Source: a virus (Duplodnaviria; Caudoviricetes). Taken from it: a stretch of DNA of 64,000 bases. Positions 1-64,000 of this stretch are shown piece by piece; the first letter of the stretch is position 1; every line of letters starts with the position of its first letter. Under the pieces are notes generated by a model that had not been told where the DNA came from, made no database searches, and was given only the letters and a program-made list of their open reading frames with translations. The position numbers and the translations under genes were made by a program. The DNA lies in IMG/VR virus record IMGVR_UViG_2816332320_000003, positions 99,173-163,172 of that record; one strand, given 5' to 3'.

Positions 1-1
1 A

Positions 2-256
2 TCCTTATTAAAATTCAAAAAGGAAACAGTATATATAGTATACGAGTCAGGCGAAATACTACATGTAGAGATTCAGTCAGTAACACAAAAGGGTGACTAT
101 ATAGTTAAAATCTTTTCTAGTCAAGCAGACAAGGAAACAGCAAAAGATGTCCACTTGCCAAGCATAGTCTGGGATGGCGTAGATTATGAAGTATTAATCA
201 ATAGATCGTTAATTCAAAAAATAGTATATGTAAACGATAAGAAAAGGATAGAGTAA
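2..256 (+). CDS. 3' part of hypothetical protein (truncated by window start)
   Basis: Open frame SLLKFKKETVYIVYESG...NDKKRIE ends TAA at 254-256 and runs into a hairpin. Confidence 0.6.
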   Translation, partial: SLLKFKKETVYIVYESGEILHVEIQSVTQKGDYIVKIFSSQADKETAKDVHLPSIVWDGVDYEVLINRSLIQKIVYVNDKKRIE

Positions 257-271
257 AATATCTATCCTTTT
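242..271. terminator. likely bidirectional intrinsic terminator
   Basis: Inverted repeat AAAAGGATAGA / TCTATCCTTTT between convergent genes. Confidence 0.65.
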
Positions 272-339
272 CCTGTTTTTGAGAGTTCAAATTAATACAT
301 TCTTTTATTAGGAATAAGAAAAACCGCTTTTATGGCGGT

Positions 340-645
340 TTATAATTCGACTCTTTCTACTTGTATGCTCTCCAGATCATAACCGAATTTCGGATCTGGT
401 GAAAGTGATTTTCTAGCTTTTGTTGTTGCCGTTTTTTCTGATGTCGCTTCAACTCGTATTGCATTTACTCTTTGCATAGTTTCTTGTTCTATTGCGGTTA
501 CTTGGAACCAGTATTTTTCAGTTGGCTTCGTTTTTCTCATCTCAAAACCTTTACCCATGCAATCATAGCAAACGCCGTTGTCTTGATGTCTGTAACAATT
601 GATAACTCCTGTGCCGCTGCACTTTTTACACGTTACTTTGAACAT
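340..645 (-). CDS. small Zn-binding protein (two CxxCxGxG motifs)
   Basis: CKKCSGTG and CYDCMGKG motifs; RBS AGGAGG; own promoter. Confidence 0.75.
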   Translation of the reverse strand: MFKVTCKKCSGTGVINCYRHQDNGVCYDCMGKGFEMRKTKPTEKYWFQVTAIEQETMQRVNAIRVEATSEKTATTKARKSLSPDPKFGYDLESIQVERVEL

Positions 646-681
646 CTCAGACCGCCTCCTATGTATTTGCTTCTTGATTAC

Positions 682-710
682 ATTATACGATAGTCACTTT
701 GCTAAATCAA
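682..710 (-). promoter_or_regulatory. sigmaA-type promoter
   Basis: Minus-strand TTGATT-17-TATAAT with an AT-rich upstream tract. Confidence 0.7.
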
Positions 711-779
711 GTATTTGTATATTTTTATATATTATATCCAAATAAAAAACCGATTAGATTAGGAAAAGAAATAACCAGA

Positions 780-1046
780 TTACTCTGGTCTTCTAAGTGC
801 AATTATTAATTTGTTAATCTTTAATATGTCATTATCACTTAAAATCTCATCCATATAGAAATCGTTGGCTGATGTAAGTGTGTCAATCATAATCTCGCTT
901 AGTGATTTATCTTGCCACTTTTTAACCATCCAACCCTCTTCTTCATGTCCATTTTCTACGGGAACGTCTTGCCCTAATAGATCAGCAATTTCAGAAAGGA
1001 TGAGTTGATCCAAATCTTTTCCCAATGCCTGCATGGTGTTCCACAT
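780..1046 (-). CDS. hypothetical phage protein
   Basis: 88-aa ORF with RBS GAGGAG. Confidence 0.7.
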   Translation of the reverse strand: MWNTMQALGKDLDQLILSEIADLLGQDVPVENGHEEEGWMVKKWQDKSLSEIMIDTLTSANDFYMDEILSDNDILKINKLIIALRRPE

Positions 1047-1085
1047 ATTAATCCGCTCCTCGATATGTATTTCTTACTTATCTAT

Positions 1086-1113
1086 ATTTTACCACAACAG
1101 AACTAGTTGTCAA
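1086..1113 (-). promoter_or_regulatory. sigmaA-type promoter
   Basis: TTGACA, 16-nt spacer ending in an extended-10 TG, then TAAAAT. Confidence 0.6.
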
Positions 1114-1213
1114 TGTATTATTTTTATAATTTTATATTTAATAAAACTGCAATTTGATTGAAAACCAAAGAATCCATTTACACGGCTTCTGCTTGTTAAT
1201 TCCATATTGCTAC

Positions 1214-1624
1214 TTAATTACTTTTTAGATTGACACACTTTAATCCTTTTTCGTCCGTAATTCCATGTTTAGTTAAATAATTTGATATTTCTATATCAGT
1301 TGGATTCTCAATACGTTCTTCAGCGTTCCATCTTGACGAGCCATCAGCACAAAAATAAGCCATATCAACAATTCCACTTGGTTCTTCCTTATAACATCTA
1401 GCATATTCATCCTTTAATTCTTCAATTTCTTCATCGTTAGTACCACTACCAAAATGTTCTTTAAATTTGATAGTAGATTTAGTTAATAATACCTTTAGAT
1501 CATTATTCTGTGGAAAATGATCAACTAGAATTACCTCCGCATTGTCGTGTAATAGAGAATAATCTTCAGAAATAACTCTAACAAAACCATAGTCCCCATT
1601 GGGTTTAATCCGCTTTTCCCACAT
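1214..1624 (-). CDS. hypothetical phage protein
   Basis: 136-aa ORF with RBS AAGGAGAGGG. Confidence 0.7.
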   Translation of the reverse strand: MWEKRIKPNGDYGFVRVISEDYSLLHDNAEVILVDHFPQNNDLKVLLTKSTIKFKEHFGSGTNDEEIEELKDEYARCYKEEPSGIVDMAYFCADGSSRWNAEERIENPTDIEISNYLTKHGITDEKGLKCVNLKSN

Positions 1625-1673
1625 AGGAAAACCACCCTCTCCTTATGCATCTAATTTAAGTATAGCAAATCAA

Positions 1674-1874
1674 TTACAATACAACCAGATTGGTATCATT
1701 ACTTGGAGATAAGACAAAGCCTTTCCCCTCGTCATCCTCTTTGGCAGTCTCACAGTATGCAACGTTACCCCAATAGCGATTAGGGTATGTGTGATCAGGT
1801 TTAGAGTGAATTGAGTAGATATTGATTTCACCTTTGCAATGATTGTCCATTTTACATATTCCCATGCAACGCAT
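1674..1874 (-). CDS. small Cys-rich hypothetical protein
   Basis: 66 aa, four Cys, RBS AAGGAGGT. Confidence 0.7.
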   Translation of the reverse strand: MRCMGICKMDNHCKGEINIYSIHSKPDHTYPNRYWGNVAYCETAKEDDEGKGFVLSPSNDTNLVVL

Positions 1875-1921
1875 ATGTATGACCTCCTTTTTAAATTTTA
1901 TATTATAAATCTAGTTTGATA

Positions 1922-2179
1922 TCAAACAACTTCCACAGAAAGAACTTCTTCAATCATTTCATTGATATCATTAACATGTATTTCGTTTACTGTAACCTCA
2001 TCATTACATATCTCAATAGTGCAATTATTGGTTAGAATTGTGTAACTGATTGCATTGAGCAGGAACACATCATAATCAATTGGTTCATGCTTTACGTTAT
2101 GTGATTTAAGAGCTTTTTCAGCTTCCTTGACCGTTCTTTTTGTTAATTGCACACCAGCGTATCTTTTATTACTTAACAT
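1922..2179 (-). CDS. hypothetical phage protein
   Basis: 85 aa, RBS AAGGAGTG. Confidence 0.7.
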   Translation of the reverse strand: MLSNKRYAGVQLTKRTVKEAEKALKSHNVKHEPIDYDVFLLNAISYTILTNNCTIEICNDEVTVNEIHVNDINEMIEEVLSVEVV

Positions 2180-2242
2180 TGTTGGTCACTCCTTATAATC
2201 ATTCTAAATAACCTTTCATTGTGACACTACACTACTACCAAT

Positions 2243-2806
2243 TCATTGCGCCCACTGTTCTAGAGCCTCCAGAACACCTTTCTTTGTCTTTGGAAGTTTA
2301 ACACCTGTCATTTTAGTAAAGAACTCTTTAGAAGCATCGTTCCAGCCTTTTGGATGTCCTAGACATGATACAAGGTGTGGCATGTACTTATTGCGGATTG
2401 AGTAGATAAAAACCTTGTGGTCATCTCTTGGTTGAATGTTGTAGCCATATGATTTATTGAGATATTCTGATCCTATACAATCCTTATCATCGTCTGAAAT
2501 TTGGCTCCTTGCCATTTGTATTAATTCTCTTCCCTTTTCTATCTTCTTTTCCTTCTCTGCTGCTTTGCGCTCTCTTTCTATTCGTTGATCACGTAAAGAC
2601 CAATCGATATAGAACGTTCCAGTAATGCCCTTCATTTTGACTTTAAAAGACTTACCTTTTATGTACTCTTGTAAGATATTATCAGGCACGTAAAACCCTT
2701 TTTTATTGTCGGATCTATAGAATAGATGACCTTTCTCATCGGTCTTTTGGTAATACCATTTTGTTGTTTTCGTTCGCAGGATAATTTCATTAAATTTGTA
2801 TTCCAT
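2243..2806 (-). CDS. hypothetical phage protein
   Basis: 187 aa, RBS GGAGG. Confidence 0.75.
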   Translation of the reverse strand: MEYKFNEIILRTKTTKWYYQKTDEKGHLFYRSDNKKGFYVPDNILQEYIKGKSFKVKMKGITGTFYIDWSLRDQRIERERKAAEKEKKIEKGRELIQMARSQISDDDKDCIGSEYLNKSYGYNIQPRDDHKVFIYSIRNKYMPHLVSCLGHPKGWNDASKEFFTKMTGVKLPKTKKGVLEALEQWAQ

Positions 2807-2845
2807 TATGTATCATCCTCCATTATTTTGTTTGAAAGACCGCTT

Positions 2846-3067
2846 TTATGAGATTCTTTGAATAAAGGGATAGTGTTTTGCAACTGGATCATTTTCTACA
2901 TCTTCCCCTGTATCAGCCCATACAACTTGCATAAATCCAGTTTCATTGACTCTAGCCATACGTCCAAACAAATCTCCACCACCAATACATACAAACTCAG
3001 TTCCCCTTGCCTTATTAATCATCTCATTGATATAAGTAACATTTGCACGTTTTTTCATTATATACAC
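2846..3067 (-). CDS. hypothetical phage protein (start probably ATG 3058)
   Basis: ORF with AAGGTG RBS; its stop codon lies inside the 18-bp repeat. Confidence 0.65.
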   Translation of the reverse strand: MYIMKKRANVTYINEMINKARGTEFVCIGGGDLFGRMARVNETGFMQVVWADTGEDVENDPVAKHYPFIQRIS

Positions 3068-3109
3068 CTTCTTTGTTTTTATTTATATAAAATAACCATT
3101 TGCTTACAT

Positions 3110-3331
3110 TTACTCTTTGATTGTTTTTAGCCTCTTATTGATCAATTTTAGTTCCTCTTCGAAGAACTTAACTTGTCCCTCATTATTCTGTTCCTTGTGG
3201 TATTTAATTGCTCCTTCTGTGTAGCCTTTTCTATAAAGTAAACTTTCTTTTTTTGCAATAGACATTACAGAATGACAAGCAGTTGAACCCTTGTATTCAA
3301 AGTCAATATAAGTCATTATGGAGACCTCCAT
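3110..3331 (-). CDS. hypothetical phage protein
   Basis: ORF with GGAGG RBS before an internal ATG (MTYIDF). Confidence 0.65.
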   Translation of the reverse strand: MEVSIMTYIDFEYKGSTACHSVMSIAKKESLLYRKGYTEGAIKYHKEQNNEGQVKFFEEELKLINKRLKTIKE

Positions 3332-3376
3332 TTATGTATTTTTAACTTACAATAAAATAGTCATTTCATAAGAATA

Positions 3377-3571
3377 TTATCTGTACACCTGTAATTCCTC
3401 AATAAGAGAAAAACAATTAGTTTTATTTAATTTCTCTACACAGGATGGGTGAAGCTTCGGAAAATGCTTCTTAAATATAGTCTTTGCTTCTTCTCTTGTT
3501 TCTGCTTCAATTACTTCTGAATCCATTTGCATGCGATGAATGAAGTACTCAACAATATACAATTTTTTCAC
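3377..3571 (-). CDS. hypothetical phage protein
   Basis: 64 aa, GTG start with GGAGTG RBS, closely following the upstream gene. Confidence 0.65.
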   Translation of the reverse strand: MKKLYIVEYFIHRMQMDSEVIEAETREEAKTIFKKHFPKLHPSCVEKLNKTNCFSLIEELQVYR

Positions 3572-3577
3572 TTTCCA

Positions 3578-3808
3578 TCACTCCACTATAAATTGATTTT
3601 TAACTAATAAAGTGTACTGTTCTTCTGTAAGCTGCGTATGTCTTGAAAAGCCTAGCCTGTCACTTATATAGTTGTAGATTGCTTCTCTTTCTTGATTTGT
3701 TGCATTTTCAAATGTTTTATAAGAATCAATAACTTCGTAGATATTCACGCTATAACCTATCAGATTAGCTTTCCTGAATGCCTTTTCAAGTGCTTTATGC
3801 TTTTTCAC
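3578..3808 (-). CDS. hypothetical phage protein
   Basis: 76 aa, AGGTGA RBS. Confidence 0.65.
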   Translation of the reverse strand: MKKHKALEKAFRKANLIGYSVNIYEVIDSYKTFENATNQEREAIYNYISDRLGFSRHTQLTEEQYTLLVKNQFIVE

Positions 3809-3816
3809 ATTATCAC

Positions 3817-4476
3817 CTACACATTAATCTTCACTATTAATTTGCCCTTGATATTACTGATAGCATCCTGCATGAACTGTTTATCAAAAGACAGATATTT
3901 AGACTGTTTTACTGTCATATGTTGATCCTGCTTAACTACTCTCTTTGTGAGACTATCGACATCAATATCTAACCATCCATCATAGACAAGTAATGTATTT
4001 TTAGGAAGGATTCTATTACTGTACAAAGAGCGTTTACGTTTTGGCTTATGTATGATGTTCAATGACTCTCTATATTGTGCATATGGCTCAACTAGAACCC
4101 TTTCTACAACTGTATTGATTACAACTGGAAAACCAAAGTCAGAGAACTTGATGATGGTTACTTTTCTGCCGTGTGTAAGCTGCTCTGTAGCTTGTTGGAA
4201 ATCGCTTTGTACATAGTGCATGTACTGTCGTAGCAAGGAAGCCATAGTTGCAAACAATTCTTTTTCTGCCTCTGTTATAATTTCATTGGTAATTTTGATA
4301 TTTTTAACTTTCAATTCACCAAAGAACAAATCTTTAACTTGTACTTTTTGCTCATCGGTCATATTTTGATAAGCAACGCAATCTACTACTTTAAAGAATA
4401 CTTCCCCTAGCATATCTGCCAGTTGATCAACTTTCTGGATGAGATTCATTTCTTCAAAAGTGATTGTGATAAGCAT
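3817..4476 (-). CDS. hypothetical phage protein
   Basis: 219 aa, RBS AAGGAGTG. Confidence 0.8.
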   Translation of the reverse strand: MLITITFEEMNLIQKVDQLADMLGEVFFKVVDCVAYQNMTDEQKVQVKDLFFGELKVKNIKITNEIITEAEKELFATMASLLRQYMHYVQSDFQQATEQLTHGRKVTIIKFSDFGFPVVINTVVERVLVEPYAQYRESLNIIHKPKRKRSLYSNRILPKNTLLVYDGWLDIDVDSLTKRVVKQDQHMTVKQSKYLSFDKQFMQDAISNIKGKLIVKINV

Positions 4477-4509
4477 ATGTATACACTCCTTAGTATAGTA
4501 TATTTTTAA

Positions 4510-4605
4510 TTACTTAATGATCAATGTCCCAGTAACAACTAGACTCTTCAGAGCCAACAACCGTTGAATTTTTGACTTTGCTACAGCTAATTGTGTTTGA
4601 GACAT
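4510..4605 (-). CDS. 31-aa basic amphipathic peptide (not in ORF track)
   Basis: MSQTQLAVAKSKIQRLLALKSLVVTGTLIIK, GCGGGG RBS, directly downstream of promoter 4642-4670. Confidence 0.45.
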   Translation of the reverse strand: MSQTQLAVAKSKIQRLLALKSLVVTGTLIIK

Positions 4606-4641
4606 TTTTCATTACCCCGCTTCGTTTGTTTTGTTACTCTT

Positions 4642-4670
4642 ATTATAATTGAATATAAGTAAGTTATCAA
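4642..4670 (-). promoter_or_regulatory. sigmaA-type promoter of early operon
   Basis: TTGATA-17-TATAAT. Confidence 0.7.
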
Positions 4671-4751
4671 CCATTTTATCATATATTTTTATATTTATTT
4701 TTGAAATAAAAATAGACCTGATTTAATCAGATCATAGAGAAAATACATTTT

Positions 4752-5068
4752 CGTCCGAATAACGCAAGGCGTTATTCGGACGGTCGAGGAATACCGCGCT
4801 CTTTGCGGTATGGGCTGACAAGCCTTGTTTTAGGTTGGATGATTACTGAAGCTGCTTGCATGGAAAAAGTTGAACATATAGTTCCCTATAGCAAGGTAAG
4901 AAAAGTTGTCCGTTTTGATATGGTGTATTAGTATATAGTATGTATAATAATATCCTATTCAAAATGGACAACTTTTAAATTTTAGTTATAAACCAATTTG
5001 ATTTAGAAATTTGTCACCTTGGAGCCGTATATAGTATTTATGTATTACAGCTTGAAGGTGACAAATTT
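4752..5068. repeat. cluster of four inverted repeats (candidate origin or structured element)
   Basis: Perfect 14-bp stem 4752-4782; 7-bp stem 4791-4811; long stems 4901-4976 and 5007-5068 that share the loop motif GTATATAGTAT. Confidence 0.8.
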
Positions 5069-5075
5069 TATATTT

Positions 5076-6218
5076 TTATATGTTAAACACTTTTGTTTTG
5101 ATTCTTCGTACATTTTTTCTAAAGGAACTTGGTGATTCCTTTGGTTCATCGTCTATTAGGTTGTCAATTAGCTCTTTATTGTCCTCAAGATATGTATCAT
5201 CAACTCTTCTTAGATACCTATCTCTATTTTTTAGAGTTTCATCAGCTAACTTTTCTTTTGCTTTTTCAATACGAACTATATCATTTTGTCCCAATGTGCA
5301 AATAACTTTGTCGTTTAACGTTCTTTCTGTAGCTAGCCTAGTATCATCATTCAATGTTAATTTGGATAGTTCTAACTTTACCTCATTAATATGTTCTTCA
5401 TTGAAAATAATTTTATATGAATCATAATAGTAAACAATGTTGTATTGATCAAATAGAATCTGATCAACCCTTTCCCTAAACACTTCCCATTTACCTTTTC
5501 GAATAGCTACTGATTTATCTTCACAGTTTAGTTCCATAAGAATAAGACGTTCAGTATGTAAAATTGCTTTTACTTCTTTGTCAGTGGCTTCCCTATGTTC
5601 TTCGTAAGTTCTCATGATTGGGTTGTATACATTCGTCTTCTCTTCATAATGATTGTAAGTTGTTTCTTTGTGGAGCTTAACCTGTAGATTCTTATTAAAC
5701 CGAGTTTCAACATTAGCAACACATACAGTTTTTGAAGGTGACCAAAAGACCAACGATTTATTACTTAGTCTATTTAAACCTCCTTCAATTGCCCGTTGTA
5801 ATGTATTACTGGTCAACTCATAAAATTCATAGATATTATCTTCTGGAATCTGTAGGTATTTTGATAACTTGCCTATGTTGTATCTACCAAAGTTGTAATT
5901 GTCATTAACCATATTTAACACTTTAAATAGTTGACTCTTAGGAAGAAACACTCTCCCCTTTTTACTTACCAGTAGATTAAGAATAAGTTCTTCAATATAG
6001 TTTACCATTCCAAACCGTTTTGTTTCTTTTTCCTGAGGTACATTGTAGATATCCTCAATGATGAAACAATGACCAGCTTTGCTGTATTTAAAATGTAATT
6101 CAAATTCCGCTAACTGGATTTGTTTTGACTTCCCTGTCTTAGTGCTGACTCCTAATAGCAAACACAACTCCTTATAATTCTTGACTGTTTCGCCAACTTT
6201 TAGCTTAGTTAAATCCAT
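5076..6218 (-). CDS. phage protein, possible DNA-binding/replication initiator
   Basis: 380 aa, Lys-rich N-terminus (KNYKELC..GKSKQIQL); ends 8 nt before the hairpin cluster. Confidence 0.6.
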   Translation of the reverse strand: MDLTKLKVGETVKNYKELCLLLGVSTKTGKSKQIQLAEFELHFKYSKAGHCFIIEDIYNVPQEKETKRFGMVNYIEELILNLLVSKKGRVFLPKSQLFKVLNMVNDNYNFGRYNIGKLSKYLQIPEDNIYEFYELTSNTLQRAIEGGLNRLSNKSLVFWSPSKTVCVANVETRFNKNLQVKLHKETTYNHYEEKTNVYNPIMRTYEEHREATDKEVKAILHTERLILMELNCEDKSVAIRKGKWEVFRERVDQILFDQYNIVYYYDSYKIIFNEEHINEVKLELSKLTLNDDTRLATERTLNDKVICTLGQNDIVRIEKAKEKLADETLKNRDRYLRRVDDTYLEDNKELIDNLIDDEPKESPSSFRKNVRRIKTKVFNI

Positions 6219-6219
6219 T

Positions 6220-7068
6220 CTATTCCGCCTCTAACCAGTTACTGAGTAAAGTTTCCATTCGTTTAGAAGGTATGTATATCTGTATTGTTTTTTCTATATC
6301 TGATACATCAACTATCCACTTTAGTAAAATTGATAATGCATACTTGTCATCATCTATAATCGTCGTACCCTTGTATTGACTTTTTAAAAATCCATTAGGG
6401 AAACAATTTGCTGCAAAACATAAATAGTTTCGCTTATCTTCTTTGTATGTTTCACCATTCATTGGAACAAATGCTTTTGTGTTTCCTTTATAACATAGTT
6501 GCCTGTGATGCTGCATAAATGTCGTCCATGCTCTCTCATTAGCTATTGAATCGGTTTTGTTTGTATAGTAGTTTCCTATGTTTAATTTTAATTGTATTAC
6601 TTCATTTGGATTTTTAATAAACCAAGTTTTTGATAAGTCATATTTATTGCTCCCAAAGTTATACAGCTTTCCAGTTTTTTCTTGGATTACAATGTTCTTG
6701 ACTAGTTTTGATTTTACATCATCATTTATATTCTCACAGTATCTAATGTTCTCTTCAAATTCTTTAGGTACAGAAATAGACTTGTAACTAGTTGAACTTA
6801 CAACATTATAAAGATTATCAAATAGTTCACCATCTATATACTCCTGTTCTCTGTGCAATAAATTGTTTTTATTCTGGACAATTTCTAATAATGAAAATGA
6901 GAAATCAGAAATTCCATATTGGTTCCAATCATTTTGTAGCTTATATGAATGATGAGTTTTATATCTTAGATTAGACAGATGTTGACCCCATCTCTTCATT
7001 ACATCTTGAGCACTTCCTATATATTTTCTCCCATTTATATTATTTGTTATCTGGTAAATTCCCATCAT
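6220..7068 (-). CDS. GIY-YIG endonuclease fused to YonV-like helicase C-terminal region
   Basis: GIYQITNNINGRKYIGS, then R and E catalytic positions; C-terminal YALS.LL.WI...IYIPSKRM..LL.NWL motif. Confidence 0.8.
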   Translation of the reverse strand: MMGIYQITNNINGRKYIGSAQDVMKRWGQHLSNLRYKTHHSYKLQNDWNQYGISDFSFSLLEIVQNKNNLLHREQEYIDGELFDNLYNVVSSTSYKSISVPKEFEENIRYCENINDDVKSKLVKNIVIQEKTGKLYNFGSNKYDLSKTWFIKNPNEVIQLKLNIGNYYTNKTDSIANERAWTTFMQHHRQLCYKGNTKAFVPMNGETYKEDKRNYLCFAANCFPNGFLKSQYKGTTIIDDDKYALSILLKWIVDVSDIEKTIQIYIPSKRMETLLSNWLEAE

Positions 7069-7171
7069 ACTCTGATAATTTTCCCCCTTCTGTGTTCATT
7101 AGTTCTATGGCTGCTGAACTCTTTCCTGACCCTGTGATACTGTCAACAACTCGAATGATTGGTGATTGCAT
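7040..7171 (-). pseudogene. 43-aa N-terminal fragment of YonV-like helicase with Walker A
   Basis: GAGGAG RBS, then MQSPIIRVVDSITGSGKSSAAIELMN...; stops at 7040, overlapping the GIY-YIG start out of frame. Confidence 0.7.
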
Positions 7172-7194
7172 GTAGCTCCTCCTCTATTTGCAAT

Positions 7195-7359
7195 CTATTT
7201 TCTCTTTCGATGCCTAAAGAATCCAATAACAGATATGATGATAGTTAGAATGCTTAATGTCACTAATGCTTTGATGAATAATCCAGTTAAAGTGATTAGA
7301 TTCATTAGAACTAAAGAAGCTGTAATGATAAGGAATACATATACTAGCTTTGTTCTCAT
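7195..7359 (-). CDS. small two-TM membrane peptide, YoyJ-like position (putative type I toxin)
   Basis: 54 aa, hydrophobic with RHRKRK tail; RBS AAAGGAG. Confidence 0.65.
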   Translation of the reverse strand: MRTKLVYVFLIITASLVLMNLITLTGLFIKALVTLSILTIIISVIGFFRHRKRK

Positions 7360-7398
7360 GTGGAATTCTCCTTTCTTGAGTATGTTTATGTGAATCAG

Positions 7399-7427
7399 TT
7401 GTAAAAGACTATGCGATTGCATATAAT
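7399..7427 (+). promoter_or_regulatory. sigmaA promoter for antisense RNA
   Basis: TTGTAA-17-TATAAT pointing into the 3' end of the minus-strand toxin-like gene. Confidence 0.65.
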
Positions 7428-7433
7428 AAAATG

Positions 7434-7535
7434 TAAGGGAATAAGAGAGCCTATACCAGCACTCTCTTATTGTGAGAAGTTTTAGCGTTTGCGGTGTGTT
7501 TCCTTTCGTGGAGGAAATGCACCGTTTGTCGTTTC
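7434..7535 (+). ncRNA. putative SR6-like antisense antitoxin RNA (~100 nt)
   Basis: Upstream promoter, stem 7441-7470, and long stem 7491-7525 followed by a U-rich tail; complementary to the toxin mRNA 3' end. Confidence 0.5.
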
Positions 7536-7664
7536 TGGGTGTGTACGCTTCTTCTCACGCTCCAATCTTCTAGCTCGTTTCTCGTTGTGTATGTATGTGG
7601 TTGTCGCTAGGAGAAAGGATGCAATGGGTAGAATGTAAGTAACAATGAAGTGTAAGATGTTCAA
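7482..7664 (-). CDS. YonT-like type I toxin candidate
   Basis: 60 aa, single N-terminal TM helix and very basic C-terminus; TTG start with GAGGTG RBS; extended -10 TGaTATAAT at 7702-7710. Confidence 0.6.
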   Translation of the reverse strand: MNILHFIVTYILPIASFLLATTTYIHNEKRARRLEREKKRTHPETTNGAFPPRKETHRKR

Positions 7665-7798
7665 GTGTCTCACCTCGTTTCCCATCTCCCTTACAAGATT
7701 AATTATATCATATATTGAGTTTGTTTTTATAGTATATTTTTAGATATTAAAACAAAAAAGCCCGTTATATTGGGCTTCGTACTACTATTATATGAATG

Positions 7799-8020
7799 CT
7801 ATCCCACGTTCTCATTCTGGTCTTGAGTAGATTCAGGTTCATTTGCTACATATTGATCAATTACCTTCGATCCTTCCTCATCTACAAAATCCTGTTCGCA
7901 ATGATTACAAACTAAATGCCTAACATTTGGGATAATATGAGTGGTTGATCCACGTTGATATGAAAAGGATTTATATATTGGCTCCAGTGTTCCAGTATTA
8001 CAAATTGGGCATGTGCTCAT
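7799..8020 (-). CDS. YgiT/MqsA-type zinc finger protein
   Basis: CPIC...IPNV...VCNHCEQ pattern. Confidence 0.8.
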   Translation of the reverse strand: MSTCPICNTGTLEPIYKSFSYQRGSTTHIIPNVRHLVCNHCEQDFVDEEGSKVIDQYVANEPESTQDQNENVG

Positions 8021-8159
8021 AGTATGCCTCCTTGAATATTGATTATAGACTGTATGACTTCTCTATATGATATGCCTATTCGTTGGTAATCATTATACGC
8101 TTATTATAATAGTGTGTAAAACGGGACTACTGTTTATGCAATCCCGTTTATAGTTGATA

Positions 8160-8465
8160 TCAAGGTGGTGTTTCTTCGTCTTGCTTTCTTAATATTTTGT
8201 ATGCTTCTGTAGTTGTTATTTTTAGTTTCATAGCCAGTGTTTCAGCTTTACGGTTGTAAGATGAAACGTATGTGACTGTGAATACTACAATCATTTCATT
8301 GTTATGTACTGTTGCTACCACTCGGATGATACCATGAGTGTATACGCTACGTCCCTCTTTTGCTTCGACTACATGACCATTCTGAATAGTTGAAACTACA
8401 TCATCATGTGTGATACAACGTTCAGCCATTCGTTCGCGTACATGTTTCATGATTAACAATTGCAT
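8160..8465 (-). CDS. DUF4258-like (RelE-fold) putative RNase toxin
   Basis: KHVRERMAERCITHDDV..TIQNG ... IVVFTV motif. Confidence 0.7.
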   Translation of the reverse strand: MQLLIMKHVRERMAERCITHDDVVSTIQNGHVVEAKEGRSVYTHGIIRVVATVHNNEMIVVFTVTYVSSYNRKAETLAMKLKITTTEAYKILRKQDEETPP

Positions 8466-8553
8466 AGGATCACCTCTTTAGTGAAACGGTTTATTTTAGG
8501 TTATGATTTATTATAGCATGAATATAGTATGTTGTCTAATTTATTTTTAGATA

Positions 8554-9078
8554 TTATAATCTGATTAATGCTCTACACATTTGATTTATAGTTAGCTCTC
8601 CATTTGCAATCATACAATCAATATCGTCTAATTCTAGATCGCTCCATATACCTGCATCTACATAGTCTTTAAAGCAATCAATGAGATTAGATGTAGTAGG
8701 TTCACAGGTATATCCTGCTTTGTTTAATGCTTTGGTGATAAGTCTTTGATTAGTGGTGTCTGTGTTAGTTGCAATAGCATCATCTGTAACAGATTCAATA
8801 GTATCAACTACCTCTTGAACATCTTCAACCACTACAGATGTATCAGATACAAGCCCTATTGCCACTGCATTACCTTCTGATTGATGTTGATTAATTGACT
8901 TATACATTTGTTTAAGGAACATGGATACTGTTTGATCACCATTGAGTTCAGGATACCAGCGTTCACCATTAGCAACAGTAATGCATCCAAAACGATCATT
9001 GTATTGCATAGATTTAAGGAATTCAGTCATAGTCGATGCCTTAGTTACTTTCTTAGTGATGTACTCAATTGTTGTCAT
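8554..9078 (-). CDS. hypothetical phage protein
   Basis: 174 aa, RBS AAGGGAG. Confidence 0.75.
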   Translation of the reverse strand: MTTIEYITKKVTKASTMTEFLKSMQYNDRFGCITVANGERWYPELNGDQTVSMFLKQMYKSINQHQSEGNAVAIGLVSDTSVVVEDVQEVVDTIESVTDDAIATNTDTTNQRLITKALNKAGYTCEPTTSNLIDCFKDYVDAGIWSDLELDDIDCMIANGELTINQMCRALIRL

Positions 9079-9451
9079 ATGTATCCGCTCCCTTAGTTAT
9101 CTTATTGATTATATTATAACATACTTTTATTTATTATTGTAGTTTATTTTTAGTTATTATGTGATTGTTGTTATACGTGCAATGGAGTGGTGACAATAGA
9201 GAGAAAGATAATAAGTGATGAGTAGTATGCTGTACACATGTGTGCAATGTAATGATGTACTGTAGTGATTGAACATAAGTGTTCAATTGTCTGACAAATG
9301 TTACCCTAACGATATGCAACCATTTGGTGTCATGTTTAATTGCTCATGGATGTTGTTTTAAAAAAAGATAATAGATAGTTATGGTCGTCATATGTGATAG
9401 TTATCATCTTAGTATGTGTAAGCAGCATAGATATATGAATAGATTAATGAA

Positions 9452-9479
9452 ATTGCTTATAACCTATCTTATACGCAAG
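9452..9479. other. dif/Xer-like tyrosine recombinase site (11-6-11)
   Basis: ATTGCTTATAA-CCTATC-TTATACGCAAG; the arms are inverted near-copies. Confidence 0.6.
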
Positions 9480-9831
9480 TAAATTGAGTGTCGTATCAGT
9501 GGGTAGGGGGGCAATTTACATTATGGAACCCCTTTTACTTACCAAAAGTTAGTAAAGCACATCTAGGCACGGGCGTTGCTTATAAAACTTTACTACGATT
9601 ATTTTGATGTAAAATTTACCCCAGAACCAATCGTGTGGCGTATCGTGTAAATGCACTTATACCAACAAAAAATTCACTGTCTCCCATCTGCTAAATTTGA
9701 ATATTAATGATATTGTTTCAGCTACTTTATCTCCTTTTGCTTGATATGTCTGCATTTTCACGATACACATGCTACATCGTAGACATTAAACTTTACGATG
9801 CACAAAAAAGAGACGGTATTATCCATCCCTT

Positions 9832-11547
9832 TTACATGATGCTATTTAGTTTTCTTTTCAATCCCTCGTAGTTTTCTTTGATATCTTCAGGAAAGATGAA
9901 TAAGGTGAAAAAGTTCTCTAGATGATTGTATTTCTTGATCTTATCGTCCGTCTTTTCGATGTATGCAGCTACTCTACTGTTATAAACTTGTCTTGGGGTA
10001 TACATTCCAAAATACTCCACTATCCAACAACCGTTATCAGTAATAATGATCCAATCTGGGATCATTCCATTGATTTTTATAGTTTGCTTATTATTTCTAG
10101 AATTGTATATAACATTTGAAAAATGAAGACATAAGAAGCTATGTATCTGCGATTCTTCTATCGAGTCGAAATTGTCTCTGTATTTATTGATGTTAAAGTC
10201 TGCCTCAATAAATTTATTTGGGTAACATTCATTTACCCATTTGAATAAATTTCCATCATATGTATTCCTCAATATCTGATACATAACTTTCCTATCTCTA
10301 CTCAAGTACCCTTTTGTTACGTATAGTGGTATTTTTTCAATCGGAATTCTCATGTCATTTTCAATTAGATGTTTGAAATCAAATGTTCTATTTTTTAATT
10401 TTTTATAATAATTTACCCCTCTCGTTTTGAACTGGTATCCAGCGAACTTAAAGTCATTGTACTGAACTGCAAAGTATAGCGTATCATTTTCTAAATTCTT
10501 TAACCTACTTTTTTTAAGTAGAGTTTCATAATCTAAAGTTAGAGGGTTAGAAACATCTATTGAATTTTCATTAATATAGTTAGAAAACACCTTGTTAGCA
10601 ATTTTATAAGTTAGTCTAATCTCTTTAAAACTAAAACTCTTATACTCCCAAGGATACAGATGATAGTCTTCTCCAAACAAATGCACATAAACTTCATGCA
10701 ATGTAAGGATCTTTTTGATATCTAGATGTAATTCTTTAAATTTATTAAACGTTATATTATCTTTATTTATTATGCCTTTCTTGTATAAATGTTCAATAAT
10801 GATCAACATATTATCTTTTGTTCTGATTTTTACTGGTAACTCCTTAATCCCCTTGTTTACATAGTTCTCATAGATTTTAGTTGGGTCTCCTAATAAGTAG
10901 GCGTCAACCAGTTCCACCTTTGACCCACAATCATCATTGATTGACTTTTTAATTTTATTTAATTCTTTGTTTGTATGAGTAAATGAATATGATCTTCCTG
11001 AGCATATATGACATATATAGGCATAATTAGTGATCAACCTATGGTCTGGATTGAAAAAATCAGAAGTTAAAGGATAATATTTTGTACATTTACTACACAT
11101 TTGAAACTGCACAGATTCCTTTTCTTTCATAATTGTTTCAATTAGACTTATTGTATAGTTGTCATGCTTATGTAATTCATTTGCATTAATTGACTCTGTT
11201 ATGAATTCATTGATTGGAAGCAGAGCTAATCCCAAGTGTTTCATTAGCCTATTCTGCGATTTCCTTTGTTTTACACTCAATCTACGTAATTCCACATTCT
11301 CAAGGATCTTTTTTAGCCCTTCTGTGGATATACAGTTTGTCTTATGGATTCCATGAACTCCAAAATTTACTTCAAACATTCTAATGTATAGATTGTACTT
11401 GTCTTTATTGTTTTTATTGACTATATTGCCCGTTCTCAATAAGATTTTTTCAGAAACAAAGCTGATAGGATAGTATGTTTCATTATTATAAACAATAACA
11501 GGCATCTCTATCTTGCCAATTTTTAAATACTGCTGTTGAATAATCAA
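9832..11547 (-). CDS. multidomain protein with Zn-binding motif and C-terminal PD-(D/E)XK-like nuclease
   Basis: CSKC..CHIC; C-terminal PDWII..WIVEYFG. Confidence 0.6.
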   Translation of the reverse strand: MIIQQQYLKIGKIEMPVIVYNNETYYPISFVSEKILLRTGNIVNKNNKDKYNLYIRMFEVNFGVHGIHKTNCISTEGLKKILENVELRRLSVKQRKSQNRLMKHLGLALLPINEFITESINANELHKHDNYTISLIETIMKEKESVQFQMCSKCTKYYPLTSDFFNPDHRLITNYAYICHICSGRSYSFTHTNKELNKIKKSINDDCGSKVELVDAYLLGDPTKIYENYVNKGIKELPVKIRTKDNMLIIIEHLYKKGIINKDNITFNKFKELHLDIKKILTLHEVYVHLFGEDYHLYPWEYKSFSFKEIRLTYKIANKVFSNYINENSIDVSNPLTLDYETLLKKSRLKNLENDTLYFAVQYNDFKFAGYQFKTRGVNYYKKLKNRTFDFKHLIENDMRIPIEKIPLYVTKGYLSRDRKVMYQILRNTYDGNLFKWVNECYPNKFIEADFNINKYRDNFDSIEESQIHSFLCLHFSNVIYNSRNNKQTIKINGMIPDWIIITDNGCWIVEYFGMYTPRQVYNSRVAAYIEKTDDKIKKYNHLENFFTLFIFPEDIKENYEGLKRKLNSIM

Positions 11548-11693
11548 CCTCTCCTTTTATATTTGGAAAACACAAGAAGCTACACCTTAGTTATCGTGTA
11601 GAGAAATGCAGTCCTCACCTCCTGAATCAACAATATCATCAATAAGTTTTAATTACAATATTTTTATATATTAAAAAAAGATAACCAACAGCA

Positions 11694-12731
11694 CTACTTC
11701 AATTTGTTGGTTATCTCCATTTTTACACTCGTACTACAAGACATTATCAAATCTATAATTTCTTCTTTAGATATTTCTTCAAGTACCGACAGATCAATCC
11801 CTCTTCCCATTGTATACGAAGCCATCTCTCTATAGTTCTTTGTCATTGGTAAATATGTTTTTAAAGTAACACTGGGATCTGCATGATGCGCTTGCTGCTG
11901 CGCTACTTTAATATCGTTATTACTTTCAATGTATGCCTGATTAACTCCAGCTTTTTTTAATGAGTGGAATGAGATGTTACGTTCTTCAGATATGTCCATC
12001 TCTTTACATAGTGCATCCATCATATTATCCAGTGTTCTGAGTGACTTAATCGTAAAAACTCGATCACTACTTTTTGCTTCTTCTTTTTTAAGTCCCAATA
12101 TATCTTCGAATAACTCTTCAGGGATTGATGTGTCAATTAGTACATTCCCTTTGTCATATACAGTTATTACTGGAACTCCATCTACCACTTTAAAATTTTC
12201 CCAAACAACATGAAGAATGGCATCCTTTCGGATAGATGTTTGCGCTGCTAAAAGGATGATTACTGACTTCTCTTCCCCGTCCCTGTGTTTTTTGACTCGT
12301 GCAGCCATTTCATTGACTTCTTCCCAAGCTAGAAAGCCAATTGGATTAACTCTCACTGGCAATGCACGAAGCTCAAAAGGAATTTTATCAACTTGATATC
12401 CATATGTGGGTAGCTCATTATATAGTGATCTCATTACATCAATTTTATGGTTGATTGTGTTATTTGTGTATTTAGGAGAACCATCTTCCTTTACCAGTCG
12501 CTGTAGATGGTTTCTGTAATCATTTACCTGAAGTCGAGTGACATAAATATCTTCTTCAGTTAACTCGTTAATTTTCTTTCCTTTAATATAAGAAAAGAAT
12601 TGTTTAATATCATACTCATAACTCGCTTTAGTTTTATCACTGGCACTGCCTACATCATCCAGATACGCTAGAATTGCGTTATATACATTACTTACATTGA
12701 TACTGGTTACGTTGCTTATTGCACTCTTCAT
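11694..12731 (-). CDS. tyrosine recombinase, YopP-like
   Basis: R (TSIRK), K (DKG), HSLKK, H (AHHAD) and Y (LKTY); N-terminal SAM-like core-binding domain. Confidence 0.85.
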   Translation of the reverse strand: MKSAISNVTSINVSNVYNAILAYLDDVGSASDKTKASYEYDIKQFFSYIKGKKINELTEEDIYVTRLQVNDYRNHLQRLVKEDGSPKYTNNTINHKIDVMRSLYNELPTYGYQVDKIPFELRALPVRVNPIGFLAWEEVNEMAARVKKHRDGEEKSVIILLAAQTSIRKDAILHVVWENFKVVDGVPVITVYDKGNVLIDTSIPEELFEDILGLKKEEAKSSDRVFTIKSLRTLDNMMDALCKEMDISEERNISFHSLKKAGVNQAYIESNNDIKVAQQQAHHADPSVTLKTYLPMTKNYREMASYTMGRGIDLSVLEEISKEEIIDLIMSCSTSVKMEITNKLK

Positions 12732-12751
12732 CTAATTCCCTCCTCTTTCCA

Positions 12752-12795
12752 ATTGCTTATAACTTATTATAGGCAATCAATTAATTTAATGTCAA
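12752..12795 (-). promoter_or_regulatory. recombinase promoter overlapped by inverted-repeat operator
   Basis: TTGACA-18-TATAAT (12795-12766) overlapped by ATTGCTTATAA-CTTA-TTATAGGCAAT (12752-12777). Confidence 0.65.
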
Positions 12796-12821
12796 CAATT
12801 AAATCCAAAAATAAAAGATAG

Positions 12822-12850
12822 TTGACTTTTAATAACTTAAAATATATGAT
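12822..12850 (+). promoter_or_regulatory. sigmaA promoter of RNAP operon
   Basis: TTGACT-17-TATGAT, divergent from the recombinase promoter. Confidence 0.65.
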
Positions 12851-12875
12851 AAAAACAAGCCAAGGAGGTGAATGA

Positions 12876-13025
12876 ATGATTGAAGTAAAGCAGAACAACA
12901 TTGACAGAATCTTATCAAGATTCTATGGCAGAACTCAGATTGATACAAGTTCTGAACATAGTATTGATAGCAGTATTGAAGACTATATGGATTATGCTGA
13001 ATACATATCTGATAAACGAAATTAA
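12876..13025 (+). CDS. 49-aa acidic protein (not in ORF track)
   Basis: Perfect RBS AAGGAGGTG; MIEVKQNNIDRILSRFYG...SDKRN. Confidence 0.65.
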   Translation: MIEVKQNNIDRILSRFYGRTQIDTSSEHSIDSSIEDYMDYAEYISDKRN

Positions 13026-13111
13026 AAAGTAAAATTAGAAAACTACATAAACTTAAAACTAAGGGGGTGTAACTGCTATGTTTTGTTGTGGTTTTAATAG
13101 CAGTAAGGAAA

Positions 13112-13366
13112 ATGACCAAGAAAGTAAATATTGTACAGGGTAAACAACTGTCTGATTTTAAAAATATTGATGAATATCTTCTTCATACATACGGTGAAAA
13201 GAAGTTAGAGCAATCAATGGTGAATAGCAATCCTACATTCCTAGATGCTGTGGGCTATACATTAAATCATGGTGATCTTGAAACTATTGAAGGTGCCTAC
13301 TATGAATTAGAAGAGATTGAAGATTTGAGGAATGGAACTTTAAGCGCAGATGAACAGGAGGGATAA
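13112..13366 (+). CDS. small acidic protein in YonP-like position
   Basis: ORF immediately upstream of the RNAP gene; start uncertain (13088 or 13112). Confidence 0.6.
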   Translation: MTKKVNIVQGKQLSDFKNIDEYLLHTYGEKKLEQSMVNSNPTFLDAVGYTLNHGDLETIEGAYYELEEIEDLRNGTLSADEQEG

Positions 13367-13374
13367 AAATTAGT

Positions 13375-15963
13375 TTGGATAAACAGGTCTTGATTCATAG
13401 TGTTGATACAAGCTTCTTTTATGATGAAAAAGAATTAAAATTACATAATAAACTAAAAAGACCATTCATTATTAAATCTCAAATTAAAAAGCGTATACTT
13501 AAAGCTAAAAACGAGGAAGAAAAACTTAAGTTGCAACGGCATTATACTTACTGCAATAAACGAATTAAAAAGCTAAAAGAATTATTGAAACATCAACTTA
13601 CTTTACATAAAGGGATTCGGACTTTAAATGATAAACTTCTAAGTAAAAAGACTTATATATCTGTGTTTGATTCAGTCTTAACACGAACACTTGGACTCAC
13701 ACCTGATAAACTTTCTGAAGACTTAATGGTTGTACAAACCTACTATTTTAAAGTACTTGAAGACATTATTCTATATGGCTACATGTACAAAAACGAGAAA
13801 TATGTATGCTTTACTGCTAGTGCTGGTCAAATTAGAACCAAAAAGACTGTATTTATCAAAGAAGCTGTCTTTAAAAGGCATCTCAACTCCCTTACTTGCG
13901 GATTATCTATTGATCAGATTAATGAGCAAGGTGGCGTGAATATCAATAAATATCTCGCCTACCTTGCACTTTGTAACTCTGCTACAGATGAGTGGACTGA
14001 TTTTGACATAAGCAAAGCAATTGTAGTTGATGATATGGAAACTACTGTGCGTAGCGTTGTTGATTATATTGATGATAGTACCTATGAAATCACAAGAAAA
14101 GAAATGGATATTTTGATTAGTCATACAGATGGCTGTGGAATGATACTTCCCCGTAAGAATAAACGAAGTATGATGGTTCGATTGCCTTGGATCAAGGGGC
14201 TGCTTGTCTCCTTCCCCTTTGATAAGTTTGTGCGTGAAGCAAACCGCAAGGGAGATGGTAAAAAGTATGGTGTTGTGACTGACATTTATGGAAAACAACA
14301 TGATCTTATTAAAGACGGAATTGAAGTGATATTCACTAAAAGTCAATTCAAAATGTACAAGTACTATCGTGATTGGCATTCATATAAAGATAATTTTGTA
14401 AAGTACAACTGTCAGGCTGGGAAATGTAATGAGGAAGAGTCCCTACTCACCAATGCAAAGATCAACTATCAGATGCTTCAAACCCTTACCGACATGACGA
14501 ATGATGAGCTTGAGGCTCTAAGCAAAAAGACTAAAGATAGCATTATTAATATTGGCAGAGATAAAGAAACAATGCTCAAAGTTCTTGGTGTTGTAAAGGC
14601 AAATATCAATAAAAACTATCTACAACAAGCGCTTGAGATCTACCCTGAATTATTAAGTGATACATATAGCAAGGAAATACTCAAGAATGTTAAGAAAAGC
14701 ATGGTTAGAGACGCTAGGGCTGCAAAAATTGATATCGAAGGAAAGTATACGTTCATTTGTCCAGACTTATATGCTTTTTGTCAGTGGTTGATTCTTGGAG
14801 AGAAGCATCCAAGTGGTTTACTAGAGAATGGGCAAGTGTCATGTAGATTGTACAAAGACGCACCCAAGTTAGATTGTCTCCGCAGCCCACACTTGTATTT
14901 AGAGCACGCAGTTCGAAACAATATAATCACAAAGGAAATGACTCGCTGGTTTGTGACTGATGGTGTATACACTAGCATACATGATCCTATCAGCAAGATA
15001 TTGATGTTTGATGTTGATGGGGATAAAGGTTTGGTTTGTGCAGACCCACTACTGATTGAAATTGCAGAGCGCAATATGCAAGATATAGTACCACTCTACT
15101 ACGACATGAAAGTCGCTGGTAAGAGCACTATTACTAACAGAGATATTTATAATGGACTTAAAGCAGCATATACAGGGGGAAATATTGGTGTAATTTCGAA
15201 TAACATTACGAAGATCTGGAATAGTGACGACCTCAAACTTGACGTGATTAAATGGTTGTGCATGGAGAATAACTTCACTATCGACTATGCTAAGACATTA
15301 TACAAATTAAAAAGACCTAAAGATATTGGCAAGCAGATTACTCAGTATACAAAAAAGAAAGTCCCCCATTTTTTTATGTATGCAAAAGATAAGCAAAGCA
15401 ATGAGGTAGAAAAGGCAAATAACAGCGTGGTAAATAGACTAAGTAAGATCATTCCAAACACCAGAATCAATTTTGAAGCAGCTAATTTAGGTAAATTCAA
15501 CTATAAGATGTTAATGAGTTGCAATGATATAACAATAGATAATAACATTATCGCTTTATACACTGAATTGGATCTTAATAAGCATTTTATTGAGATTGAA
15601 GCCAATGATCGGGACTTCACTGGCGACAACCAATTTGTTTACAGAGACATTCGTAATCAAATTCTTGAAATGAACAATGATGTTCATTACGTTGTAAATG
15701 TTCTTGTAAAGTATCTATACGAGAATAAAAAAAGTAATCATAAGACGACCTTGTGGTCGAGTTTTGGTGATATCATTGTTTCAAATCTAAGGAAAAATAT
15801 CGAAGAACGGTATGGTGAAAACAATACCCAGTGCGATTCTTGCTTCAAGAGAATTGAGGTTAAAGGGAAGAATCATAAGATGTGTAATGAGTGCTGGAAG
15901 CAACATCGTAGAGAATACCAAAGGCTACTAATGCAAGAAAGGCGCAAGAATAAAATTTGTTAG
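13375..15963 (+). CDS. yonO: YonO-type single-subunit DNA-dependent RNA polymerase
   Basis: Catalytic DVDGD, RSPH, DGCG and IDYAK motifs; 862 aa; C-terminal CxxC..CxxC; positioned before HU and the late genes. Confidence 0.9.
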   Translation: MDKQVLIHSVDTSFFYDEKELKLHNKLKRPFIIKSQIKKRILKAKNEEEKLKLQRHYTYCNKRIKKLKELLKHQLTLHKGIRTLNDKLLSKKTYISVFDSVLTRTLGLTPDKLSEDLMVVQTYYFKVLEDIILYGYMYKNEKYVCFTASAGQIRTKKTVFIKEAVFKRHLNSLTCGLSIDQINEQGGVNINKYLAYLALCNSATDEWTDFDISKAIVVDDMETTVRSVVDYIDDSTYEITRKEMDILISHTDGCGMILPRKNKRSMMVRLPWIKGLLVSFPFDKFVREANRKGDGKKYGVVTDIYGKQHDLIKDGIEVIFTKSQFKMYKYYRDWHSYKDNFVKYNCQAGKCNEEESLLTNAKINYQMLQTLTDMTNDELEALSKKTKDSIINIGRDKETMLKVLGVVKANINKNYLQQALEIYPELLSDTYSKEILKNVKKSMVRDARAAKIDIEGKYTFICPDLYAFCQWLILGEKHPSGLLENGQVSCRLYKDAPKLDCLRSPHLYLEHAVRNNIITKEMTRWFVTDGVYTSIHDPISKILMFDVDGDKGLVCADPLLIEIAERNMQDIVPLYYDMKVAGKSTITNRDIYNGLKAAYTGGNIGVISNNITKIWNSDDLKLDVIKWLCMENNFTIDYAKTLYKLKRPKDIGKQITQYTKKKVPHFFMYAKDKQSNEVEKANNSVVNRLSKIIPNTRINFEAANLGKFNYKMLMSCNDITIDNNIIALYTELDLNKHFIEIEANDRDFTGDNQFVYRDIRNQILEMNNDVHYVVNVLVKYLYENKKSNHKTTLWSSFGDIIVSNLRKNIEERYGENNTQCDSCFKRIEVKGKNHKMCNECWKQHRREYQRLLMQERRKNKIC

Positions 15964-16183
15964 CATTTTTATAACGGCTGTAAAACTTGATACATAAGGA
16001 TTGAAGCACTTTTCATGCAATATCTTGAGTTGTTTAAAACCCATTTTATCCTTTTATACCAAGGCTTTCATCAATTTTATGATAATGGTCTTTTAAGGGA
16101 CAACATATCCTGATATACAAAGTGAAGAGGCAAATGTTCCCCTAACAATAATAAATAAAATTAAATCTGGGAGGATTATAGAT

Positions 16184-16504
16184 ATGAACAAAACAGAACT
16201 GATTGCAAAAGTGGCTGAAACCACAGAACTCACCAAGAAAGATGCAACAAAAGCAGTTGATGCAGTTCTTGACGCAATTGCAGATGCATTGAAAACTGGT
16301 GATAAAGTCCAACTGATCGGCTTTGGTAACTTCGAAGTTCGTGAACGTGCGGCTCGTAAAGGCGTAAATCCTAAATTGCTGAAAGAATTGAAAGAGCAAG
16401 GTGTGGATGATGCCTCTGCAAAAGAACAAGCGAAGGTTGATATCGCTGCTACTAAGGTTCCAGCTTTCAAGCCAGCCAAGGCACTCAAAGAATCAGTTAA
16501 GTAG
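16184..16504 (+). CDS. hup: HU-family DNA-binding protein with extended beta-arm (YonN-like)
   Basis: MNKTELI...[24 protein letters not shown]...KVPAFKP. Confidence 0.93.
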
Positions 16505-16631
16505 CTTACAATGCTGATATAGGCTTTTACAATAATGCTGTCAATATGACTATACGGGGATTGGTGATTACACCTCTCCCCTATTTAAATATCATAATAA
16601 AAAGAGGATTTCATTCAATTATGGGAGGTAA

Positions 16632-16883
16632 TTGATTATGGCAAAGCGGACAAATGCAATTGGATATAATGGTGCAGTTTACATCAATCCAGACAATAAC
16701 CATATTATTGTGGCTGAGTATGATAAGAAGACTGAGGAAACATCTTACTTTGATTTAACAGAAGAAATTAAACAGTTCTTCGTTGGTGTTAGCGGAGATG
16801 TGGCTATTTCTATTTCAGAAAAAGCTACAGTACAAAGTCAGTTAGAAGATCCATTTTCTAGCCAAGACGAAGATCAAGAGTAA
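16632..16883 (+). CDS. YonK-like protein
   Basis: Size, acidic tail and position between HU and the phosphoesterase. Confidence 0.55.
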   Translation: MIMAKRTNAIGYNGAVYINPDNNHIIVAEYDKKTEETSYFDLTEEIKQFFVGVSGDVAISISEKATVQSQLEDPFSSQDEDQE

Positions 16884-16894
16884 GGAGTGACTTA

Positions 16895-18124
16895 ATGACT
16901 ACACTCTCCCCTACTTTTCTTCTTGATCTCGGAATCAAGAAAAAGAACAAAGAAATTAACTATAGTTGGCAGGAACTCGCTGATAAATACAGCAATGGAC
17001 TATTTCATACAGGTGAAGCATATAGGTGTTGGGTTAAAAATCGTTTAAGAAATAACAACTCTAATGCCGCTAATATTAATAAAAACACTCAGCCTATCAA
17101 TGAGCCTAAATTCAAAGACACAGTTGAAATAAATAAAGATGGCTCTCAAAATAGTAACAAGTTAGTTCGTATGTCTATTGAAGAATCTAAAGACCCTGTT
17201 TATCTGCTTAAGGCGCACGGCTATGATTCCGAATCATGGGAACTTGTTTCAGCAAAATCAAAAGTATGGAATTCATATTCCAAATTAGATGGAATAGTTC
17301 AATTGTATGCAAGCAGCATCACAGTTAAACCGTTAGTTAATGGTTTCTCTATGAATAAGTTGCTTGATGAAATTAAGAAAGTACCTCCTGTTTACGTTAA
17401 AAGTTCATATAGAGATCTATCAGATAAACGATTGCTAGAGATCCCCTTATTTGATTCCCACTTTGGTATTTCAGACTTAGACTACTATAAACCAACTCAA
17501 GATGAGACAATGGATAAAATTCAAAGTAGGACATGGGAAGAAATCGTATTTGTTATAGGACAAGACATGCTCCATAACGACAATTTCAAAGGACAGACAG
17601 CCAACGGAACACCTATTGAAACTGTCAATATGCCTACTGCTTGGCGAGATGCAATGAACTTTTATTATCCATTAATTGAAAAAGCACTTACTTCTTCCAA
17701 TAAAGTTAAAATTATTTATTCTAAGGGAAATCATGATGAATCTATGTCATGGGCTTTTGTCCAGTTGATTAAACAGCGCTTTCCTGAAGCAGAAATTGAT
17801 GATGATTTTATTGAACGTAAATCACACACATTTGGAAAAGTGTTTATTGGTATCACACATGGCGACAAGGCAAGGAAAAACATACATAACCTGTTCCAAG
17901 TTGACTTCCCATTACAATGGGCGCATGCAACTACAAGAGAAGTTCATACTGGTCACTTGCATACCGAAGATTGTAAAGATTGGTATGGAACAATGGTGAG
18001 AACATTGGCGACTCGAAACAAAACGGATAAATGGCATGCAGACAATGGTTTCGTAGGCAATCATAAGAGATTTATGTTATTTGAATACGATGAGACTGAA
18101 CTTAAGAGTATTCATTATGTGTAA
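16895..18124 (+). CDS. calcineurin-like metallophosphoesterase (YonJ position)
   Basis: DSH, GQD, GNHD, HGD and GHLH motifs. Confidence 0.8.
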   Translation: MTTLSPTFLLDLGIKKKNKEINYSWQELADKYSNGLFHTGEAYRCWVKNRLRNNNSNAANINKNTQPINEPKFKDTVEINKDGSQNSNKLVRMSIEESKDPVYLLKAHGYDSESWELVSAKSKVWNSYSKLDGIVQLYASSITVKPLVNGFSMNKLLDEIKKVPPVYVKSSYRDLSDKRLLEIPLFDSHFGISDLDYYKPTQDETMDKIQSRTWEEIVFVIGQDMLHNDNFKGQTANGTPIETVNMPTAWRDAMNFYYPLIEKALTSSNKVKIIYSKGNHDESMSWAFVQLIKQRFPEAEIDDDFIERKSHTFGKVFIGITHGDKARKNIHNLFQVDFPLQWAHATTREVHTGHLHTEDCKDWYGTMVRTLATRNKTDKWHADNGFVGNHKRFMLFEYDETELKSIHYV

Positions 18125-18431
18125 AAATAGTGAATCCGTTAGAGTGCAAGGAGTTTATTTCATTCGGAATAACAAAAACGGTTCAATTAAAATAGGCAGC
18201 TCTAAAGATATATTTAAGAGATTCAGCCAATTAGTTAGCAAGGCTAAATCAACAGGCGAAAAGTTCCCTGATTTAGAACTTGTATATTACTTTCCTTGTT
18301 CTCAATATAAAGAACTAGAGAAAAAACTGCACCATGTCTTCTCAACAAGGAGAATCACTAATGAATGGTTTTTAACCAGTATTGAAGAGATTATTCACAT
18401 TGTAGATCGCTTAAAAAATAGATACTCATAA
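18117..18431 (+). CDS. GIY-YIG/T5orf172-like nuclease-domain protein
   Basis: GVYFI...IKIGSS..I.KR ... LEKKLH..F..RR...EWF. Confidence 0.75.
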   Translation: MCKNSESVRVQGVYFIRNNKNGSIKIGSSKDIFKRFSQLVSKAKSTGEKFPDLELVYYFPCSQYKELEKKLHHVFSTRRITNEWFLTSIEEIIHIVDRLKNRYS

Positions 18432-18655
18432 GTTCGAGATACAATCCCATCAAATATTAATTTTATTCAGTCCCATTTGGGCATATCCATAAAGGGACTC
18501 CCCCTCTTAAGAACTGTCTTAGGTCATTCAAGCAATCCTCTGCTTGAGTGACTCAAAGGCAGCTTTTTTGTGTTGCCTAATAGGGATAGGAGTGATCTGA
18601 CAAGAGGTAGCCCTCCCCTCCCTCTTCCCTATTCTCTTTTTATGGAGGTGTATTT

Positions 18656-19729
18656 ATGACTATAACTAAAAACACTAAACTGGAAGTTTCAAAGAAAACG
18701 TGTCTTTCCTGTGGAAAAAATAAAAAATACGAGCAATTTTACTTATCTAACAGTGATTACCATAAAGTTGATGGAAAACATCCGGTCTGTAAAGACTGCC
18801 TTAAGAAAAATTTAGATATAGACGATATTGAAACAGTCAAGCACGTTCTTATTGAGTTAAACCGACCTTTTCTCGCTGATATATGGGAGAGCACTCTTGC
18901 CGAGTCAAGCGCAAGAAAAAAGGAAGCTTTTGGGATGTACATAAAGAATGTACAACTAAATTTTAAGGATTTGACTTGGAAGGATAGCATGTTCGATTCA
19001 ACCAAAAATGAAGTTCTGACTGAGAATCCAGTTTTGGAACAGCCCCTTCAATCTGAAGATAGTTTAAATGACCAAAAAAATAAAGAAGATGTCATGAGGA
19101 TGCTGGGTTATGACCCTTTTGAGACTGAGAATCCATTAGATAAACGACATTTATACAATAAACTTGTAGATTTCCTTGATGAATCAACACTTGAAGACTC
19201 ATTCAAACTTCCAGCAGTCATCGAAATTGTTAAGACATTTAATCAGCTTGATAAGATTAATGCCGCCCTATCTACAATAACTTCAAATGCCAAGGAATTG
19301 GCAAGTAATGTTGGTGCTGTAAACTCCCTCATCAACGCGAAAGAAAAAATGCTTAAAACAGCATTAGCACTAGCAAAAGACAATGGGATATCTGTTAACC
19401 ATAACAATAATAAGTCAAAAGGTGCTGGAACCCTCTCAGGAATCATTAAGCAGCTACAAGAAAAAGGTATTCATTCAGCAGAAATTAATATTTACGACAT
19501 CGAAACTGGTCTAGGCATGAAACAGGTAGCTGATATCAGCAATAGGAGTATATTTGAGCAGTTAATGCTGAATGAAAACGACTATACAGAGATGATTAAA
19601 GAACAACGAGATATGATCATTAAATATGAACAACAGCTTTCTCACCTAGAAGAAGAGAATCGGAAAATAAAAATTCAACTAAAAAATCTTGAGGAGTTGA
19701 TGGCGGAAAGAAGTGGCTCTCAAGTATGA
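18656..19729 (+). CDS. putative terminase small subunit-like protein (Zn finger, coiled coil)
   Basis: CLSC..CKDC; overlaps the start of the terminase large subunit. Confidence 0.55.
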   Translation: MTITKNTKLEVSKKTCLSCGKNKKYEQFYLSNSDYHKVDGKHPVCKDCLKKNLDIDDIETVKHVLIELNRPFLADIWESTLAESSARKKEAFGMYIKNVQLNFKDLTWKDSMFDSTKNEVLTENPVLEQPLQSEDSLNDQKNKEDVMRMLGYDPFETENPLDKRHLYNKLVDFLDESTLEDSFKLPAVIEIVKTFNQLDKINAALSTITSNAKELASNVGAVNSLINAKEKMLKTALALAKDNGISVNHNNNKSKGAGTLSGIIKQLQEKGIHSAEINIYDIETGLGMKQVADISNRSIFEQLMLNENDYTEMIKEQRDMIIKYEQQLSHLEEENRKIKIQLKNLEELMAERSGSQV

Positions 19730-21597
19730 ATATAATAGTAAAAGAATCAAAACAAGAAATTTCACAGCGAAAATTAGAAGGCTATCTTAAGTTAGCAACG
19801 ATAATCCAATGGGGAAGAAAATCTCCAGTTAAGTTTTGTGAGCGATTTTATGGGATTGAATTCTTAGATAACCAAAAATATGTATTTATGATGAGTTGGG
19901 TCACTCCATTTAATGTGTGGTGCCAATCCCGAAACAGTGGTAAAACAACTCTTGCTGCACCTTTTATGATGGCGAAATCGAATTTAATTCCTAACTTTCA
20001 AACCTATATCATGTCTGGTGTTGGCTCTCAAGCTCAAGAAGCTTTTTTAAAGATTGAGAAAATCGCTAAACGCGAAATTGCTTCTTTTACCGGATTAACT
20101 GATGTTTTCTACAATGAAACTGTTAAAAGTGCAGCAAATACTGATGGCTTCACCCATAACCCCGCCTCTTTTCAATATAAGCTATACAATGGTTCCTCTG
20201 TTAACTCACTGAATGGTGCTTTTGACAACAATCGAAGTAAACGCTCAAATTTAAACTTCTATGACGAAGCAGGATTTGCTCCTGAAGAAATGTTTGAAAC
20301 TTCTATGCCATTCCTTGCTCAAGATAGCAATTTCAAATTAGGCGGAGACGTTGACATATCATTGCTCCCCAAAGAATTTCCGAATCAAGTCGTAGCCGCT
20401 TCATCTGCTTCAAGCACAGACACGTATTTCTATAAGCTGTATAAAGATTATGCAAAAAAAATGATACTCGGAGACAAAAGATACTTTGTCGCTGATATCA
20501 ATGCTGAAATTGTTATCAATGCCACTTTCAATGGTAAGAAATATCCGGGTTTGTTAAGACAAGAAGTTATTGATGACGCAATGAAAAAGAACAAAGAAAA
20601 GGCATTGCGTGAATACTATAACAAGTTCTCTACTGAGGGTGGAGAAAATCAAGCAATTAAACGGGCAACTATCATTCGAAATAGTGAAGTTCGGATTCCC
20701 CTACTTCATCAAGATAGCGATAAAAAGTTCGTCTTAGCATACGACCCTGCACGTTCTTATGATAATGCTGTATGTATGGTTGGAGAACTTTACTATGACG
20801 AGATTGTCGGTTATAAGATGCGTATTTGCAATGGTGTAAGTTTTGTGGATGTATCAAAGAAGAAAAAAACCCCTATGCGAACTCCAGAACAAATAAGTCA
20901 TATTAAGCAAATGCTTCTTAATTATAACGGTAATGGCTTTGCAGATTATGAAAACATTGAAGCACTGATGATTGACTCTGGGGCTGGTGGTGGTGGTCAT
21001 ATCATTGCAGATGACTTTATGGAAGATTGGGTTGACAATAAAGGTATTAAGCATAAGGGATTAATTGATGCTATCGAACTATCTGACTATGTAAATAACT
21101 TTCCAAATGCGGCAGATAAACTCAAGCTAATGAATCCCAAAAAATACAAAAACGAAATGTTTGATGCTTTGGTTGAAATGCTGGGGTTGGATCTAATTTC
21201 TTTCACTGAAGAATATGACATGAAGGGTCATTTATCTATTTTCGTGAACTCTGAATTTGAGTATGAAGATGAAACCAAAAATAAAAAGAAGCAGATTCAA
21301 TCAAACCAAAAAATAAACAAACTATCTTCTGATGAAGAGCTGGCATTGAAAAACATCGATTTAGCAAAAGAAGAAATCGTTAATATCTTTCGATATGACA
21401 ATCCTAGTGGTGGTTATAGATATGCCCTATCCCCTGATAAAGAATCAAAAATGCATGATGATAGAGCATATTGTATTGCTATGTTGGCATGGTTCCTTCA
21501 ACAAAAACGGAGATCGCAGATTTTGAATAAACAACAAGAGGAAATTGATCTTTCGCTTGTCCCCACGCAAGTCTCGACTCTTAATATTACCCTGTAA
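19726..21597 (+). CDS. terL: terminase large subunit
   Basis: Walker A SRNSGKT, Walker B FYDEAG, nuclease motifs YDPA and HDDR. Confidence 0.92.
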   Translation: MNIIVKESKQEISQRKLEGYLKLATIIQWGRKSPVKFCERFYGIEFLDNQKYVFMMSWVTPFNVWCQSRNSGKTTLAAPFMMAKSNLIPNFQTYIMSGVGSQAQEAFLKIEKIAKREIASFTGLTDVFYNETVKSAANTDGFTHNPASFQYKLYNGSSVNSLNGAFDNNRSKRSNLNFYDEAGFAPEEMFETSMPFLAQDSNFKLGGDVDISLLPKEFPNQVVAASSASSTDTYFYKLYKDYAKKMILGDKRYFVADINAEIVINATFNGKKYPGLLRQEVIDDAMKKNKEKALREYYNKFSTEGGENQAIKRATIIRNSEVRIPLLHQDSDKKFVLAYDPARSYDNAVCMVGELYYDEIVGYKMRICNGVSFVDVSKKKKTPMRTPEQISHIKQMLLNYNGNGFADYENIEALMIDSGAGGGGHIIADDFMEDWVDNKGIKHKGLIDAIELSDYVNNFPNAADKLKLMNPKKYKNEMFDALVEMLGLDLISFTEEYDMKGHLSIFVNSEFEYEDETKNKKKQIQSNQKINKLSSDEELALKNIDLAKEEIVNIFRYDNPSGGYRYALSPDKESKMHDDRAYCIAMLAWFLQQKRRSQILNKQQEEIDLSLVPTQVSTLNITL

Positions 21598-21615
21598 CAC
21601 CTTTAAAAAAGTGAG

Positions 21616-23214
21616 GTGAAAAACTTTGTGTCTTCAACAGAACTTGTATCTCAATTAGACCAGAACACGTTTGTAATCACAGCTCAAGAGAACGAAAAAC
21701 AAATTCTTGAAAAAGCCATTTATGATTACAATAACAACTCAAATTTCCGTTCCACCTACTTTAACGAAAGCTCTACTCTAATCAATTTTAAAATTGAAGA
21801 TATTGACCGCCTCGCTCTTAATGCACAGTCAAACCTTAACAATATTATTCAAATCAATAACATCGTTAGATATTATGTAAATAAGAATGATATTCTAGGT
21901 AAAGTTTACGAAGCAATCGAAACAAACGTTAACTCAGATTGGACTTTAAGTTATCCAAATTATTCGGAAGATAAAAAAGATATCTATGAAGAAGTAGACA
22001 ATCTAATTAAGGATTTCAATGAGAAAATTGGTTTGAGTAAATTGATTACTGAATCCATACCAATGACATATCTAGAAGGTAACTATGCAATTTATCTACG
22101 GAAAGATGCTGATAATCAACGTTATCAAGTTGACTACTACCCTCTTGGTATATGTGAAGTTGCAGATTATGAGGTTGCAAGCGAACCTTATGTTCTGATC
22201 AATATTAAAGAATTGGAATCAAGGCTAAGGAAGATATATAAAAAAAACAAAAGCAATAAACCATTGTTCTACAAGGACATGGACGAAGAAATCAAAGACA
22301 CATATCCGAACGAGGTTTATGAGGCTTATTCAAATAAAGAAACATTTGCAAAGCTGGACATTGAAAAATCAGGTCTGATTCGAATCAATAATCTAAAACG
22401 AAAATATGGTCTTTCCCCTATTTTTAGAGCTTTAAAGTCTTCTATCCGCTTGGAGAATATCGAGTTGTCTGATGATAAGAATACTCTTGTACGTGGTAAA
22501 AAGATCATTTTTCAAAAGCTGATTAAAGAGTTGGTTACACAAGGTAATTTGCCTAATATTACTTGGAGTTCAGCACAAGCTAAGGCTCATGTTGATCTAA
22601 TGGCAGCGTTAAACAGCAAAGGTACTAGTGTCTTTACAGGAACTCCTTGGACAGAAAAGATTGAGTACATTGAGCCAAAACTGGAGCAAACCAATGTTCA
22701 AATCAAGAACCAATACAGGCAAGAAATAATGACAAGTGTTGGTATTGCCTATCTGAATTCTGCTGACAAAGGCTATGGTAGCTCAAAGATTAGCATTGAA
22801 GAATTAATGAAGATGATTAACAAGATCGGTGAACAGTTAGAATCGATTTTAGTTAAGTGGTATAAAGGCATCCTTATTGATAATGGCATTGATCCCAAAT
22901 ACTGCCCCAAAATTAAGGTAATTGACTCTGAAAAGCTGAGTGTGGAATTGTCTATGAATTTGGCTCGCATGCTTAACACAGAGATGAATGCCTCATTAAC
23001 AACCACTTATAAAGTTATTGGACTAGATGTTAAAACCGAAGCCAAACTGAGACAGCAAGAGAAAGAAATGGGATACGAAGCTATATTTGCCCCACGGCAA
23101 ACAGCTTATACCAATAACGGTAATAGTGAAAATGATGTTGGACGCCCTTCGGATTCTGATGATGTTGATAAACAAGATTATGACACTGATTATAATAAAA
23201 ATGTAGGTAGGTAA
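21616..23214 (+). CDS. portal protein
   Basis: 532 aa after terL; YGLSPIF motif; GRP-containing acidic tail. Confidence 0.75.
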   Translation: MKNFVSSTELVSQLDQNTFVITAQENEKQILEKAIYDYNNNSNFRSTYFNESSTLINFKIEDIDRLALNAQSNLNNIIQINNIVRYYVNKNDILGKVYEAIETNVNSDWTLSYPNYSEDKKDIYEEVDNLIKDFNEKIGLSKLITESIPMTYLEGNYAIYLRKDADNQRYQVDYYPLGICEVADYEVASEPYVLINIKELESRLRKIYKKNKSNKPLFYKDMDEEIKDTYPNEVYEAYSNKETFAKLDIEKSGLIRINNLKRKYGLSPIFRALKSSIRLENIELSDDKNTLVRGKKIIFQKLIKELVTQGNLPNITWSSAQAKAHVDLMAALNSKGTSVFTGTPWTEKIEYIEPKLEQTNVQIKNQYRQEIMTSVGIAYLNSADKGYGSSKISIEELMKMINKIGEQLESILVKWYKGILIDNGIDPKYCPKIKVIDSEKLSVELSMNLARMLNTEMNASLTTTYKVIGLDVKTEAKLRQQEKEMGYEAIFAPRQTAYTNNGNSENDVGRPSDSDDVDKQDYDTDYNKNVGR

Positions 23215-23222
23215 TGTAAGCC

Positions 23223-23378
23223 ATGCATCAAATCAAAAAGACAGTATGTCCGTGTTGTAATGAGTCTTTGCAGATCCTAGTTAATGAAGACGATTGCATA
23301 GAATTGACTTTAGTTACAGATTCATTGGCTGAACCATCGAAAGAAACTCTTGAGTCTCTTCGTATTGAATTTGGATAA
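23223..23378 (+). CDS. 51-aa protein with CPCC motif (not in ORF track)
   Basis: MHQIKKTVCPCCNESLQILVN...IEFG; fills the portal-protease gap and has an AGGT RBS. Confidence 0.6.
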   Translation: MHQIKKTVCPCCNESLQILVNEDDCIELTLVTDSLAEPSKETLESLRIEFG

Positions 23379-23415
23379 TTTATTCTCTTTAGAAAGGTGG
23401 TGAATAAACAACGTA

Positions 23416-24915
23416 ATGGATCGAATTAAATTAGATAGTTATTTTCCTGTTTTTTTAAGTGAAGATAGTTCAAGTGATTGCGCTGACGCAAAATTTATCA
23501 TCTGTGACTTCTCCCCTAACGCTAATGATGTTTCGTTAAATCGGGACACAATCGAAGATTGGTTAGACACGCTAGTTAACAAGCCAGTGGTTGGTAAAGT
23601 AATCAAAAAAATCGGTGGAAAAGACGATTTCTCTGGTCATAATGCTCGAATCATTGAAGAAACAGATGAAGATGGTAATATCATCAAATCTGTTGAATTT
23701 GACACCGATGCATTTGGTACATTCTATAGCGTTGGGATAGAAACAATTGATGACATTGAGTATATTGTAGCACAGGCAAAAATTTGGAAGAGATTTAAAA
23801 GAGCATACAAAGTCTTCGAACAACGAGCTAAAAGTAAAAAAGGAATTAAAACGTCTTGGGAAATTAACGTAAATGAATCTCATTCTGAAAAAATAAAAAA
23901 TAAGAATATCAAGGTTATTGATTCAGGGTTTTTTATTGGACATGCGGTTCTTGGTGCAGATGTGCAACCTGCCTACAAAAGTAGTGGACTGATTAATGTC
24001 GCAAGCGAACTAGAAGATACTGAATTGGCTGAGGCTCTCTCGCAGGATATTCTGGCTTTAACCGAAAAGAATGAAACAAATAGTACATCATCCAAAGACA
24101 ATGAATCATTATACAGTGAAGGAGGAAATGAACAAGTGGATAAAGGTAAAAATCTTAACACCTCTGCTCTCACAGAGAATGATGTTTATCGAAAAGTAAG
24201 AAAAGCAATTAACAGCACCACTCAAGAAAAATACTACTATATGTCAATGATCTACCCTTACGAATATAGAGCTATTGCATATGACTGGAATAGAGATAAA
24301 GACTCTGACTTTATTGAGTTTACTTACAGCGTTAATTCTGATGATACTATAAGTATTACTAGCCAGAAACAAGTTGAGATGGTATTTGTACCAAAAGCCG
24401 CTGTAGACACTCAAGTGTCAGAGCTTCAAGAAAAGCTGGCAGAAGCAGAAAGTCAAATAGCCGAGGCTGGAAAATCATTGACAGAGATTTCCAAGCAAAA
24501 AGAACAATTAGAAACCACCATTTCTGAACTAGCTCCTTATAAGGTAAAAGTAGAGGAAATGGAACAAGCGGAACAGCAACGAGTATTAGCTGAGAAGAAG
24601 GATGAACTAAAAACTTTTGCTCTTGATGCTGATCTGATCACTTCCGAAGAATTGGAACAAGATGAAGAATTGTCTACTATCTTTTCAGAGCTAACCCTTG
24701 AGAACCTTGAGTCAAGTCAGAGTAAAATTGAAGTTATTAAGGGTCGTCGTGCAATTGAAAAATTCAAGCATAACAAGAATGACACAACTAATACCCAAGA
24801 CTTTGAGACTAGTAGCAAAAATGACTTTAAAGCTGTCAAATCAACACTTAACAACGGTGATGGAGATGGCGTTCTAACAGCGTCCCAAATTGTTAAAGGG
24901 TTCTTGGGTAAATAA
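23416..24915 (+). CDS. prohead protease/scaffold (YonD-like)
   Basis: N-terminal protease-like domain (F.GH, SWEI) and acidic coiled-coil C-terminus. Confidence 0.7.
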   Translation: MDRIKLDSYFPVFLSEDSSSDCADAKFIICDFSPNANDVSLNRDTIEDWLDTLVNKPVVGKVIKKIGGKDDFSGHNARIIEETDEDGNIIKSVEFDTDAFGTFYSVGIETIDDIEYIVAQAKIWKRFKRAYKVFEQRAKSKKGIKTSWEINVNESHSEKIKNKNIKVIDSGFFIGHAVLGADVQPAYKSSGLINVASELEDTELAEALSQDILALTEKNETNSTSSKDNESLYSEGGNEQVDKGKNLNTSALTENDVYRKVRKAINSTTQEKYYYMSMIYPYEYRAIAYDWNRDKDSDFIEFTYSVNSDDTISITSQKQVEMVFVPKAAVDTQVSELQEKLAEAESQIAEAGKSLTEISKQKEQLETTISELAPYKVKVEEMEQAEQQRVLAEKKDELKTFALDADLITSEELEQDEELSTIFSELTLENLESSQSKIEVIKGRRAIEKFKHNKNDTTNTQDFETSSKNDFKAVKSTLNNGDGDGVLTASQIVKGFLGK

Positions 24916-24944
24916 TATTTAATATTCATTTAGGAGGAACAATT

Positions 24945-25409
24945 ATGCTACGTAATGTAATTACTGGTTCTAAAACAACAGAAATCTATAAAGTCGGTTC
25001 AGACGTAAAACGTGGTACTGTAGTAACTAAAAATATTGGAACAAAAGTTGCAGATAAGGCATCTGATGTTGCAGTTGATACCTATTTGGTTGATTTTGAC
25101 TCCCAGCCTATGGGTCACTTGAGTGATGTTGAAATCTCTGCCTATGAAGATGCTATGGATACTGTAAAAGCTAATACATATGCTGTCCTCGTAAAGCCAG
25201 CGGTAGGCACACAATGGGCAATTGATCAAATCGTAGCCACTGGTCTTAATGCAGGTGACTATCTAGTCGCTGGTACAGCAGGAAATGCAGGCAAACTTGT
25301 TAAAGCTACAGCAGGTAAAATTTCGATCTACAAATATGTCGGTCAATACATTGATGGAACTAAAACACTTCATCAATTTGAAGTTGTATATCCAGTTACA
25401 GTTGCCTAA
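24945..25409 (+). CDS. head decoration/cement protein (YonC position)
   Basis: 154 aa, G/A/V-rich, immediately before the major capsid gene. Confidence 0.6.
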   Translation: MLRNVITGSKTTEIYKVGSDVKRGTVVTKNIGTKVADKASDVAVDTYLVDFDSQPMGHLSDVEISAYEDAMDTVKANTYAVLVKPAVGTQWAIDQIVATGLNAGDYLVAGTAGNAGKLVKATAGKISIYKYVGQYIDGTKTLHQFEVVYPVTVA

Positions 25410-25435
25410 CTATATCATTAAGGAGGATTTAGAAC

Positions 25436-26440
25436 ATGTCTAAACTATTTAACACTGAAATTTCTTCAGCTATGCAAGAAAAAAATATCATTGAGCTTTC
25501 TCAAAGACATAAAAATAATCAACTCGATGCAAGTGATAAAGAAATGATTGAAGTACTGGATGTATTCGCTAAGGAAATTGGTACATCTGGCAAAACATCT
25601 GAAAACACTACCTTGATTTCTGAGTTAATTAAGCGAACTGTAGAACCCCTAGTATTCCAACCTGATACAAGCATTTTGTCAAATATCTTTAATATGGGTT
25701 CCATCGGTGAATTTGATGAAACTGTGTACACAGGACTACCCAAGAACACCATTAAGGCATATGATGCAGTTCGAGGTGGCAACGTACCTAAAAGCTATGT
25801 TGATCCAAGTATTTTCCAACCAATTAAACATAAACTTCAAGTTGAAACTGAGTTGAATTATTCCGATCTGCGTAGAAATGGCTGGAAATCTATCGCTAAG
25901 ATGACTGAATTCACTCGTGAAGCATTTGAGCAAGAGATGTTTAATCGTCTATTTGCTGGTGTTGATGCTGCGCTCGACTCACTTACGGGTGAACAGAATA
26001 TCGACACAGGTTCCGCTCTTACTCAAACTAATGCTGAGACTCTTGCTCGTTATCTCCGTGATATGTCTGAAGGTAATCCATTTATGATTGGACTGTCCAA
26101 GTACATCGATGGTATGGCTCGTATGAGTGGTTATGAAACTTATCTAAGTAACGATCTTAAAGATGAGTTGAATCGCGTGGGTCGCCTTGCAATGTTTGAC
26201 GGTGTGCGCCTCTCCTCTGTCCCAACCGCTAAAAAGACTACAAAAGGAAACACACTTATTCCAGACAAGCGTATCTTCGGTATTGCTGGTATCATTGGCG
26301 ATGCACAAATGCGTGGTGAAATGCGTCTTTATGAGACTTATGACAACAATGCTGAAAAGGTTGATTTGAAATTTACAGGGTATGATTTCGAATACACTAT
26401 CTACTACCTTGATAAACTTTCTCGTATTGCCTTTTCTTAA
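25436..26440 (+). CDS. major capsid protein
   Basis: 334 aa, strong RBS AAGGAGG, position in head module, followed by a terminator. Confidence 0.8.
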   Translation: MSKLFNTEISSAMQEKNIIELSQRHKNNQLDASDKEMIEVLDVFAKEIGTSGKTSENTTLISELIKRTVEPLVFQPDTSILSNIFNMGSIGEFDETVYTGLPKNTIKAYDAVRGGNVPKSYVDPSIFQPIKHKLQVETELNYSDLRRNGWKSIAKMTEFTREAFEQEMFNRLFAGVDAALDSLTGEQNIDTGSALTQTNAETLARYLRDMSEGNPFMIGLSKYIDGMARMSGYETYLSNDLKDELNRVGRLAMFDGVRLSSVPTAKKTTKGNTLIPDKRIFGIAGIIGDAQMRGEMRLYETYDNNAEKVDLKFTGYDFEYTIYYLDKLSRIAFS

Positions 26441-26460
26441 TTATATTGACTAAATTATTG

Positions 26461-26500
26461 GGGGCAATCTTTTAATTAAGTTTCGCCCTTTTTCTTTTTT
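26461..26500 (+). terminator. intrinsic terminator after capsid gene
   Basis: GGGC..GCCC stem followed by a T tract. Confidence 0.55.
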
Positions 26501-26514
26501 GGGAGGATAACCAA

Positions 26515-27252
26515 ATGTCGTTAGATATTTTAAATGGAAAGATCAGAGTGCTGAATTATGAACAATCCCCTGTTGGATTCCCTAGTCAGCACAACCAGCA
26601 AGGTGCTTTCATTCGAGGTCGAGACGAACATGAAGACTTTGTTATTGAACGAGTTGCATTTGATGATATCGAAATTGAGAATAGCAAATCAGACCTTTTC
26701 AAAGTGGGACGCCTCCGGTTTCATCCTGATGAGGAAGATGAGATTTATCTCAAACTAGGCATTGAGGACAAAGAAAACATCCTAAGTGATAAGCAATTAT
26801 TTGATTTGCTAATGAATGATTCCATTGATGTTATTAAGCGAATTAGCTCCTTGAAGTCATTAAGTCTTTTGACGCGAATGAAATCTAAGTTGTTTACTAT
26901 GGAGCGAACTGGGAAAATGCCTCCGCATACAATTACTGCCGTGGTAAGTGAGCGGTTAAGTGAATTAAAAAATGGTGGCAAGCGAAATCTAGACAGTGAA
27001 ATTAATCGAATTATGGAATTGGATAAAAAAGCACAACAAGAAGGTAAGCTTCAAGAAACGTTAGATCAGCTAATGAAAAAGGTCGAAACTCTTGAACAAG
27101 AAACAAAACAAAAAGATGTTCTCCTTTCAAAATCACAAGCTGCTATAGAAGATCTATTGGCTAAAGTGGATAGTTTGTCAGAGGTTAAACAGGCTGCCAA
27201 TGCTACGGATGATAATAAAAAGCAAGTTGGACGACCACCTAAAGACAAGTAG
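26515..27252 (+). CDS. YonA-like virion-associated protein
   Basis: Position; coiled coil and GRPPK tail. Confidence 0.55.
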   Translation: MSLDILNGKIRVLNYEQSPVGFPSQHNQQGAFIRGRDEHEDFVIERVAFDDIEIENSKSDLFKVGRLRFHPDEEDEIYLKLGIEDKENILSDKQLFDLLMNDSIDVIKRISSLKSLSLLTRMKSKLFTMERTGKMPPHTITAVVSERLSELKNGGKRNLDSEINRIMELDKKAQQEGKLQETLDQLMKKVETLEQETKQKDVLLSKSQAAIEDLLAKVDSLSEVKQAANATDDNKKQVGRPPKDK

Positions 27253-27262
27253 GTGATTTTTA

Positions 27263-27745
27263 GTGTCAACCTCTTATGAACTGTTAACTAAAAAATTCAT
27301 CGGCAAAATCAAAAATGATGATGACTTCTTTAATTACGGTAATTTACCTGAATCGGAAATTGAAGAAATGGTTAACTATCATCTTCATTCACTAATTGAT
27401 CGAGCTGTAGGTTTCATTTACAAATATGGTGATCCTGATGTCAATTTGTACGACAAAGATGACTCTATGCAACAATTCAACATTGACCTTGTAGTACAGG
27501 AAATTGATTTACTATCTGATATCATGTATTTTTCTTACATTGAGGAACAACGGAATAAAATCAAGACCTTGAGTTTGACATTTAAAAGCAATGAATTGAA
27601 TGTCTTCTCCCCTGCCAATGAACGGCGTACTACTTTGGATATGATTGAAAAGGTTGAGACATTGACAATAAATGCGGTACAAAATTACTTCGCAAGGGAC
27701 AGATTAACGTGGAAGTATAAAAGTATCTATTTAGGTGACATCTAA
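27263..27745 (+). CDS. head-tail adaptor-like protein (YomZ position)
   Basis: Helical 160 aa with FSPAN motif, after the capsid module. Confidence 0.55.
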   Translation: MSTSYELLTKKFIGKIKNDDDFFNYGNLPESEIEEMVNYHLHSLIDRAVGFIYKYGDPDVNLYDKDDSMQQFNIDLVVQEIDLLSDIMYFSYIEEQRNKIKTLSLTFKSNELNVFSPANERRTTLDMIEKVETLTINAVQNYFARDRLTWKYKSIYLGDI

Positions 27746-29017
27746 ATGAAGATTGATGAAATCCGCAATTTCAAAAAGTATGTTGAGGGTGGGTCTTTCA
27801 ATAATGGCTTTCTAGATAAACTTGCAGATAGATACTCTCAGCAAAACAGCAGCTCTATCTCCACTTTCGATATCATTTTTAGTTCTAATCGAGTCAATGA
27901 GCTAATCAAGGATGGAATTTCTTATAAATGTGTTGTTGATTACGGTAACCTTCCATCTAAAGCAAATGTCAAAAGTGCCCAAAGAAGTTTTCATCATGAG
28001 GTATGGACAAAGCGTAATGACAACATTAGGACTGGGGATATTGTTGAGTTCTCTCACGATCCCCTCATAGATAAGAAAACTTTCATTATTATGAACACCT
28101 TGAAAACAAGAGATCAATATGATTTAAATGTTATGCAAATTACTCAAGGAACCTTGAAATGGTTAAACTCGTCAGGTGTCATTAAGGAAACTCCATTTAC
28201 TCAAAAATCAACCTCTTCAGCCTATCCTCTCGAAGAAGATAAAATTATGATTTTATCGAAAGAAAGACGTAACATTCTTGTTCAAGCGAATGAAGATACG
28301 CTAGGAATTGACAAAGGTCAACGATTCATCTTTGATAGACGCTGCTGGAAGGTTGTTGGGTTTGATGGTTTGACGACTGGACTCCTTGAGTTAACTGTTG
28401 AAGAAGACCAAATACATAGTTCTATTGACAACCTTGCACTTAGAATTGCTGATTATAATGGTAAGGTAACCGACTACAAGGTTTTAGTGTTGAATGGCTC
28501 TACAAACAGTTTAGCTTTAGATGATACATTGCAGCTAAATATTCGAGTCACTAACAGAGGATTTGATATCCCCTCCCCACTACTCCACTTCTCTTCATCA
28601 GACGATAGTATTGCAACTGTGTCTGAGACTGGATTGATTCAAGCGGTTGGTAAGGGAGAAGTAATTGTTCATATCACCTACAAGGACGTATCATCTTCTA
28701 TTAATATAAATGTAACTGACCGAAGAACTTACAATTACACCCTTGATATCATTGGTAGTGATGAGGTTAAAATTAGTAAATCTCAAAAATATCAAGTATC
28801 TTTCTTTAATAATGGAGAACCAATTAGTGACACTGCCAAATTCTCATTAACTTCATTAGATGGTACTCCTACTCAATTAGCAACTTTAAAGCCTCTAGAT
28901 AATACTACATGTGAAATCACAGCAGGAAAGGCAATTGGAAAGATTGTCTTAAATGTAAGTAATCAAAATGGATTAATAACTAACAAAAAAGAAATCAAAA
29001 TAAAATCATTGATATAG
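27746..29017 (+). CDS. head closure protein with Ig-like (Big_2) domains
   Basis: SSSDDSIATVSETGLIQAVGKGEV.V Big_2 signature. Confidence 0.65.
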   Translation: MKIDEIRNFKKYVEGGSFNNGFLDKLADRYSQQNSSSISTFDIIFSSNRVNELIKDGISYKCVVDYGNLPSKANVKSAQRSFHHEVWTKRNDNIRTGDIVEFSHDPLIDKKTFIIMNTLKTRDQYDLNVMQITQGTLKWLNSSGVIKETPFTQKSTSSAYPLEEDKIMILSKERRNILVQANEDTLGIDKGQRFIFDRRCWKVVGFDGLTTGLLELTVEEDQIHSSIDNLALRIADYNGKVTDYKVLVLNGSTNSLALDDTLQLNIRVTNRGFDIPSPLLHFSSSDDSIATVSETGLIQAVGKGEVIVHITYKDVSSSININVTDRRTYNYTLDIIGSDEVKISKSQKYQVSFFNNGEPISDTAKFSLTSLDGTPTQLATLKPLDNTTCEITAGKAIGKIVLNVSNQNGLITNKKEIKIKSLI

Positions 29018-29028
29018 GAGCGATTGCT

Positions 29029-29541
29029 ATGGGACAAGCTAACATTCGGCTGACTAACCTTTCTGTAGAAGCCTTTGTTACCACTGGCACAAATAACAAC
29101 TATCTGGTCTTTAAACCACTTCCCTACTCTAAGCAAAATAGTAGTGGAATTGATGGACACATTCAATTCGATGGTATTACTGCAACTGAAATTGTTGAAG
29201 CCGATCTAGATGTAGTACTTACGGGAACTAGCTATGCCTTTGCCATTGGAACTGATAACAAGATTAAACTTGCCTTTGCCAAAGCAACTCATGCCACCAA
29301 AGCTGACGCGACTGCCGCCTTGAAAAATGTACTGGTTACATATGAGCTGGGCAATTTGAAATTAGACGCAGATAACTACACTCTTATTGCAAGAGATAGC
29401 ACAGATGAAGAAGTGCATGCCACTACTCCTGTAACACTTGAGCAAGCTATGAACATTATTAAGACACTTGATATGAGTAGAGATACTAACTCTGATGGAT
29501 TTCTTCGCTACGAACTAGTGCATAATTTTATTGTCAATTAG
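29029..29541 (+). CDS. virion structural protein
   Basis: 170 aa within the neck/tail operon; RBS AGGAG. Confidence 0.55.
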   Translation: MGQANIRLTNLSVEAFVTTGTNNNYLVFKPLPYSKQNSSGIDGHIQFDGITATEIVEADLDVVLTGTSYAFAIGTDNKIKLAFAKATHATKADATAALKNVLVTYELGNLKLDADNYTLIARDSTDEEVHATTPVTLEQAMNIIKTLDMSRDTNSDGFLRYELVHNFIVN

Positions 29542-29554
29542 CTGAGGTGATAAA

Positions 29555-30028
29555 GTGTCGAGACTAGAAAAACTTAGTGCTGATAAGCTTACAGTGATGA
29601 AAAGAATTTTATCATCACAAGATATCTGCAAGGCGCTTAAATATTCAGATACTGGCTTTCTTGATCAGCCTGACATCGAAGATACCTCAAGTCTTATTTA
29701 CGAACAAGTATTTCCATACAAAAAGATTCCAGATTTTAATAAAGATAAGACCTCTTTCATAACACTCTCCTTCAATAAATATCGTCCTATTCGAAATTCG
29801 TTTAAATCAGGAGTAATTTACATACATGTATTAGTTCATCAAGATCTCATGAAGACTGATTATGGCGTTCTGCGAACAGATTATCTCATTACTCAAATTG
29901 ATAAGTTGATGAATAGCACACAAGGCATTGGGATTGGGAAAGTGGAGTTTTTTGAAATGGACGAGCTCAACATAAATGAAAAGTACATGGGCATCTATAT
30001 TGCTTATCGTTTGGTTGAGTTTAATTAG
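29555..30028 (+). CDS. tail terminator-like protein
   Basis: Position and size; R.DYL...IDKL.N..GIG pattern. Confidence 0.55.
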   Translation: MSRLEKLSADKLTVMKRILSSQDICKALKYSDTGFLDQPDIEDTSSLIYEQVFPYKKIPDFNKDKTSFITLSFNKYRPIRNSFKSGVIYIHVLVHQDLMKTDYGVLRTDYLITQIDKLMNSTQGIGIGKVEFFEMDELNINEKYMGIYIAYRLVEFN

Positions 30029-30036
30029 GTGATTTA

Positions 30037-30732
30037 ATGGATAAGTTGCAAATGTTCCTAGGAATGCCTTTTTCAACTGATACAAACTGCAAGATCAAAT
30101 CACCTACTGTTCGATCAATCGCAGAAATTGGTGAAGGCATGTACAACTTCTATTTGTCTTTAGCATCGTTTAATAAAGATGAGCTGGTTAAGGCTCTTTT
30201 CAATCCATCATTTGAAGAGATGAAGGAAATTCAAGAATATGATGACTATAATTTTTTGATATCCACTCCATTATTATCTGAGCTCGAAAGGGCGCTCAGT
30301 TTCTTTACTGGTAGCAATGTTATCTTTCTAAATGACATGTTCTTGATAGATGGTCTCACTTTGGTATCTTTAGATAATTACAAAGAAATATCAAGAGTAG
30401 TTCAAGAGCTTAATGGAATTCAAGAAAAAGAAAAGCCTAAATTTAGCAATAAAACAGCAGAAAAAAATTACTATTTGATGCTAGAGATGGAACAAAAATA
30501 CAACTCAAATGAAAGCCTCTCTTTAAAAGATATTTGTTCTATTTTATGTAATGCAGAGGGCAATGGAATCAACGTTTTTAATATTGGAGATTTAACCATT
30601 TATCAGTTATACGAGCATTTTGAACGACTATCAGTAAAGGAATCACACCGAAGAATGTTGCAAGTTTGGGCAAACGGGCATTTAAAAGATGATATTAAAT
30701 TACAAGATTGGCTAGTCAAAACAAAACTTTAA
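30037..30732 (+). CDS. YomV-like tail assembly protein
   Basis: SPTVRSI.EIG and I.DLTIYQL motifs; position. Confidence 0.55.
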   Translation: MDKLQMFLGMPFSTDTNCKIKSPTVRSIAEIGEGMYNFYLSLASFNKDELVKALFNPSFEEMKEIQEYDDYNFLISTPLLSELERALSFFTGSNVIFLNDMFLIDGLTLVSLDNYKEISRVVQELNGIQEKEKPKFSNKTAEKNYYLMLEMEQKYNSNESLSLKDICSILCNAEGNGINVFNIGDLTIYQLYEHFERLSVKESHRRMLQVWANGHLKDDIKLQDWLVKTKL

Positions 30733-30736
30733 TTTA

Positions 30737-30760
30737 AGTGACCTTAAGGTCACTCTTTTT
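30737..30760 (+). terminator. intrinsic terminator-like hairpin
   Basis: AGTGACC-TTAA-GGTCACT followed by a T tract. Confidence 0.6.
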
Positions 30761-30779
30761 ATTATCAGGAGGTAATTGA

Positions 30780-31556
30780 ATGAAAGCAGGACGCTATGGT
30801 TCACGGGCAATTCTCAACCCAACATTTATTGATTACGCAACTGGAAAGCCATTTATGCATATGGACTACGCGAATACTGCCTCTCAAGAGACAACCGCAG
30901 ACGTTGTATACGCAACTGGTGGTGATGGCGCTCCGAGGCGTATCAGCTTCTTTGGTAGTAAGCAAAGCACATTGACATTCGAAACGCAAATTTTTACCAT
31001 GAAGCACTTAGCTATGTTTGCAGGTCGTGACATTGAAAAAGGTGTTAGGAGTATCTTTAAGCGTGAAGTTGTGCCTGTTGTAGATAAATCTGGCACCTTA
31101 ACAATTACTCTACAAAAAACACCTGTTAACCTCACAAGTATGACCGTTCTTTTGTTTGAGAATGGCGTAGCAACCGAAGAAATCGTACCTACAGCAATTA
31201 AAACAAAAGATGTAGAACTAACTACAGGAACGGTCGTTGCTGGTGATGAGGTGGAGGTTTTCTATCGATTTGAAACAACCACTGAAGCTCAAAGATTAAG
31301 CATCACATCAGGAGATTTCCCTAAATATATACAAATTATTGGCGACACTGTATATGCAGATGAAGTAAATACTGGAATTGTATCCGGTCAGTTGACATAT
31401 TTCAAAGCTCGTCTTCAACCTAACTTTACATTAAACTTCTCGCCAACTGGAGACCCAACTAGCCTATCTATGGTGTTTGATATCTTCCCTCAGAAGGTAC
31501 TTGTTGATGGATCTTACAAAGATACACTATACGATATTGTTCTCTATGATGAATAA
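30780..31556 (+). CDS. major tail tube protein
   Basis: VYATGG.G.PRRISF and F.LNFSPTGDP motifs; 258 aa, beta-rich. Confidence 0.75.
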   Translation: MKAGRYGSRAILNPTFIDYATGKPFMHMDYANTASQETTADVVYATGGDGAPRRISFFGSKQSTLTFETQIFTMKHLAMFAGRDIEKGVRSIFKREVVPVVDKSGTLTITLQKTPVNLTSMTVLLFENGVATEEIVPTAIKTKDVELTTGTVVAGDEVEVFYRFETTTEAQRLSITSGDFPKYIQIIGDTVYADEVNTGIVSGQLTYFKARLQPNFTLNFSPTGDPTSLSMVFDIFPQKVLVDGSYKDTLYDIVLYDE

Positions 31557-31611
31557 AAATAATAAAACGGGTAGAGTTAATCTCTACCCTCTCATATTGG
31601 GGAGGTAAATA

Positions 31612-32040
31612 ATGAAGTTTTACAACTTCGAATTGAAACATCTGTTTGATTTCCTTATCTCATTGGAGCTTGTTGGAAAACAGAACAGAATGCGAACCCG
31701 ATTTTGCAAACTTATTGGTGAACAGATTAATGAATTCATGGAACAAAAAGATCGCTTGATTTTTGAGTTCTCGAAAAAAGATGAAAACGGCAAACCACTA
31801 TTTGAAAATCTTAATGAAACCCAAGTTAAGTACCATTTAACTGATGCAGATTCCTTTAACAATGAACTTAACCTTCTAATGTGCGAAGAGTTTGTTATTG
31901 AAGAATCTGAAGCATATCGAGACATGCTTTTGACGGTCGGTGACATTTTAACTAACCTTACTATTCCTTTAAGTGGGCAAGAAGCTTTTCAATATGATCG
32001 ATACTGCGAAGCTTTCGAACGACTAAATTATGCAAACTAA
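31612..32040 (+). CDS. DUF1617-like protein
   Basis: L.LVGKQ.RMRTRF...KDENGKP pattern. Confidence 0.55.
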   Translation: MKFYNFELKHLFDFLISLELVGKQNRMRTRFCKLIGEQINEFMEQKDRLIFEFSKKDENGKPLFENLNETQVKYHLTDADSFNNELNLLMCEEFVIEESEAYRDMLLTVGDILTNLTIPLSGQEAFQYDRYCEAFERLNYAN

Positions 32041-32072
32041 ACAGATCAATCAAATTAGGGAGGGAATTTGAA

Positions 32073-32564
32073 ATGGCAAAAGCACCAAATCTGTCTATAG
32101 CTCATGCTAAGAAAGAAGACGCAAAAAAATACAAAAAGAAAAATCAAGTCCTATTCCATGACGGAACTAAATTAGATGTTGACGCAGTGTTTCGACCATC
32201 TAAAAAAGAAGAACTTGGCGCTGATCTTTTGAAATTAATTCAGGGAAAGATTGAAAAACTAGAGAATGTTGATGGTAATCTTCTCATGGCTGTTCTTACT
32301 TCTCTTATCGTTAAGCACTTTACCTCTATTGAAGTAAAAGCCTTAGAAACATTTGACGATCACTTAAAGATGTACAATATCTTGCAAGATAATGATTACC
32401 TCTCCCCTATTCTCCAAACGTTCAATCCTGTTGACCTTCAAACTATGATTGAAGATACGATTAAAGAAGCTAATAAACAGATGAAAAAGATAAGCGATGA
32501 GCTTAATAGAGTGTTTGAGAGTCAGATGGAAAGTCGCAGTGAACTAAATGAAGAAACAGTTTAG
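32073..32564 (+). CDS. tail assembly chaperone-like protein
   Basis: Position between the tail tube and tape measure genes. Confidence 0.55.
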   Translation: MAKAPNLSIAHAKKEDAKKYKKKNQVLFHDGTKLDVDAVFRPSKKEELGADLLKLIQGKIEKLENVDGNLLMAVLTSLIVKHFTSIEVKALETFDDHLKMYNILQDNDYLSPILQTFNPVDLQTMIEDTIKEANKQMKKISDELNRVFESQMESRSELNEETV

Positions 32565-32970
32565 GAATCTAAATGAACTGAACCGATTCTTGAATAATCA
32601 AGTCAAGCAGTCTTTGGTTAAGGATGTTGGAGTTAAGGTTAAACAAGTCATGCAGGAACATGTGGTTGATGATGTCTATGACGCCTATTCCCCCACTCAG
32701 TATGAGCGCACTGGTGAGTTAGCAAAAGAGATTGATGTAAAACAATGTATCAACGGTGTTGAAATTACGCCAACTCGTGAAGACAATGGACGGTACATAC
32801 CTTCAATTATTGAATCAGGTCAAGGATATTCATGGAAAGGATCTGAAATCTATAGCACTCAACAAAAACGCCCTTTTGTTGAAAACACAAGACGAGAAAT
32901 CGTTGAGAAGAACATCCACGTCGAAGAGCTGCGTAAAAGCCTCCGTATGAGGGGCTTCGAAGTAAAGTAG
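32548..32970 (+). CDS. HK97 gp10-like tail completion protein
   Basis: VYDAYSPTQYERTG.L and RPFVENT motifs. Confidence 0.65.
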   Translation: MKKQFRNLNELNRFLNNQVKQSLVKDVGVKVKQVMQEHVVDDVYDAYSPTQYERTGELAKEIDVKQCINGVEITPTREDNGRYIPSIIESGQGYSWKGSEIYSTQQKRPFVENTRREIVEKNIHVEELRKSLRMRGFEVK

Positions 32971-33984
32971 GTGAGCAATTTGAGTAAGAAAATAAATAAA
33001 AATATGCTAAGAGAACGTGCTTTAAAACTCCCCAAAGTTGATGACAGCATGTGGCTACAAATAGACAATAAAAACAGAGAACTTGCTGATGAATTTCTTG
33101 AAATGAACTCTTCACTGTCATCCAAAACATTAAAACAGTACAAATCTAATCTCAGACAGTTTTTTTGGTGGGTGCATATTGCACTAAATGGAAAGAAACT
33201 TCACAGTATTACAAAACGTGATGCCTTAAGATACATTAATTATCTTCAAGCGAGAGGAATGTCCTCAAGTGCTGTTGGTCTAAAAAAATCTGTTGTTTCA
33301 AGTTTTAATAATTACATTGAAAACATAGTAGCAGATGATGATCCAGACTTCAAAATGTTTAAAAATTTTACTAGAGGTCTACCAGCGATTCCAAAAAACC
33401 AGACTTACGAAAAGGTCAAAATCACAAAAGATGAGTATGATTTGTTAATTTCAACACTTCTTGATGATGAAAATTATCTGGGTGCGGCTTGGACTGCTAC
33501 TGCATTTAATGTAGGTGCTCGAAGAGCTGAAATTCCTCAATTCAAAACAGAGCTCTTAGATTATCCTATTCCTGATGGACAGAATTACATTCTAAGTCAT
33601 AACGTTCGACTAAAGGGGCGTGGTGAGGATGGAAAGATTGAACCGTATATGATCAATCTTGAAGCTTTAAAGCATATGAAGCTCTGGGTTGATAAACGTG
33701 GCTATGAGAGTGAATATATCTTTACCACAAAATATGGTGGAATCGTCAAGTCGATGTCAGAAACATGGGCAGATGAATTTTGTACCAATGTATTATCAGA
33801 TATTTTGGGACGAAGGATTAATCCTCACCTTTTTAAGGCTTCTTGTGTCACTTATCTACTTGAGCAAGGGATTGATCTTGCACTTGTGTCTAAACATGTG
33901 GCACACCATAATGATGTTTCCACTACAATTAAACACTATGATCTACGCGATTTCGCAGAGGAAAAGAATAAAATCTTTGGATAG
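32971..33984 (+). CDS. tyrosine recombinase, YomM-like, inside tail operon
   Basis: GARRAE, KG, HLFK and HHND..TT.KHY motifs. Confidence 0.88.
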   Translation: MSNLSKKINKNMLRERALKLPKVDDSMWLQIDNKNRELADEFLEMNSSLSSKTLKQYKSNLRQFFWWVHIALNGKKLHSITKRDALRYINYLQARGMSSSAVGLKKSVVSSFNNYIENIVADDDPDFKMFKNFTRGLPAIPKNQTYEKVKITKDEYDLLISTLLDDENYLGAAWTATAFNVGARRAEIPQFKTELLDYPIPDGQNYILSHNVRLKGRGEDGKIEPYMINLEALKHMKLWVDKRGYESEYIFTTKYGGIVKSMSETWADEFCTNVLSDILGRRINPHLFKASCVTYLLEQGIDLALVSKHVAHHNDVSTTIKHYDLRDFAEEKNKIFG

Positions 33985-34134
33985 TATGTCTGTAAAAGTA
34001 CCAGTAGGACTCCCTCCCCTACTGGCAGTCTTATATACATAACACAATCAAATTCTAGTTTTATTTAAAAATATTCCAATCACCACTCACCCTTGATGGT
34101 GATTTTTTTATTTCACCTGAAAGGATGTGGTCAT

Positions 34135-37100
34135 GTGGTAAATGATAACAGGCTCAGTATTGTTATTACTGGACAGCTTGATTTAAAAAATACAGAAAAA
34201 CATATTAATCAGCAATTAAAAAACTTAAAAAAAGAAAATATAAGCTTAAATGTTAACTTCCAAACAGAAAAGTTAAATAAGTTTACTACAGCGGTACGTA
34301 AACAGGTCATTAGCTATGAACAATGGTGGACAAATGCACTTTTTAAAGAAGAAAAGCAGCGTGAGCAAATTCTTCAAACTGAACACAAAATCCGAAGAAA
34401 AATTGAACAACTGCAACTTGAGCAGCAGCAAAGAGAGCAAAAAGCTGCACAAGACTACAGCAATTGGTGGACACGAGCACTTAGGGAACGTGAACTAAAG
34501 GAAGCAAATCTAAATCAACGTGCTTCTTCTCAACAAGCAAAAGCTGCACAAGACTATTCTAACTGGTGGGCAAGGGCGCTTCGAGAACGTGAAATACGTG
34601 AAAATCAGAGTCAGCAAAAGTTGCAATCCAGTTTAAGTTTGTATCAAGAAAAGGCTAACTTCAATGCAAGTAGACTTTTACAAAATAATGGCAAGTTTGT
34701 TGATCAAGCCATGCTACGTGATTGGTCAAATGAAGTTCAAAGGCTAACTGCAAGTACTCCTCGACTTCAACAAGAGATGGCGAGGCTAAGTGAACGATTC
34801 CGACAAATTAGTGCCTCTGCAAGTGATGCAAAGAAATCTTCAATGTCATTAACTGATCAATTAGGTCACTCGTTTGGGAAGATAGCTATATGGGGTGGAG
34901 CATCTACCCTATTCTATGGAGTTATAAGTGGACTTCGAGAGATGCTCCAAGTTATTGTTCAATTAGACACTCAAATGACTCAACTAAAGCGCGTTATGAG
35001 TGAAGGCACAAATTTTGATGCCATGTTTGAGTCATCAATACAACTAGCCAACGATTTAGGTCAAAAAATTACGACAATTAATGAATCCATGATTGAGTAC
35101 GCTAGAACTGGACTTGATCCTGCTCTAGTTGAAGAATATTCTAAAGCAACTGTATTGGCAATGAACATTTCAGAGCTTACGGCTAAGGAAGCTTCTGACA
35201 CTATTATTGCAGGTATGCTTATCTTCAAAGATGAAGTTAAAGATTCTATTGACTTAGTATCAAGGCTAAATGAAGTCGATAATAATTTTGCAGTTACAAC
35301 AAAAGACTTGAGTAATGCTCTAATGAAAGCCGCCTCTTCTGGTAAAACTGCTGGCGTTTCTCTTAATGAACTGCTTGGTCATGTTACTGCAATCCAAGAA
35401 GCCACCCGAGAAGGCGGCAAAGTTATTGGTAATGCTTTGAAGACAATCTATGTAAACATTACTTCCGATAGAGGCGCGATTGACGCTTTAAATAAAATTG
35501 GTATCACTATGAAAGATGCCAATGGAGATTTAAAAAGTGCATCCACTCTCTTAGAAGAATTAGCTATGAAGTGGAGCACCCTCTCCGAAGAAGAGCAGAG
35601 AAACACTAGTTTGGCAATTGCCAAAAAATATCATATCAATCGTCTCAATGCTTTGATGATGAATTTTAGTCAATCCTTAAGCGCTTCTGAGACAGCTTTA
35701 AATTCTGAGGGTTCAGCTATCCGCGAAAATGCAAAGTACATGGAAAGTTTGCAAGCTAAAATAAACAAACTGTCAGCCGCTTGGGAAGAGCTATCTTATG
35801 TTGTTGGACAGTCTGGTTTAGCGGATGTGTTTTCAGGTGCTTTACAATTAGTCACTGGTATCGCTCGTGCCACTTCATTTCTGGTAGATACGACCAAAGA
35901 CTGGGGCAGTTTTTTATCTACTATCTCTGGAATTTTGGGTGGCCCTCTGATTAGTGGCTTAAATGCTGTAGCTAGTTTGAGTAAACTTCTTGGGGATTCA
36001 TTCACTTTTTCATCAACTGACACGCTCATTGAAAATGCAAGAGCAACAATTTTAAATGCAGATTCACTTGACTCTTTGATTAAGAAATACAAGGAACTTT
36101 CAGACCCTAGTAAAAAATCAATAGGCGAACAAGAAGAGCTTTCGAAAGTCCTAAGCAAAATTCAAGAGATCGCACCTTCACTCGTAACAAGTGTAGACGA
36201 ATACGGCAATGCACTGAGTATCAATGCTGATCATGCTGAAAAGTATGCTGCTGTTCTTCGCACTTTAAGCGAAGAACAGTTAAGCTTGATGGAAATTAAA
36301 AATCAGACTGATCTTCAAAAAGTCAATGAAGAAATTGCCTTAAAGCAAAAAGAGGTTAACGCTCTACTTAAAGACCTTGAATCTTCAATGAAGACTGTTT
36401 CAGAGTATGAGGATAAGACCAAGGTTAGTAGCATTGATGCTGCAATTGAAAAATCAAAATCCCAGCTTGAAGAAATTGCCAATAAACTTGCACAAGCATC
36501 TGCAAATGGAAACCAAAAGCTAAAACAAGAACTACAAGAAGAGTATCAAATTATAATTGATGCACGTAACAAGTACATCGAAGCAAAAAACTATGTAATT
36601 AGTCAAGACACTAAAAGCATTGATGAATTACGTGAGCTTTCTCAAACCAAAAAGGGATATGAAGATCTTAAAGATACAATAGATCAAGTTCGTGGGACTA
36701 AGAAAGCAACTGCTGATGCTACAAATGACTTAGGAATTCAGTTTTTAAATCTTAATAGTGAAATGGATGACACACTCGTCAACTTTGAGGAACTTGAAAG
36801 CCAAAGTAAAGCTGTCGAAGACGAGTTTAAAGAAATTTCGGACTCGCTTGCTGAGTATAATTCTATTCTCCAAGATGTGTCTGAGGGCAAATCCATTTCT
36901 GCTGAAAAAGCTGCTCAATTAATCTTAAAAGAAAAAGAGCTAACCAATGCCTTCACCATTGAGAATGGCATGATAAAGGTTAATGTTGAAGCTATCCACG
37001 ACATGCGGAATAAAAAGCTTAAGGCTTTTGCTGATATTGAAACCGCTAGAAACAAAGACCTTGCTGATCAAAAGAGTAAACTGGTTGAGAAGCTTAAAGG

Positions 37101-39846
37101 CTATGGCATTTTAATCGAAGGTATAAACTCAGTTAAAGATGCAGAAGATGCAATTACGAAAATCGACAGCAGGATGATTGAGGCAAAGAGCATTGGCGAA
37201 GCGATTGCATTAGAAAAAGCTAAAAGAGAAACAAGTGAATTAAAAAGTGGTCTCGCTCAAATTGAGCAAATCAACAAATTAATATCGTTAGCCTCCTCCC
37301 CCACTTTTGGCACTAAAGAATCTAGTGGATCGTCCAATAAGTCGTTCTACTCTGCATTAACAGATGATGCTAAAAAGTTAATGGGCATAGAAGTTCAATT
37401 ACAAGAGGTACAATCCAAGCGCCCTTCTCTCCTACAGTCTTCTCAAGAGTACAGAAATAGTTTACAAAAAGAAGAAGATTTACTGCGTCAAAAGGTTGAT
37501 CTGTTAAAGAAAGAATATCAGCAAGTAACCAAAAATAGCTATATAAGTGGAAAAGTTCAGAGCAATAAATTCGCACAAAAATTGTCCGATGATGCGCTAA
37601 AAAAAGCAAATGAATTGACTCAGCAAATCATTCAATTAGAAAGTAAAATTGAGTCATTTTCTTTTGAGAAACTGTCCTCTTCTCTAAAGGAGTTTGCTGA
37701 TAACAACGAATACTTAGAGTCAAGGATTAAGATTATCCAAGAACGTATGAGTGCTTACTCTAAGACCTCTCAAGAGTATCGAGATGCGCTTGAAGAAGAA
37801 AATAATCATCTAAAGGTGAAACAAGACAATCTTCATGAAGAGGAAGAGCTAATTCGCAGCCAATTGGCTTATGGAAAACTGTCTATTGCTCAAAGAGATG
37901 AACTCAACGACAAACTTCTTGAGCTGCAATCAAGCTGGTTGAATCTACAGAACACTATTGATACAAAGAAACTTGAGCAGATAAATAGCTTGCTTGGTGA
38001 TCAGAAGAATAAGACAGACGATCTGTCCAAGTCACTTGAGTTATCTAAAGCTAAAATGGATGCAGTTGGAGATACGAGTTCAGAGCAATACCTCACAGAA
38101 TATGCAAACTATCTGCAACTGATGAATCTTAAGAAGCAAAGCCTCCAAGAAGAAATCAACCTTCGAGAAAAACTTATCCAGCAAAATCTTCATAATATTG
38201 ATCTTGTCAGGCAATACAAGAATGAGATTGTTGATCTTCAAATTGAACAAATCAGATTGCAAGAAGCTGTTAATCAAGCCACTGCCGATAAGATCATTGA
38301 TACATACAAACGAGTTTATGAAGAGCAGAAAAACGCTGCACTCAAAGCCCTTGAAAATGAAGAGAAAAAAGAAAATGAGCGCCACAAAAAGAAATTAGAG
38401 CGCATTGATGACGAAAGAAAGAAAAAAGAAAAGGCTATTCAAAAAGAAATTGAAGCCATTGATGATGCTAAAAAAGCAGAAGATGAACGTCACAAGGCAG
38501 CTATGGATGCTTTAGACGAAGAAATGGCTAAGTTCAACGAAGCCATTGATAAGCGTCTTCAGTTGATTGATAGACAATCCAGTGAGCGTGAATATGACAA
38601 TGAACTGGAAAAGCTTCAATCTGAGCGTCAAAAACTTCAAGAGCAAATCAACACCCTCTCTCTTGATGATAGTTATGAAGCAAAACTTCGTCTTAGTGAG
38701 TTGACCAAAGAGCTATCAGACAAAGATAAAGCTATCGAGGACTTGAACTATAAGCGCAGCACTGAACTTCGCAAGGATAACTTAGAAGATCAACGAGATG
38801 CTTATGAAAAAGATATCAACGCGAAGAAAAAGGCTGAACAAGCCAAGTATGACGAAGCAGTTAAAAAACTTGAATTTGAAAAGAGAAAACTTGATCAGCA
38901 ACTCGCCTACTACAAGGATTACTATGACAAGTTAATTCAAAAAGAAAATGAAAAGCACGATAACATACTAGCCAAACTTCAGAAAGAAAAAGAAGAAACA
39001 GAGCGCCATTTCAATGAGCTTATTGCTGATGAAAAACGCTACGCTGATATGAGAAAGGCTATTTTGGCTGGCAATCTATCAGCTATGCAGGGAGATCTGG
39101 CAAAGTTTGAGCAGTTTGTTAAAGACAATATGAGTGCAATTGGCAACAGCATTGCTCAAAACTTATTAGCTAAAATTGAGGAGTCTAAGAAGGCTCTTGA
39201 ATCACTTAACAACATAAACATTGGTGTTGGAGGTGGCGGGTCAGGTTCTTCAGGTGGTAGTGGTGGTAATTCTGGCGGTGGAAAAGGCAATGGCGTCAAT
39301 CCTGAATGGAAGAAATATAAATCACAGGTTAATGAAATAGTCTACAACAAAGGCTTATATACAGAAGCACAGAAGAAAAATGATCAAAAAGCAATGGATG
39401 AAGCTTCTCGAAAAGCCGAAAAATACTACTCTCAACTACCTTCTGATTTAGAATCCCTATTGCGAGGAATGGACTACAAGAAGGCTTTTAGCTGGTATAA
39501 GGGCAACTTTCATGTTGGCGGTATTGTGGATGGGAAAAGTGATCGCTTAACAGAAATCGTAAATAAGATGTTTAACCTGAAACCAGATGAAGGTATTGCC
39601 AAAGTTCTACAAGGTGAAATGTGGACAACGCCTAAGAATATTGCTCAAAATTTTGTTCCCAACCTTAAAAACTTGATGTCAAGTATTACTCCGGTGGTCA
39701 ATTTAAGTACAGCCACAGGTGGATCGGGTGACATCCCAATCAGTATTCATATTGAGCGATTCATGGGTACGGAAACAGACTTTAATAAGTTAAAAAACTT
39801 TGTCATGAACTCTGTAGTACAAGCAAATAAAAAGAAAGGACGGTAA
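34135..39846 (+). CDS. tape measure protein
   Basis: About 1900 aa, coiled coil with a TP901-type core (LNEVDNNFAV..G.VIGNALKTI) and FH.GG C-terminal motif. Confidence 0.92.
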   Translation: MVNDNRLSIVITGQLDLKNTEKHINQQLKNLKKENISLNVNFQTEKLNKFTTAVRKQVISYEQWWTNALFKEEKQREQILQTEHKIRRKIEQLQLEQQQREQKAAQDYSNWWTRALRERELKEANLNQRASSQQAKAAQDYSNWWARALREREIRENQSQQKLQSSLSLYQEKANFNASRLLQNNGKFVDQAMLRDWSNEVQRLTASTPRLQQEMARLSERFRQISASASDAKKSSMSLTDQLGHSFGKIAIWGGASTLFYGVISGLREMLQVIVQLDTQMTQLKRVMSEGTNFDAMFESSIQLANDLGQKITTINESMIEYARTGLDPALVEEYSKATVLAMNISELTAKEASDTIIAGMLIFKDEVKDSIDLVSRLNEVDNNFAVTTKDLSNALMKAASSGKTAGVSLNELLGHVTAIQEATREGGKVIGNALKTIYVNITSDRGAIDALNKIGITMKDANGDLKSASTLLEELAMKWSTLSEEEQRNTSLAIAKKYHINRLNALMMNFSQSLSASETALNSEGSAIRENAKYMESLQAKINKLSAAWEELSYVVGQSGLADVFSGALQLVTGIARATSFLVDTTKDWGSFLSTISGILGGPLISGLNAVASLSKLLGDSFTFSSTDTLIENARATILNADSLDSLIKKYKELSDPSKKSIGEQEELSKVLSKIQEIAPSLVTSVDEYGNALSINADHAEKYAAVLRTLSEEQLSLMEIKNQTDLQKVNEEIALKQKEVNALLKDLESSMKTVSEYEDKTKVSSIDAAIEKSKSQLEEIANKLAQASANGNQKLKQELQEEYQIIIDARNKYIEAKNYVISQDTKSIDELRELSQTKKGYEDLKDTIDQVRGTKKATADATNDLGIQFLNLNSEMDDTLVNFEELESQSKAVEDEFKEISDSLAEYNSILQDVSEGKSISAEKAAQLILKEKELTNAFTIENGMIKVNVEAIHDMRNKKLKAFADIETARNKDLADQKSKLVEKLKGYGILIEGINSVKDAEDAITKIDSRMIEAKSIGEAIALEKAKRETSELKSGLAQIEQINKLISLASSPTFGTKESSGSSNKSFYSALTDDAKKLMGIEVQLQEVQSKRPSLLQSSQEYRNSLQKEEDLLRQKVDLLKKEYQQVTKNSYISGKVQSNKFAQKLSDDALKKANELTQQIIQLESKIESFSFEKLSSSLKEFADNNEYLESRIKIIQERMSAYSKTSQEYRDALEEENNHLKVKQDNLHEEEELIRSQLAYGKLSIAQRDELNDKLLELQSSWLNLQNTIDTKKLEQINSLLGDQKNKTDDLSKSLELSKAKMDAVGDTSSEQYLTEYANYLQLMNLKKQSLQEEINLREKLIQQNLHNIDLVRQYKNEIVDLQIEQIRLQEAVNQATADKIIDTYKRVYEEQKNAALKALENEEKKENERHKKKLERIDDERKKKEKAIQKEIEAIDDAKKAEDERHKAAMDALDEEMAKFNEAIDKRLQLIDRQSSEREYDNELEKLQSERQKLQEQINTLSLDDSYEAKLRLSELTKELSDKDKAIEDLNYKRSTELRKDNLEDQRDAYEKDINAKKKAEQAKYDEAVKKLEFEKRKLDQQLAYYKDYYDKLIQKENEKHDNILAKLQKEKEETERHFNELIADEKRYADMRKAILAGNLSAMQGDLAKFEQFVKDNMSAIGNSIAQNLLAKIEESKKALESLNNINIGVGGGGSGSSGGSGGNSGGGKGNGVNPEWKKYKSQVNEIVYNKGLYTEAQKKNDQKAMDEASRKAEKYYSQLPSDLESLLRGMDYKKAFSWYKGNFHVGGIVDGKSDRLTEIVNKMFNLKPDEGIAKVLQGEMWTTPKNIAQNFVPNLKNLMSSITPVVNLSTATGGSGDIPISIHIERFMGTETDFNKLKNFVMNSVVQANKKKGR

Positions 39847-39850
39847 GCCT

Positions 39851-40465
39851 ATGAAAGAAGGCTTGGAATTTAGCTATGATGGCATCAAATCTTCCGACAT
39901 GGGCTTACTCAATGTTCAATTTAGTGGAGGTTTATTTGAGGAGCCATTCGTAGCAGATAAAGAAATTCACGAGATCAAAGTTAGAGGGAACGACAAGCCA
40001 TACTTTCAAGGTGTGGAACGTTCCCCTCTTGTTTTTTCACTACAATTTGCATTTGAAGATAAATATGATCACGAGAAAATAAGGCAGGTTGCAAGATGGC
40101 TAGATCAAGATTATTATAAGCCATTCTTTACTACAGACAACCCCGATAGGATTTTCTATTGCATTCTACACTCCTCTTCTTCTCTTATTCACAATGGAAC
40201 TAAAGAAGGCTATGTGGAAATTGAAATGCGCTGTGATTCACCTTACTCCTATTCTCCACAATATTTATCCGAATGGTTTGAGATTCGCAATACTCCTTTA
40301 ATCTTAACTGAATCGTCTCAAGTAGATTTTCAAAAAGGAGTTCTTCATAATATGATCGCTCTTCCAAGTGGGGATTTGCAATTAGGTACTAAAAAACCTA
40401 AATGGGGCGACATCAAAAGAAAAAAATGGGGTGATTTAAAGAATGCCGACTACATCGCTGATTAA
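39851..40465 (+). CDS. distal tail protein, N-terminal half (YomH-like)
   Basis: FSYDGIKSSDMG...RWLDQDYYKP...CDSPYSYS; immediately after the TMP. Confidence 0.8.
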   Translation: MKEGLEFSYDGIKSSDMGLLNVQFSGGLFEEPFVADKEIHEIKVRGNDKPYFQGVERSPLVFSLQFAFEDKYDHEKIRQVARWLDQDYYKPFFTTDNPDRIFYCILHSSSSLIHNGTKEGYVEIEMRCDSPYSYSPQYLSEWFEIRNTPLILTESSQVDFQKGVLHNMIALPSGDLQLGTKKPKWGDIKRKKWGDLKNADYIAD

Positions 40466-41765
40466 ACTTGCACAACCTTCATATGATGATGATGCTGATA
40501 TTGGTGTATTAAATAGCAACTTTCAAATGCTGGATGAATGGTTGCGATTTAACGTTATCCAGCGTCATGATGATATGTTCAATGACTTTGTGCTTAACGG
40601 ATTGCAGCCAGCAACAACTACAGGAACTATTATTCACGATTGTGATACACTGTGGGACGAAATTAGCCCATCAGCAGGAGTATCGATTGCTTTAGATACC
40701 TTTGATTTTAAAATGGGAACTGGATGTCTCAAGATCAACATGGACTCTGCTGCCGGAGTGGGGATATTGGCTTCCAAAGCAGTTTCCTCTCTTGATGTAC
40801 GCACTTGTTCATCCGTCCGTTTGTGGGTGAAATCTAATATTAATACAAATGCTGGCGATTATTCTTTGTTGCTAAGTAAGAATCCTATGTCTCAGACGCC
40901 AATCAAGGATCTTCCTTTCCCTGCACTTGTTGCGAATACTTGGACACTGGTAACTCTACCTTTAAATGATGTATCTTCGCTACAAGGTATCATATCTGTA
41001 GGCATTAAGATGAATGTAGATAAAGGGATTTGCTCGTTATGGGTTGATCATATCAATGGTGTAGATTTGGATACCACTATTTCTTCTGGCATTGGGTATA
41101 TTGGTGGTTATCGCATTGTAAAAAATGAGTCTACTCATACATTTGGAGACAATCAAGAGACTTTTGTTTATTTGGATAAAGACGGAACTTACATTTTTAA
41201 AGCAGTTGCTATTGGTGGCTCTGAGCCTGCTGCACCTAATCATGCAATTAAATTGGCAAGAGTGATTACAAGTTCATATAACGTCATAGAAGTTATTGAT
41301 ACGAGGAATATGAGTCCACTTGTTGTTAGTCCAACACTTTCAGATGAACAAGTTACAGAATCAAAATTAGCTACTGATGCAGTATCAACCAAGAAGCTAA
41401 AAAATAGTTCAGTGACAAGTGTTAAAATTGCAACTGATGCCATTCTTGAGCATCACATCAAAGAGCAGCAAGTCACCAATGAAAAAATCAAGAATGCAGA
41501 TATTGGACTTGGAAACGTTACAAATGCTACAAAAGCAGGAAAATTAGATGCAGAGTATCGGACTTTTACAGTGAGGGGTAATTATGATTCCTACAATCCT
41601 GAAGACGTAATTGCTCATGGTCTTAACCGTACTCCAAAGGGATTTCTTTTAGTCAATACAGATAAGCCAGTACAACTCTATACTGGGAACTCGCTATGGA
41701 CTAATACTCATATGTATCTTAAAGGAACAACCTCAAATGCCAAAGTTACAATCATGATTTTTTAG
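40443..41765 (+). CDS. baseplate/fibre protein with carbohydrate-binding-like domain
   Basis: LNSNFQ.LD N-terminus; jelly-roll-like ANTWTLVTLPL segment; VT..KLA repeats. Confidence 0.6.
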   Translation: MPTTSLIKLAQPSYDDDADIGVLNSNFQMLDEWLRFNVIQRHDDMFNDFVLNGLQPATTTGTIIHDCDTLWDEISPSAGVSIALDTFDFKMGTGCLKINMDSAAGVGILASKAVSSLDVRTCSSVRLWVKSNINTNAGDYSLLLSKNPMSQTPIKDLPFPALVANTWTLVTLPLNDVSSLQGIISVGIKMNVDKGICSLWVDHINGVDLDTTISSGIGYIGGYRIVKNESTHTFGDNQETFVYLDKDGTYIFKAVAIGGSEPAAPNHAIKLARVITSSYNVIEVIDTRNMSPLVVSPTLSDEQVTESKLATDAVSTKKLKNSSVTSVKIATDAILEHHIKEQQVTNEKIKNADIGLGNVTNATKAGKLDAEYRTFTVRGNYDSYNPEDVIAHGLNRTPKGFLLVNTDKPVQLYTGNSLWTNTHMYLKGTTSNAKVTIMIF

Positions 41766-41774
41766 GAGGTAATT

Positions 41775-42419
41775 ATGGCTAAATGGGATGATTTACGCAA
41801 GATACGAGGTGTTCGAACCTCTCCTTTTTATTATATTGCTACAGATACTGGTAGTGGGCACTCTGTTCTTACTTGGAACGAAACAATTCCGCAAGGTAGT
41901 GCTTATAAACTTGAAACGAATGTGTCATATGATGGTGGTTATAACTGGGAAGGTTGGAAAGCTGCAACAAAAGACTTTGGATTGCCAGATTTCTCACCTC
42001 TAACTAAATCAAAGGCGACAGTGTTTCAATATCGTTTTATAGGTGACTCCACTACTGTCACCTCTCTTCCACTTCTACATGATCTTTCATTAACTGTTAC
42101 TCCCACCTATTTATTTGTTAATAATGGGGATATGCCTTGTAAACCAGAAATTTGGATTGAGAAGATTGGGAATGGAGACTTCTCCATCATCAATCGGACG
42201 AACAATAATCAAGAGTTTAAGTTCGTAAACATCTTGGACAAAGAACTCTTATACATAGATTGTGAAAGAGAACATATCGAAACTGATATTAACATGAAGT
42301 ATCGCTATGATAATTTTAATAATCAATATCTTGAATTGGTAACTGGTAACAATGTATTAGAATTTAAAGGGAAATTCAAAGTAATGTTTCGATATCAGTT
42401 CAAGACTTTGCAAGGATAA
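41775..42419 (+). CDS. distal tail protein, C-terminal half
   Basis: NNGDMPCKPEIWIEKIGNGD...RYDNFNNQYLELVTGNNVL..KG; resembles the YomH C-terminus. Confidence 0.7.
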   Translation: MAKWDDLRKIRGVRTSPFYYIATDTGSGHSVLTWNETIPQGSAYKLETNVSYDGGYNWEGWKAATKDFGLPDFSPLTKSKATVFQYRFIGDSTTVTSLPLLHDLSLTVTPTYLFVNNGDMPCKPEIWIEKIGNGDFSIINRTNNNQEFKFVNILDKELLYIDCEREHIETDINMKYRYDNFNNQYLELVTGNNVLEFKGKFKVMFRYQFKTLQG

Positions 42420-42431
42420 GGAAGTGATTTT

Positions 42432-45400
42432 TTGCTTGGTGATATAGATCTAAAGAAGAAGCCTGTTAAACCCCAGATTTTCCTTGCTAAACCTAATAGG
42501 GCTATTATTGCAAAACTGAATGAAGCACACGACATTGTATTTAATAAAAGGCTCGGTTCATTAAATGAACTGAGTTTTTCTATTCCATATGAAATTGATG
42601 TAAATCATGAGTTCATCCGAAATGCACATGTAGATTTAGTAAGACATCGCTATTTGTTAAAACTTGTTCTTGGTAAATATGAGGAATGGTTTATCATCGA
42701 TTCACCAGAAGATTCGATGACGGAAGATGGAGATATTAAAAAGATTAATGCCTTCTCATTGGGCTTTGAATTGAATGACAAAATGGTACGGGCTTATAAA
42801 GAAGACTCTAAAAATGCTTCTCAGGCTCTGCTGGCTGCACTAAAGTATACTATTTGGAATATTGGATCAATCGACGCTCAATTTGATGTGAAATTCAGAT
42901 CCTTTGATGTCAGTTCAAAAACCGTTCTTGATTTTGTATATGAGATTGCTGAAACATTTAACGCTTTGATCCTTTGGGACACTCAGAACAGACGTATCCA
43001 CTTCTATAATCACGAGTTAGTCGGAAACAATCGTGGACTTAAGCTATCGTATGGGAAGTATCTTAAAAGCTTAAATCGAGAAATTCAACCCGACGAAATG
43101 ACTACAAGGTTGAAAGTCTACGGTAAAGACAACCTTTCTATTCAACGTGTAAATTCAACTGGAACTGACTACATCGAAAATTTTGGGTATTTCATGTACC
43201 CTTTTATGCGGGACAGTCAGAGAAATGTGCTATCGCATAGTGAATACATGAGCGATGAGCTGTGCCATGCAATTCTTGATTACACAAAATTGATCGAAGA
43301 TCATAAGACCACTTTTACTATCCACCTCAAAGAGCTTGAGGACATTCAAAAGGTATTAACCAAAGAACAACAAAAGCTGGTAACACTCCAAACAGAGCTA
43401 CAAAAGATTGAAGATAACATATTTGTAAGTGATAAGGCACTCCCCTATCCTACAGGTAGATATGAGTCACAAAAAATAGCCAAGGAACAAGAAATCGCTG
43501 CACAGAAAATTGTTATTAAAAATGTACAAGATCAAGTTAATCTTGCTTTGGCTAAGATTAACCAACTAAAAGTGAAACTCTCTGTGGAAGCCAATTTCTC
43601 GCCAGAGCTAATTAAAGAGAGAAACCAATTTATCATTGAAAAAGAATGGGTAAATGAACAAATTATTAGTGACAAAGACTTGCTGGATGCTGGCTTAAAG
43701 GTATTTGAGGAATTTTCGAAGCCAAAAACAGTTATTTCAATGGATATAGTTAATTTTTTAGAAGTTGTTGAGGAACAGCGCAACTGGGATAAATTGAATT
43801 TAGGCGATACCATTGTCATTGCCTATGACAAGCTAGGAATCAATGTCACTGCCAAAATCATTGAAATTGAGTATAGCTATAATGATTCCAGCATTCAATT
43901 GACCATTGCAAATGTTACAGACATTGAAAGCAATGAGGAGAAGTTTATCAAATCATTGTATCGAAACTCCTCCTCTACTAAGGTTGACATGTCTAAGTTT
44001 AAGTGGGACAAGTACGAAAATGACTTAGGAGATATCAGTAAAGTCCTCGAAGAGTTTTGGAATAAAGCCAAACAACAGATTGATATGGCTGTAAATGAAA
44101 CTGTCATTATTGATCGCACCGGAATAACAATTAAAGATGAGGCTGACCCTCTTCGATTTTTGAGGCTGACCCATGGGGCGATTGGACTTACTAAGAGCGG
44201 CGGTAACAGGTATGAGACAGCCCTTACTCCTGATGGGCTGATTGCTGAACGAGTCTTCGGGAGAATTATAACTGGCGAACGTGTTATTGTTGGAGATCCT
44301 GACGGCATCCTAGAGATTCGTGGTAACAAGATGGTCATCACTGATCGTAATGGACGCGAAGTAATGTGGATGGGATTGTTTGATAAAAACCCTGATCGTT
44401 TTGGTATAAAACTTGAAAATGACACAAACCAAGTTATTATGGATCGAGACGAAGGGTTTGTTATTACCCGTAAAAAGAATGGCTCATTGGATAAAATCAT
44501 TTGGCTAGATCTTCAAGGATACATCCATGCGAAGGGACTTAAATTACACGGTTCTAAAAGTGAAATCATCTTAGATGCAGAAGAAGGAATTATTGACCTA
44601 CGCCCTCTTGAGGGTTATTTAGGACAAGAAATTCGACTTAGTATTGAAGATGGCATTACTGTAACTAGAGCAAATAAGAATAAAATTTGGTTGAATGCAG
44701 ATAAAGGAATATCCATTGACCGATATGATGGTGGCTCATGGACTAGCGTTTTCTATGCCGATCTTGATGGGAACATCGTCTGTAACGACATTAAGGCGAA
44801 TAACATGTTTGCCAAGAACCTGACAATTGAAAATGATAACGGACTTATAACCCTCAAGCCAGATGAAGGCATTGTTATCCTTCGAAAAGATAACAAGGTG
44901 AAAATCGGACTTAATGCAGATGATGGCATTTACATTGATAATGATGGAGACCGTGTATTCAAGGTTGACCCGAATGGTGTGCTGTATGCAAAACACATGA
45001 AAACTCACTCGCTCTTGATCTACAGTGACGCTCATGACGATAAGATTCTTTTGGATGCCGACCAAAAGATTCTGTACCTCAAGAATTTTGATGTAATTGT
45101 GGGAAATCTAACAGCAGATAATATTACAACTGACAACATCTATGCTGATTTTGGACTCATTAACAATTTAGCTGTTAATAGATTGAAGACAGTAATGCCA
45201 AACCAAACAGGTATTGTAGACTTCATTGATATTGAGGGGAAGTCATTGAAATTCTCTACCGCAACAGCAGTAGATACTGGTGTTCAAGCAACAGACTATC
45301 AAGATCGTCCATTGTTCTATATTGATTCTACAAAAAAAGGTATTACGACTAGAGACACTGGCATTCCTGTGACGATTGTTGAGTATAAGGATAGATTAGA

Positions 45401-45767
45401 TAAACTGACTTTTGAATCATTTGGAGACGGTGCGAATTCATTCCCAATGATGGTTTGGGGAGCAGGGAGTGGAGCAACCGCAGATGCAGAAAAATTAAAG
45501 ATGTTTAAGCAAGGTCAAGAATTTATTTTTGAGTATAATGGTTCTGCCACGAAGGGCGGCAGAAAGAGAATTTTTAAATTATCTGATGAAAAAATTACGA
45601 TTACTTCTGAGACTCCACAAGGAACACAAGCATTTTTTCAGATTCTAGATGACGGTACAATGCGCCTACAAAGTGGGCAAGGGAGCTTTTTAGAAATTGG
45701 TCAGAATGTAACAATGCAAGCGGCTGGTGCTCTCAAATTGGCTGGACAAAGAATTGATATTAATTAA
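42432..45767 (+). CDS. tail-associated hub/spike protein (Tal, YomG-like) with beta-helical C-terminus
   Basis: Prophage tail endopeptidase-type N-terminus (TRLKVYGKD, L.LGD.I); repeated L.A..GI.I units; ends KLAGQRIDIN. Confidence 0.85.
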   Translation: MLGDIDLKKKPVKPQIFLAKPNRAIIAKLNEAHDIVFNKRLGSLNELSFSIPYEIDVNHEFIRNAHVDLVRHRYLLKLVLGKYEEWFIIDSPEDSMTEDGDIKKINAFSLGFELNDKMVRAYKEDSKNASQALLAALKYTIWNIGSIDAQFDVKFRSFDVSSKTVLDFVYEIAETFNALILWDTQNRRIHFYNHELVGNNRGLKLSYGKYLKSLNREIQPDEMTTRLKVYGKDNLSIQRVNSTGTDYIENFGYFMYPFMRDSQRNVLSHSEYMSDELCHAILDYTKLIEDHKTTFTIHLKELEDIQKVLTKEQQKLVTLQTELQKIEDNIFVSDKALPYPTGRYESQKIAKEQEIAAQKIVIKNVQDQVNLALAKINQLKVKLSVEANFSPELIKERNQFIIEKEWVNEQIISDKDLLDAGLKVFEEFSKPKTVISMDIVNFLEVVEEQRNWDKLNLGDTIVIAYDKLGINVTAKIIEIEYSYNDSSIQLTIANVTDIESNEEKFIKSLYRNSSSTKVDMSKFKWDKYENDLGDISKVLEEFWNKAKQQIDMAVNETVIIDRTGITIKDEADPLRFLRLTHGAIGLTKSGGNRYETALTPDGLIAERVFGRIITGERVIVGDPDGILEIRGNKMVITDRNGREVMWMGLFDKNPDRFGIKLENDTNQVIMDRDEGFVITRKKNGSLDKIIWLDLQGYIHAKGLKLHGSKSEIILDAEEGIIDLRPLEGYLGQEIRLSIEDGITVTRANKNKIWLNADKGISIDRYDGGSWTSVFYADLDGNIVCNDIKANNMFAKNLTIENDNGLITLKPDEGIVILRKDNKVKIGLNADDGIYIDNDGDRVFKVDPNGVLYAKHMKTHSLLIYSDAHDDKILLDADQKILYLKNFDVIVGNLTADNITTDNIYADFGLINNLAVNRLKTVMPNQTGIVDFIDIEGKSLKFSTATAVDTGVQATDYQDRPLFYIDSTKKGITTRDTGIPVTIVEYKDRLDKLTFESFGDGANSFPMMVWGAGSGATADAEKLKMFKQGQEFIFEYNGSATKGGRKRIFKLSDEKITITSETPQGTQAFFQILDDGTMRLQSGQGSFLEIGQNVTMQAAGALKLAGQRIDIN

Positions 45768-45829
45768 GATGTTTGAAAGCTTTAAAATTGTGGTATATTC
45801 TCCCTATAGAGACTAAAGGAGGAATACAG

Positions 45830-46555
45830 ATGAAAAAGTATCTAATTACCACGATTACAACCTTCATTTTGCTATTGTCTTCTCAATTGGGAAGTGTACA
45901 TGCAGCAGAAACCAAAGTTGTTAATTTTGGTGTGGAGACCACATATCCTAAGTATGGTCAAGAATCAGTTCCAGTGGACTCTCAAATTACATTGGATTTC
46001 ACAAGAGAGATTGAAGAGGGTAGCGGAGAAATCTATCTCTATGGTAAAGGTCAGACACTGCCCTTTACTAAAAGCATTAGTGGCGATATTCTGACTATTA
46101 CTCCAAGTCAACCACTGGACAAAGGCACTTCCTATCAAGTGGTTGTTATGAATGGTGCTGTAGTTAATGCAGAGAAAGATAACAGTCCTAATGGTATAGG
46201 TGAAAAATTTGTTCTGTCATTTAGCACACCTTACATCGACCTTTCTCAACAGCAAAAACCTGTGACCCAACAAGTTACACAACCTGTCACACTACCTGTC
46301 ACACTACAACTCGTACCAGAAACTGCATTACAACCAGCACAAACATACACAGTAAAGAAAGAAGCACCTGTTACGTACAAAATAAATGCTACTAATGGTA
46401 ACTACAAACTTTGGACAGCTAATCCTCAACTTGTTTCCCTGCAAGTACAAGGAGATAACCTCGTTATCAAAGGTCTGAGTGCTGGAACTACCCAAGTAGC
46501 TATCAAGAATTTGCTTAACAATACGAAAGTTGTTCTTAATGTTGTAGTCCAATAG
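45830..46555 (+). CDS. secreted Ig-like (Big_5/SbsA-type) protein
   Basis: Signal peptide ending VHA; VPVDSQITLDF..LTITPSQPL.KGTSY; PVT linker. Confidence 0.7.
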   Translation: MKKYLITTITTFILLLSSQLGSVHAAETKVVNFGVETTYPKYGQESVPVDSQITLDFTREIEEGSGEIYLYGKGQTLPFTKSISGDILTITPSQPLDKGTSYQVVVMNGAVVNAEKDNSPNGIGEKFVLSFSTPYIDLSQQQKPVTQQVTQPVTLPVTLQLVPETALQPAQTYTVKKEAPVTYKINATNGNYKLWTANPQLVSLQVQGDNLVIKGLSAGTTQVAIKNLLNNTKVVLNVVVQ

Positions 46556-46675
46556 TTTACCAGTGAGCGTTCCATTGTTGGAGCGCTCTTCTTATTAAAT
46601 AATAACCAAAAATACGTAATAATCAATTGACCATTATCATTTTTTTTGATATTCTATTAATAACAAACAAAGCCC

Positions 46676-46966
46676 TCACATATGTGAAGGCTCCAATAGT
46701 TGATACACTGCAATAATATCTTGGTCACCATATTCATTAGCAACTATTTTTGAAAACCATTTACACTCCCCTTCTTTAACTGATAAAATACCATTGAATG
46801 TTTCGCCAGTGGCTGCTACCCAATCATGCAAGTCCGCAATACTTGCCAATTGGATTTCGGAATTAAATGATTTTGCATAAGTCATGTCATCTGTTAATAG
46901 CCACTGGCACTCTTCTTTAGTGAAATCGTAACGACAAATGTATATTGAGTTATAAGTTGTATTCAT
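46676..46966 (-). CDS. hypothetical protein coupled to antirepressor
   Basis: Overlaps the antirepressor stop; AGGTG RBS. Confidence 0.55.
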   Translation of the reverse strand: MNTTYNSIYICRYDFTKEECQWLLTDDMTYAKSFNSEIQLASIADLHDWVAATGETFNGILSVKEGECKWFSKIVANEYGDQDIIAVYQLLEPSHM

Positions 46967-47777
46967 TGTACACACCTGCATTTTCGGTTTCTTTGATTCC
47001 TTGAATGTACTGTAGTTCCACTTGCTTACGTTTCAATAACCTTGCAATGAATTCAACTCCTTTTGGCGTAACCAATGTTTGTTGTGAAATTCCCATACCA
47101 GAAGATGATCTAACAGGTACATCAATTACCTTAAAATAACCCTTATCAATGTATGTTTGTTGTGGAAGGTTTCTTTTGTAGGGGCAACTTGAATCCATCA
47201 GTATCTTCTCTTCTCGAAGAAAAGAGTATAATCGGTTTCTTCCCCACTCTAGAGATTTAGCGATTTGACTCATGTTTTGATAACCTTCTGCACTCATTAG
47301 GGTGTCATACATTTCGACCTTTGGCTGTTGTTCTGATATTGTCAATTGAAGCTGTTCATTCTCTTCAACTTTTGCAACAAGTTCAATTAGTGCTTCTTTA
47401 TATGTTGAAGGCAACTTGAATTGTTCTGAATGACTTGGGAGTATGTATTGTCCAGTCTGACGTATTAATGGTAGTACTTCATGTGTTACCCAACGTTTAA
47501 ATGCTTTTGCTTCTGGTTTGCGTGATGTGAGTATAAGCGAGTATAAACCTGCTTCGTTTATAATATGTGATTCCTGTGTTCTGCCTAGTGAGTCTGTGAT
47601 GCCCATAGTAAGGGCTTCATCTTCATCTAACCTAGAGACTGCATTACGTGATTTCTCAATACCTAGTATATAACAAACATCTTTTGCAACGAACCAAGGT
47701 TGATCATTCACTAGCACTACTCTAACCTCATTAGAATAATAGTTGAAGGTTTGATCAAATTGACTCACATTAACCAT
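46950..47777 (-). CDS. phage antirepressor (BRO-N + KilAC/ANT)
   Basis: PWFVAKDVC, SRKPEAKAFKRWVTHEVLP, GRNRL..FLR and VTPKG motifs. Confidence 0.92.
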   Translation of the reverse strand: MVNVSQFDQTFNYYSNEVRVVLVNDQPWFVAKDVCYILGIEKSRNAVSRLDEDEALTMGITDSLGRTQESHIINEAGLYSLILTSRKPEAKAFKRWVTHEVLPLIRQTGQYILPSHSEQFKLPSTYKEALIELVAKVEENEQLQLTISEQQPKVEMYDTLMSAEGYQNMSQIAKSLEWGRNRLYSFLREEKILMDSSCPYKRNLPQQTYIDKGYFKVIDVPVRSSSGMGISQQTLVTPKGVEFIARLLKRKQVELQYIQGIKETENAGVYNEYNL

Positions 47778-47792
47778 CTCCTTTTGTTTATT

Positions 47793-47851
47793 GTGTTCAT
47801 AAAGAACACTATTTGTTTTTCATTATAGGTGTTCACTATGAACACGGTCAA
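47793..47851. promoter_or_regulatory. two GTGTTC-N5-GAACAC operators and antirepressor promoter
   Basis: Palindromes at 47793-47809 and 47829-47845; minus-strand TTGACC-18-TATAAT (47851-47822). Confidence 0.75.
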
Positions 47852-47863
47852 GGAGAATTTTTC

Positions 47864-48091
47864 ATGTTACATCCTGTTTTCTCTGAACGAATTATGAAAT
47901 TGAGAAAAGATAACAATCTTACTCTTGAAAAAATGGGTGAGATTATTGGGCTTACAAAAAGTTCCGTTGGGAACATTGAAAAAATGAGAAAGCCTGTAAG
48001 CTTAGAGGTTGTTTACAAAACTGCCGAGCACTTTAACGTCTCTATAGATTACCTACTCGGAAGAACAGATAATCCTCAACTTAACAAATGA
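47864..48091 (+). CDS. XRE-family HTH repressor
   Basis: LRKDNNLTLEKMGEIIGLTKSSVGNIE..FNVSIDYLLGRTD. Confidence 0.9.
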   Translation: MLHPVFSERIMKLRKDNNLTLEKMGEIIGLTKSSVGNIEKMRKPVSLEVVYKTAEHFNVSIDYLLGRTDNPQLNK

Positions 48092-48142
48092 TATTATAAA
48101 TGGTAAAATCCTCCTAGTATAAACTAAGGGAGGATTTTCTTA

Positions 48143-48946
48143 ATGAAAAGATTGATACTTTCTCTTATATTAATTGTTCTTCTAACAGGTTGTGGCGCTC
48201 CTAAGCTTGAAGTTAAACTGGAAACAAAGATAGAACGAACAGATGATAACAAAGCAAAAGTCGTTATTACGTCTAATTTACCTGATGAAACTGAATTTAT
48301 GATTAATGTTTCAGGTAAGAATGGTTATGTCGCACAAGAAAAAGGAAAAATCATTAATGGAAATTATTCATCTAGCTTCTTTTCTGACAAGGGTAAATCT
48401 TTAAGGTCTGGTGACTATCAATATGAAATTGTTACGCCTGTTACCAATACGCAAAGTGAATCAGTAAAAAGCATCTTTGGTGAAAAAGGAGTTAACCTTA
48501 TTGGCAGTAATATTAAACATGATACTTCCATAGATGAGAATATCGTGTATTATTCATCTAACTTCAACATTGTAAATAAGGTTGATAATGAATACAGAGA
48601 ATGGATTAAAATGCACAATATTCGAATTCAGGCTCAAGTTATCTTTTTCTTAGGTGTGCTAGTAGAACAAGAAGGACAGATTGTTTCATCTCCTGAGATG
48701 TATCAAACATTAACACTATTTGAAACATTAGCAGATGAAGCGTTGAATAGAAATACAAACGATGAAGATTTAATCTCTCTTGATGAAAAATACAAAGCAA
48801 GTATGAAAGAGTTTAAAGAGATGTGCAACAAAATCTTAGAAGGCACTACAACATCTAATAATTTACTCATCATTGAAGGAGTTAAACACTTTGATAATGG
48901 AGAGAAGTTGCTAGATGAAGTATCGACGTTAATTAAACAATTGTAA
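48143..48946 (+). CDS. lipoprotein
   Basis: Lipobox LTGC after a basic/hydrophobic signal peptide. Confidence 0.8.
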   Translation: MKRLILSLILIVLLTGCGAPKLEVKLETKIERTDDNKAKVVITSNLPDETEFMINVSGKNGYVAQEKGKIINGNYSSSFFSDKGKSLRSGDYQYEIVTPVTNTQSESVKSIFGEKGVNLIGSNIKHDTSIDENIVYYSSNFNIVNKVDNEYREWIKMHNIRIQAQVIFFLGVLVEQEGQIVSSPEMYQTLTLFETLADEALNRNTNDEDLISLDEKYKASMKEFKEMCNKILEGTTTSNNLLIIEGVKHFDNGEKLLDEVSTLIKQL

Positions 48947-49041
48947 GTTTTTACATATTTTCAAACCCTCCCCTACTCCTTTGTAGGGGTTTTTATTATG
49001 CATTTATTTAATGGCAATGTTGAACTAAGGAGGAAAATTCT

Positions 49042-49332
49042 ATGCAAAAAATTTTTGCACCAAAATCCAGTGTCATTTTTCTTTCTACACTTCTAATATT
49101 GTTGATGATTAGAATAGTCCAAACTGACCTACATCATGCAGAGATTACAGAGCAATATAAAAAACAAAACGAAATATTAGTAGAGCTAAATAAAATTAAC
49201 TATGAGCAGATTTCAGTAAAAGATAAAATTATTGAACTTAAAGAACAACAAATTGAACTTAAAAATCAACGAATTGCTCAATTAGAGTCTTTTATTCATC
49301 AAGCTCAAACGAAATCAACTAATCAAAATTAG
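49042..49332 (+). CDS. single-TM coiled-coil protein
   Basis: N-terminal TM segment, heptad repeats, RBS AAGGAGG. Confidence 0.7.
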   Translation: MQKIFAPKSSVIFLSTLLILLMIRIVQTDLHHAEITEQYKKQNEILVELNKINYEQISVKDKIIELKEQQIELKNQRIAQLESFIHQAQTKSTNQN

Positions 49333-49449
49333 TAATCCTTTTCTAATGCAAACCCAATCAAACATGAATTTTATCGAATTTTTACACCCATATATAGCGT
49401 CTGATGATTTCAGTATAACTATATATAGATAAAATAAGGTGGTGAATAA

Positions 49450-49878
49450 ATGCCAGCAGTGGCTTTTAACGGTAGTAAAACGGTAGACGTTAGGACAAAC
49501 GACATTAATTATCGTGTATGGGATTCATGCCATCATACAGTAGGTGATCCTCCAAGATGCGTAGGAGATTATTGGTATTATTCAGGTGGTAGTTCAACTA
49601 TTCATGGCACAGTGGTAGCAACTTCTCCTAATGTCTTTGTGAATGGGAAACCTTTGGCAAGACAAAACGACAACGTAACTGAAACTGAAACTCCAAGTGT
49701 CAGTGGAGAGCCTATAAGCAATCATACAGGTGGTACGGGAAAAGTAACTATTGGAAATACCAGAAATGTATATTCAGGTGGACTTCTGGTTGCCACGGTT
49801 GGCAGCACTGTCAAAACACACTCTACTCCTACTACCACAATTGCTGATGGATCTTCAAACGTTTTTATAGGTGGTTAA
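49450..49878 (+). CDS. PAAR-like spike tip protein
   Basis: MPAVA..G; SPNVFVNGKPLARQND; H..; I.DGSSNVFIGG. Confidence 0.8.
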   Translation: MPAVAFNGSKTVDVRTNDINYRVWDSCHHTVGDPPRCVGDYWYYSGGSSTIHGTVVATSPNVFVNGKPLARQNDNVTETETPSVSGEPISNHTGGTGKVTIGNTRNVYSGGLLVATVGSTVKTHSTPTTTIADGSSNVFIGG

Positions 49879-49890
49879 GGGAGGTGAACC

Positions 49891-51099
49891 ATGCAAGCAA
49901 AACTATACGACCAATATAACGACTCAATTCGTATCTTATGGCGCAGTGGGGATATTCATGATCCTCTTGTAGATATGACAGAATCTCTGAAAATCATTAA
50001 CAATCGCATTGTATTGTCAGAAATTCCTACAGAGTTTCATCGAGTTATCATTAATGGCTACACTGAAATTGATCAAAGGAAACCTGCTGCTAAGAAAATC
50101 CCTGATGAAAAAGACTTCATTGTAAATTATTCGAACGGGATTATTGACTTTCATGCATCTCAAGAGGGGAAAACGGTTGTTGCCATATACAAAGGTCGTG
50201 GAATGATTCAATATCCTGCCTCTCGTATTTGGGCGCATTACCCCAATCCTGATGTCGTCTTAAACTTACAACAGATCATCGAAATATCCCATCAAAGAAT
50301 AGAAGAGATTATCAGAGTTACGAATGAAGCAATCCAAGCAACAAATAGGGCGAATATCGCTGCTGAAGGTGCAATTATTGCTACTGGTAAAGCTAATCAG
50401 GCGGCTGATGCTGCTGTTTCTGCAACGAATACTGCTATTGATGCAAGTAAAAGAGCTGACGAAAGTGCCAAGTTTGCCAATAATGCCGCACTAACGACTC
50501 GGCTTATTTGGCTTGAACCTGTTCCAAAGTACGATGATATAACAACCGCCTACCCTAATCCTGAAATTGGATCAACCACAATGGTGTTAGAAACTGGTGC
50601 TAGATATCGATATGAAGGAAATGGTGTTTGGCGACAGATAGATAATTATACTCGTGGCTCCATTCCCCTCGCCTCTTCTGTTGTTGACGGATTAATGAGT
50701 AAAGAAGATTACACATTAACACATGACAAATTGAAACATAGACAAATTATCTTTGTGATGCCTGTTATTACTGATATAAACGAACAAAAGATATACATTC
50801 CTCCCCTTGAGTATGATGCTAGTATTTCATCTATTACAGCAATTTGTGGCACACCTGTGGCATCTGGAAGAACAGCTCTTTACATAGAGAAAAACAATAT
50901 TGCCAATTTAGGTAATGCTTCTGTGCCTTGGGAAAGACTTAGTGCACAACCAATTGTGTTTGATGTAAATGAATATAAAGCTTTTGTGCCCCCGTTAACA
51001 ATAACTGATGTTGCTAAAGGAGATATTTTCCGAGCTTTTGTTGAGGATTTCGATCCTTCACATGAAGGCATCTCGATAACATTGAATATTGAATTATAA
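49891..51099 (+). CDS. YomF-like tail protein
   Basis: DPLVDMTESLKI.NNRIVLSEIP; F.VNYSNG; Ala-rich coil; GLMSKED. Confidence 0.7.
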   Translation: MQAKLYDQYNDSIRILWRSGDIHDPLVDMTESLKIINNRIVLSEIPTEFHRVIINGYTEIDQRKPAAKKIPDEKDFIVNYSNGIIDFHASQEGKTVVAIYKGRGMIQYPASRIWAHYPNPDVVLNLQQIIEISHQRIEEIIRVTNEAIQATNRANIAAEGAIIATGKANQAADAAVSATNTAIDASKRADESAKFANNAALTTRLIWLEPVPKYDDITTAYPNPEIGSTTMVLETGARYRYEGNGVWRQIDNYTRGSIPLASSVVDGLMSKEDYTLTHDKLKHRQIIFVMPVITDINEQKIYIPPLEYDASISSITAICGTPVASGRTALYIEKNNIANLGNASVPWERLSAQPIVFDVNEYKAFVPPLTITDVAKGDIFRAFVEDFDPSHEGISITLNIEL

Positions 51100-51124
51100 C
51101 TAAAAATATAAGGAGGTATAATAA

Positions 51125-51625
51125 ATGGCAGATCCAAAAGTAACGTGGAGAACTGGCGACAACATTTCCGACTTGAAAGAACTTGCTGGTGGCGCAGGAA
51201 ATGTTGCATGGAATCTAGGAACAGTACAGTCCAATTCCGAATCGACTCCTTTTAAAGTTTTGATTTGGAATAACTATGGCGATGCAAACAATGATGTGTC
51301 GAATATGAATGATTGTGTTATTACGACTGTTGATACATCTGGCGGTTCAAATAGTCCTGTTGTTACAGGTAAATGGATTTACACGAAAGTAATCTCAAAC
51401 AGCGAAGTGAATTTCAGTCCTATTGGTGGAAATGGAATCAATGATGGAAGAATGATTAAAGCCAGTGGGCAACCTAGTGGAGTAATCAAAGGCTCCAAAA
51501 ATACAGGAGACAAAGCAGCTAGTGCAGCAAACTTCGCAGAAGTTGAATTGAAGGCTATTTTGGGATTGAATGTTCAGGCTGGAACGCATCTGTTCAATGT
51601 ACGTTGCTCTTATACTTTTACTTAA
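51125..51625 (+). CDS. tail structural protein
   Basis: W.LG.V...IWNN motif; strong RBS; followed by terminator 51655-51681. Confidence 0.6.
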   Translation: MADPKVTWRTGDNISDLKELAGGAGNVAWNLGTVQSNSESTPFKVLIWNNYGDANNDVSNMNDCVITTVDTSGGSNSPVVTGKWIYTKVISNSEVNFSPIGGNGINDGRMIKASGQPSGVIKGSKNTGDKAASAANFAEVELKAILGLNVQAGTHLFNVRCSYTFT

Positions 51626-51701
51626 TAACTAAAATTATACTATAATATTTTATTGGGTTGCTTGAATAAGCAGCCCTTTTTAGTTTGGAGGAAACAATAC
51701 A

Positions 51702-52295
51702 ATGTTGCCACTATACTCCCCAACTCAGCTCAGAGACTTTATTTGGGTAGCCCAATATACAGATGGCTCATTTTTAGCTGAATTCGATCATTTTACCAAA
51801 AAGAAAAATGATTTTTATTCTATCCGCAAACAAGACTTGATTAGATTTGGATTAACAGGACACGGTTTCCACTTTTATTATGATGTATTCGGTGGCAGTT
51901 TTCATTTGCCACAAGGAAAGTTTGACTTTATTTATAAGCATGGCGATAAAGAATTGAAATTGACAGAAAATCCACTTTGTTATAACGATATCATCACTTA
52001 TAAGCAAGCAATTTCCACTTTAAATCCATTAGACATTCAAAACAGCTCTCCATCTCAAATCATTAAGTATGTCTTTGGCTTTAAGGAAAAGCTGACATTT
52101 CAAGAAGTGAATATGAATGTAAAAATTCAGTTTGTAATTCCTTTTTGCTCACCTATGTTTATATCTATTGAGCTAGTAGCCAACGAAGAAATGGACGGTA
52201 TGTTACAGATTTTGCAAAACAACACCGTAATTGAAGAATTGCATGCTCCACTCTTAAAAAATGTTAGTGGCGAAGTTAATTGGGTGGTGAATTAA
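51702..52295 (+). CDS. tail region protein
   Basis: W.A.Y.DG..L.EFD pattern; operonic position. Confidence 0.55.
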   Translation: MLPLYSPTQLRDFIWVAQYTDGSFLAEFDHFTKKKNDFYSIRKQDLIRFGLTGHGFHFYYDVFGGSFHLPQGKFDFIYKHGDKELKLTENPLCYNDIITYKQAISTLNPLDIQNSSPSQIIKYVFGFKEKLTFQEVNMNVKIQFVIPFCSPMFISIELVANEEMDGMLQILQNNTVIEELHAPLLKNVSGEVNWVVN

Positions 52296-52964
52296 ATGCC
52301 TCTATTTTACTCACAGAATGTAATTAATGATGGTGTTAACGGTAAGAGCAATGGAAGTGGCTATTATTACACTTCAACTAACTCTTGGGTTCATGCCTTT
52401 AATGGCATTACTAGTTCAGGTGGCTGGATGCATGATAAAATAGCAAATCAGTGGATTTCCTATCAATTTAATACGCCCATTGCCATATCAAGATATGCGA
52501 TTTATGGATCTACTAATCCAAGTTATAGTCCTAAACAGTGGGTATTCCAAGGAAGTGTAAATGGCACATCTTGGGTCAATTTAGATAGCAGAGATGGTCA
52601 AACTAACTGGACTGGACTAGGAAGAAGAATATTTGATTTTGAAGTAGAGAACACAACTAAATATTCCCACTATCGTTTGCTCGTTCTCGATTCCAATTCG
52701 ACAAGTTATGTCAGCGTTTGTGAATTAGAGATGATGACTGTCACTGGACGAGAATTAGAAATTACAATTCCAAAGAAAGAGTTATCTGTTCCAAAGAACA
52801 CAGATGCTACATTCTCTTTCTCGATTTCACCAACTATTAGGACAGAAGATGTTTCTGTTTCTACCCAAATGTTGAATCAAGGACAAGTAGGTACAGGCAC
52901 ACAGTTCTCTCAAGTTCTAGATAAAGACAAATGGACTATAATCAAAGGGATACTAGTTCAATAA
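52296..52964 (+). CDS. discoidin (F5/8 type C) domain tail protein
   Basis: AFNG..W..QWISYQF..PKQW.FQGS.NG..W..LD..Y..YRL. Confidence 0.8.
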   Translation: MPLFYSQNVINDGVNGKSNGSGYYYTSTNSWVHAFNGITSSGGWMHDKIANQWISYQFNTPIAISRYAIYGSTNPSYSPKQWVFQGSVNGTSWVNLDSRDGQTNWTGLGRRIFDFEVENTTKYSHYRLLVLDSNSTSYVSVCELEMMTVTGRELEITIPKKELSVPKNTDATFSFSISPTIRTEDVSVSTQMLNQGQVGTGTQFSQVLDKDKWTIIKGILVQ

Positions 52965-52978
52965 GGAGGGATTGATGC

Positions 52979-55183
52979 ATGTCAGGATATGCTTTAAATT
53001 TTGATGGAACGTCTATGATGCTACCTCAGAAAAATATTACGTTTGGGGCAACATGGACTATTGAAATGTGGATTAAACCAGTTAATTTTGACTTTGGTAG
53101 TTTATTTGGTATTTATCCTACTTTTCAGTCTACAATTAATGGCAATGGGTATATTATTTTATCAAATTCGTCTGGCAATAATCTTAACTTTGGTGGTATT
53201 CTTACAAATCAAGTTTGGCAGCATATTGCAATTACTCATTCAAATGGGTCGGTAGTCTTATATAGAAACGGTGAGCAAGCTGGTAGTGGTAGTTTAAATT
53301 TGAACGTGGGAAGCATTCAATGTTATATTGCAGGAAGACCTAATCATAATCCCGTAAACTTGCCGGGTGCCTATCGATTTAAAGGTCTTATGGATGAAGT
53401 AAGGATTTGGAATACGGCGAGAACGCAAGATCAAATAAGTAAAAATATGAAAAAAAGGCTTCTTGGTACTGAAGTTGGACTTCAATCTCTATGGACATTT
53501 GATGAGGGGACTGGGACGCCAAAAGATTTAACAAGTACTGCAAATCATCTTAATTGGGTAGGAAATGGTGGAACTTGGAATCCCCCAACCTACATGGAAA
53601 GCGAAATAGATTTTTTTAAAGAAAAGTATTTGATCAAAGATAATGATACGATAAAAACTTACAAAAATGGCTCTTGGAAACCACTAGGTTCAACCACTAC
53701 TGATGCGATGTATTTAAGTGAAGGTCTGGACAAGCTAGATGAAATTCTTGATCCTGCAAATAATGCTATCTCTCAACTGACCAGTCGTAAGCCAGAATTG
53801 TTATTTTGGCATGATAAAAAGCCTGAATCCACGCCAAACACTGTCATACCAACGATGACATCTAATACAACTCCAAGTGGAATCGCAAGCGCATCTTCCG
53901 TGTTAATTCCTAGCAGGTACGATGCATGGCAAGCATTCACTCCAGATGCAGCAGTTGAGGGCTGTTGGTATTCAAGTAAAGTTCCAACACCAAGTACCCC
54001 TGAGATGTTAACGTATGAGTTTCCCACTCCCAAAATCATCTCACGTATTAGAATCAGAGGCTCCTCTAATATTAATGCAAGCCCAAAAGACTTTGATTTT
54101 ATTGCTTGGGACGGAAGTCAGTGGATTGTTCTTTTAAGTGTAACTAATTCTACAGGGTGGGTAAATACAACACCAAGAGCTTGGGACATTCCTAACACTA
54201 CTCCTTATCAAAAATACGGGATTAGAGTATATCGTGTAGATGGAAGTCAAGATTATGTATCCATTGGATTTCTAGAAATGTTCGCTTCGGACGTAATTAA
54301 AGTTGCTACAATATCGGGTATACCTTCATCTAAATATCGATACAAAGTGGATTTCAATAATACGCACACCTTAAAAGATTGGACAGAACTTACTGATCAA
54401 AAAGTGAGTGATTCTGTTCTTATTTCTAGTGCATATTTAAATTCTATTAGTCCCTATAAAATTACCGTAATAGCTGAAGAAGCTTTTAATTCAGCCTTAA
54501 CTACTAACTATGGCACAATTACTTTATATGATACTGAGCCAACACTGATTGCTACTGTTAAAGGTCAGAAGTTGCACCTTCAGATCGGGGATAATGAATT
54601 AGATAAGGTTAGATTTAAGGTTAGTATCAATAAGAAACAAGTACATCCAGCAACAGGTGATTTCACTCCACTCATTCAAGCACCTACAACATTTGAATAT
54701 TTTATTAATGCTAGTGATATCACCCTTGGCGGGATGAATCTGCTTGAAATTATTGCAGAAGATGAATTTGGTAAAGCCAGTAGTCTTGCTATAAACTTTC
54801 TTGGGGATTATTCAGGACTAATGTTTGTAGATGAAAACGGTAAATACTTTTCTGATAATATTGGCAATGTCTTAAACTTTATGGATTTTGGACGTATTAC
54901 AGGTGGACAAACTACTCTTCCCAAGAAGGTTCGTGTTGTAAATAAAAATGGCTTCCCCATTCATAATTTACTGTTAACGATGAATGCAGGTGCAAACAAC
55001 TCCAAATCAGTAATTCAACTATCCAAAACAGACTCCCCTTTTACACCTGAAGATCAGATATCATACACTCGAACCATTGAAGACGAGCAAGAAGTTCCTG
55101 TTTTTGTTCGAGTAGTAACTAATAAGGATGATAAACCTCATAGCGGAACCTTTGAGATAGTCGTCAATGCTGACCCAGTGTAA
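52979..55183 (+). CDS. LamG + discoidin domain tail/receptor-binding protein
   Basis: TIEMWIKP, WQHIAIT and FKGLMDEVRIWN.AR (LamG); PTMTSNTTPSGIASASS (discoidin). Confidence 0.85.
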   Translation: MSGYALNFDGTSMMLPQKNITFGATWTIEMWIKPVNFDFGSLFGIYPTFQSTINGNGYIILSNSSGNNLNFGGILTNQVWQHIAITHSNGSVVLYRNGEQAGSGSLNLNVGSIQCYIAGRPNHNPVNLPGAYRFKGLMDEVRIWNTARTQDQISKNMKKRLLGTEVGLQSLWTFDEGTGTPKDLTSTANHLNWVGNGGTWNPPTYMESEIDFFKEKYLIKDNDTIKTYKNGSWKPLGSTTTDAMYLSEGLDKLDEILDPANNAISQLTSRKPELLFWHDKKPESTPNTVIPTMTSNTTPSGIASASSVLIPSRYDAWQAFTPDAAVEGCWYSSKVPTPSTPEMLTYEFPTPKIISRIRIRGSSNINASPKDFDFIAWDGSQWIVLLSVTNSTGWVNTTPRAWDIPNTTPYQKYGIRVYRVDGSQDYVSIGFLEMFASDVIKVATISGIPSSKYRYKVDFNNTHTLKDWTELTDQKVSDSVLISSAYLNSISPYKITVIAEEAFNSALTTNYGTITLYDTEPTLIATVKGQKLHLQIGDNELDKVRFKVSINKKQVHPATGDFTPLIQAPTTFEYFINASDITLGGMNLLEIIAEDEFGKASSLAINFLGDYSGLMFVDENGKYFSDNIGNVLNFMDFGRITGGQTTLPKKVRVVNKNGFPIHNLLLTMNAGANNSKSVIQLSKTDSPFTPEDQISYTRTIEDEQEVPVFVRVVTNKDDKPHSGTFEIVVNADPV

Positions 55184-55213
55184 TTCTCAATACAATGAGA
55201 AGGTTGTGCGTGA

Positions 55214-56587
55214 ATGAATAATAAAATGTCAGGTAAGTTTCTTGTGTGGGGATACAGGGAAGATGACATTTTATCTAGCATCTCTGTGAAAATTGGTGGG
55301 AACAATGACTTAATCAGCTTCATCACTGTTCCACCAGTTAATCGCATGGTAGGTAAATTTGATGTCCTTGAAAGACCACTTGAGAGATTCTACCTCAATC
55401 CAGTGAAAGATAGTACCATCCGCGAAAACCTACCAACTTTAAACTATGGTACTGATCGAGGCATGCTGGTTGGGAGAGATGAGAATAATGGGGAAATTTT
55501 CCGATCCCTCATTCAGTTTGATTTATCTTCTATCCCAGTAAATAAAGTGTTAAAAAAAGCCATATTGCGTGTATATAATAGTCCTTTCTCAAGGGATATG
55601 GACTTATCTATTTTCAATCTTTTATCCAATTGGCAAGAGAAAGATGTAACATGGGCAAATCAACCACCACAAGGCGACAAGATAGTTACAAAGAACATAG
55701 GTCTATCGCAAAGTGGTTTTATTGAAATTGACATTACCAATTTAGCGGCAAAATGGTATCAAAAATCCATTCCGAATTATGGACTTTTTCTATGCTCAGA
55801 AGACGAAACTAAACTAGCTTCAATCTTGTTTGGAACTAGGGAATCTACTAATCCTCCTGAGCTTGAGTTGGGATTTGAATTACCTATAATTAATGACGGA
55901 GAGAGTAAATTAGAGTCATCAATCACTGTGCAAGTGTTAAGTGAAGATGAGCTGCTCTCAAAGATTCATGTAATTAGTAATTATCGAGAAGAAATCCTAC
56001 GTTCTTTGATTCGAGTCGAAAAGAAAACAGCAGAAAACCTTCTTTCAGCTAAATTAAATGTTGAAGTTAAAAATAACAGTTCTATTTTATCTTCAATACA
56101 GATCAATAAGATTGAAGATTCTTCTAGTCTACAATCCATGATTGTTATTCCAGATTCATCCGATCTCTTATCATCTTTTACAGTAAAGAAGATTGAGAAG
56201 TCAGATTCTTTGTTAAGCTCGATAAGTGTTAGGAAAAACGAACACTTACTCTCTTCTCTCACCGTCGAAAAGATTTCTGGTCACTCTGATCTGTTGTTAG
56301 CATTAAGTGTTCGTGGTAATGATCATCTGGCTTCTTCCATTACAATTCCTCACAGAAATGACCTTTTGAGTAGAATCAGAGTTGAATATGTAAACGAATT
56401 GTCTGCATCCATCTATGTCAAATACTCAGATGACTTATTAAGTCAAATGAACGTAATTGGACGTGAACAAAATGACTTGCATAGCTCGATTACTGTACAA
56501 GTTAAAATGGCATCAGATTTACTTTCAAGCATGAGGGTTGTTGACGTAAGCAGTAAAAGCAATTATCAATATGCATTTATTATCTAG
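55214..56587 (+). CDS. DNRLRE/CBM96-like domain protein with C-terminal L.SSI.V repeats
   Basis: RSLIQFDLSSIP..A.LRVY, W.E..VTWANQP, NYG..L and P.LEL motifs. Confidence 0.75.
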   Translation: MNNKMSGKFLVWGYREDDILSSISVKIGGNNDLISFITVPPVNRMVGKFDVLERPLERFYLNPVKDSTIRENLPTLNYGTDRGMLVGRDENNGEIFRSLIQFDLSSIPVNKVLKKAILRVYNSPFSRDMDLSIFNLLSNWQEKDVTWANQPPQGDKIVTKNIGLSQSGFIEIDITNLAAKWYQKSIPNYGLFLCSEDETKLASILFGTRESTNPPELELGFELPIINDGESKLESSITVQVLSEDELLSKIHVISNYREEILRSLIRVEKKTAENLLSAKLNVEVKNNSSILSSIQINKIEDSSSLQSMIVIPDSSDLLSSFTVKKIEKSDSLLSSISVRKNEHLLSSLTVEKISGHSDLLLALSVRGNDHLASSITIPHRNDLLSRIRVEYVNELSASIYVKYSDDLLSQMNVIGREQNDLHSSITVQVKMASDLLSSMRVVDVSSKSNYQYAFII

Positions 56588-56611
56588 AGAGGGCTTCCCC
56601 TCTCTTTTTTT
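56586..56611 (+). terminator. intrinsic terminator
   Basis: AGAGAGGG-CTTC-CCCTCTCT followed by a T tract. Confidence 0.7.
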
Positions 56612-56623
56612 ATTTGAAAGGCA

Positions 56624-57073
56624 GTGAGTAAAATGTCTCCCACTCCATCCATTGATGCCTTAGTCGTTAAGGTTCAAAACTTAGAAAAAACTGTGGATGA
56701 AATCAAAATTGAAAGGAGGGAAAGTCAAAAGATACTTGTTGATACCTTGAAATCACTTCAAGAGAATGCCGTTCGTCAAACGACAATTATGGAAGTAATG
56801 GAGGAACGAGCGAAGCAGCAAGATGTTCGCCTTGACAAAATGGATGAAAAATTAGATCAGGTCAATATTGACGTTCAAACTATTAAAGTCAGAAGTGAAA
56901 CAATGTTATCAGAAGATAAGAATGAGTTTGATAAGGACAGCAAATCCACTTGGTATCAAAACTTCATTTCTAACAACCAAAAGTTCATTTGGGTTATTGT
57001 TCTGATTACTCTCGGGGTAGCCTTGGGTCTAAAAGTACCAGAAATCATGTCATTCTTAAAAATTTTCATTTAG
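56624..57073 (+). CDS. XhlA/BhlA-like lysis membrane protein
   Basis: Coiled coil plus C-terminal TM segment, upstream of the endolysin. Confidence 0.6.
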   Translation: MSKMSPTPSIDALVVKVQNLEKTVDEIKIERRESQKILVDTLKSLQENAVRQTTIMEVMEERAKQQDVRLDKMDEKLDQVNIDVQTIKVRSETMLSEDKNEFDKDSKSTWYQNFISNNQKFIWVIVLITLGVALGLKVPEIMSFLKIFI

Positions 57074-57082
57074 GAGGCAATC

Positions 57083-57841
57083 ATGATTGTTCAACATTAT
57101 ATAACTGTCAATAAATTTTCCAGACCAGCCATTAAACTAAAGTCTGTTCGAGGCATAGTCATGCACTACACAGCTTCTCCTTCTGCCCCTGCAATCAATA
57201 TTGTTAAATATTTTGATAGTCTTAAGTATCAGAAAGATACTTCTGATGCAAGGTTTGCTTCAGCACACTATTCAGTTGATGATTACAATACATATCAAGC
57301 GATACCAGATGACGAAATGGCTTATCACTGTGGTTCAAAAGATTATACATCAGAAGCACTGAATCGTCTGGGCAGTTATCCAAACAACTGCACAATTGGG
57401 ATTGAGATGTGTATCGACAAGAATGGAAACATTACAGAGAAAACTTTTCAAAAGGCAGCAGCATTGGTAGTAATACTTTGTAAGAAGTTTGGGCTGACTG
57501 AGAAAGACATTTGGACACATCACGGAGTTGTTGGATGGAAGCGATGCCCATTGCCTTGGGTTAACAATCCTTCTGAGTTTGAACGCTTCAAAACCCTAGT
57601 GAAACAATTACTCAACAACAAAGTTGAAAATAAGCCTGACCAATCAAAGGAGGATAAATTTATGCAATTCATTATGTCTGAGCAAGGCAAACAGTACGCA
57701 AAGGGAGCTATTGATAGCTTGGCAAAGAAAGGACATTTGAAAGATCCTGACATCTGGGTAAAACGTGTTGATGACGGTACTATTTATCAGGAATTGCCTT
57801 GGCTAACTCTGCTGTTACTTGATCGAGTCTCTAATAAATAA
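57083..57841 (+). CDS. N-acetylmuramoyl-L-alanine amidase endolysin (Amidase_2)
   Basis: IVMHYT, SAHY.VD, AYHCG, IGIEMC and H...KRCP motifs. Confidence 0.92.
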   Translation: MIVQHYITVNKFSRPAIKLKSVRGIVMHYTASPSAPAINIVKYFDSLKYQKDTSDARFASAHYSVDDYNTYQAIPDDEMAYHCGSKDYTSEALNRLGSYPNNCTIGIEMCIDKNGNITEKTFQKAAALVVILCKKFGLTEKDIWTHHGVVGWKRCPLPWVNNPSEFERFKTLVKQLLNNKVENKPDQSKEDKFMQFIMSEQGKQYAKGAIDSLAKKGHLKDPDIWVKRVDDGTIYQELPWLTLLLLDRVSNK

Positions 57842-57947
57842 AATTATACAATAAAATATCACTTTTATTCGAAAAGCACGACTTAAAAACCCTTATGTAC
57901 CAAGGGTTTCACGATTCGTAAAATTTATAAAATGGAGGAATTTAATC

Positions 57948-58259
57948 ATGGATACAATTTTGGGTCAATTCACATTGGAGGCTATTCTTTCGATTCTAAC
58001 CCTTGTAGGAATATGGGCTGTAATTACGTTCGTACCTCTTATTAAAAATAAAATTAAGCGTGAGTCTGCTGATCGTGCGGTTCGATTTGTTGAGGATGCG
58101 TTTGCAGATATTAAGGGCAGTGAAAAATACAATCAGGCAGCAAAATGGTTCGTTGATCGTCTAGCTAAATGGCATATTAAAGTAACAGAAGACGAAGTAA
58201 AGGGACTTATTGAGTCGGCTTTGGTTCGCATGAAAAAAGAATATGAAAAGCAATGGTAA
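57948..58259 (+). CDS. LL-H-type holin
   Basis: One TM segment; AVRFVE...G.EKY..A...I.V.E.E...LIESA. Confidence 0.8.
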   Translation: MDTILGQFTLEAILSILTLVGIWAVITFVPLIKNKIKRESADRAVRFVEDAFADIKGSEKYNQAAKWFVDRLAKWHIKVTEDEVKGLIESALVRMKKEYEKQW

Positions 58260-58262
58260 TTT

Positions 58263-58296
58263 AATACCCCCTAGAATTTTCTAGGGGGTATTTTTT
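58263..58296 (+). terminator. terminator ending the late operon
   Basis: AATACCCCCTAG / CTAGGGGGTATT stem followed by a T tract. Confidence 0.8.
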
Positions 58297-58506
58297 CTCA
58301 TTTTTAGGCGACAACGTTGACTGCTTGGCACATTCTGGATAAGCTTATTTGAGCAACAATTTCTCCTGCTAACTCCCTCGTAGAGAACACCTACAATACG
58401 GGGGAGTTTGTTCTGTTAATCCTCCTCTATCCAGACAGAAGAACATGCAAAAAAGAAGACTATCCCAAATTCAAGAAAATGACTGAGGAATAGTCTTCTT
58501 TTGCTT

Positions 58507-59373
58507 TTATTCTTTTTCTTCTACCTTTTCAACAACCCAATCGCCCTCACCATCTTTTTCACGATTTGATGATGCCTTGTTGTTTTTATTGTTTTTGGAA
58601 CTGTCTTCTTTACCAAAATAAACAACTACTTTTTCACCCTTAGCGCGCTGGAGCAATAAGAGTGCCTTTTTTTCATTCTCATGCACCAATATCAAAGGAA
58701 CACTATCGCCACCCTTTTTGGGGAATTCTACTGACTGGATAAATAATGAGGTAACATCTCTAGAGGTTAAAGAACCCGGAGGTTGCTCTTTTAGTGATTC
58801 ATATTGAGAACTATCACATACAATCCACTCGTCTTTATTTAAATTGTGTGCTTCCATGATGTCATCCCAAGTATTTTCTAACTGCTCTTGATATTCTGTT
58901 GAACGTAAATGTTGAATGTCACCCTTTTTGGAACTTGATTCTTCAGCACTCTCTGGCGCAAATGCTTCCTCACCCTTTTTAAGTTTATCCTCACTGAACT
59001 CCTTTGCATAATCTCCATTATTATCTTCAATTCGATGTACAGCATTTACCTCCCAATTACTACTTCTTTTCTTATTTGGATGGTCTTCTGTGATCGATAC
59101 CCTAAAACCATTTCTTGAGTTGGATGCCTTATCTAAATATTCACCATCTCGGAAAACTTCATAATAAACCTTTACAGATTTAACATCTCCCTCGCCTCGT
59201 GTATATCCAAACACATCTGTAACTGAATCAAGAGGATCACCATCGTAAACATCTATGCCATAAGAATCGAACCAAACATCTTCTGAATACGCACTTGCAA
59301 AATTAGAAAGTCCAATAATCCCAAGGAGGGTCGTAGTTGCTAAAGATGCAGTTACAATTTTTTTGACTTTCAT
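58507..59373 (-). CDS. secreted hypothetical protein (moron)
   Basis: Sec signal MKVKKIVTASLATTTLLGIIGLSNFASA; opposite orientation with its own terminator hairpin near 58451-58501. Confidence 0.7.
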   Translation of the reverse strand: MKVKKIVTASLATTTLLGIIGLSNFASAYSEDVWFDSYGIDVYDGDPLDSVTDVFGYTRGEGDVKSVKVYYEVFRDGEYLDKASNSRNGFRVSITEDHPNKKRSSNWEVNAVHRIEDNNGDYAKEFSEDKLKKGEEAFAPESAEESSSKKGDIQHLRSTEYQEQLENTWDDIMEAHNLNKDEWIVCDSSQYESLKEQPPGSLTSRDVTSLFIQSVEFPKKGGDSVPLILVHENEKKALLLLQRAKGEKVVVYFGKEDSSKNNKNNKASSNREKDGEGDWVVEKVEEKE

Positions 59374-60029
59374 CCTTACCATTCCTTTCCATTGTGAATC
59401 ATTATATTTGTTATGACGTATTGGTTGTTTTTACGTTTCACTGGGATTAGCTCAATTCACAATAACTTTCCCTCCTGATTCACCCATATTTTTCCATACA
59501 AATAAAACGTAGCACATATTTTAATTGTTGTCTATATTTACCAAATGTGTTTTTATCCCTCGGAAAGATCATCTAAATACGATGAAGTCTTTTGAATATA
59601 TCTATGGATATTGGTCGCTATTTAAATATCTAGCTGCATTTTCGCAAACCCATATTGATACTACAAAATACTCGATGATTATAAAAAAGTGCAGATAGGT
59701 GTATATATAAACCTCTGCACTACCATCATTTTTTTAGTGATTATCACTGATCAATCCTATCTGGAACGCTCAACGATGTCGGTACCCGACAACTCAAAAA
59801 TGGCATTCAATATTATCCTGAGAAATACTCAAGTTATTTAGTTCAAGATACTGTCTTATAATCCACTTTCTTGTTGAATCATTTACCTCACCTACTCCCC
59901 TGTGATGAATTCATTATACAGAAAAAAGCTCATTTAATAATGAGGAAGCAGTACCTTTGGTGTAGCTATGAGGCTTTTCAGTAACCTCATAAAATTGAGG
60001 GGGTTTATTTAAGTTAGGTTTCAGGGTAA

Positions 60030-60242
60030 TTAATCTATACGCCTGTAAACAAAAATATCTTCTATGGTGTAAACTTTGCCCAGTTTATATTCAACTAACA
60101 ACGTATTTAATGTATGAAGTATCTTCTTGATAGTATCAAATTCGATACGCTTTGTTGTTCCTTTATACAAAGCACCTACTGTATGAGGTCTAACTTTCGC
60201 TTTAATTGCAACTTCGTTTCTACTAACTCTCATTTCATTCAA
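60030..60242 (-). CDS. Cro/XRE (HTH_26-like) regulator divergent from agr-like operon; 5' end anomalous
   Basis: RNEVAIKAKVRPHTVGALYKGTTKRIEFDTI..I...LN...IEDIF. Confidence 0.7.
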   Translation of the reverse strand: MNEMRVSRNEVAIKAKVRPHTVGALYKGTTKRIEFDTIKKILHTLNTLLVEYKLGKVYTIEDIFVYRRID

Positions 60243-60432
60243 AGTGGTGTCGAACGTAAATTAGATACTCCATCCATATGTTATCTTCCTTTACTCTAAT
60301 TTTAATGATAATAATAGCATGTGCCATGACGTATACTCTGGGTATTTTAAAATAGAAACTTGCACCTCCCAATATATATACATAATGGTACAATCAACAT
60401 AGAATACTAATTTTAGAGAATGGGGAAGAAAA

Positions 60433-61128
60433 ATGGAATTTATCCTATTTACTTTGTTTTCTTCATTAGAGTATTTGGCAATGTTTGTTTTTATCTTTAC
60501 TTGGTTCAATTTCCCAATAAGAGAATACAAGGGGCAGATATTTTTTGTTATCGTTTGTCTAAACCTGGCATCACACATATTTAGATATGGCATAGGAATT
60601 GACGAGTATTGGTGGGGAATGTTCGTTGCAATCTTTGTGCAAAATCTATTTCTAATGCTTGGTTTTAGATACGTGTGGAATATTCAATGGTTCTATGCTG
60701 GCATCGTTACATTATTTCCTTGGACAACGTACACATTAATTCAGGCATTAATATTCATAGTTTTGCAAAAGTTTGGTACGCTGAACTATCTTGCTGACCT
60801 TCAAAGTTCTTCAGGTTCAGGTATTTCAGTAATAGGATTTGTATTACAAACTATTACAGCCATTGTCATTTTGATTTTATGTAGGCTGATTCGTAAATTT
60901 GAGCTATGGTTTGAATTTGTGCCTGAATCCCCCAGACCAGTTTGGAACCTTAAAGAGAACAGATGGCTATTCGTAGCACAAGTTTTGTCAGTTGCCATTA
61001 CTGTAATCTTTTTATATGTGTTCAATAAAACACCTGTGTTGCAGTATCTGATCCTTGTGTTTTATGCTGTAGTCATTTTTGTAATCTATTATCTGTGCAG
61101 AAAGAGGAATTTAATTGAGTTTGATTGA
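60433..61128 (+). CDS. polytopic membrane protein resembling AgrC sensor domain, no kinase domain
   Basis: About 7 hydrophobic segments, 231 aa, overlaps the agrB start. Confidence 0.7.
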   Translation: MEFILFTLFSSLEYLAMFVFIFTWFNFPIREYKGQIFFVIVCLNLASHIFRYGIGIDEYWWGMFVAIFVQNLFLMLGFRYVWNIQWFYAGIVTLFPWTTYTLIQALIFIVLQKFGTLNYLADLQSSSGSGISVIGFVLQTITAIVILILCRLIRKFELWFEFVPESPRPVWNLKENRWLFVAQVLSVAITVIFLYVFNKTPVLQYLILVFYAVVIFVIYYLCRKRNLIEFD

Positions 61129-61660
61129 AAATGCAGCAGAAAAACTTGCTCGGTCAATAAAAGAAGCAAACCCACACGATACGAAAAGTGTAGAGGTAAT
61201 GAAGTTTTCGTTAATTGCAGTAATTGGAACTGGATCAGCAGTGGCTATTTCCATGGTTTTATCTGCCCTATTAGGAACATTAACAGAAACGCTTGTAACT
61301 ATTTTAGCCTTTGTATTACTTAGATCATTTTCAGGTGGATTTCATTTTAAGACAGCAGAAGCGTGTACAATTACAAGCATTGTTGGATCTGTAGTATTGC
61401 CATTAATTCCAATTAGCCAGCACATGGGAAATACACTAATGGTGTTAACTTTGATAATTTTGACTTGGTTAGCACCAATTGGAATGAATCAGTCTAGGAT
61501 TTTCGATGTGAAGCACTATCCATATCTTAAAATTCTATGCATCCTAATCGTTGCTTCGAATTTCCTTTGGATGTCAGATATTTTAACTAAAGCATTTTTT
61601 GTACAAGCGGTGACCCTACTCATCCTGAAGGGAGGTGAATTGAATGAGAAAGCTCAATAA
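61115..61660 (+). CDS. agrB: AgrB-family peptide-processing membrane protease
   Basis: LRSFSGGFHFKTAEAC (catalytic His/Cys); LAP motif; multiple TM segments. Confidence 0.9.
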   Translation: MSLIENAAEKLARSIKEANPHDTKSVEVMKFSLIAVIGTGSAVAISMVLSALLGTLTETLVTILAFVLLRSFSGGFHFKTAEACTITSIVGSVVLPLIPISQHMGNTLMVLTLIILTWLAPIGMNQSRIFDVKHYPYLKILCILIVASNFLWMSDILTKAFFVQAVTLLILKGGELNEKAQ

Positions 61661-61784
61661 AGCTACTATGGCATACTATGCCTCTAAAGCACTCGCTGCT
61701 CTTGCAATCCTAATTGTAACTCCATTTTCGGCATCATTAGTACACCAACCTGAAGTACCAAAAGAGCTACTTAAGAAACAATAA
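61644..61784 (+). CDS. agrD: AgrD-like cyclic lactone autoinducer propeptide (46 aa, not in ORF track)
   Basis: RBS GGGAGGTG; MRKLNKATMAYYASKALAALAILIVTPF-SASLV-HQPEVPKELLKKQ. Confidence 0.85.
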   Translation: MRKLNKATMAYYASKALAALAILIVTPFSASLVHQPEVPKELLKKQ

Positions 61785-61797
61785 GAGGAGACTTACA

Positions 61798-62166
61798 ATG
61801 TTCAAACACCTTGCTGTTAGTGTGGGAGAAGGAGGAAAAAGATACAAAGTTATCGATCTAAATGATGTATACATGATTAAGAAAGTAAATGCTACAGATA
61901 AAAGGATACTCCACTTCCACACTACAGACGGGGAGTATGCTACAATAACAGATGCAGATATCATGCTTGATGCTATTAGAGCATCATATGACAACGATGA
62001 CTTTGTGTTGAGCGAGAAAGGGATACTTGTTAATTCTCGATACGTTGAAGGATTTGACTCAAAAGATAGAATTATTTATTTTGGCAATGGAGAGCGAACT
62101 ACAGCATCACTTTCAAAGAAGAAAAGTATAGAAAACAAATTAGATGAATTAAGAAGAGGTACATGA
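61798..62166 (+). CDS. stand-alone LytTR-domain protein
   Basis: IDLNDVYMI..FHTTDGEY..F...KGILVN...V.GFD; no receiver domain. Confidence 0.7.
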   Translation: MFKHLAVSVGEGGKRYKVIDLNDVYMIKKVNATDKRILHFHTTDGEYATITDADIMLDAIRASYDNDDFVLSEKGILVNSRYVEGFDSKDRIIYFGNGERTTASLSKKKSIENKLDELRRGT

Positions 62167-62335
62167 TTAAGACATGTACCTCCTACCATAAATATATTAA
62201 GATGTCAACGTTTGATTTTGTGCATTTTCTAGTAGTTACCGATCTGGAAATAATATGATATTCTTATGTCAAGAACAAAACACATATGCAATTTGTTGTT
62301 GACAAAATATTAGAGGTCGGATAACGGAGGAGGTT

Positions 62336-62665
62336 ATGGTGAAAGTTCCTGTAATTAATTCAGATGGCTCACAAATTCATTGGATTGATATTAAAGATAT
62401 TAACAATGTCCAACGTCAAAAAAATGATATTGTGGTGCACACGAGCAATGGGACTTTCTATCAAATTACCGCGCTGGATGATTGGATACTGTTATTGGGA
62501 TCTACATTTATTCGAATCGATTCTGGAATACTGGTAAGAAAAGATGCCATTAAAGAATTCGATTCGAAACTTCAAGTTGTCCTTCTCAATGATGGCAGCA
62601 TGTTAAGTGTTGCGAGACAAAGAATTCCATTAGTTAAGAAAGCGATAGAAGAGACTAAATGCTAA
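62336..62665 (+). CDS. stand-alone LytTR-domain protein
   Basis: IDIKDI..V..VHTSNG..FIRIDSG.LV...I.EFD..L.DG..LSVARQR. Confidence 0.8.
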   Translation: MVKVPVINSDGSQIHWIDIKDINNVQRQKNDIVVHTSNGTFYQITALDDWILLLGSTFIRIDSGILVRKDAIKEFDSKLQVVLLNDGSMLSVARQRIPLVKKAIEETKC

Positions 62666-62767
62666 ATGAAAATTGTCTTTATAAATGTAAACGGCATCCC
62701 TATCCATCCGCCAAGATAACTAGGAATGCCGATCCCCAAAATAGAAATTCTGGAGGTCTGACTATTT

Positions 62768-63199
62768 ATGACTATTGCTAGTTTAACCCATCATTTTTAC
62801 GATGTAAAGTCCCCCACTAGCGTTTTTGGTGAGTTTATTTTAAACATTTCTTTAAATGCAGAGAGTTATCAAGAGGCACGTTTTAAATTGAACAACAATA
62901 ATTTACACCTCTCGACAATTACAGTTCGCACATTAGATGGCAATGAGTATGTTTTAAATATATGTGGTTTCGACATAAAGTGGTACGCCCATGATTCTGG
63001 TAAAACATATGGTAGACTCAAATTGAATGTCAGTTTTGATTTGGCAGTACGGAAAGAAGATGCCTTGTATGCAGCGAGCTTGCTGCTTATGGATTTGTAT
63101 ATTGTAATGGAGGATAAAATTATACTACAAAAAGCAAATCATGAAATGATTAGTGTAGAATTACACGATTTCTCTCTTGATTGGACTTGCACAAACTAA
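62768..63199 (+). CDS. hypothetical protein
   Basis: 143 aa, RBS GGAGG. Confidence 0.6.
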   Translation: MTIASLTHHFYDVKSPTSVFGEFILNISLNAESYQEARFKLNNNNLHLSTITVRTLDGNEYVLNICGFDIKWYAHDSGKTYGRLKLNVSFDLAVRKEDALYAASLLLMDLYIVMEDKIILQKANHEMISVELHDFSLDWTCTN

Positions 63200-63325
63200 A
63201 TCAAAAAAATAGGAATCACTCTATGACATCCTTCATGGGGGTGTTTCTTATTTTTTTGATTGTGTAAAACGGCATAGTATTAGGAAGAAGGATTTAAAAT
63301 TAAAAACACCTTCTCAGCGAAGGTG

Positions 63326-64000
63326 TTAAAATTCAAATCTCTGCTCTTTTTTATGAAATACCCAAAACAGTAGGATATAACATAACAACATACCCACACA
63401 ATTAATCAATAAGTATACCCCACCTGATAAACCTGCATAACGCATTACTAGTAAAAACACTACACTCATGATCATTCCTAGAAGCATTAATTTGTTGTCA
63501 CGTTGTTTCAAGTTTATTTGTTTAGTCCTCTGCGGAACAAAAGACCATCCATAGTTTAAGTATTTTGCAATTAAAGCAAGCATTGTGTAAATAGTTGCAG
63601 TGAATAACTGAAGCATATACGCCCAAAATGTAATTGTTCCATCTGCTCCTACGTCATCAGCCAAGTTAAAGAGTGAAAAACTGTCAAGTATATAAAAGAT
63701 TATCCCTTGTACAACTAAAAATCCAATACTTGGTATTAACGCCATCGAAGCAGCATAGAACCAATGAATTCTCATTATTAATACGATACACGAAATCAAA
63801 AGGATAACTTGGAGGAATACTGCGTAACTCCCTATTTGAGCAGAAAATCTTGAGAAGTAAGAAACTAGATTAAGTATTATCGCTATGAAAATGAATGGTG
63901 GCAGGTTCTCTTTAAATGAGAGACGAAACAATACAGATAGCATGTACAAGATGGATAGATATTCTAGGGATGAAAAGAACAGGAATTTGACTATATCCAT
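63326..64000 (-). CDS. second membrane-only AgrC-sensor-like protein, paralogue of 60433-61128
   Basis: Shares FSSLEYL, LNL.S...R, WFYA, Q..I and FVP motifs. ATG is at the window edge. Confidence 0.75.
   Translation of the reverse strand: MDIVKFLFFSSLEYLSILYMLSVLFRLSFKENLPPFIFIAIILNLVSYFSRFSAQIGSYAVFLQVILLISCIVLIMRIHWFYAASMALIPSIGFLVVQGIIFYILDSFSLFNLADDVGADGTITFWAYMLQLFTATIYTMLALIAKYLNYGWSFVPQRTKQINLKQRDNKLMLLGMIMSVVFLLVMRYAGLSGGVYLLINCVGMLLCYILLFWVFHKKEQRFEF

Follow-up and report, generated by a model that had tools for sequence, protein, structure and literature searches.

What does the short palindrome between the early genes at the left end of this phage sequence do, and is it a site at which genes are exchanged? 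A sequence-only reading of the window, by which we mean the whole 64,000-nt stretch of DNA that was analysed, had taken it for a recombination site or scar in an integron-like array of single-gene cassettes, with dispersed operators or nucleoid-protein sites as the alternative. We find that this large phage of the SPbeta type, like its relatives, does have a dyad motif at many of its gene boundaries. Its consensus across the phage family is aATRAAA-N6-TTTYATt, an 18-bp dyad-symmetric element, and the coding-strand form in this phage is mostly ATAAAA-N6-TTTGAT.

Exact matches to ATNAAA-N6-TTTNAT number 8 in the window, where 0.93 are expected and 0 of 100 shuffles give as many as 8; the complete phage genome of 163 kb has 54. 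The spacing is strict: the other spacers from 0 to 15 yield 0–5 exact copies each across the genome, as does the flipped arm order (0–5 copies), and the same scan in the window gives 0–3 copies at every length other than 6. The one-mismatch form is not significantly enriched over the window as a whole (26 vs. 20.1 expected; at least 26 in 12 of 100 shuffles). Intergenic DNA makes up 10.2% of the window, yet holds 7 of the 8 exact and 15 of the 26 one-mismatch copies, and dinucleotide-preserving shuffles restricted to this DNA produce 0.13 and 3.0 copies, respectively, with the observed 7 or 15 reached in 0 of 500. With the 46 exact copies outside the window as its training set, a PWM finds 83 matches in the genome that score at least 12 (block shuffles: 3.3), the training sites themselves accounting for 46. 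The junction enrichment, for which the sequence-only reading had suggested a check by PWM and AT-matched shuffles, is therefore real. An unbiased scan for perfect 5-mer dyads ranks the same motif first in the genomes of this phage and of SPbeta; the latter has 34 copies of TAAAA-N6-TTTTA vs. 1.7.

Nine early sites had been listed, and each was given a PWM score and compared with 2000 shuffles of its junction. The “early genes” of this region lie on the minus strand. Three copies are strong: an exact one at 3352..3369 (PWM 21.8; 0/2000 shuffles), 7 nt past the stop codon that ends gene 3377-3571(-), with gene 3110-3331(-) starting 20 nt further on; an exact one at 1141..1158 (PWM 21.5; 0/2000 shuffles), which is separated by 27 nt from the -35 hexamer of the downstream promoter 1113-1086(-), that of gene 780-1046(-); and one with a single mismatch at 742..759 (PWM 19.0; 0/2000 shuffles), between terminator 790-773(-) and the sigma-A-like promoter 710-682(-). 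Three more are weak. The copy at 291..308 has one mismatch and lies between the convergent genes 2-256(+) and 340-645(-) (PWM 10.8; junction p 0.0095), while that at 3087..3104 separates genes 3110-3331(-) and 2846-3067(-) (PWM 10.3; p 0.005). At 2832..2849 (PWM 11.5; p 0.0005) the arm contains the TAA of gene 2846-3067(-), just as had been noticed before, and is followed by the ribosome site of gene 2243-2806(-). The remaining three sites fail. The one at 316..333 on the minus strand (PWM below 8) is not a dyad copy, the terminator scan placing it inside a terminator-like hairpin, 341-321(-), after gene 340-645(-); the one at 1903..1920, with two mismatches, is indistinguishable from chance (junction best score -1.1; p 0.21); and the one at 2202..2219, also with two mismatches, is marginal at best and not supported (junction best score 4.7; p 0.037). 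With a significant copy at only six of the nine, the claim that the element sits at almost every early junction was too broad.

Further along the window, the three copies that had been described as clean are all exact in the motif scan: 34047..34064 follows the YomM-like gene and precedes the gene for the tape measure, 34093-39846(+), 49357..49374 marks the right edge of an accessory block (46676-49332, with anti-repressor-like and HTH genes) in the tail module, and 57851..57868 separates the endolysin 57083-57841(+) from the holin 57948-58259(+). The scan also returned three exact copies that had not been listed. One, at 16597..16614 and found by motif and PWM scan alike, follows the HU-like gene 16184-16504(+) and precedes the next late-strand gene, 16632-16883(+); another, at 18449..18466, begins 17 nt past the stop of gene 18081-18431(+); the third, at 28239..28256, is intragenic, inside gene 27746-29017(+), and may be chance or a relic. 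The original observation is thus partly confirmed, and it understated the element, most copies of which lie outside the window.

These outside copies are found in long early operons, between a stop codon, often in one arm, and the next ribosome-binding site. Genome-wide there are 97 non-overlapping PWM matches scoring at least 10, and 70 of them are intergenic; the 23 intragenic matches exceed the roughly 9 chance matches expected across the genome at that threshold. A dyad is found at 38 of the 78 junctions whose gap measures 16–60 nt and at 2 of the 48 with a gap shorter than 16 nt or an overlap, and about half of the usable junctions of the long operons have one. When the sites are aligned, the order is stop codon, dyad, 0–13 nt, GGAGG and ATG, and the first arm often contains or abuts the upstream stop (TAA giving ATAAAA, TGA giving ATGAAA). 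Genes between 1 and 99 kb of the genome are co-oriented and tightly packed, and in the early region of the window two units have sigma-A-like promoters and terminators. Here the promoter and terminator scan places the copies at 742 and 1141 upstream of sigma-A-like promoters and the former also downstream of a terminator, which assigns the element to the DNA and not to the downstream mRNA. Late-region copies also occur 75–189 nt from the next start codon, and those at 742, 1141, 18449, 49357 and 57851 have no adjacent stop codon or ribosome site. Small orphan genes of this phage tend to have the dyad next to them, both upstream (48/141 vs. 9/47, p 0.067) and at their 3' end (50/141 vs. 9/47, p 0.046). 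The operons that bear it also hold conserved replication and nucleotide-metabolism genes.

The element forms no hairpin. A search for a stable one at the 54 exact sites gave a mean MFE of -1.6 kcal/mol as RNA and -1.2 kcal/mol as DNA; the minimum-energy fold pairs the arms at 23 of 54 sites (RNA) and 19 of 54 (DNA), and positions 3 and 16 show no covariation. Conservation in each arm extends over 6 bp and one flanking base, and what asymmetry remains can be put down to the stop codon that one arm holds. The spacers are unique at all 54 sites, reverse complements included.

The dyad is specific to one phage lineage. Counting exact N6 copies against a reversed-pattern control, we found it enriched in six other YonO-encoding phages, namely SPbeta, phi3T, Perkons and three uncultured phages: the ratios are 42/4 in Perkons, 17/4 in phi3T and 34/3, 39/1 and 28/1 in the uncultured G006, G007 and G008, and SPbeta has 14 exact copies at N6 vs. 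1–6 at other spacers. A seventh YonO-encoding phage tested, G009, has no N6 peak. The same comparison yields 0/1 in SPO1, 0/0 in SPP1 and 1/0 in phi105, and three host chromosomes have no N6 peak either (N6 vs. N5: 77/67, 35/37 and 53/76). Among the motif-bearing phages YonO is only 46–61% identical. Across 108 YonO loci, N6 enrichment does not follow the occurrence of HU-like and YopP-like genes. The dyad is common to SPbeta and phi3T, which are heteroimmune, their repressors being reported not to cross-protect (bioRxiv 10.1101/2025.11.27.690993). Since immunity operators normally diverge fast, it speaks against a classical repressor operator that the motif is shared by phages that are heteroimmune or very distant.

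Do genes change at these sites? A close relative of this phage was sought and none was found, and the breakpoints described here are those of SPbeta-group phages, in the early regions of five genomes that are themselves related, so that the tests are not independent. Breakpoint clusters lie within 10 nt of a site in 15–24 of 92–111 cases per genome, compared with 1.3–1.8% for random positions, and at the level of junctions the odds ratio is 4.5–9.4 in each of the five genomes (p 0.004–0.03). A first test on a single pair, in phi3T coordinates, gave 5/13 vs. 8/38 (p 0.27), a junction-level association that was not significant. Where junctions are matched for gap length (30–150 nt), breakpoints occur at 48 of 57 with a dyad vs. 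69 of 165 without. This enrichment fits a shuffling of genes, singly or in small blocks. Each of the 161 HSP ends next to a dyad is a true boundary. The dyad and its spacer are retained in full by most blocks (at 76 of 90 starts and 53 of 71 ends), and relatives have the same spacer in allelic copies. Only 2 of the 161 breakpoints in the SPbeta-group alignment fall inside the 6-bp spacer, the very place where they had been expected. In these relatives, then, the dyad marks gene-swap points. The association could nevertheless be indirect, in that variable accessory genes might simply need the element.

We hypothesize that the dyad is a double-stranded DNA site for a phage protein and delimits swappable gene slots, a reading to which we assign somewhat less than an even chance (about 0.45). 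Two symmetrically placed subunits of one conserved phage protein would bind it; both the binding and the action of that protein are inferred. The primary job would be, at a guess, the control or insulation of transcription across gene boundaries, as with stoperators or PeSLs. The short non-coding stretch that bounds a gene unit on its upstream side is filled by the dyad. In the long early operons this stretch runs from the stop codon, often a TAA or TGA that is part of the first arm, to the ribosome-binding site that follows; in the early region of the window it runs from a terminator to the promoter that comes next. As the same short arms recur at dozens of boundaries, the element would also delimit “slots”. 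Recombination between related phages would replace the gene beyond the dyad and usually keep the dyad, stop codon and ribosome site, and the crossovers would probably arise by ordinary short-homology or illegitimate recombination without a dedicated enzyme. The operators or nucleoid-protein sites that had been offered as an alternative form part of this preferred reading, and the earlier interpretation as a whole is partly supported.

Of the other readings, dedicated site-specific recombination is the most probable, although we regard it as unlikely. Here an orphan YomM-like or YopP-like paralog, of a kind conserved in these phages, would bind the arms and exchange allelic copies with the same spacer between co-infecting or resident relatives, in a gene-slot system that would swap single genes cleanly between the built-in stop codon and the next ribosome site. 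If true, phages would have a counterpart of the integron, and the system would explain why several “integrases” are kept beside the serine integrase that actually integrates these phages. The window does contain the two tyrosine-recombinase-family genes that had been pointed out, and both are candidate readers of the dyad: a YopP-like gene at 11694..12731(-) and a YomM-like gene at 32971..33984(+). They are, however, orthologues of SPbeta YopP and YomM and match only the general Phage_integrase/SAM Pfam models, and the phage also encodes an orthologue of MrpR, a repressor of this type, outside the window (genome positions 66748-67773). Both paralogs are encoded in all five motif-positive genomes that were fully examined, and Perkons is reported to have three tyrosine-type integrases of unexplained role (PMC13245101). 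The YomM-like protein is 65% identical to that of SPbeta, compared with only 51% for YonO of the same pair, as might be expected for the reader of a conserved DNA site. Catalytic residues were read from an alignment to XerD (chain 1a0p_A) and from family alignments. Of the set R-K-H-R-H/W-Y that a complete recombinase has, Arg I, His and Tyr are present in both proteins of this phage, but the second catalytic Arg is Lys, in SPbeta likewise: the YopP-like protein has HSLK where the family has HxxR, and the YomM-like protein HLFK where XerD has HVLR.

Are the sites themselves of the right kind? Tyrosine-recombinase core sites of the dif/lox/FRT type have arms of about 9–13 specific bp, and two partner sites have the same spacer. 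The inverted arms around a 6-bp spacer (54 copies at N6 vs. 0–5) agree with the core sites that the sequence-only reading had in mind, which lie around spacers of 6–8 bp, and the breakpoints at the arms, rare in the spacer, together with the spacers common to relatives' allelic copies, suit an exchange of alleles. Other features speak against it: only 6–7 bp per arm are conserved, the second Arg is replaced, and breakpoints in the spacer are nearly absent. All 54 spacers differ, with sharing only between allelic copies of relatives, so that different copies could not recombine by classical strand exchange, and a classical core site is unsupported by arms and spacers alike. Moreover, G009 has a YomM-like gene and no motif peak, and the related MrpR is reported to have lost recombinase activity and to work as a repressor (PMC10516654).

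A rather improbable alternative is that the dyad has no reader at all and is a passive junction linker, combining a stop codon readable on either strand with an A/T-rich unstructured spacer before the ribosome site. Such a linker would spread because a gene that carries it can enter a new phage by recombination and leave the neighbouring genes intact. The stop codon so often held by or abutting the first arm, the ribosome site 0–13 nt away and the association with breakpoints are in keeping with it. On the other hand, strict 6-bp spacing and symmetry across phages whose YonO proteins are so divergent are hard to explain without a reader, host genes have the same translational needs without an N6 peak, and five copies have neither a stop codon nor a ribosome site nearby.

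Still less probable is a signal in RNA: an operator for translation, or a site at which an endoribonuclease processes the polycistronic early mRNA. The motif is indeed transcribed in the early operons, just before the Shine-Dalgarno sequence, but a palindrome of duplex DNA turns into two unlike half-sites when read as single-stranded RNA, and its hairpin is unstable and lacks covariation support. The positions at 742 (between terminator and promoter), at 1141 (upstream of a promoter) and far ahead of the late starts also speak against it.

We consider it very improbable that the dyad serves YonO, the RNA polymerase of the phage, or a host polymerase redirected by a phage factor, as a promoter. 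Among the phages tested, enrichment is confined to those encoding YonO, and the motif lies directly upstream of genes. However, the element is symmetric, most copies belong to early operons, two window copies precede ordinary sigma-A-like promoters, no dyad scoring at least 10 occurs between yonK and yonN, and G009 combines YonO with the lack of a motif peak. Finally, a compositional artefact of AT-rich intergenic DNA, for which the unenriched one-mismatch form and the three failed early sites might be cited, has practically no chance of being correct, as it is already refuted by the spacer scans, the excess being limited to the 6-bp spacer, surviving intergenic-restricted shuffling and missing in hosts and unrelated phages.

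How does the dyad compare with known systems? An integron has an IntI-type integrase with attI and the Pc promoter heading an array of promoterless, co-oriented cassettes, which are excised as circles. Integron attC sites are imperfect inverted repeats of 57–141 bp that fold as single strands and have conserved R/L boxes and a GTTRRRY core. Both they and the dyad separate co-oriented small genes and are repeats at which genes are exchanged. The dyad, at 18 bp, with the weak DNA fold, the 19 of 54 paired arms and the missing covariation described above, is not an attC site. A search with Pfam models and orthology for an integron head found no IntI or attI, and neither recombinase gene heads the array; Pc and a folded attC are likewise absent here. 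The dyad also differs in its position upstream of the next gene's ribosome site, inside operons with conserved genes, and in occupying only about half of the usable long-operon junctions, so that the description as integron-like is not supported.

Within the same phage family, SPBRE, the operator of MrpR/SroF, the master repressor of SPbeta, is a repeated regulatory DNA element whose reader has a tyrosine-recombinase fold (PMC10516654; bioRxiv 10.1101/2025.11.27.690993). The SPBRE consensus that we derived from ten reported target promoters is roughly AAATACAAAWAATATGTATA, and ChAP-seq of MrpR is reported to give ten peaks, all at SPBRE-bearing promoters (PMC10516654). SPBRE thus sits within promoters at about ten sites, and the dyad is distinct from it in sequence and placement. 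The stoperators of Cluster A mycobacteriophages such as L5 and Bxb1, as reported, are similarly dispersed over the genome and mostly off promoters, with 20–30 copies vs. about 40–100 here, and offer a precedent for protein-bound sites that block elongation (PMC6550527, PMC9283540). They are described there as asymmetric, oriented with transcription, bound by the immunity repressor and different between heteroimmune phages; the dyad, by contrast, is symmetric, unlike SPBRE, and common to the heteroimmune SPbeta and phi3T.

The PeSL (promoter-early stem-loop) cassettes of T4-type phages are reported as short conserved elements repeated between small non-essential genes, with the differences among close relatives mapping to the elements as boundaries of shuffled modules (PMC2839356), a property seen here for the SPbeta group only. 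A PeSL comprises a sigma-70-like promoter and a terminator stem-loop according to the same report, which also describes a physical demonstration of PeSL mini-circles; the dyad is only 18 bp long and contains neither promoter nor stem-loop. Cluster O mycobacteriophages are reported to carry a 17-bp dyad repeat, TGTTCGGNNNCCGAACA, in more than 30 copies per genome, likewise a short dyad with a variable centre that lies mostly between genes or at their 5' ends (PMC4351075). No clear orientation is seen in either case and, as far as the account in PMC4351075 goes, neither has a known function or reader. The two differ in spacing (7-3-7 vs. 6-6-6), sequence and host phylum, and the arms here are less invariant and have a stop codon built in; for the dyad, an association with mosaic breakpoints has been measured. 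In our best reading, the dyad is comparable to the PeSLs of T4 or to the dyad repeats of Cluster O.

The 18-bp dyad ATNAAA-N6-TTTNAT, two 6-bp arms around a 6-bp spacer, has eight exact copies in the window, where 0.93 are expected and none of 100 shuffles reaches eight. With one mismatch allowed, the count across the whole window (26 vs. 20.1 expected) is not significant. Intergenic DNA makes up 10.2% of the window, yet it holds seven of the eight exact and 15 of the 26 one-mismatch copies; shuffling intergenic DNA only predicts 0.13 and 3.0 copies, respectively, and none of 500 such shuffles reaches the observed counts. The decisive control for the dyad being real is its spacing. Among spacers of 0-15 bp, eight exact copies are found in the window at N6 and zero to three at any other length, and in the whole genome 54 are found at N6, compared to zero to five at all other spacers. 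The flipped arm order, TTTNAT-Nx-ATNAAA, gives zero to five copies genome-wide. A motif-blind scan of perfect 5-mer dyads ranks the same element at the top, both in this phage and in SPbeta.

A position weight matrix (PWM) trained on the 46 exact dyads outside the window scores at least 12 at 83 positions genome-wide vs. 3.3 in block shuffles; this and the intergenic shuffles bear out the enrichment over shuffled sequence expected by the sequence-only reading. At a score of at least 10 there are 97 non-overlapping matches, 70 of them intergenic, four partly intergenic and 23 inside genes. The in-gene matches exceed the roughly nine that chance would give genome-wide at that score, an example in the window being 28239-28256; such dyads may be relics of former junctions or result from miscalled gene starts.

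The dyad had been proposed to punctuate the early genes between 291 and 3369 at nine sites. Its non-randomness is strongly upheld by the spacing and the shuffles, and six of the nine copies stand. According to the PWM and junction shuffles, those at 742, 1141 and 3352 are strong; those at 291, 2832 and 3087 are weak, each being unlikely by chance (p 0.0005-0.0095). The sites at 2202 (p = 0.037) and 1903 (p = 0.21) are unsupported by PWM and junction shuffles, and the one at 316 is part of a terminator-like hairpin (341-321, minus strand). The clean late-region copies at 34047, 49357 and 57851 are all exact, as are three dyads beyond that list, at 16597, 18449 and 28239, the last of which lies inside a gene.

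The window is the final 64 kb (99173-163172) of a virus record of 163,172 bp. PHROG and Pfam scans of the window identify the virus as a large SPbeta-like siphophage. On the plus strand it encodes a YonO-type single-subunit RNA polymerase (13375-15963; phrog_8308, E 3e-288; 51% identity to SPbeta YonO), an HU-like protein (16184-16504) and a tape-measure protein (34093-39846). Terminase, virion and tail genes, endolysin and holin are present as well. Two genes belong to the tyrosine-recombinase family, one YopP-like (11694-12731, minus strand) and one YomM-like (32971-33984, plus strand). The early genes at the start of the window are on the minus strand, and positions 1-99 kb of the genome consist nearly entirely of minus-strand early genes, including those for ribonucleotide reductase, thymidylate synthase, DHFR, nucleases, several HTH regulators and a TubZ-like protein. 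An orthologue of MrpR, the master repressor of SPbeta, is located at genome positions 66748-67773 (Pfam MrpR_N_CB and MrpR_C_cat).

Several features of this gene content deserve mention in their own right. A lysogeny module at genome positions 65441-69169 (L087:5441-9169, in a stretch outside the window) comprises a TubZ/FtsZ-like GTPase gene on the plus strand, the MrpR orthologue and a YopQ-like gene of 467 amino acids; by the precedent of phage c-st, the presence of the TubZ-like gene could mean that the prophage is plasmid-like. In two other stretches, L086 and L088, the early region encodes an AID/APOBEC-like deaminase-domain protein (L086:14270-15409), an IS605-type TnpB (L086:17906-19117) that combines OrfB with a Cas12f-like TNB domain, a MazF/PemK-like toxin (L088:8352-8768) and an AbiTii-domain protein (L088:9385-10335). 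A GIY-YIG homing-endonuclease-like gene (window 6220-7068) lies 1 nt from a 380-amino-acid gene (5076-6218). Amid the tightly packed genes of the window there are two long non-coding gaps, 4477-5075 (599 nt) and 9320-9831 (512 nt), which could provide room for small RNAs or a type I toxin-antitoxin-like unit; in the former, inspection by eye shows inverted repeats, a GC-rich hairpin, a small open frame and TTGATA-N17-TATAAT, which resembles a promoter. Another repeat, (C/A)TAAAAATATA, favours the early coding strand, which has 20 copies genome-wide vs. nine on the other strand. Its copies in the window (719, 4500, 4683, 5070, 7734 and 11658) lie directly upstream of sigma-A-like -35 hexamers. 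An UP-type element is one possibility, the operator of the phage's MrpR-like repressor another. Finally, five genes form an accessory block inside the tail module (46676-49332), two of them on the opposite strand; one is anti-repressor Ant-like, another is an HTH gene, and the remaining three are unknown. The exact dyad at 49357 bounds the block on the right; on the left, none was found.

Read along the coding strand, a dyad junction in the early operons runs from the stop codon through ATAAAA, a variable hexamer and TTT(G/C/T)AT to GGAGG, 0-13 nt farther on, and then ATG. The stop codon is often a TAA or TGA within the first arm or directly 5' of it, and the flanking base is also symmetric, with A before the dyad and T after it. 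In this phage, dyads occupy 38 of 78 junctions with gaps of 16-60 nt, compared to two of 48 junctions with overlapping genes or gaps below 16 nt. The dyad at 742 is flanked by a terminator (790-773) and a sigma-A-like promoter (710-682), that at 1141 lies upstream of a promoter (1113-1086) with its end 27 nt from the -35 hexamer, and the late-region dyads follow gene ends, 17-189 nt ahead of the next start codon. Whatever adjoins it, the dyad is placed at the upstream boundary of a gene unit, and this indifference to the neighbouring signal argues for a function at the DNA level and against one in the downstream mRNA.

SPbeta has the same layout of stop codon, ATAAAA-N6-TTTTA(T/A) and ribosome site, with 14 exact copies at N6 vs. 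1-6 at other spacers and 44 PWM matches vs. 6.3 expected. Relative to a reversed-pattern control, exact N6 copies number 17 vs. 4 in phi3T and 42 vs. 4 in Perkons, and a sharp N6 peak is present in each of three uncultured YonO-encoding phages, G006 (34 vs. 3), G007 (39 vs. 1) and G008 (28 vs. 1). At the variable arm position this phage prefers G, G007 and G008 prefer C, and SPbeta prefers T or A. There is no N6 peak in the YonO-encoding record G009 (IMG/VR, 137,947 bp, 27.8% GC, locus L010; 12 copies at N6 vs. 1-11 at other spacers), nor in host chromosomes carrying such prophages (N6 vs. N5: 77 vs. 67 in Bacillus rugosus, 35 vs. 37 and 53 vs. 76 in two Paenibacillus), and exact N6 dyads number zero, zero and one in SPO1, SPP1 and phi105, respectively. 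The loci spanning 10 kb on either side of YonO are dyad-poor in all phages, with a weak pooled N6 excess (64 vs. 8-57). Most of this phage lineage is thus characterized by the dyad, and such confinement implies a lineage-specific reader or process.

Megablast found nothing in the phage collection that matches window positions 1-8000, and the best YonO relatives share at most 66% identity in IMG/VR and at most 62% in GTDB genomes. Because a close relative of this phage was not found in the collections, gene swapping was analyzed in the SPbeta group, a set of mutually mosaic phages. Between SPbeta and phi3T, ten of 45 homology breakpoints lie within 25 nt of a dyad, compared to 3.1% of random positions; at the junction level the difference is significant in SPbeta coordinates (8/13 vs. 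5/37, p = 0.002) and not in phi3T coordinates (5/13 vs. 8/38, p = 0.27). The five early regions of SPbeta, phi3T, Goe11, SPR and SPbetaL1 were compared in all pairs, using HSPs of at least 150 bp and at least 85% identity. In each genome 15-24 of the 92-111 breakpoint clusters are within 10 nt of a dyad (random positions, 1.3-1.8%), and the dyad is far commoner at breakpoint junctions than at others (odds ratios 4.5-9.4, p 0.004-0.03 per genome, the five genomes being related and the tests not independent). When gaps are matched at 30-150 nt, with similar medians, breakpoints occur at 48 of 57 dyad junctions vs. 69 of 165 dyad-less ones in the five related genomes, and for gaps of 30-80 nt in the same related set at 31 of 36 vs. 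44 of 111.

All 161 dyad-adjacent HSP ends are true boundaries without colinear continuation. Homologous blocks begin immediately 5' of the dyad in 47 cases and within arm 1 in 29; they end within arm 2 in 24 cases and immediately 3' of the dyad in 29. The spacer holds only two of the 161. Since the ends lie at the dyad edges and rarely in the spacer, a dyad copy is usually kept with its own spacer while the gene on one side is replaced. An example is a block of 3.2 kb with 99.97% identity that runs from the first base of one dyad to inside the second arm of the next. We have thereby demonstrated that the dyad delimits exchangeable gene slots in the SPbeta group. The sequence-only reading had suggested possible integron-like shuffling of single-gene cassettes with breakpoints in the spacer: breakpoints among the relatives do gather at dyad junctions and the exchange boundary is retained, while the spacer as breakpoint and the integron-like mechanism, given that there is no attC fold, are not. 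In this phage, dyads tend to accompany small genes without a homologue in five comparison phages, both upstream (48/141 vs. 9/47, p = 0.067) and at the 3' end (50/141 vs. 9/47, p = 0.046). Over long distances (SPbeta, G006, G007 and G008) the dyad is not tied to particular genes: the homologue has an upstream dyad in none of the 11 pairs whose member in this phage has one, and in four of 53 comparison pairs without an upstream dyad in this phage.

The 54 exact dyads fold with a mean MFE of -1.6 kcal/mol as RNA and -1.2 kcal/mol as DNA, and only 23 (RNA) and 19 (DNA) of the 54 sites have paired arms in their minimum-energy fold; the dyad is not a hairpin. Variable arm positions 3 and 16 do not co-vary, and all 54 spacers are different. 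Several properties suggest a double-stranded DNA site with a two-subunit reader: the spacing is strict, the dyad is symmetric yet does not fold, its centre varies, it is confined to one lineage, and it occurs irrespective of transcript context. We hypothesize that two symmetric protein subunits would bind the dyad, whose own function is probably the control or insulation of transcription across gene boundaries. Being repeated at many boundaries, the dyad would be where recombinants arise or survive.

Could a dedicated tyrosine-recombinase system work on allelic dyads? The paralogs of this family form three groups, MrpR, YopP and YomM, and the Perkons paper calls the three tyrosine-type integrases of that phage unexplained. 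The YomM-like protein is 65% identical to SPbeta YomM, compared to 51% for YonO between the same phages. In this phage, SPbeta and G006 it has Lys at the second catalytic Arg of XerD and keeps Arg I, His and Tyr; the YopP-like protein has the same Arg-to-Lys change in this phage and SPbeta and keeps its Tyr. This bolder reading may apply, but the arms are short, the spacers are unique, and the Arg-to-Lys changes in both proteins also speak against it. As for known sites, the lack of a stable fold excludes an attC site, and site layout together with a promoter and terminator scan excludes a sigma-A promoter or intrinsic terminator. SPBRE, the MrpR operator, was derived from the ten SPbeta promoters reported as MrpR ChAP-seq targets (PMC10516654); its sequence, approximately AAATACAAAWAATATGTATA, is found within promoters and bears no relation to the dyad. 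A YonO promoter is rejected as well: the SPbeta yonK-yonN gap contains no dyad, and YonO is reported to initiate there at one site, upstream of yonK (PMC5467207).

Regarding the reader of the putative double-stranded site, PMC8612738 describes YopP only as an XerC-superfamily-domain protein and YopQ as ParB-like. All five motif-positive genomes that were examined in full carry HU-like and YopP-like genes; BLASTP detected neither in G009, a possible natural negative control for finding the reader. Among 108 YonO loci, a nearby HU-like gene makes no difference to the N6 excess (34 vs. ~9 with such a gene and 85 vs. ~23 in its absence). The candidate readers are plausible, none being supported beyond that.

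A description of the dyad was not found in the MrpR, YonO, arbitrium and Perkons literature ("motif" and "palindrom" each occur zero times in the Perkons paper), and the original SPbeta genome paper could mention it; the dyad is abundant in a model phage lineage and apparently not described before. A lineage-wide site of 40-100 copies implies a conserved DNA-reading protein, unrecognised so far, and a rule governing the assembly and reshuffling of these 125-220-kb phages. The tyrosine-recombinase paralogs, ParB-like YopQ or HU-like YonN may gain a function from it. SPbeta is a model temperate phage of Bacillus subtilis, and the question is directly testable via standard B. subtilis genetics.

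Among described elements, the closest in kind comes from Cluster O mycobacteriophages, a 17-bp dyad repeat with more than 30 mostly intergenic copies and no known function (PMC4351075). Control or insulation of transcription across boundaries would be analogous to the stoperators of Cluster A mycobacteriophages. The overall picture most likely resembles that of the T4 PeSLs, in that the dyad would join a function of its own with a role as recombinant boundary.

What the first reader, a model, noticed from the sequence alone, without database searches (positions are those of the whole stretch)
60433..62166. Phage-encoded, kinase-less agr-like quorum-sensing operon
Seen: four tightly coupled genes: a membrane-only receptor-like protein, agrB with catalytic His/Cys, an unannotated agrD, and a LytTR-only protein. 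No HisKA/HATPase or receiver domain occurs anywhere in the window. Known: canonical agr signals through AgrC kinase to AgrA (REC + LytTR). C. difficile phage phiCDHM1 carries agrB/D/C; SPbeta-group phages use arbitrium (AimR/AimP); streptococcal LytTR regulatory systems (HdrRM, BrsRM) pair a membrane inhibitor with a LytTR activator without phosphorylation. Inference: a cyclic-peptide communication system in which peptide binding to the membrane protein releases or sequesters a LytTR factor. It could be an alternative to arbitrium for lysis-lysogeny decisions, or a way to manipulate host signalling.
Basis: partly seen in the sequence, partly recalled or inferred. Interest (0 to 1): 0.92.

Follow-up and report, generated by a model that had tools for sequence, protein, structure and literature searches.

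The report
Kinase-less agr peptide cassette in prophage
A 165-kb SPbeta-like prophage of a Brevibacillus brevis-group bacterium carries, just inside its right attachment site, an agr-type cyclic-peptide signalling cassette whose sensor has no kinase part and whose regulators have no phospho-receiver. It may therefore signal without phosphorylation, but this cassette type was remarked in 2014 in three published phages and is still untested.

Summary
Window 60433-62166 encodes four coupled genes: a 7-helix membrane protein (Mem1), AgrB with invariant His77/Cys84, a 46-aa AgrD and a LytTR-only protein. A second LytTR-only gene, a 143-aa unknown and a convergent Mem1 paralogue follow. The 163-kb provirus record has no kinase ATPase or receiver domain.

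The cassette is phage cargo. An 11-bp core (TATCCGGCGAT) at both junctions splits a host transporter gene, GC jumps there, and attR lies about 2.6 kb beyond the cassette.

Mem1 is a homologue of the AgrC sensor domain. Its family profile hits the N-termini of genuine AgrC-type kinases (E to 2e-11), and a pLDDT-93 model resembles them (TM 0.63).

The four-gene layout is the usual one for this family. It occurs on chromosomes and in phages Abouo, Davies, Emery, Harrison and Paisley. Some relatives also keep a full AgrA and AgrC.

The likeliest mechanism is a phosphorelay-free peptide sensor coupled to LytTR. This is inferred, not shown.

Hargreaves et al. 2014 noted kinase-less cassettes in three of these phages. 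This scan has found the type before, in at least 18 other genomes. The same prophage also holds a weak arbitrium-like receptor-peptide candidate.

The parts
60030..60242 (-). Small XRE-type HTH regulator, transcribed divergently from the cassette
   Evidence: Pfam HTH_26 at E 7.7e-7. A homologue sits in the same divergent position in L013 (44% identity), and an HTH_26 gene does so in L011. Its role as cassette regulator is inferred.
60243..60432 (.). Divergent promoter region between the HTH gene and Mem1
   Evidence: Promoter-like hexamers at 60326-60353 and 60377-60405 (not above chance). An 8-bp inverted repeat lies at 60258-60265 / 60295-60302. No 9-bp direct repeats with an 18-24 bp offset at 7 of 9 or better.
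60433..61128 (+). Mem1: 231-aa seven-helix membrane protein, a kinase-less homologue of the AgrC sensor domain
   Evidence: No Pfam family; matches phrog_15604 'membrane protein'. HMMER found 273 cluster representatives, nearly all 210-240 aa. The AF2 model has pLDDT 93 and pTM 0.90. ESM Atlas gives TM 0.63 over 193 residues to HATPase_c_5 kinases. The family profile matches the N-termini of AgrC-type kinases at E 2e-11 to 1e-3.
61115..61660 (+). AgrB: membrane cysteine endopeptidase and cyclase for AgrD
   Evidence: PF04647 at E 7e-21. His77 and Cys84 are invariant in 48 of 48 sequences; R70, G75 and P121 are also invariant.
61644..61784 (+). AgrD propeptide (46 aa), with predicted five-residue Ser-lactone ring SASLV before HQPEVPKEL
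   Evidence: TIGR04223 at E 1.4e-6, 28.3 bits against a cut-off of 19. Homologous peptides in related cassettes carry Cys or Ser at the same position, eight residues before E(V/I)P.
61798..62166 (+). LytTR1: 122-aa LytTR-only DNA-binding protein with no receiver domain
   Evidence: PF04397 at E 2e-8. The family profile's best solved relative is the S. aureus AgrA LytTR domain, E 1.2e-9. Orthologue in L011 (36% identity).
62336..62665 (+). LytTR2: 109-aa second LytTR-only protein, the orthologue of the LytTR-only gene that follows agrD in most related cassettes
   Evidence: PF04397 at E 7.8e-11. About 30% identical to the L013 and L062 LytTR-only proteins and 42% to the second one in L011.
62768..63199 (+). 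143-aa conserved unknown that travels with the cassette
   Evidence: No family in Pfam, NCBIfam, PHROGs or the Atlas. Homologues end the cassette in L004, L011, L013 and L062. A paralogue lies at G000 64490-64888.
63219..63327 (.). Back-to-back terminator-like hairpins between the convergent units
   Evidence: plus-strand hairpin at 63225-63245 and minus-strand hairpin at 63327-63305.
63326..64000 (-). Mem2: 224-aa paralogue of Mem1, whose start codon is the last codon of the window and record
   Evidence: BLASTP against Mem1 gives 28% identity, E 7e-22. Matches phrog_15604 at E 8.5e-18. 95% identical to its L004 orthologue, dN/dS 0.14.

Best explanation
This is an agr-type cyclic-peptide signalling module without a phosphorelay, carried as cargo by an intact SPbeta-like prophage of about 165.5 kb. 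The prophage has a large serine recombinase and is inserted in a transporter gene of a Brevibacillus brevis-group host.

Shown here:
- The gene set and its coupling.
- The position of the cassette inside attL and attR.
- AgrB with its catalytic His and Cys.
- An AgrD that fits the family model.
- Mem1 and Mem2 as homologues of the membrane sensor domain of AgrC-type kinases that end right after the last helix.
- LytTR1 and LytTR2 as AgrA-like DNA-binding domains with no receiver.
- Purifying selection on all genes.
- Recurrence of the same four-gene order across a large protein family and in five isolated phages.

Inferred:
- AgrB cuts and cyclises AgrD into a five-residue serine lactone (ring SASLV with a short N-terminal tail), which is exported.
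- Mem1 binds this peptide from outside, as AgrC does.
- Because neither partner can take part in phosphotransfer, the signal passes by direct contact. The cytoplasmic face of Mem (the conserved GFxFVP loop and the basic C-tail) would hold or release the LytTR-only protein, as the membrane inhibitors HdrM and BrsM do with their LytTR regulators.
- The freed LytTR protein then changes transcription of phage or host promoters in step with the density of cells carrying this phage.
- Mem2 and LytTR2 would form a second channel.
For: Prophage limits:
- An 11-bp core, TATCCGGCGAT, lies at both junctions and splits one host ORF (...GHGIALSGD | FIIQGAPTL...).
- GC rises from 0.32-0.38 to 0.45-0.51 at both ends.
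- The serine recombinase sits next to attL.
- A second prophage (L004) shares the cassette at 87% nucleotide identity. Homology ends just after the SASP gene, and the host flank differs.

No kinase or receiver:
- None in the provirus record.
- None in the complete genomes of phages Abouo, Harrison and Emery, which carry the same four genes beside their integrase or repressor genes.

Mem is an AgrC sensor homologue.
- In Brevibacillaceae, canonical loci run agrC-agrB, so Mem sits exactly where agrC would.

Linkage:
- All 48 Mem genes examined lie directly upstream of agrB, and 29 of the 48 cassettes have a LytTR-only gene next.
- This includes 5 of 5 informative arbitrary picks from distant family members.

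Other support:
- The LytTR-only family is nearest to the AgrA DNA-binding domain.
- dN/dS is 0.14-0.37 for all seven genes.
- Precedent for LytTR regulators controlled by a membrane partner without phosphorylation: Zou et al. 2018, PMC6193735.
Against: - No test of Mem-LytTR contact could be run.
- No 9-bp direct repeats of the LytTR type were found upstream of Mem1.
- Mem is linked to agrB more strictly (48 of 48) than to LytTR-only genes (29 of 48). A chromosomal Mem-AgrB-AgrD trio in the host species group has no regulator beside it.
- Some relatives carry Mem and LytTR-only together with a full REC-LytTR regulator and an AgrC-type kinase (L012, L013). Mem is therefore not simply a replacement for AgrC.
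- One family member is a Mem-AgrB fusion.
- Between the two prophages, AgrB and AgrD are far more diverged (72% and 76% amino-acid identity) than Mem1 (93%). This is not the receptor-ligand co-variation seen in staphylococcal agr groups.
- No expression data exist.
Confidence: 0.45

Rival explanations
1. Host-signal interference. The phage makes its own, possibly antagonistic, peptide. It also supplies a decoy sensor, Mem, which soaks up peptide or forms dead heterodimers with host AgrC-type kinases. It further supplies decoy regulators, the LytTR-only proteins, which occupy AgrA-type sites without needing phosphorylation. The last idea follows BlpS of pneumococci, which I cite from my own knowledge. 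The net effect would be to rewire or silence host quorum sensing in lysogens.
For: In L012 and L013, Mem and LytTR-only sit in one operon with a full AgrA and AgrC, as modulators would. In this prophage the cassette lies at the attR end, beyond the lysis genes and next to a spore-protein gene, which is typical of lysogenic-conversion cargo. Host-group genomes hold 4-5 REC-LytTR regulators and a chromosomal Mem-AgrB-AgrD locus that could be targets.
Against: The same four genes occur alone on chromosomes with no AgrC or AgrA nearby (L103, L054 and others), where there is nothing obvious to decoy. The Mem profile found no AgrC-type kinase in the host species group at E <= 1e-3. A decoy reading does not explain why agrBD is always retained.
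Confidence: 0.2
2. Mem is a partner of AgrB in making or exporting the peptide and is not a receptor. The LytTR-only proteins are regulated in some other way, and the peptide is sensed by a host kinase or not by this cassette at all.
For: Mem lies directly upstream of agrB in all 48 cases examined, and the two genes overlap by 14 nt in this window. One natural Mem-AgrB fusion exists (P0097). A Mem-AgrB-AgrD trio without a regulator is conserved in the host species group. Mem co-occurs with a full AgrC in L012 and L013.
Against: Mem is a homologue of the peptide-sensing domain of AgrC, not of any known protease or exporter. Descent from the agrC-agrB gene order of Brevibacillaceae explains the adjacency to agrB. 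AgrB was swapped (72% identity, dS 1.18) while Mem1 stayed 93% identical between the two prophages, which speaks against tight co-adaptation. Other agr systems need no such protein, according to established knowledge of S. aureus agr.
Confidence: 0.2
3. The cassette is a decaying remnant of an agrCBDA operon that has lost its kinase and receiver parts and no longer signals.
For: Related cassettes show a graded series: a full AgrC (L013), an N-terminally cut 277-aa kinase (L062), 204-207-aa remnants (L056, L058, L060, L063), and none here.
Against: All seven genes are intact and under purifying selection, with dN/dS 0.14-0.37. The Mem family has 273 clusters at 50% identity with constant length and enough co-variation to give a pLDDT-93 model. 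The four-gene order recurs in five isolated phages.
Confidence: 0.05

Closest known systems
Canonical agr quorum sensing (agrBDCA of Staphylococcus aureus, and the agrC-agrB loci of Brevibacillaceae seen here)
   Same: AgrB with catalytic His77 and Cys84. AgrD with an amphipathic leader, a five-residue ring position and an EVPKEL tail. A sensor-domain homologue and an AgrA-like LytTR domain. The gene order sensor-agrB-agrD-regulator.
   Different: The sensor ends after its seventh helix, with no DHp or ATPase part. The regulator has no receiver domain. No AgrA-type direct repeats were found. The ring residue is Ser rather than Cys. Phosphotransfer is therefore impossible within the cassette.
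Kinase-less agr cassettes of Brevibacillus phages Abouo, Davies and Emery and of Paenibacillus larvae phages Harrison and Paisley (remarked by Hargreaves et al. 2014, PMC3901668, for the first three)
   Same: The same four families in the same order, on temperate phages with no kinase or receiver anywhere in the genome. Emery, like this prophage, has two Mem genes.
   Different: Those cassettes sit between the integrase and the repressor or Cro genes of 44-59-kb phages. This one sits at the attR end of a 165-kb SPbeta-like prophage. It has two LytTR-only genes plus a convergent second Mem. Sequence identity to the phage cassettes is only 20-32%. The fourth gene of those phages is annotated 'peptidase' or hypothetical but is a LytTR domain.
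LytTR regulatory systems HdrRM and BrsRM of Streptococcus mutans (Zou et al. 2018, PMC6193735)
   Same: A receiver-less LytTR regulator is encoded with a polytopic membrane protein, and signalling needs no kinase. This is the only tested precedent for the proposed coupling.
   Different: The membrane protein belongs to another family, and the gene order is reversed (membrane protein first). A peptide synthase and propeptide lie between the two genes. The defining direct repeats upstream of the promoter were not found here.
agr3 locus of Clostridioides difficile phage phiCDHM1 (Hargreaves et al. 2014)
   Same: Phage-borne agrB and agrD with a sensor gene.
   Different: phiCDHM1 carries a full-length AgrC kinase and no regulator. 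This cassette has a sensor without a kinase plus two regulators.
Arbitrium (AimR-AimP) of SPbeta-group phages
   Same: Peptide communication encoded by a temperate SPbeta-like phage.
   Different: Arbitrium uses a linear hexapeptide imported to a cytoplasmic TPR receptor. This cassette has none of those parts. The same prophage holds a separate, weakly AimR-like HTH protein followed by a 31-aa secreted-peptide ORF.

Membership tests
agr quorum-sensing system (agrBDCA) | AgrB membrane endopeptidase with catalytic His and Cys | tested here: met
   PF04647 at E 7e-21. H77 and C84 are invariant in 48 of 48 sequences.
agr quorum-sensing system (agrBDCA) | AgrD propeptide with leader, Cys or Ser ring-forming residue and acidic/charged tail | tested here: met
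   TIGR04223 at 28.3 bits, cut-off 19. Ser or Cys at the conserved position across related cassettes. The peptide product itself has not been observed.
agr quorum-sensing system (agrBDCA) | AgrC: membrane sensor fused to an HPK10 histidine-kinase core | tested here: not met
   Mem1 and Mem2 contain the sensor domain only. No HATPase_c, HATPase_c_5 or SPOB_a domain occurs in the 163-kb record.
agr quorum-sensing system (agrBDCA) | AgrA: receiver domain plus LytTR domain | tested here: not met
   LytTR1 (122 aa) and LytTR2 (109 aa) are LytTR domains only. No Response_reg domain occurs in the record.
LytTR regulatory system (HdrRM/BrsRM type) | LytTR regulator without a receiver, co-operonic with a transmembrane protein | tested here: met
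   However, the membrane protein belongs to a different family and lies upstream, with agrBD in between.
LytTR regulatory system (HdrRM/BrsRM type) | The membrane protein inhibits the regulator | not testable with these tools
Genetics or a binding assay is needed.
LytTR regulatory system (HdrRM/BrsRM type) | Pair of about 9-bp direct repeats, 11-13 bp apart, just upstream of the operon -35 | tested here: not met
   No pair at 7 of 9 or better with an 18-24 bp offset in the 220 bp upstream of Mem1 or of its L004 orthologue. More degenerate sites are not excluded.
Arbitrium (AimR/AimP/AimX) | AimR-family TPR receptor with an adjacent AimP propeptide | tested here: not met
   Nothing of this kind lies in the cassette. 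Elsewhere in the prophage, a 448-aa HTH protein matches NF038310 only over its first 107 residues (23 bits, cut-off 70) and has no AimR hit in the PDB.
SPbeta-like prophage | Large serine recombinase at one end; insertion splits a host gene; very large genome with SPbeta-type tail genes | tested here: met
   A 505-aa Resolvase+Recombinase protein lies beside attL. The transporter gene is split around an 11-bp core. YomF_N and related genes are present. Length about 165.5 kb.

The most novel reading that the evidence does not exclude
Mem and LytTR-only form a new kind of signal pathway. In it, a cyclic autoinducing peptide is read by a seven-helix receptor that passes the signal to a DNA-binding protein by direct contact, with no phosphorylation. 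Temperate phages of Brevibacillus and Paenibacillus would use this pathway to count cells that carry them, and so set lysogeny, induction or host behaviour. In this prophage there would be two receptor-regulator channels.
Probability: 0.3. Interest if true: 0.85.

Novelty: new variant of a known kind. Interest (0 to 1): 0.6.

Why it matters
If the sensor-only protein and the bare LytTR domain signal together, agr-type peptide sensing can work without a two-component phosphorelay. That would be a new way to couple a membrane receptor to transcription. It would also make this the second peptide language of temperate phages after arbitrium, one that is widespread in Brevibacillus and Paenibacillus, including phages of bee pathogens.

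The family also offers a natural dissection of AgrC. It contains the sensor alone, the sensor plus a truncated kinase, and the sensor beside a full kinase.

This instance adds exact prophage limits, sequence-level proof of the AgrC-sensor relationship, a two-receptor and two-regulator version, and co-existence with a candidate arbitrium-like pair. The last point argues that the cassette is not merely an arbitrium substitute.

Tried and rejected
- Megablast of 57000-64000 against the phage collection gave no match.
- Word-based homologue searches for Mem1 and LytTR1 found only near-identical copies. The exhaustive HMMER search was needed.
- The first AF2 run, with 4 sequences, was useless (pLDDT 47).
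- Foldseek and VIA-align against the PDB gave only generic helical bundles (best Z 6.5), so no solved structure has this fold.
- hhalign of the Mem profile against one AgrC-type kinase (L013) was not significant. The relationship showed only with the profile against many kinases and by shape.
- The search for related loci with the broad alignment failed for lack of conserved stretches.
- A GGGTAT-containing motif shared upstream of Mem genes in a few phages is not general (0 of 25 other loci) and is not enriched in the window.
- A TAAATGAAA/TAAATGTAA repeat upstream of the 143-aa gene has the wrong spacing, and the L004 cassette has no intergenic region at that position.
- No RNA holder is listed among public runs, so there is no expression evidence either way.
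- The 143-aa protein has no family, Atlas or PHROG match.
- The host record itself is not held for whole-genome searches. I used genomes of the same species group instead.
Full report
**What is there**

Window 60433-62166 holds four co-oriented genes:
- Mem1, 231 aa, at 60433-61128.
- AgrB, 181 aa, at 61115-61660, overlapping Mem1 by 14 nt.
- AgrD, 46 aa, at 61644-61784, overlapping AgrB by 17 nt.
- LytTR1, 122 aa, at 61798-62166, after a 13-nt gap.

Family matches support these labels. AgrB matches PF04647 at E 7e-21 and LytTR1 matches PF04397 at E 2e-8. AgrD matches TIGR04223 above its cut-off. By established knowledge these are the catalytic pair of S. aureus AgrB.

The AgrD tail reads ...TPF-SASLV-HQPEVPKELLKKQ. 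Related cassettes have Ser or Cys at the same place, eight residues before E(V/I)P. A five-residue serine-lactone ring is therefore the natural prediction, and it agrees with scan note e1-5744672.

- A divergent HTH_26 gene at 60030-60242.
- A second LytTR-only gene at 62336-62665 (E 7.8e-11).
- A conserved 143-aa unknown at 62768-63199.
- Back-to-back terminators.
- A convergent paralogue of Mem1, called Mem2 here, at 63326-64000 (28% identity, E 7e-22).

**Kinase-less**

The window is the last 64 kb of a 163,172-bp IMG/VR provirus record. HATPase_c_5, HATPase_c and Response_reg find nothing anywhere in that record.

**Inside the prophage**

The same DNA lies in NCBI record CP023474.1, a 6.64-Mb chromosome. 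I fetched both flanks.
- On the left, a 505-aa large serine recombinase lies just outside the provirus record.
- Next to it, a host membrane-transporter ORF breaks off at ...GHGIALSGD.
- On the right, 738 bp beyond the window end, the ORF resumes at LSGDFIIQGAPTL...
- The two junctions share the 11-bp core TATCCGGCGAT.
- GC rises from 0.32-0.38 to 0.45-0.51 at both junctions.

The prophage is therefore about 165.5 kb. attR sits at window-equivalent position 64738-64748, and the cassette lies about 2.6 kb inside it.

A second prophage in a metagenome contig (L004) carries the same cassette at 87% nucleotide identity. Homology stops right after a small acid-soluble spore-protein gene that follows Mem2, and the host flank beyond that point is different.

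A host flank gene is 97-100% identical to genes of 13 genomes in the family of Brevibacillus reuszeri. This places the host in the 6.2-6.7-Mb B. brevis-like group.

**What Mem1 is**

Mem1 has no Pfam or NCBIfam family and no PDB relative.
- An exhaustive HMMER search with a Mem1/Mem2 profile found 273 cluster representatives. Almost all are 210-240 aa and stand alone.
- With 144 of them as an alignment, AlphaFold2 gave a seven-helix bundle at pLDDT 93 and pTM 0.90.
- The PDB holds nothing like it.
- The ESM Atlas shape search matched the membrane part of HATPase_c_5 (AgrC/NatK-type) kinases at TM 0.63 over 193 residues and TM 0.60 over 179 residues.

I then searched the family profile against 61 Brevibacillaceae genomes. 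It hit stand-alone genes strongly. It also hit, more weakly but significantly (E 2e-11 to 1e-3, covering profile positions 4-212), the N-termini of 440-494-aa ORFs. The four of these I ran through Pfam, and the six scored with my own models, are AgrC-type kinases (SPOB_a plus HATPase_c_5) that sit next to agrB or a REC-LytTR regulator.

Mem1 is therefore a homologue of the AgrC sensor domain that ends eight residues after its last helix. The positive-inside rule places the N-terminus outside and the C-terminus inside, as in AgrC. It also places a conserved GFxFVP loop (residues about 156-176) in the cytoplasm. This topology is my inference from the model.

In Brevibacillaceae, canonical loci run agrC-agrB. 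Mem thus occupies the agrC position, and the LytTR-only gene occupies the agrA position.

**How general the layout is**

tblastn with AgrB found the same four genes in complete genomes of isolated temperate phages: Brevibacillus phages Abouo (gp44-47), Davies and Emery (gp53/54-57, with two Mem genes), and Paenibacillus larvae phages Harrison and Paisley (gp38-41). In the three I inspected (Abouo, Harrison, Emery) the cassette lies beside the integrase or the repressor genes.

The fourth gene of these phages is annotated 'peptidase' or hypothetical, but it is a LytTR domain. Abouo, Harrison and Emery have no kinase or receiver anywhere in their genomes.

I examined 48 Mem genes in all, using the Pfam labels carried by the fetched contigs and my own HMMs.
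- Every Mem gene lies directly upstream of agrB.
- 29 are followed, after a small AgrD-like ORF, by a LytTR-only gene. This includes 5 of 5 informative arbitrary picks from distant family members.
- Several sit in Abouo-like or G000-like prophages, and others in plain chromosomal settings.

There are informative exceptions:
- A Mem-AgrB-AgrD trio with no regulator is conserved in the host species group.
- L073 and L075 have a REC-LytTR regulator in place of the LytTR-only gene.
- L012 and L013 have Mem, AgrB, AgrD and LytTR-only followed by a full AgrA and a full AgrC-type kinase.
- L062 has an N-terminally cut 277-aa kinase, and four loci have 204-207-aa remnants.
- One family member is a Mem-AgrB fusion.

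**Selection**

I compared the window with L004.
- All seven genes show dN/dS of 0.14-0.37, so they are maintained by selection.
- AgrB (72% amino-acid identity, dS 1.18) and AgrD (76%) are much more diverged than Mem1 (93%), LytTR1 (96%) and Mem2 (95%). This looks like an allelic swap of the synthase-propeptide pair alone.

**Mechanism**

The parts list supports a peptide-signalling module. The absence of both phosphotransfer halves from the sensor and the regulator, across many lineages, points to direct protein-protein coupling. The LytTR regulatory systems of S. mutans are the only tested precedent (PMC6193735).

This step is inferred, and I could not test it. The hallmark direct repeats of LytTR sites were not found upstream of Mem1. 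No RNA data exist.

The strict Mem-agrB linkage, the fusion protein and the regulator-less trio keep a biosynthesis or export role alive. The co-occurrence of Mem with a full AgrC and AgrA keeps a decoy or modulator role alive. I give the direct-coupling sensor model about 0.45, each of those two rivals 0.2, and decay 0.05.

**Role for the phage**

In Abouo, the cassette lies between the integrase and the repressor and Cro-like genes. In Harrison and Emery it lies close to the integrase. Both settings suit a role in the lysis-lysogeny decision.

In this prophage the cassette lies beyond the holin and amidase genes, at the attR end, next to an sspC-like gene. That position is typical of genes expressed from the prophage.

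The same prophage also has, about 88 kb to the left of the cassette, a 448-aa HTH-plus-helical protein. Its N-terminus weakly matches AimR (E 2.7e-6, below the cut-off). A 31-aa ORF with a signal-like start follows it directly. If that pair is an arbitrium-like system, the agr-like cassette is an addition to it here and not a substitute.

**Prior knowledge**

Hargreaves et al. 2014 (PMC3901668) already wrote that phages Davies, Emery and Abouo carry a putative agr cassette. [quoted passage not shown] They did not note the LytTR gene.

The two phage genome papers only list AgrB in tables. I found no functional study in the library.

This scan has reported the same cassette type 23 times, in at least 18 other genomes.

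The present case is thus a new variant or instance of an uncharacterised, recurrent agr derivative. It is not a first sighting.

Noticed in passing
L007 13131-13141 (attL core; CP023474.1 3295788-3295798) and L005 14306-14316 (attR core; window-equivalent 64738-64748): The IMG/VR provirus record is trimmed at gene borders and misses both true ends. About 1.57 kb on the left, including the 505-aa large serine recombinase, and about 0.75 kb on the right lie outside it. The prophage splits a host membrane-transporter gene around the 11-bp core TATCCGGCGAT.
   Followed up: yes
G000:C1:70927-72375, minus strand (locus L092 451-1899), outside the window: A 448-aa HTH plus helical-repeat protein matches AimR weakly over its first 107 residues (NF038310, E 2.7e-6, below the cut-off). 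A 31-aa ORF, MKAAKAKLLMALAYIVPVALVILQQDPGGGW, follows it directly. Together they form a candidate RRNPP or arbitrium-like receptor-propeptide pair. Similar pairs lie beside the cassette in L004 (427 aa + 46 aa) and in phage Emery (gp60 + gp61).
   Followed up: partly
L005 13796-13984 (window-equivalent 64228-64416), minus strand: A small acid-soluble spore-protein gene (Pfam SASP, phrog_10367) is the last gene of the prophage before attR, much as sspC lies in SPbeta (the SPbeta comparison is from my own knowledge). It is conserved in the second prophage, L004.
   Followed up: partly
window 61115-61784 versus L004 10689-11352: AgrB (72% amino-acid identity, dS 1.18) and AgrD (76%) are far more diverged between the two prophages than the flanking Mem1 (93%) and LytTR1 (96%). 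This looks like an allelic replacement of the synthase-propeptide pair without the presumed receptor. The predicted ring changes from SASLV to SAALV.
   Followed up: partly
L013 5980-10777 (IMG/VR provirus G062); L062 4490-8739; L012 4950-9648: Relatives of the cassette keep a full REC-LytTR regulator and an AgrC-type kinase after Mem-AgrB-AgrD-LytTR (L013, L012), or an N-terminally cut 277-aa kinase (L062). Four loci (L056, L058, L060, L063) have 204-207-aa remnants. In L013 the cassette sits between TubZ/TubR-like genes and a homologue of the 143-aa gene. G000 has only a paralogue of that gene at this spot (64490-64888).
   Followed up: partly
P0097 (408 aa; L012 5001-6227): A natural fusion of Mem and AgrB in one ORF. 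It may be a true fusion, or a frameshift across the overlapping stop and start.
   Followed up: no
L071, L072, L074 and L076-L084 (for example L077 8042-9351): Genomes of the host species group carry a conserved chromosomal Mem-AgrB-AgrD trio (peptide ...STASFGFVGKPEIPEELKK) with no regulator beside it and variable flanks. This trio is a possible cross-talk partner of the phage cassette.
   Followed up: partly
L008 4654-5022 (Abouo gp47); L009 4648-5004 (Harrison gp41); phrog_15081: The fourth gene of the cassette is annotated 'peptidase' in the Abouo and Harrison GenBank records and in PHROGs, and 'hypothetical protein' in Emery. It is a LytTR DNA-binding domain (Pfam E about 1e-6 for Abouo and Harrison).
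   Followed up: yes
window 58507-59382, minus strand: A 291-aa secreted-looking protein with no family lies between the holin gene and the cassette. It is conserved in L004 at about 88% nucleotide identity. Its function is unknown.
   Followed up: no
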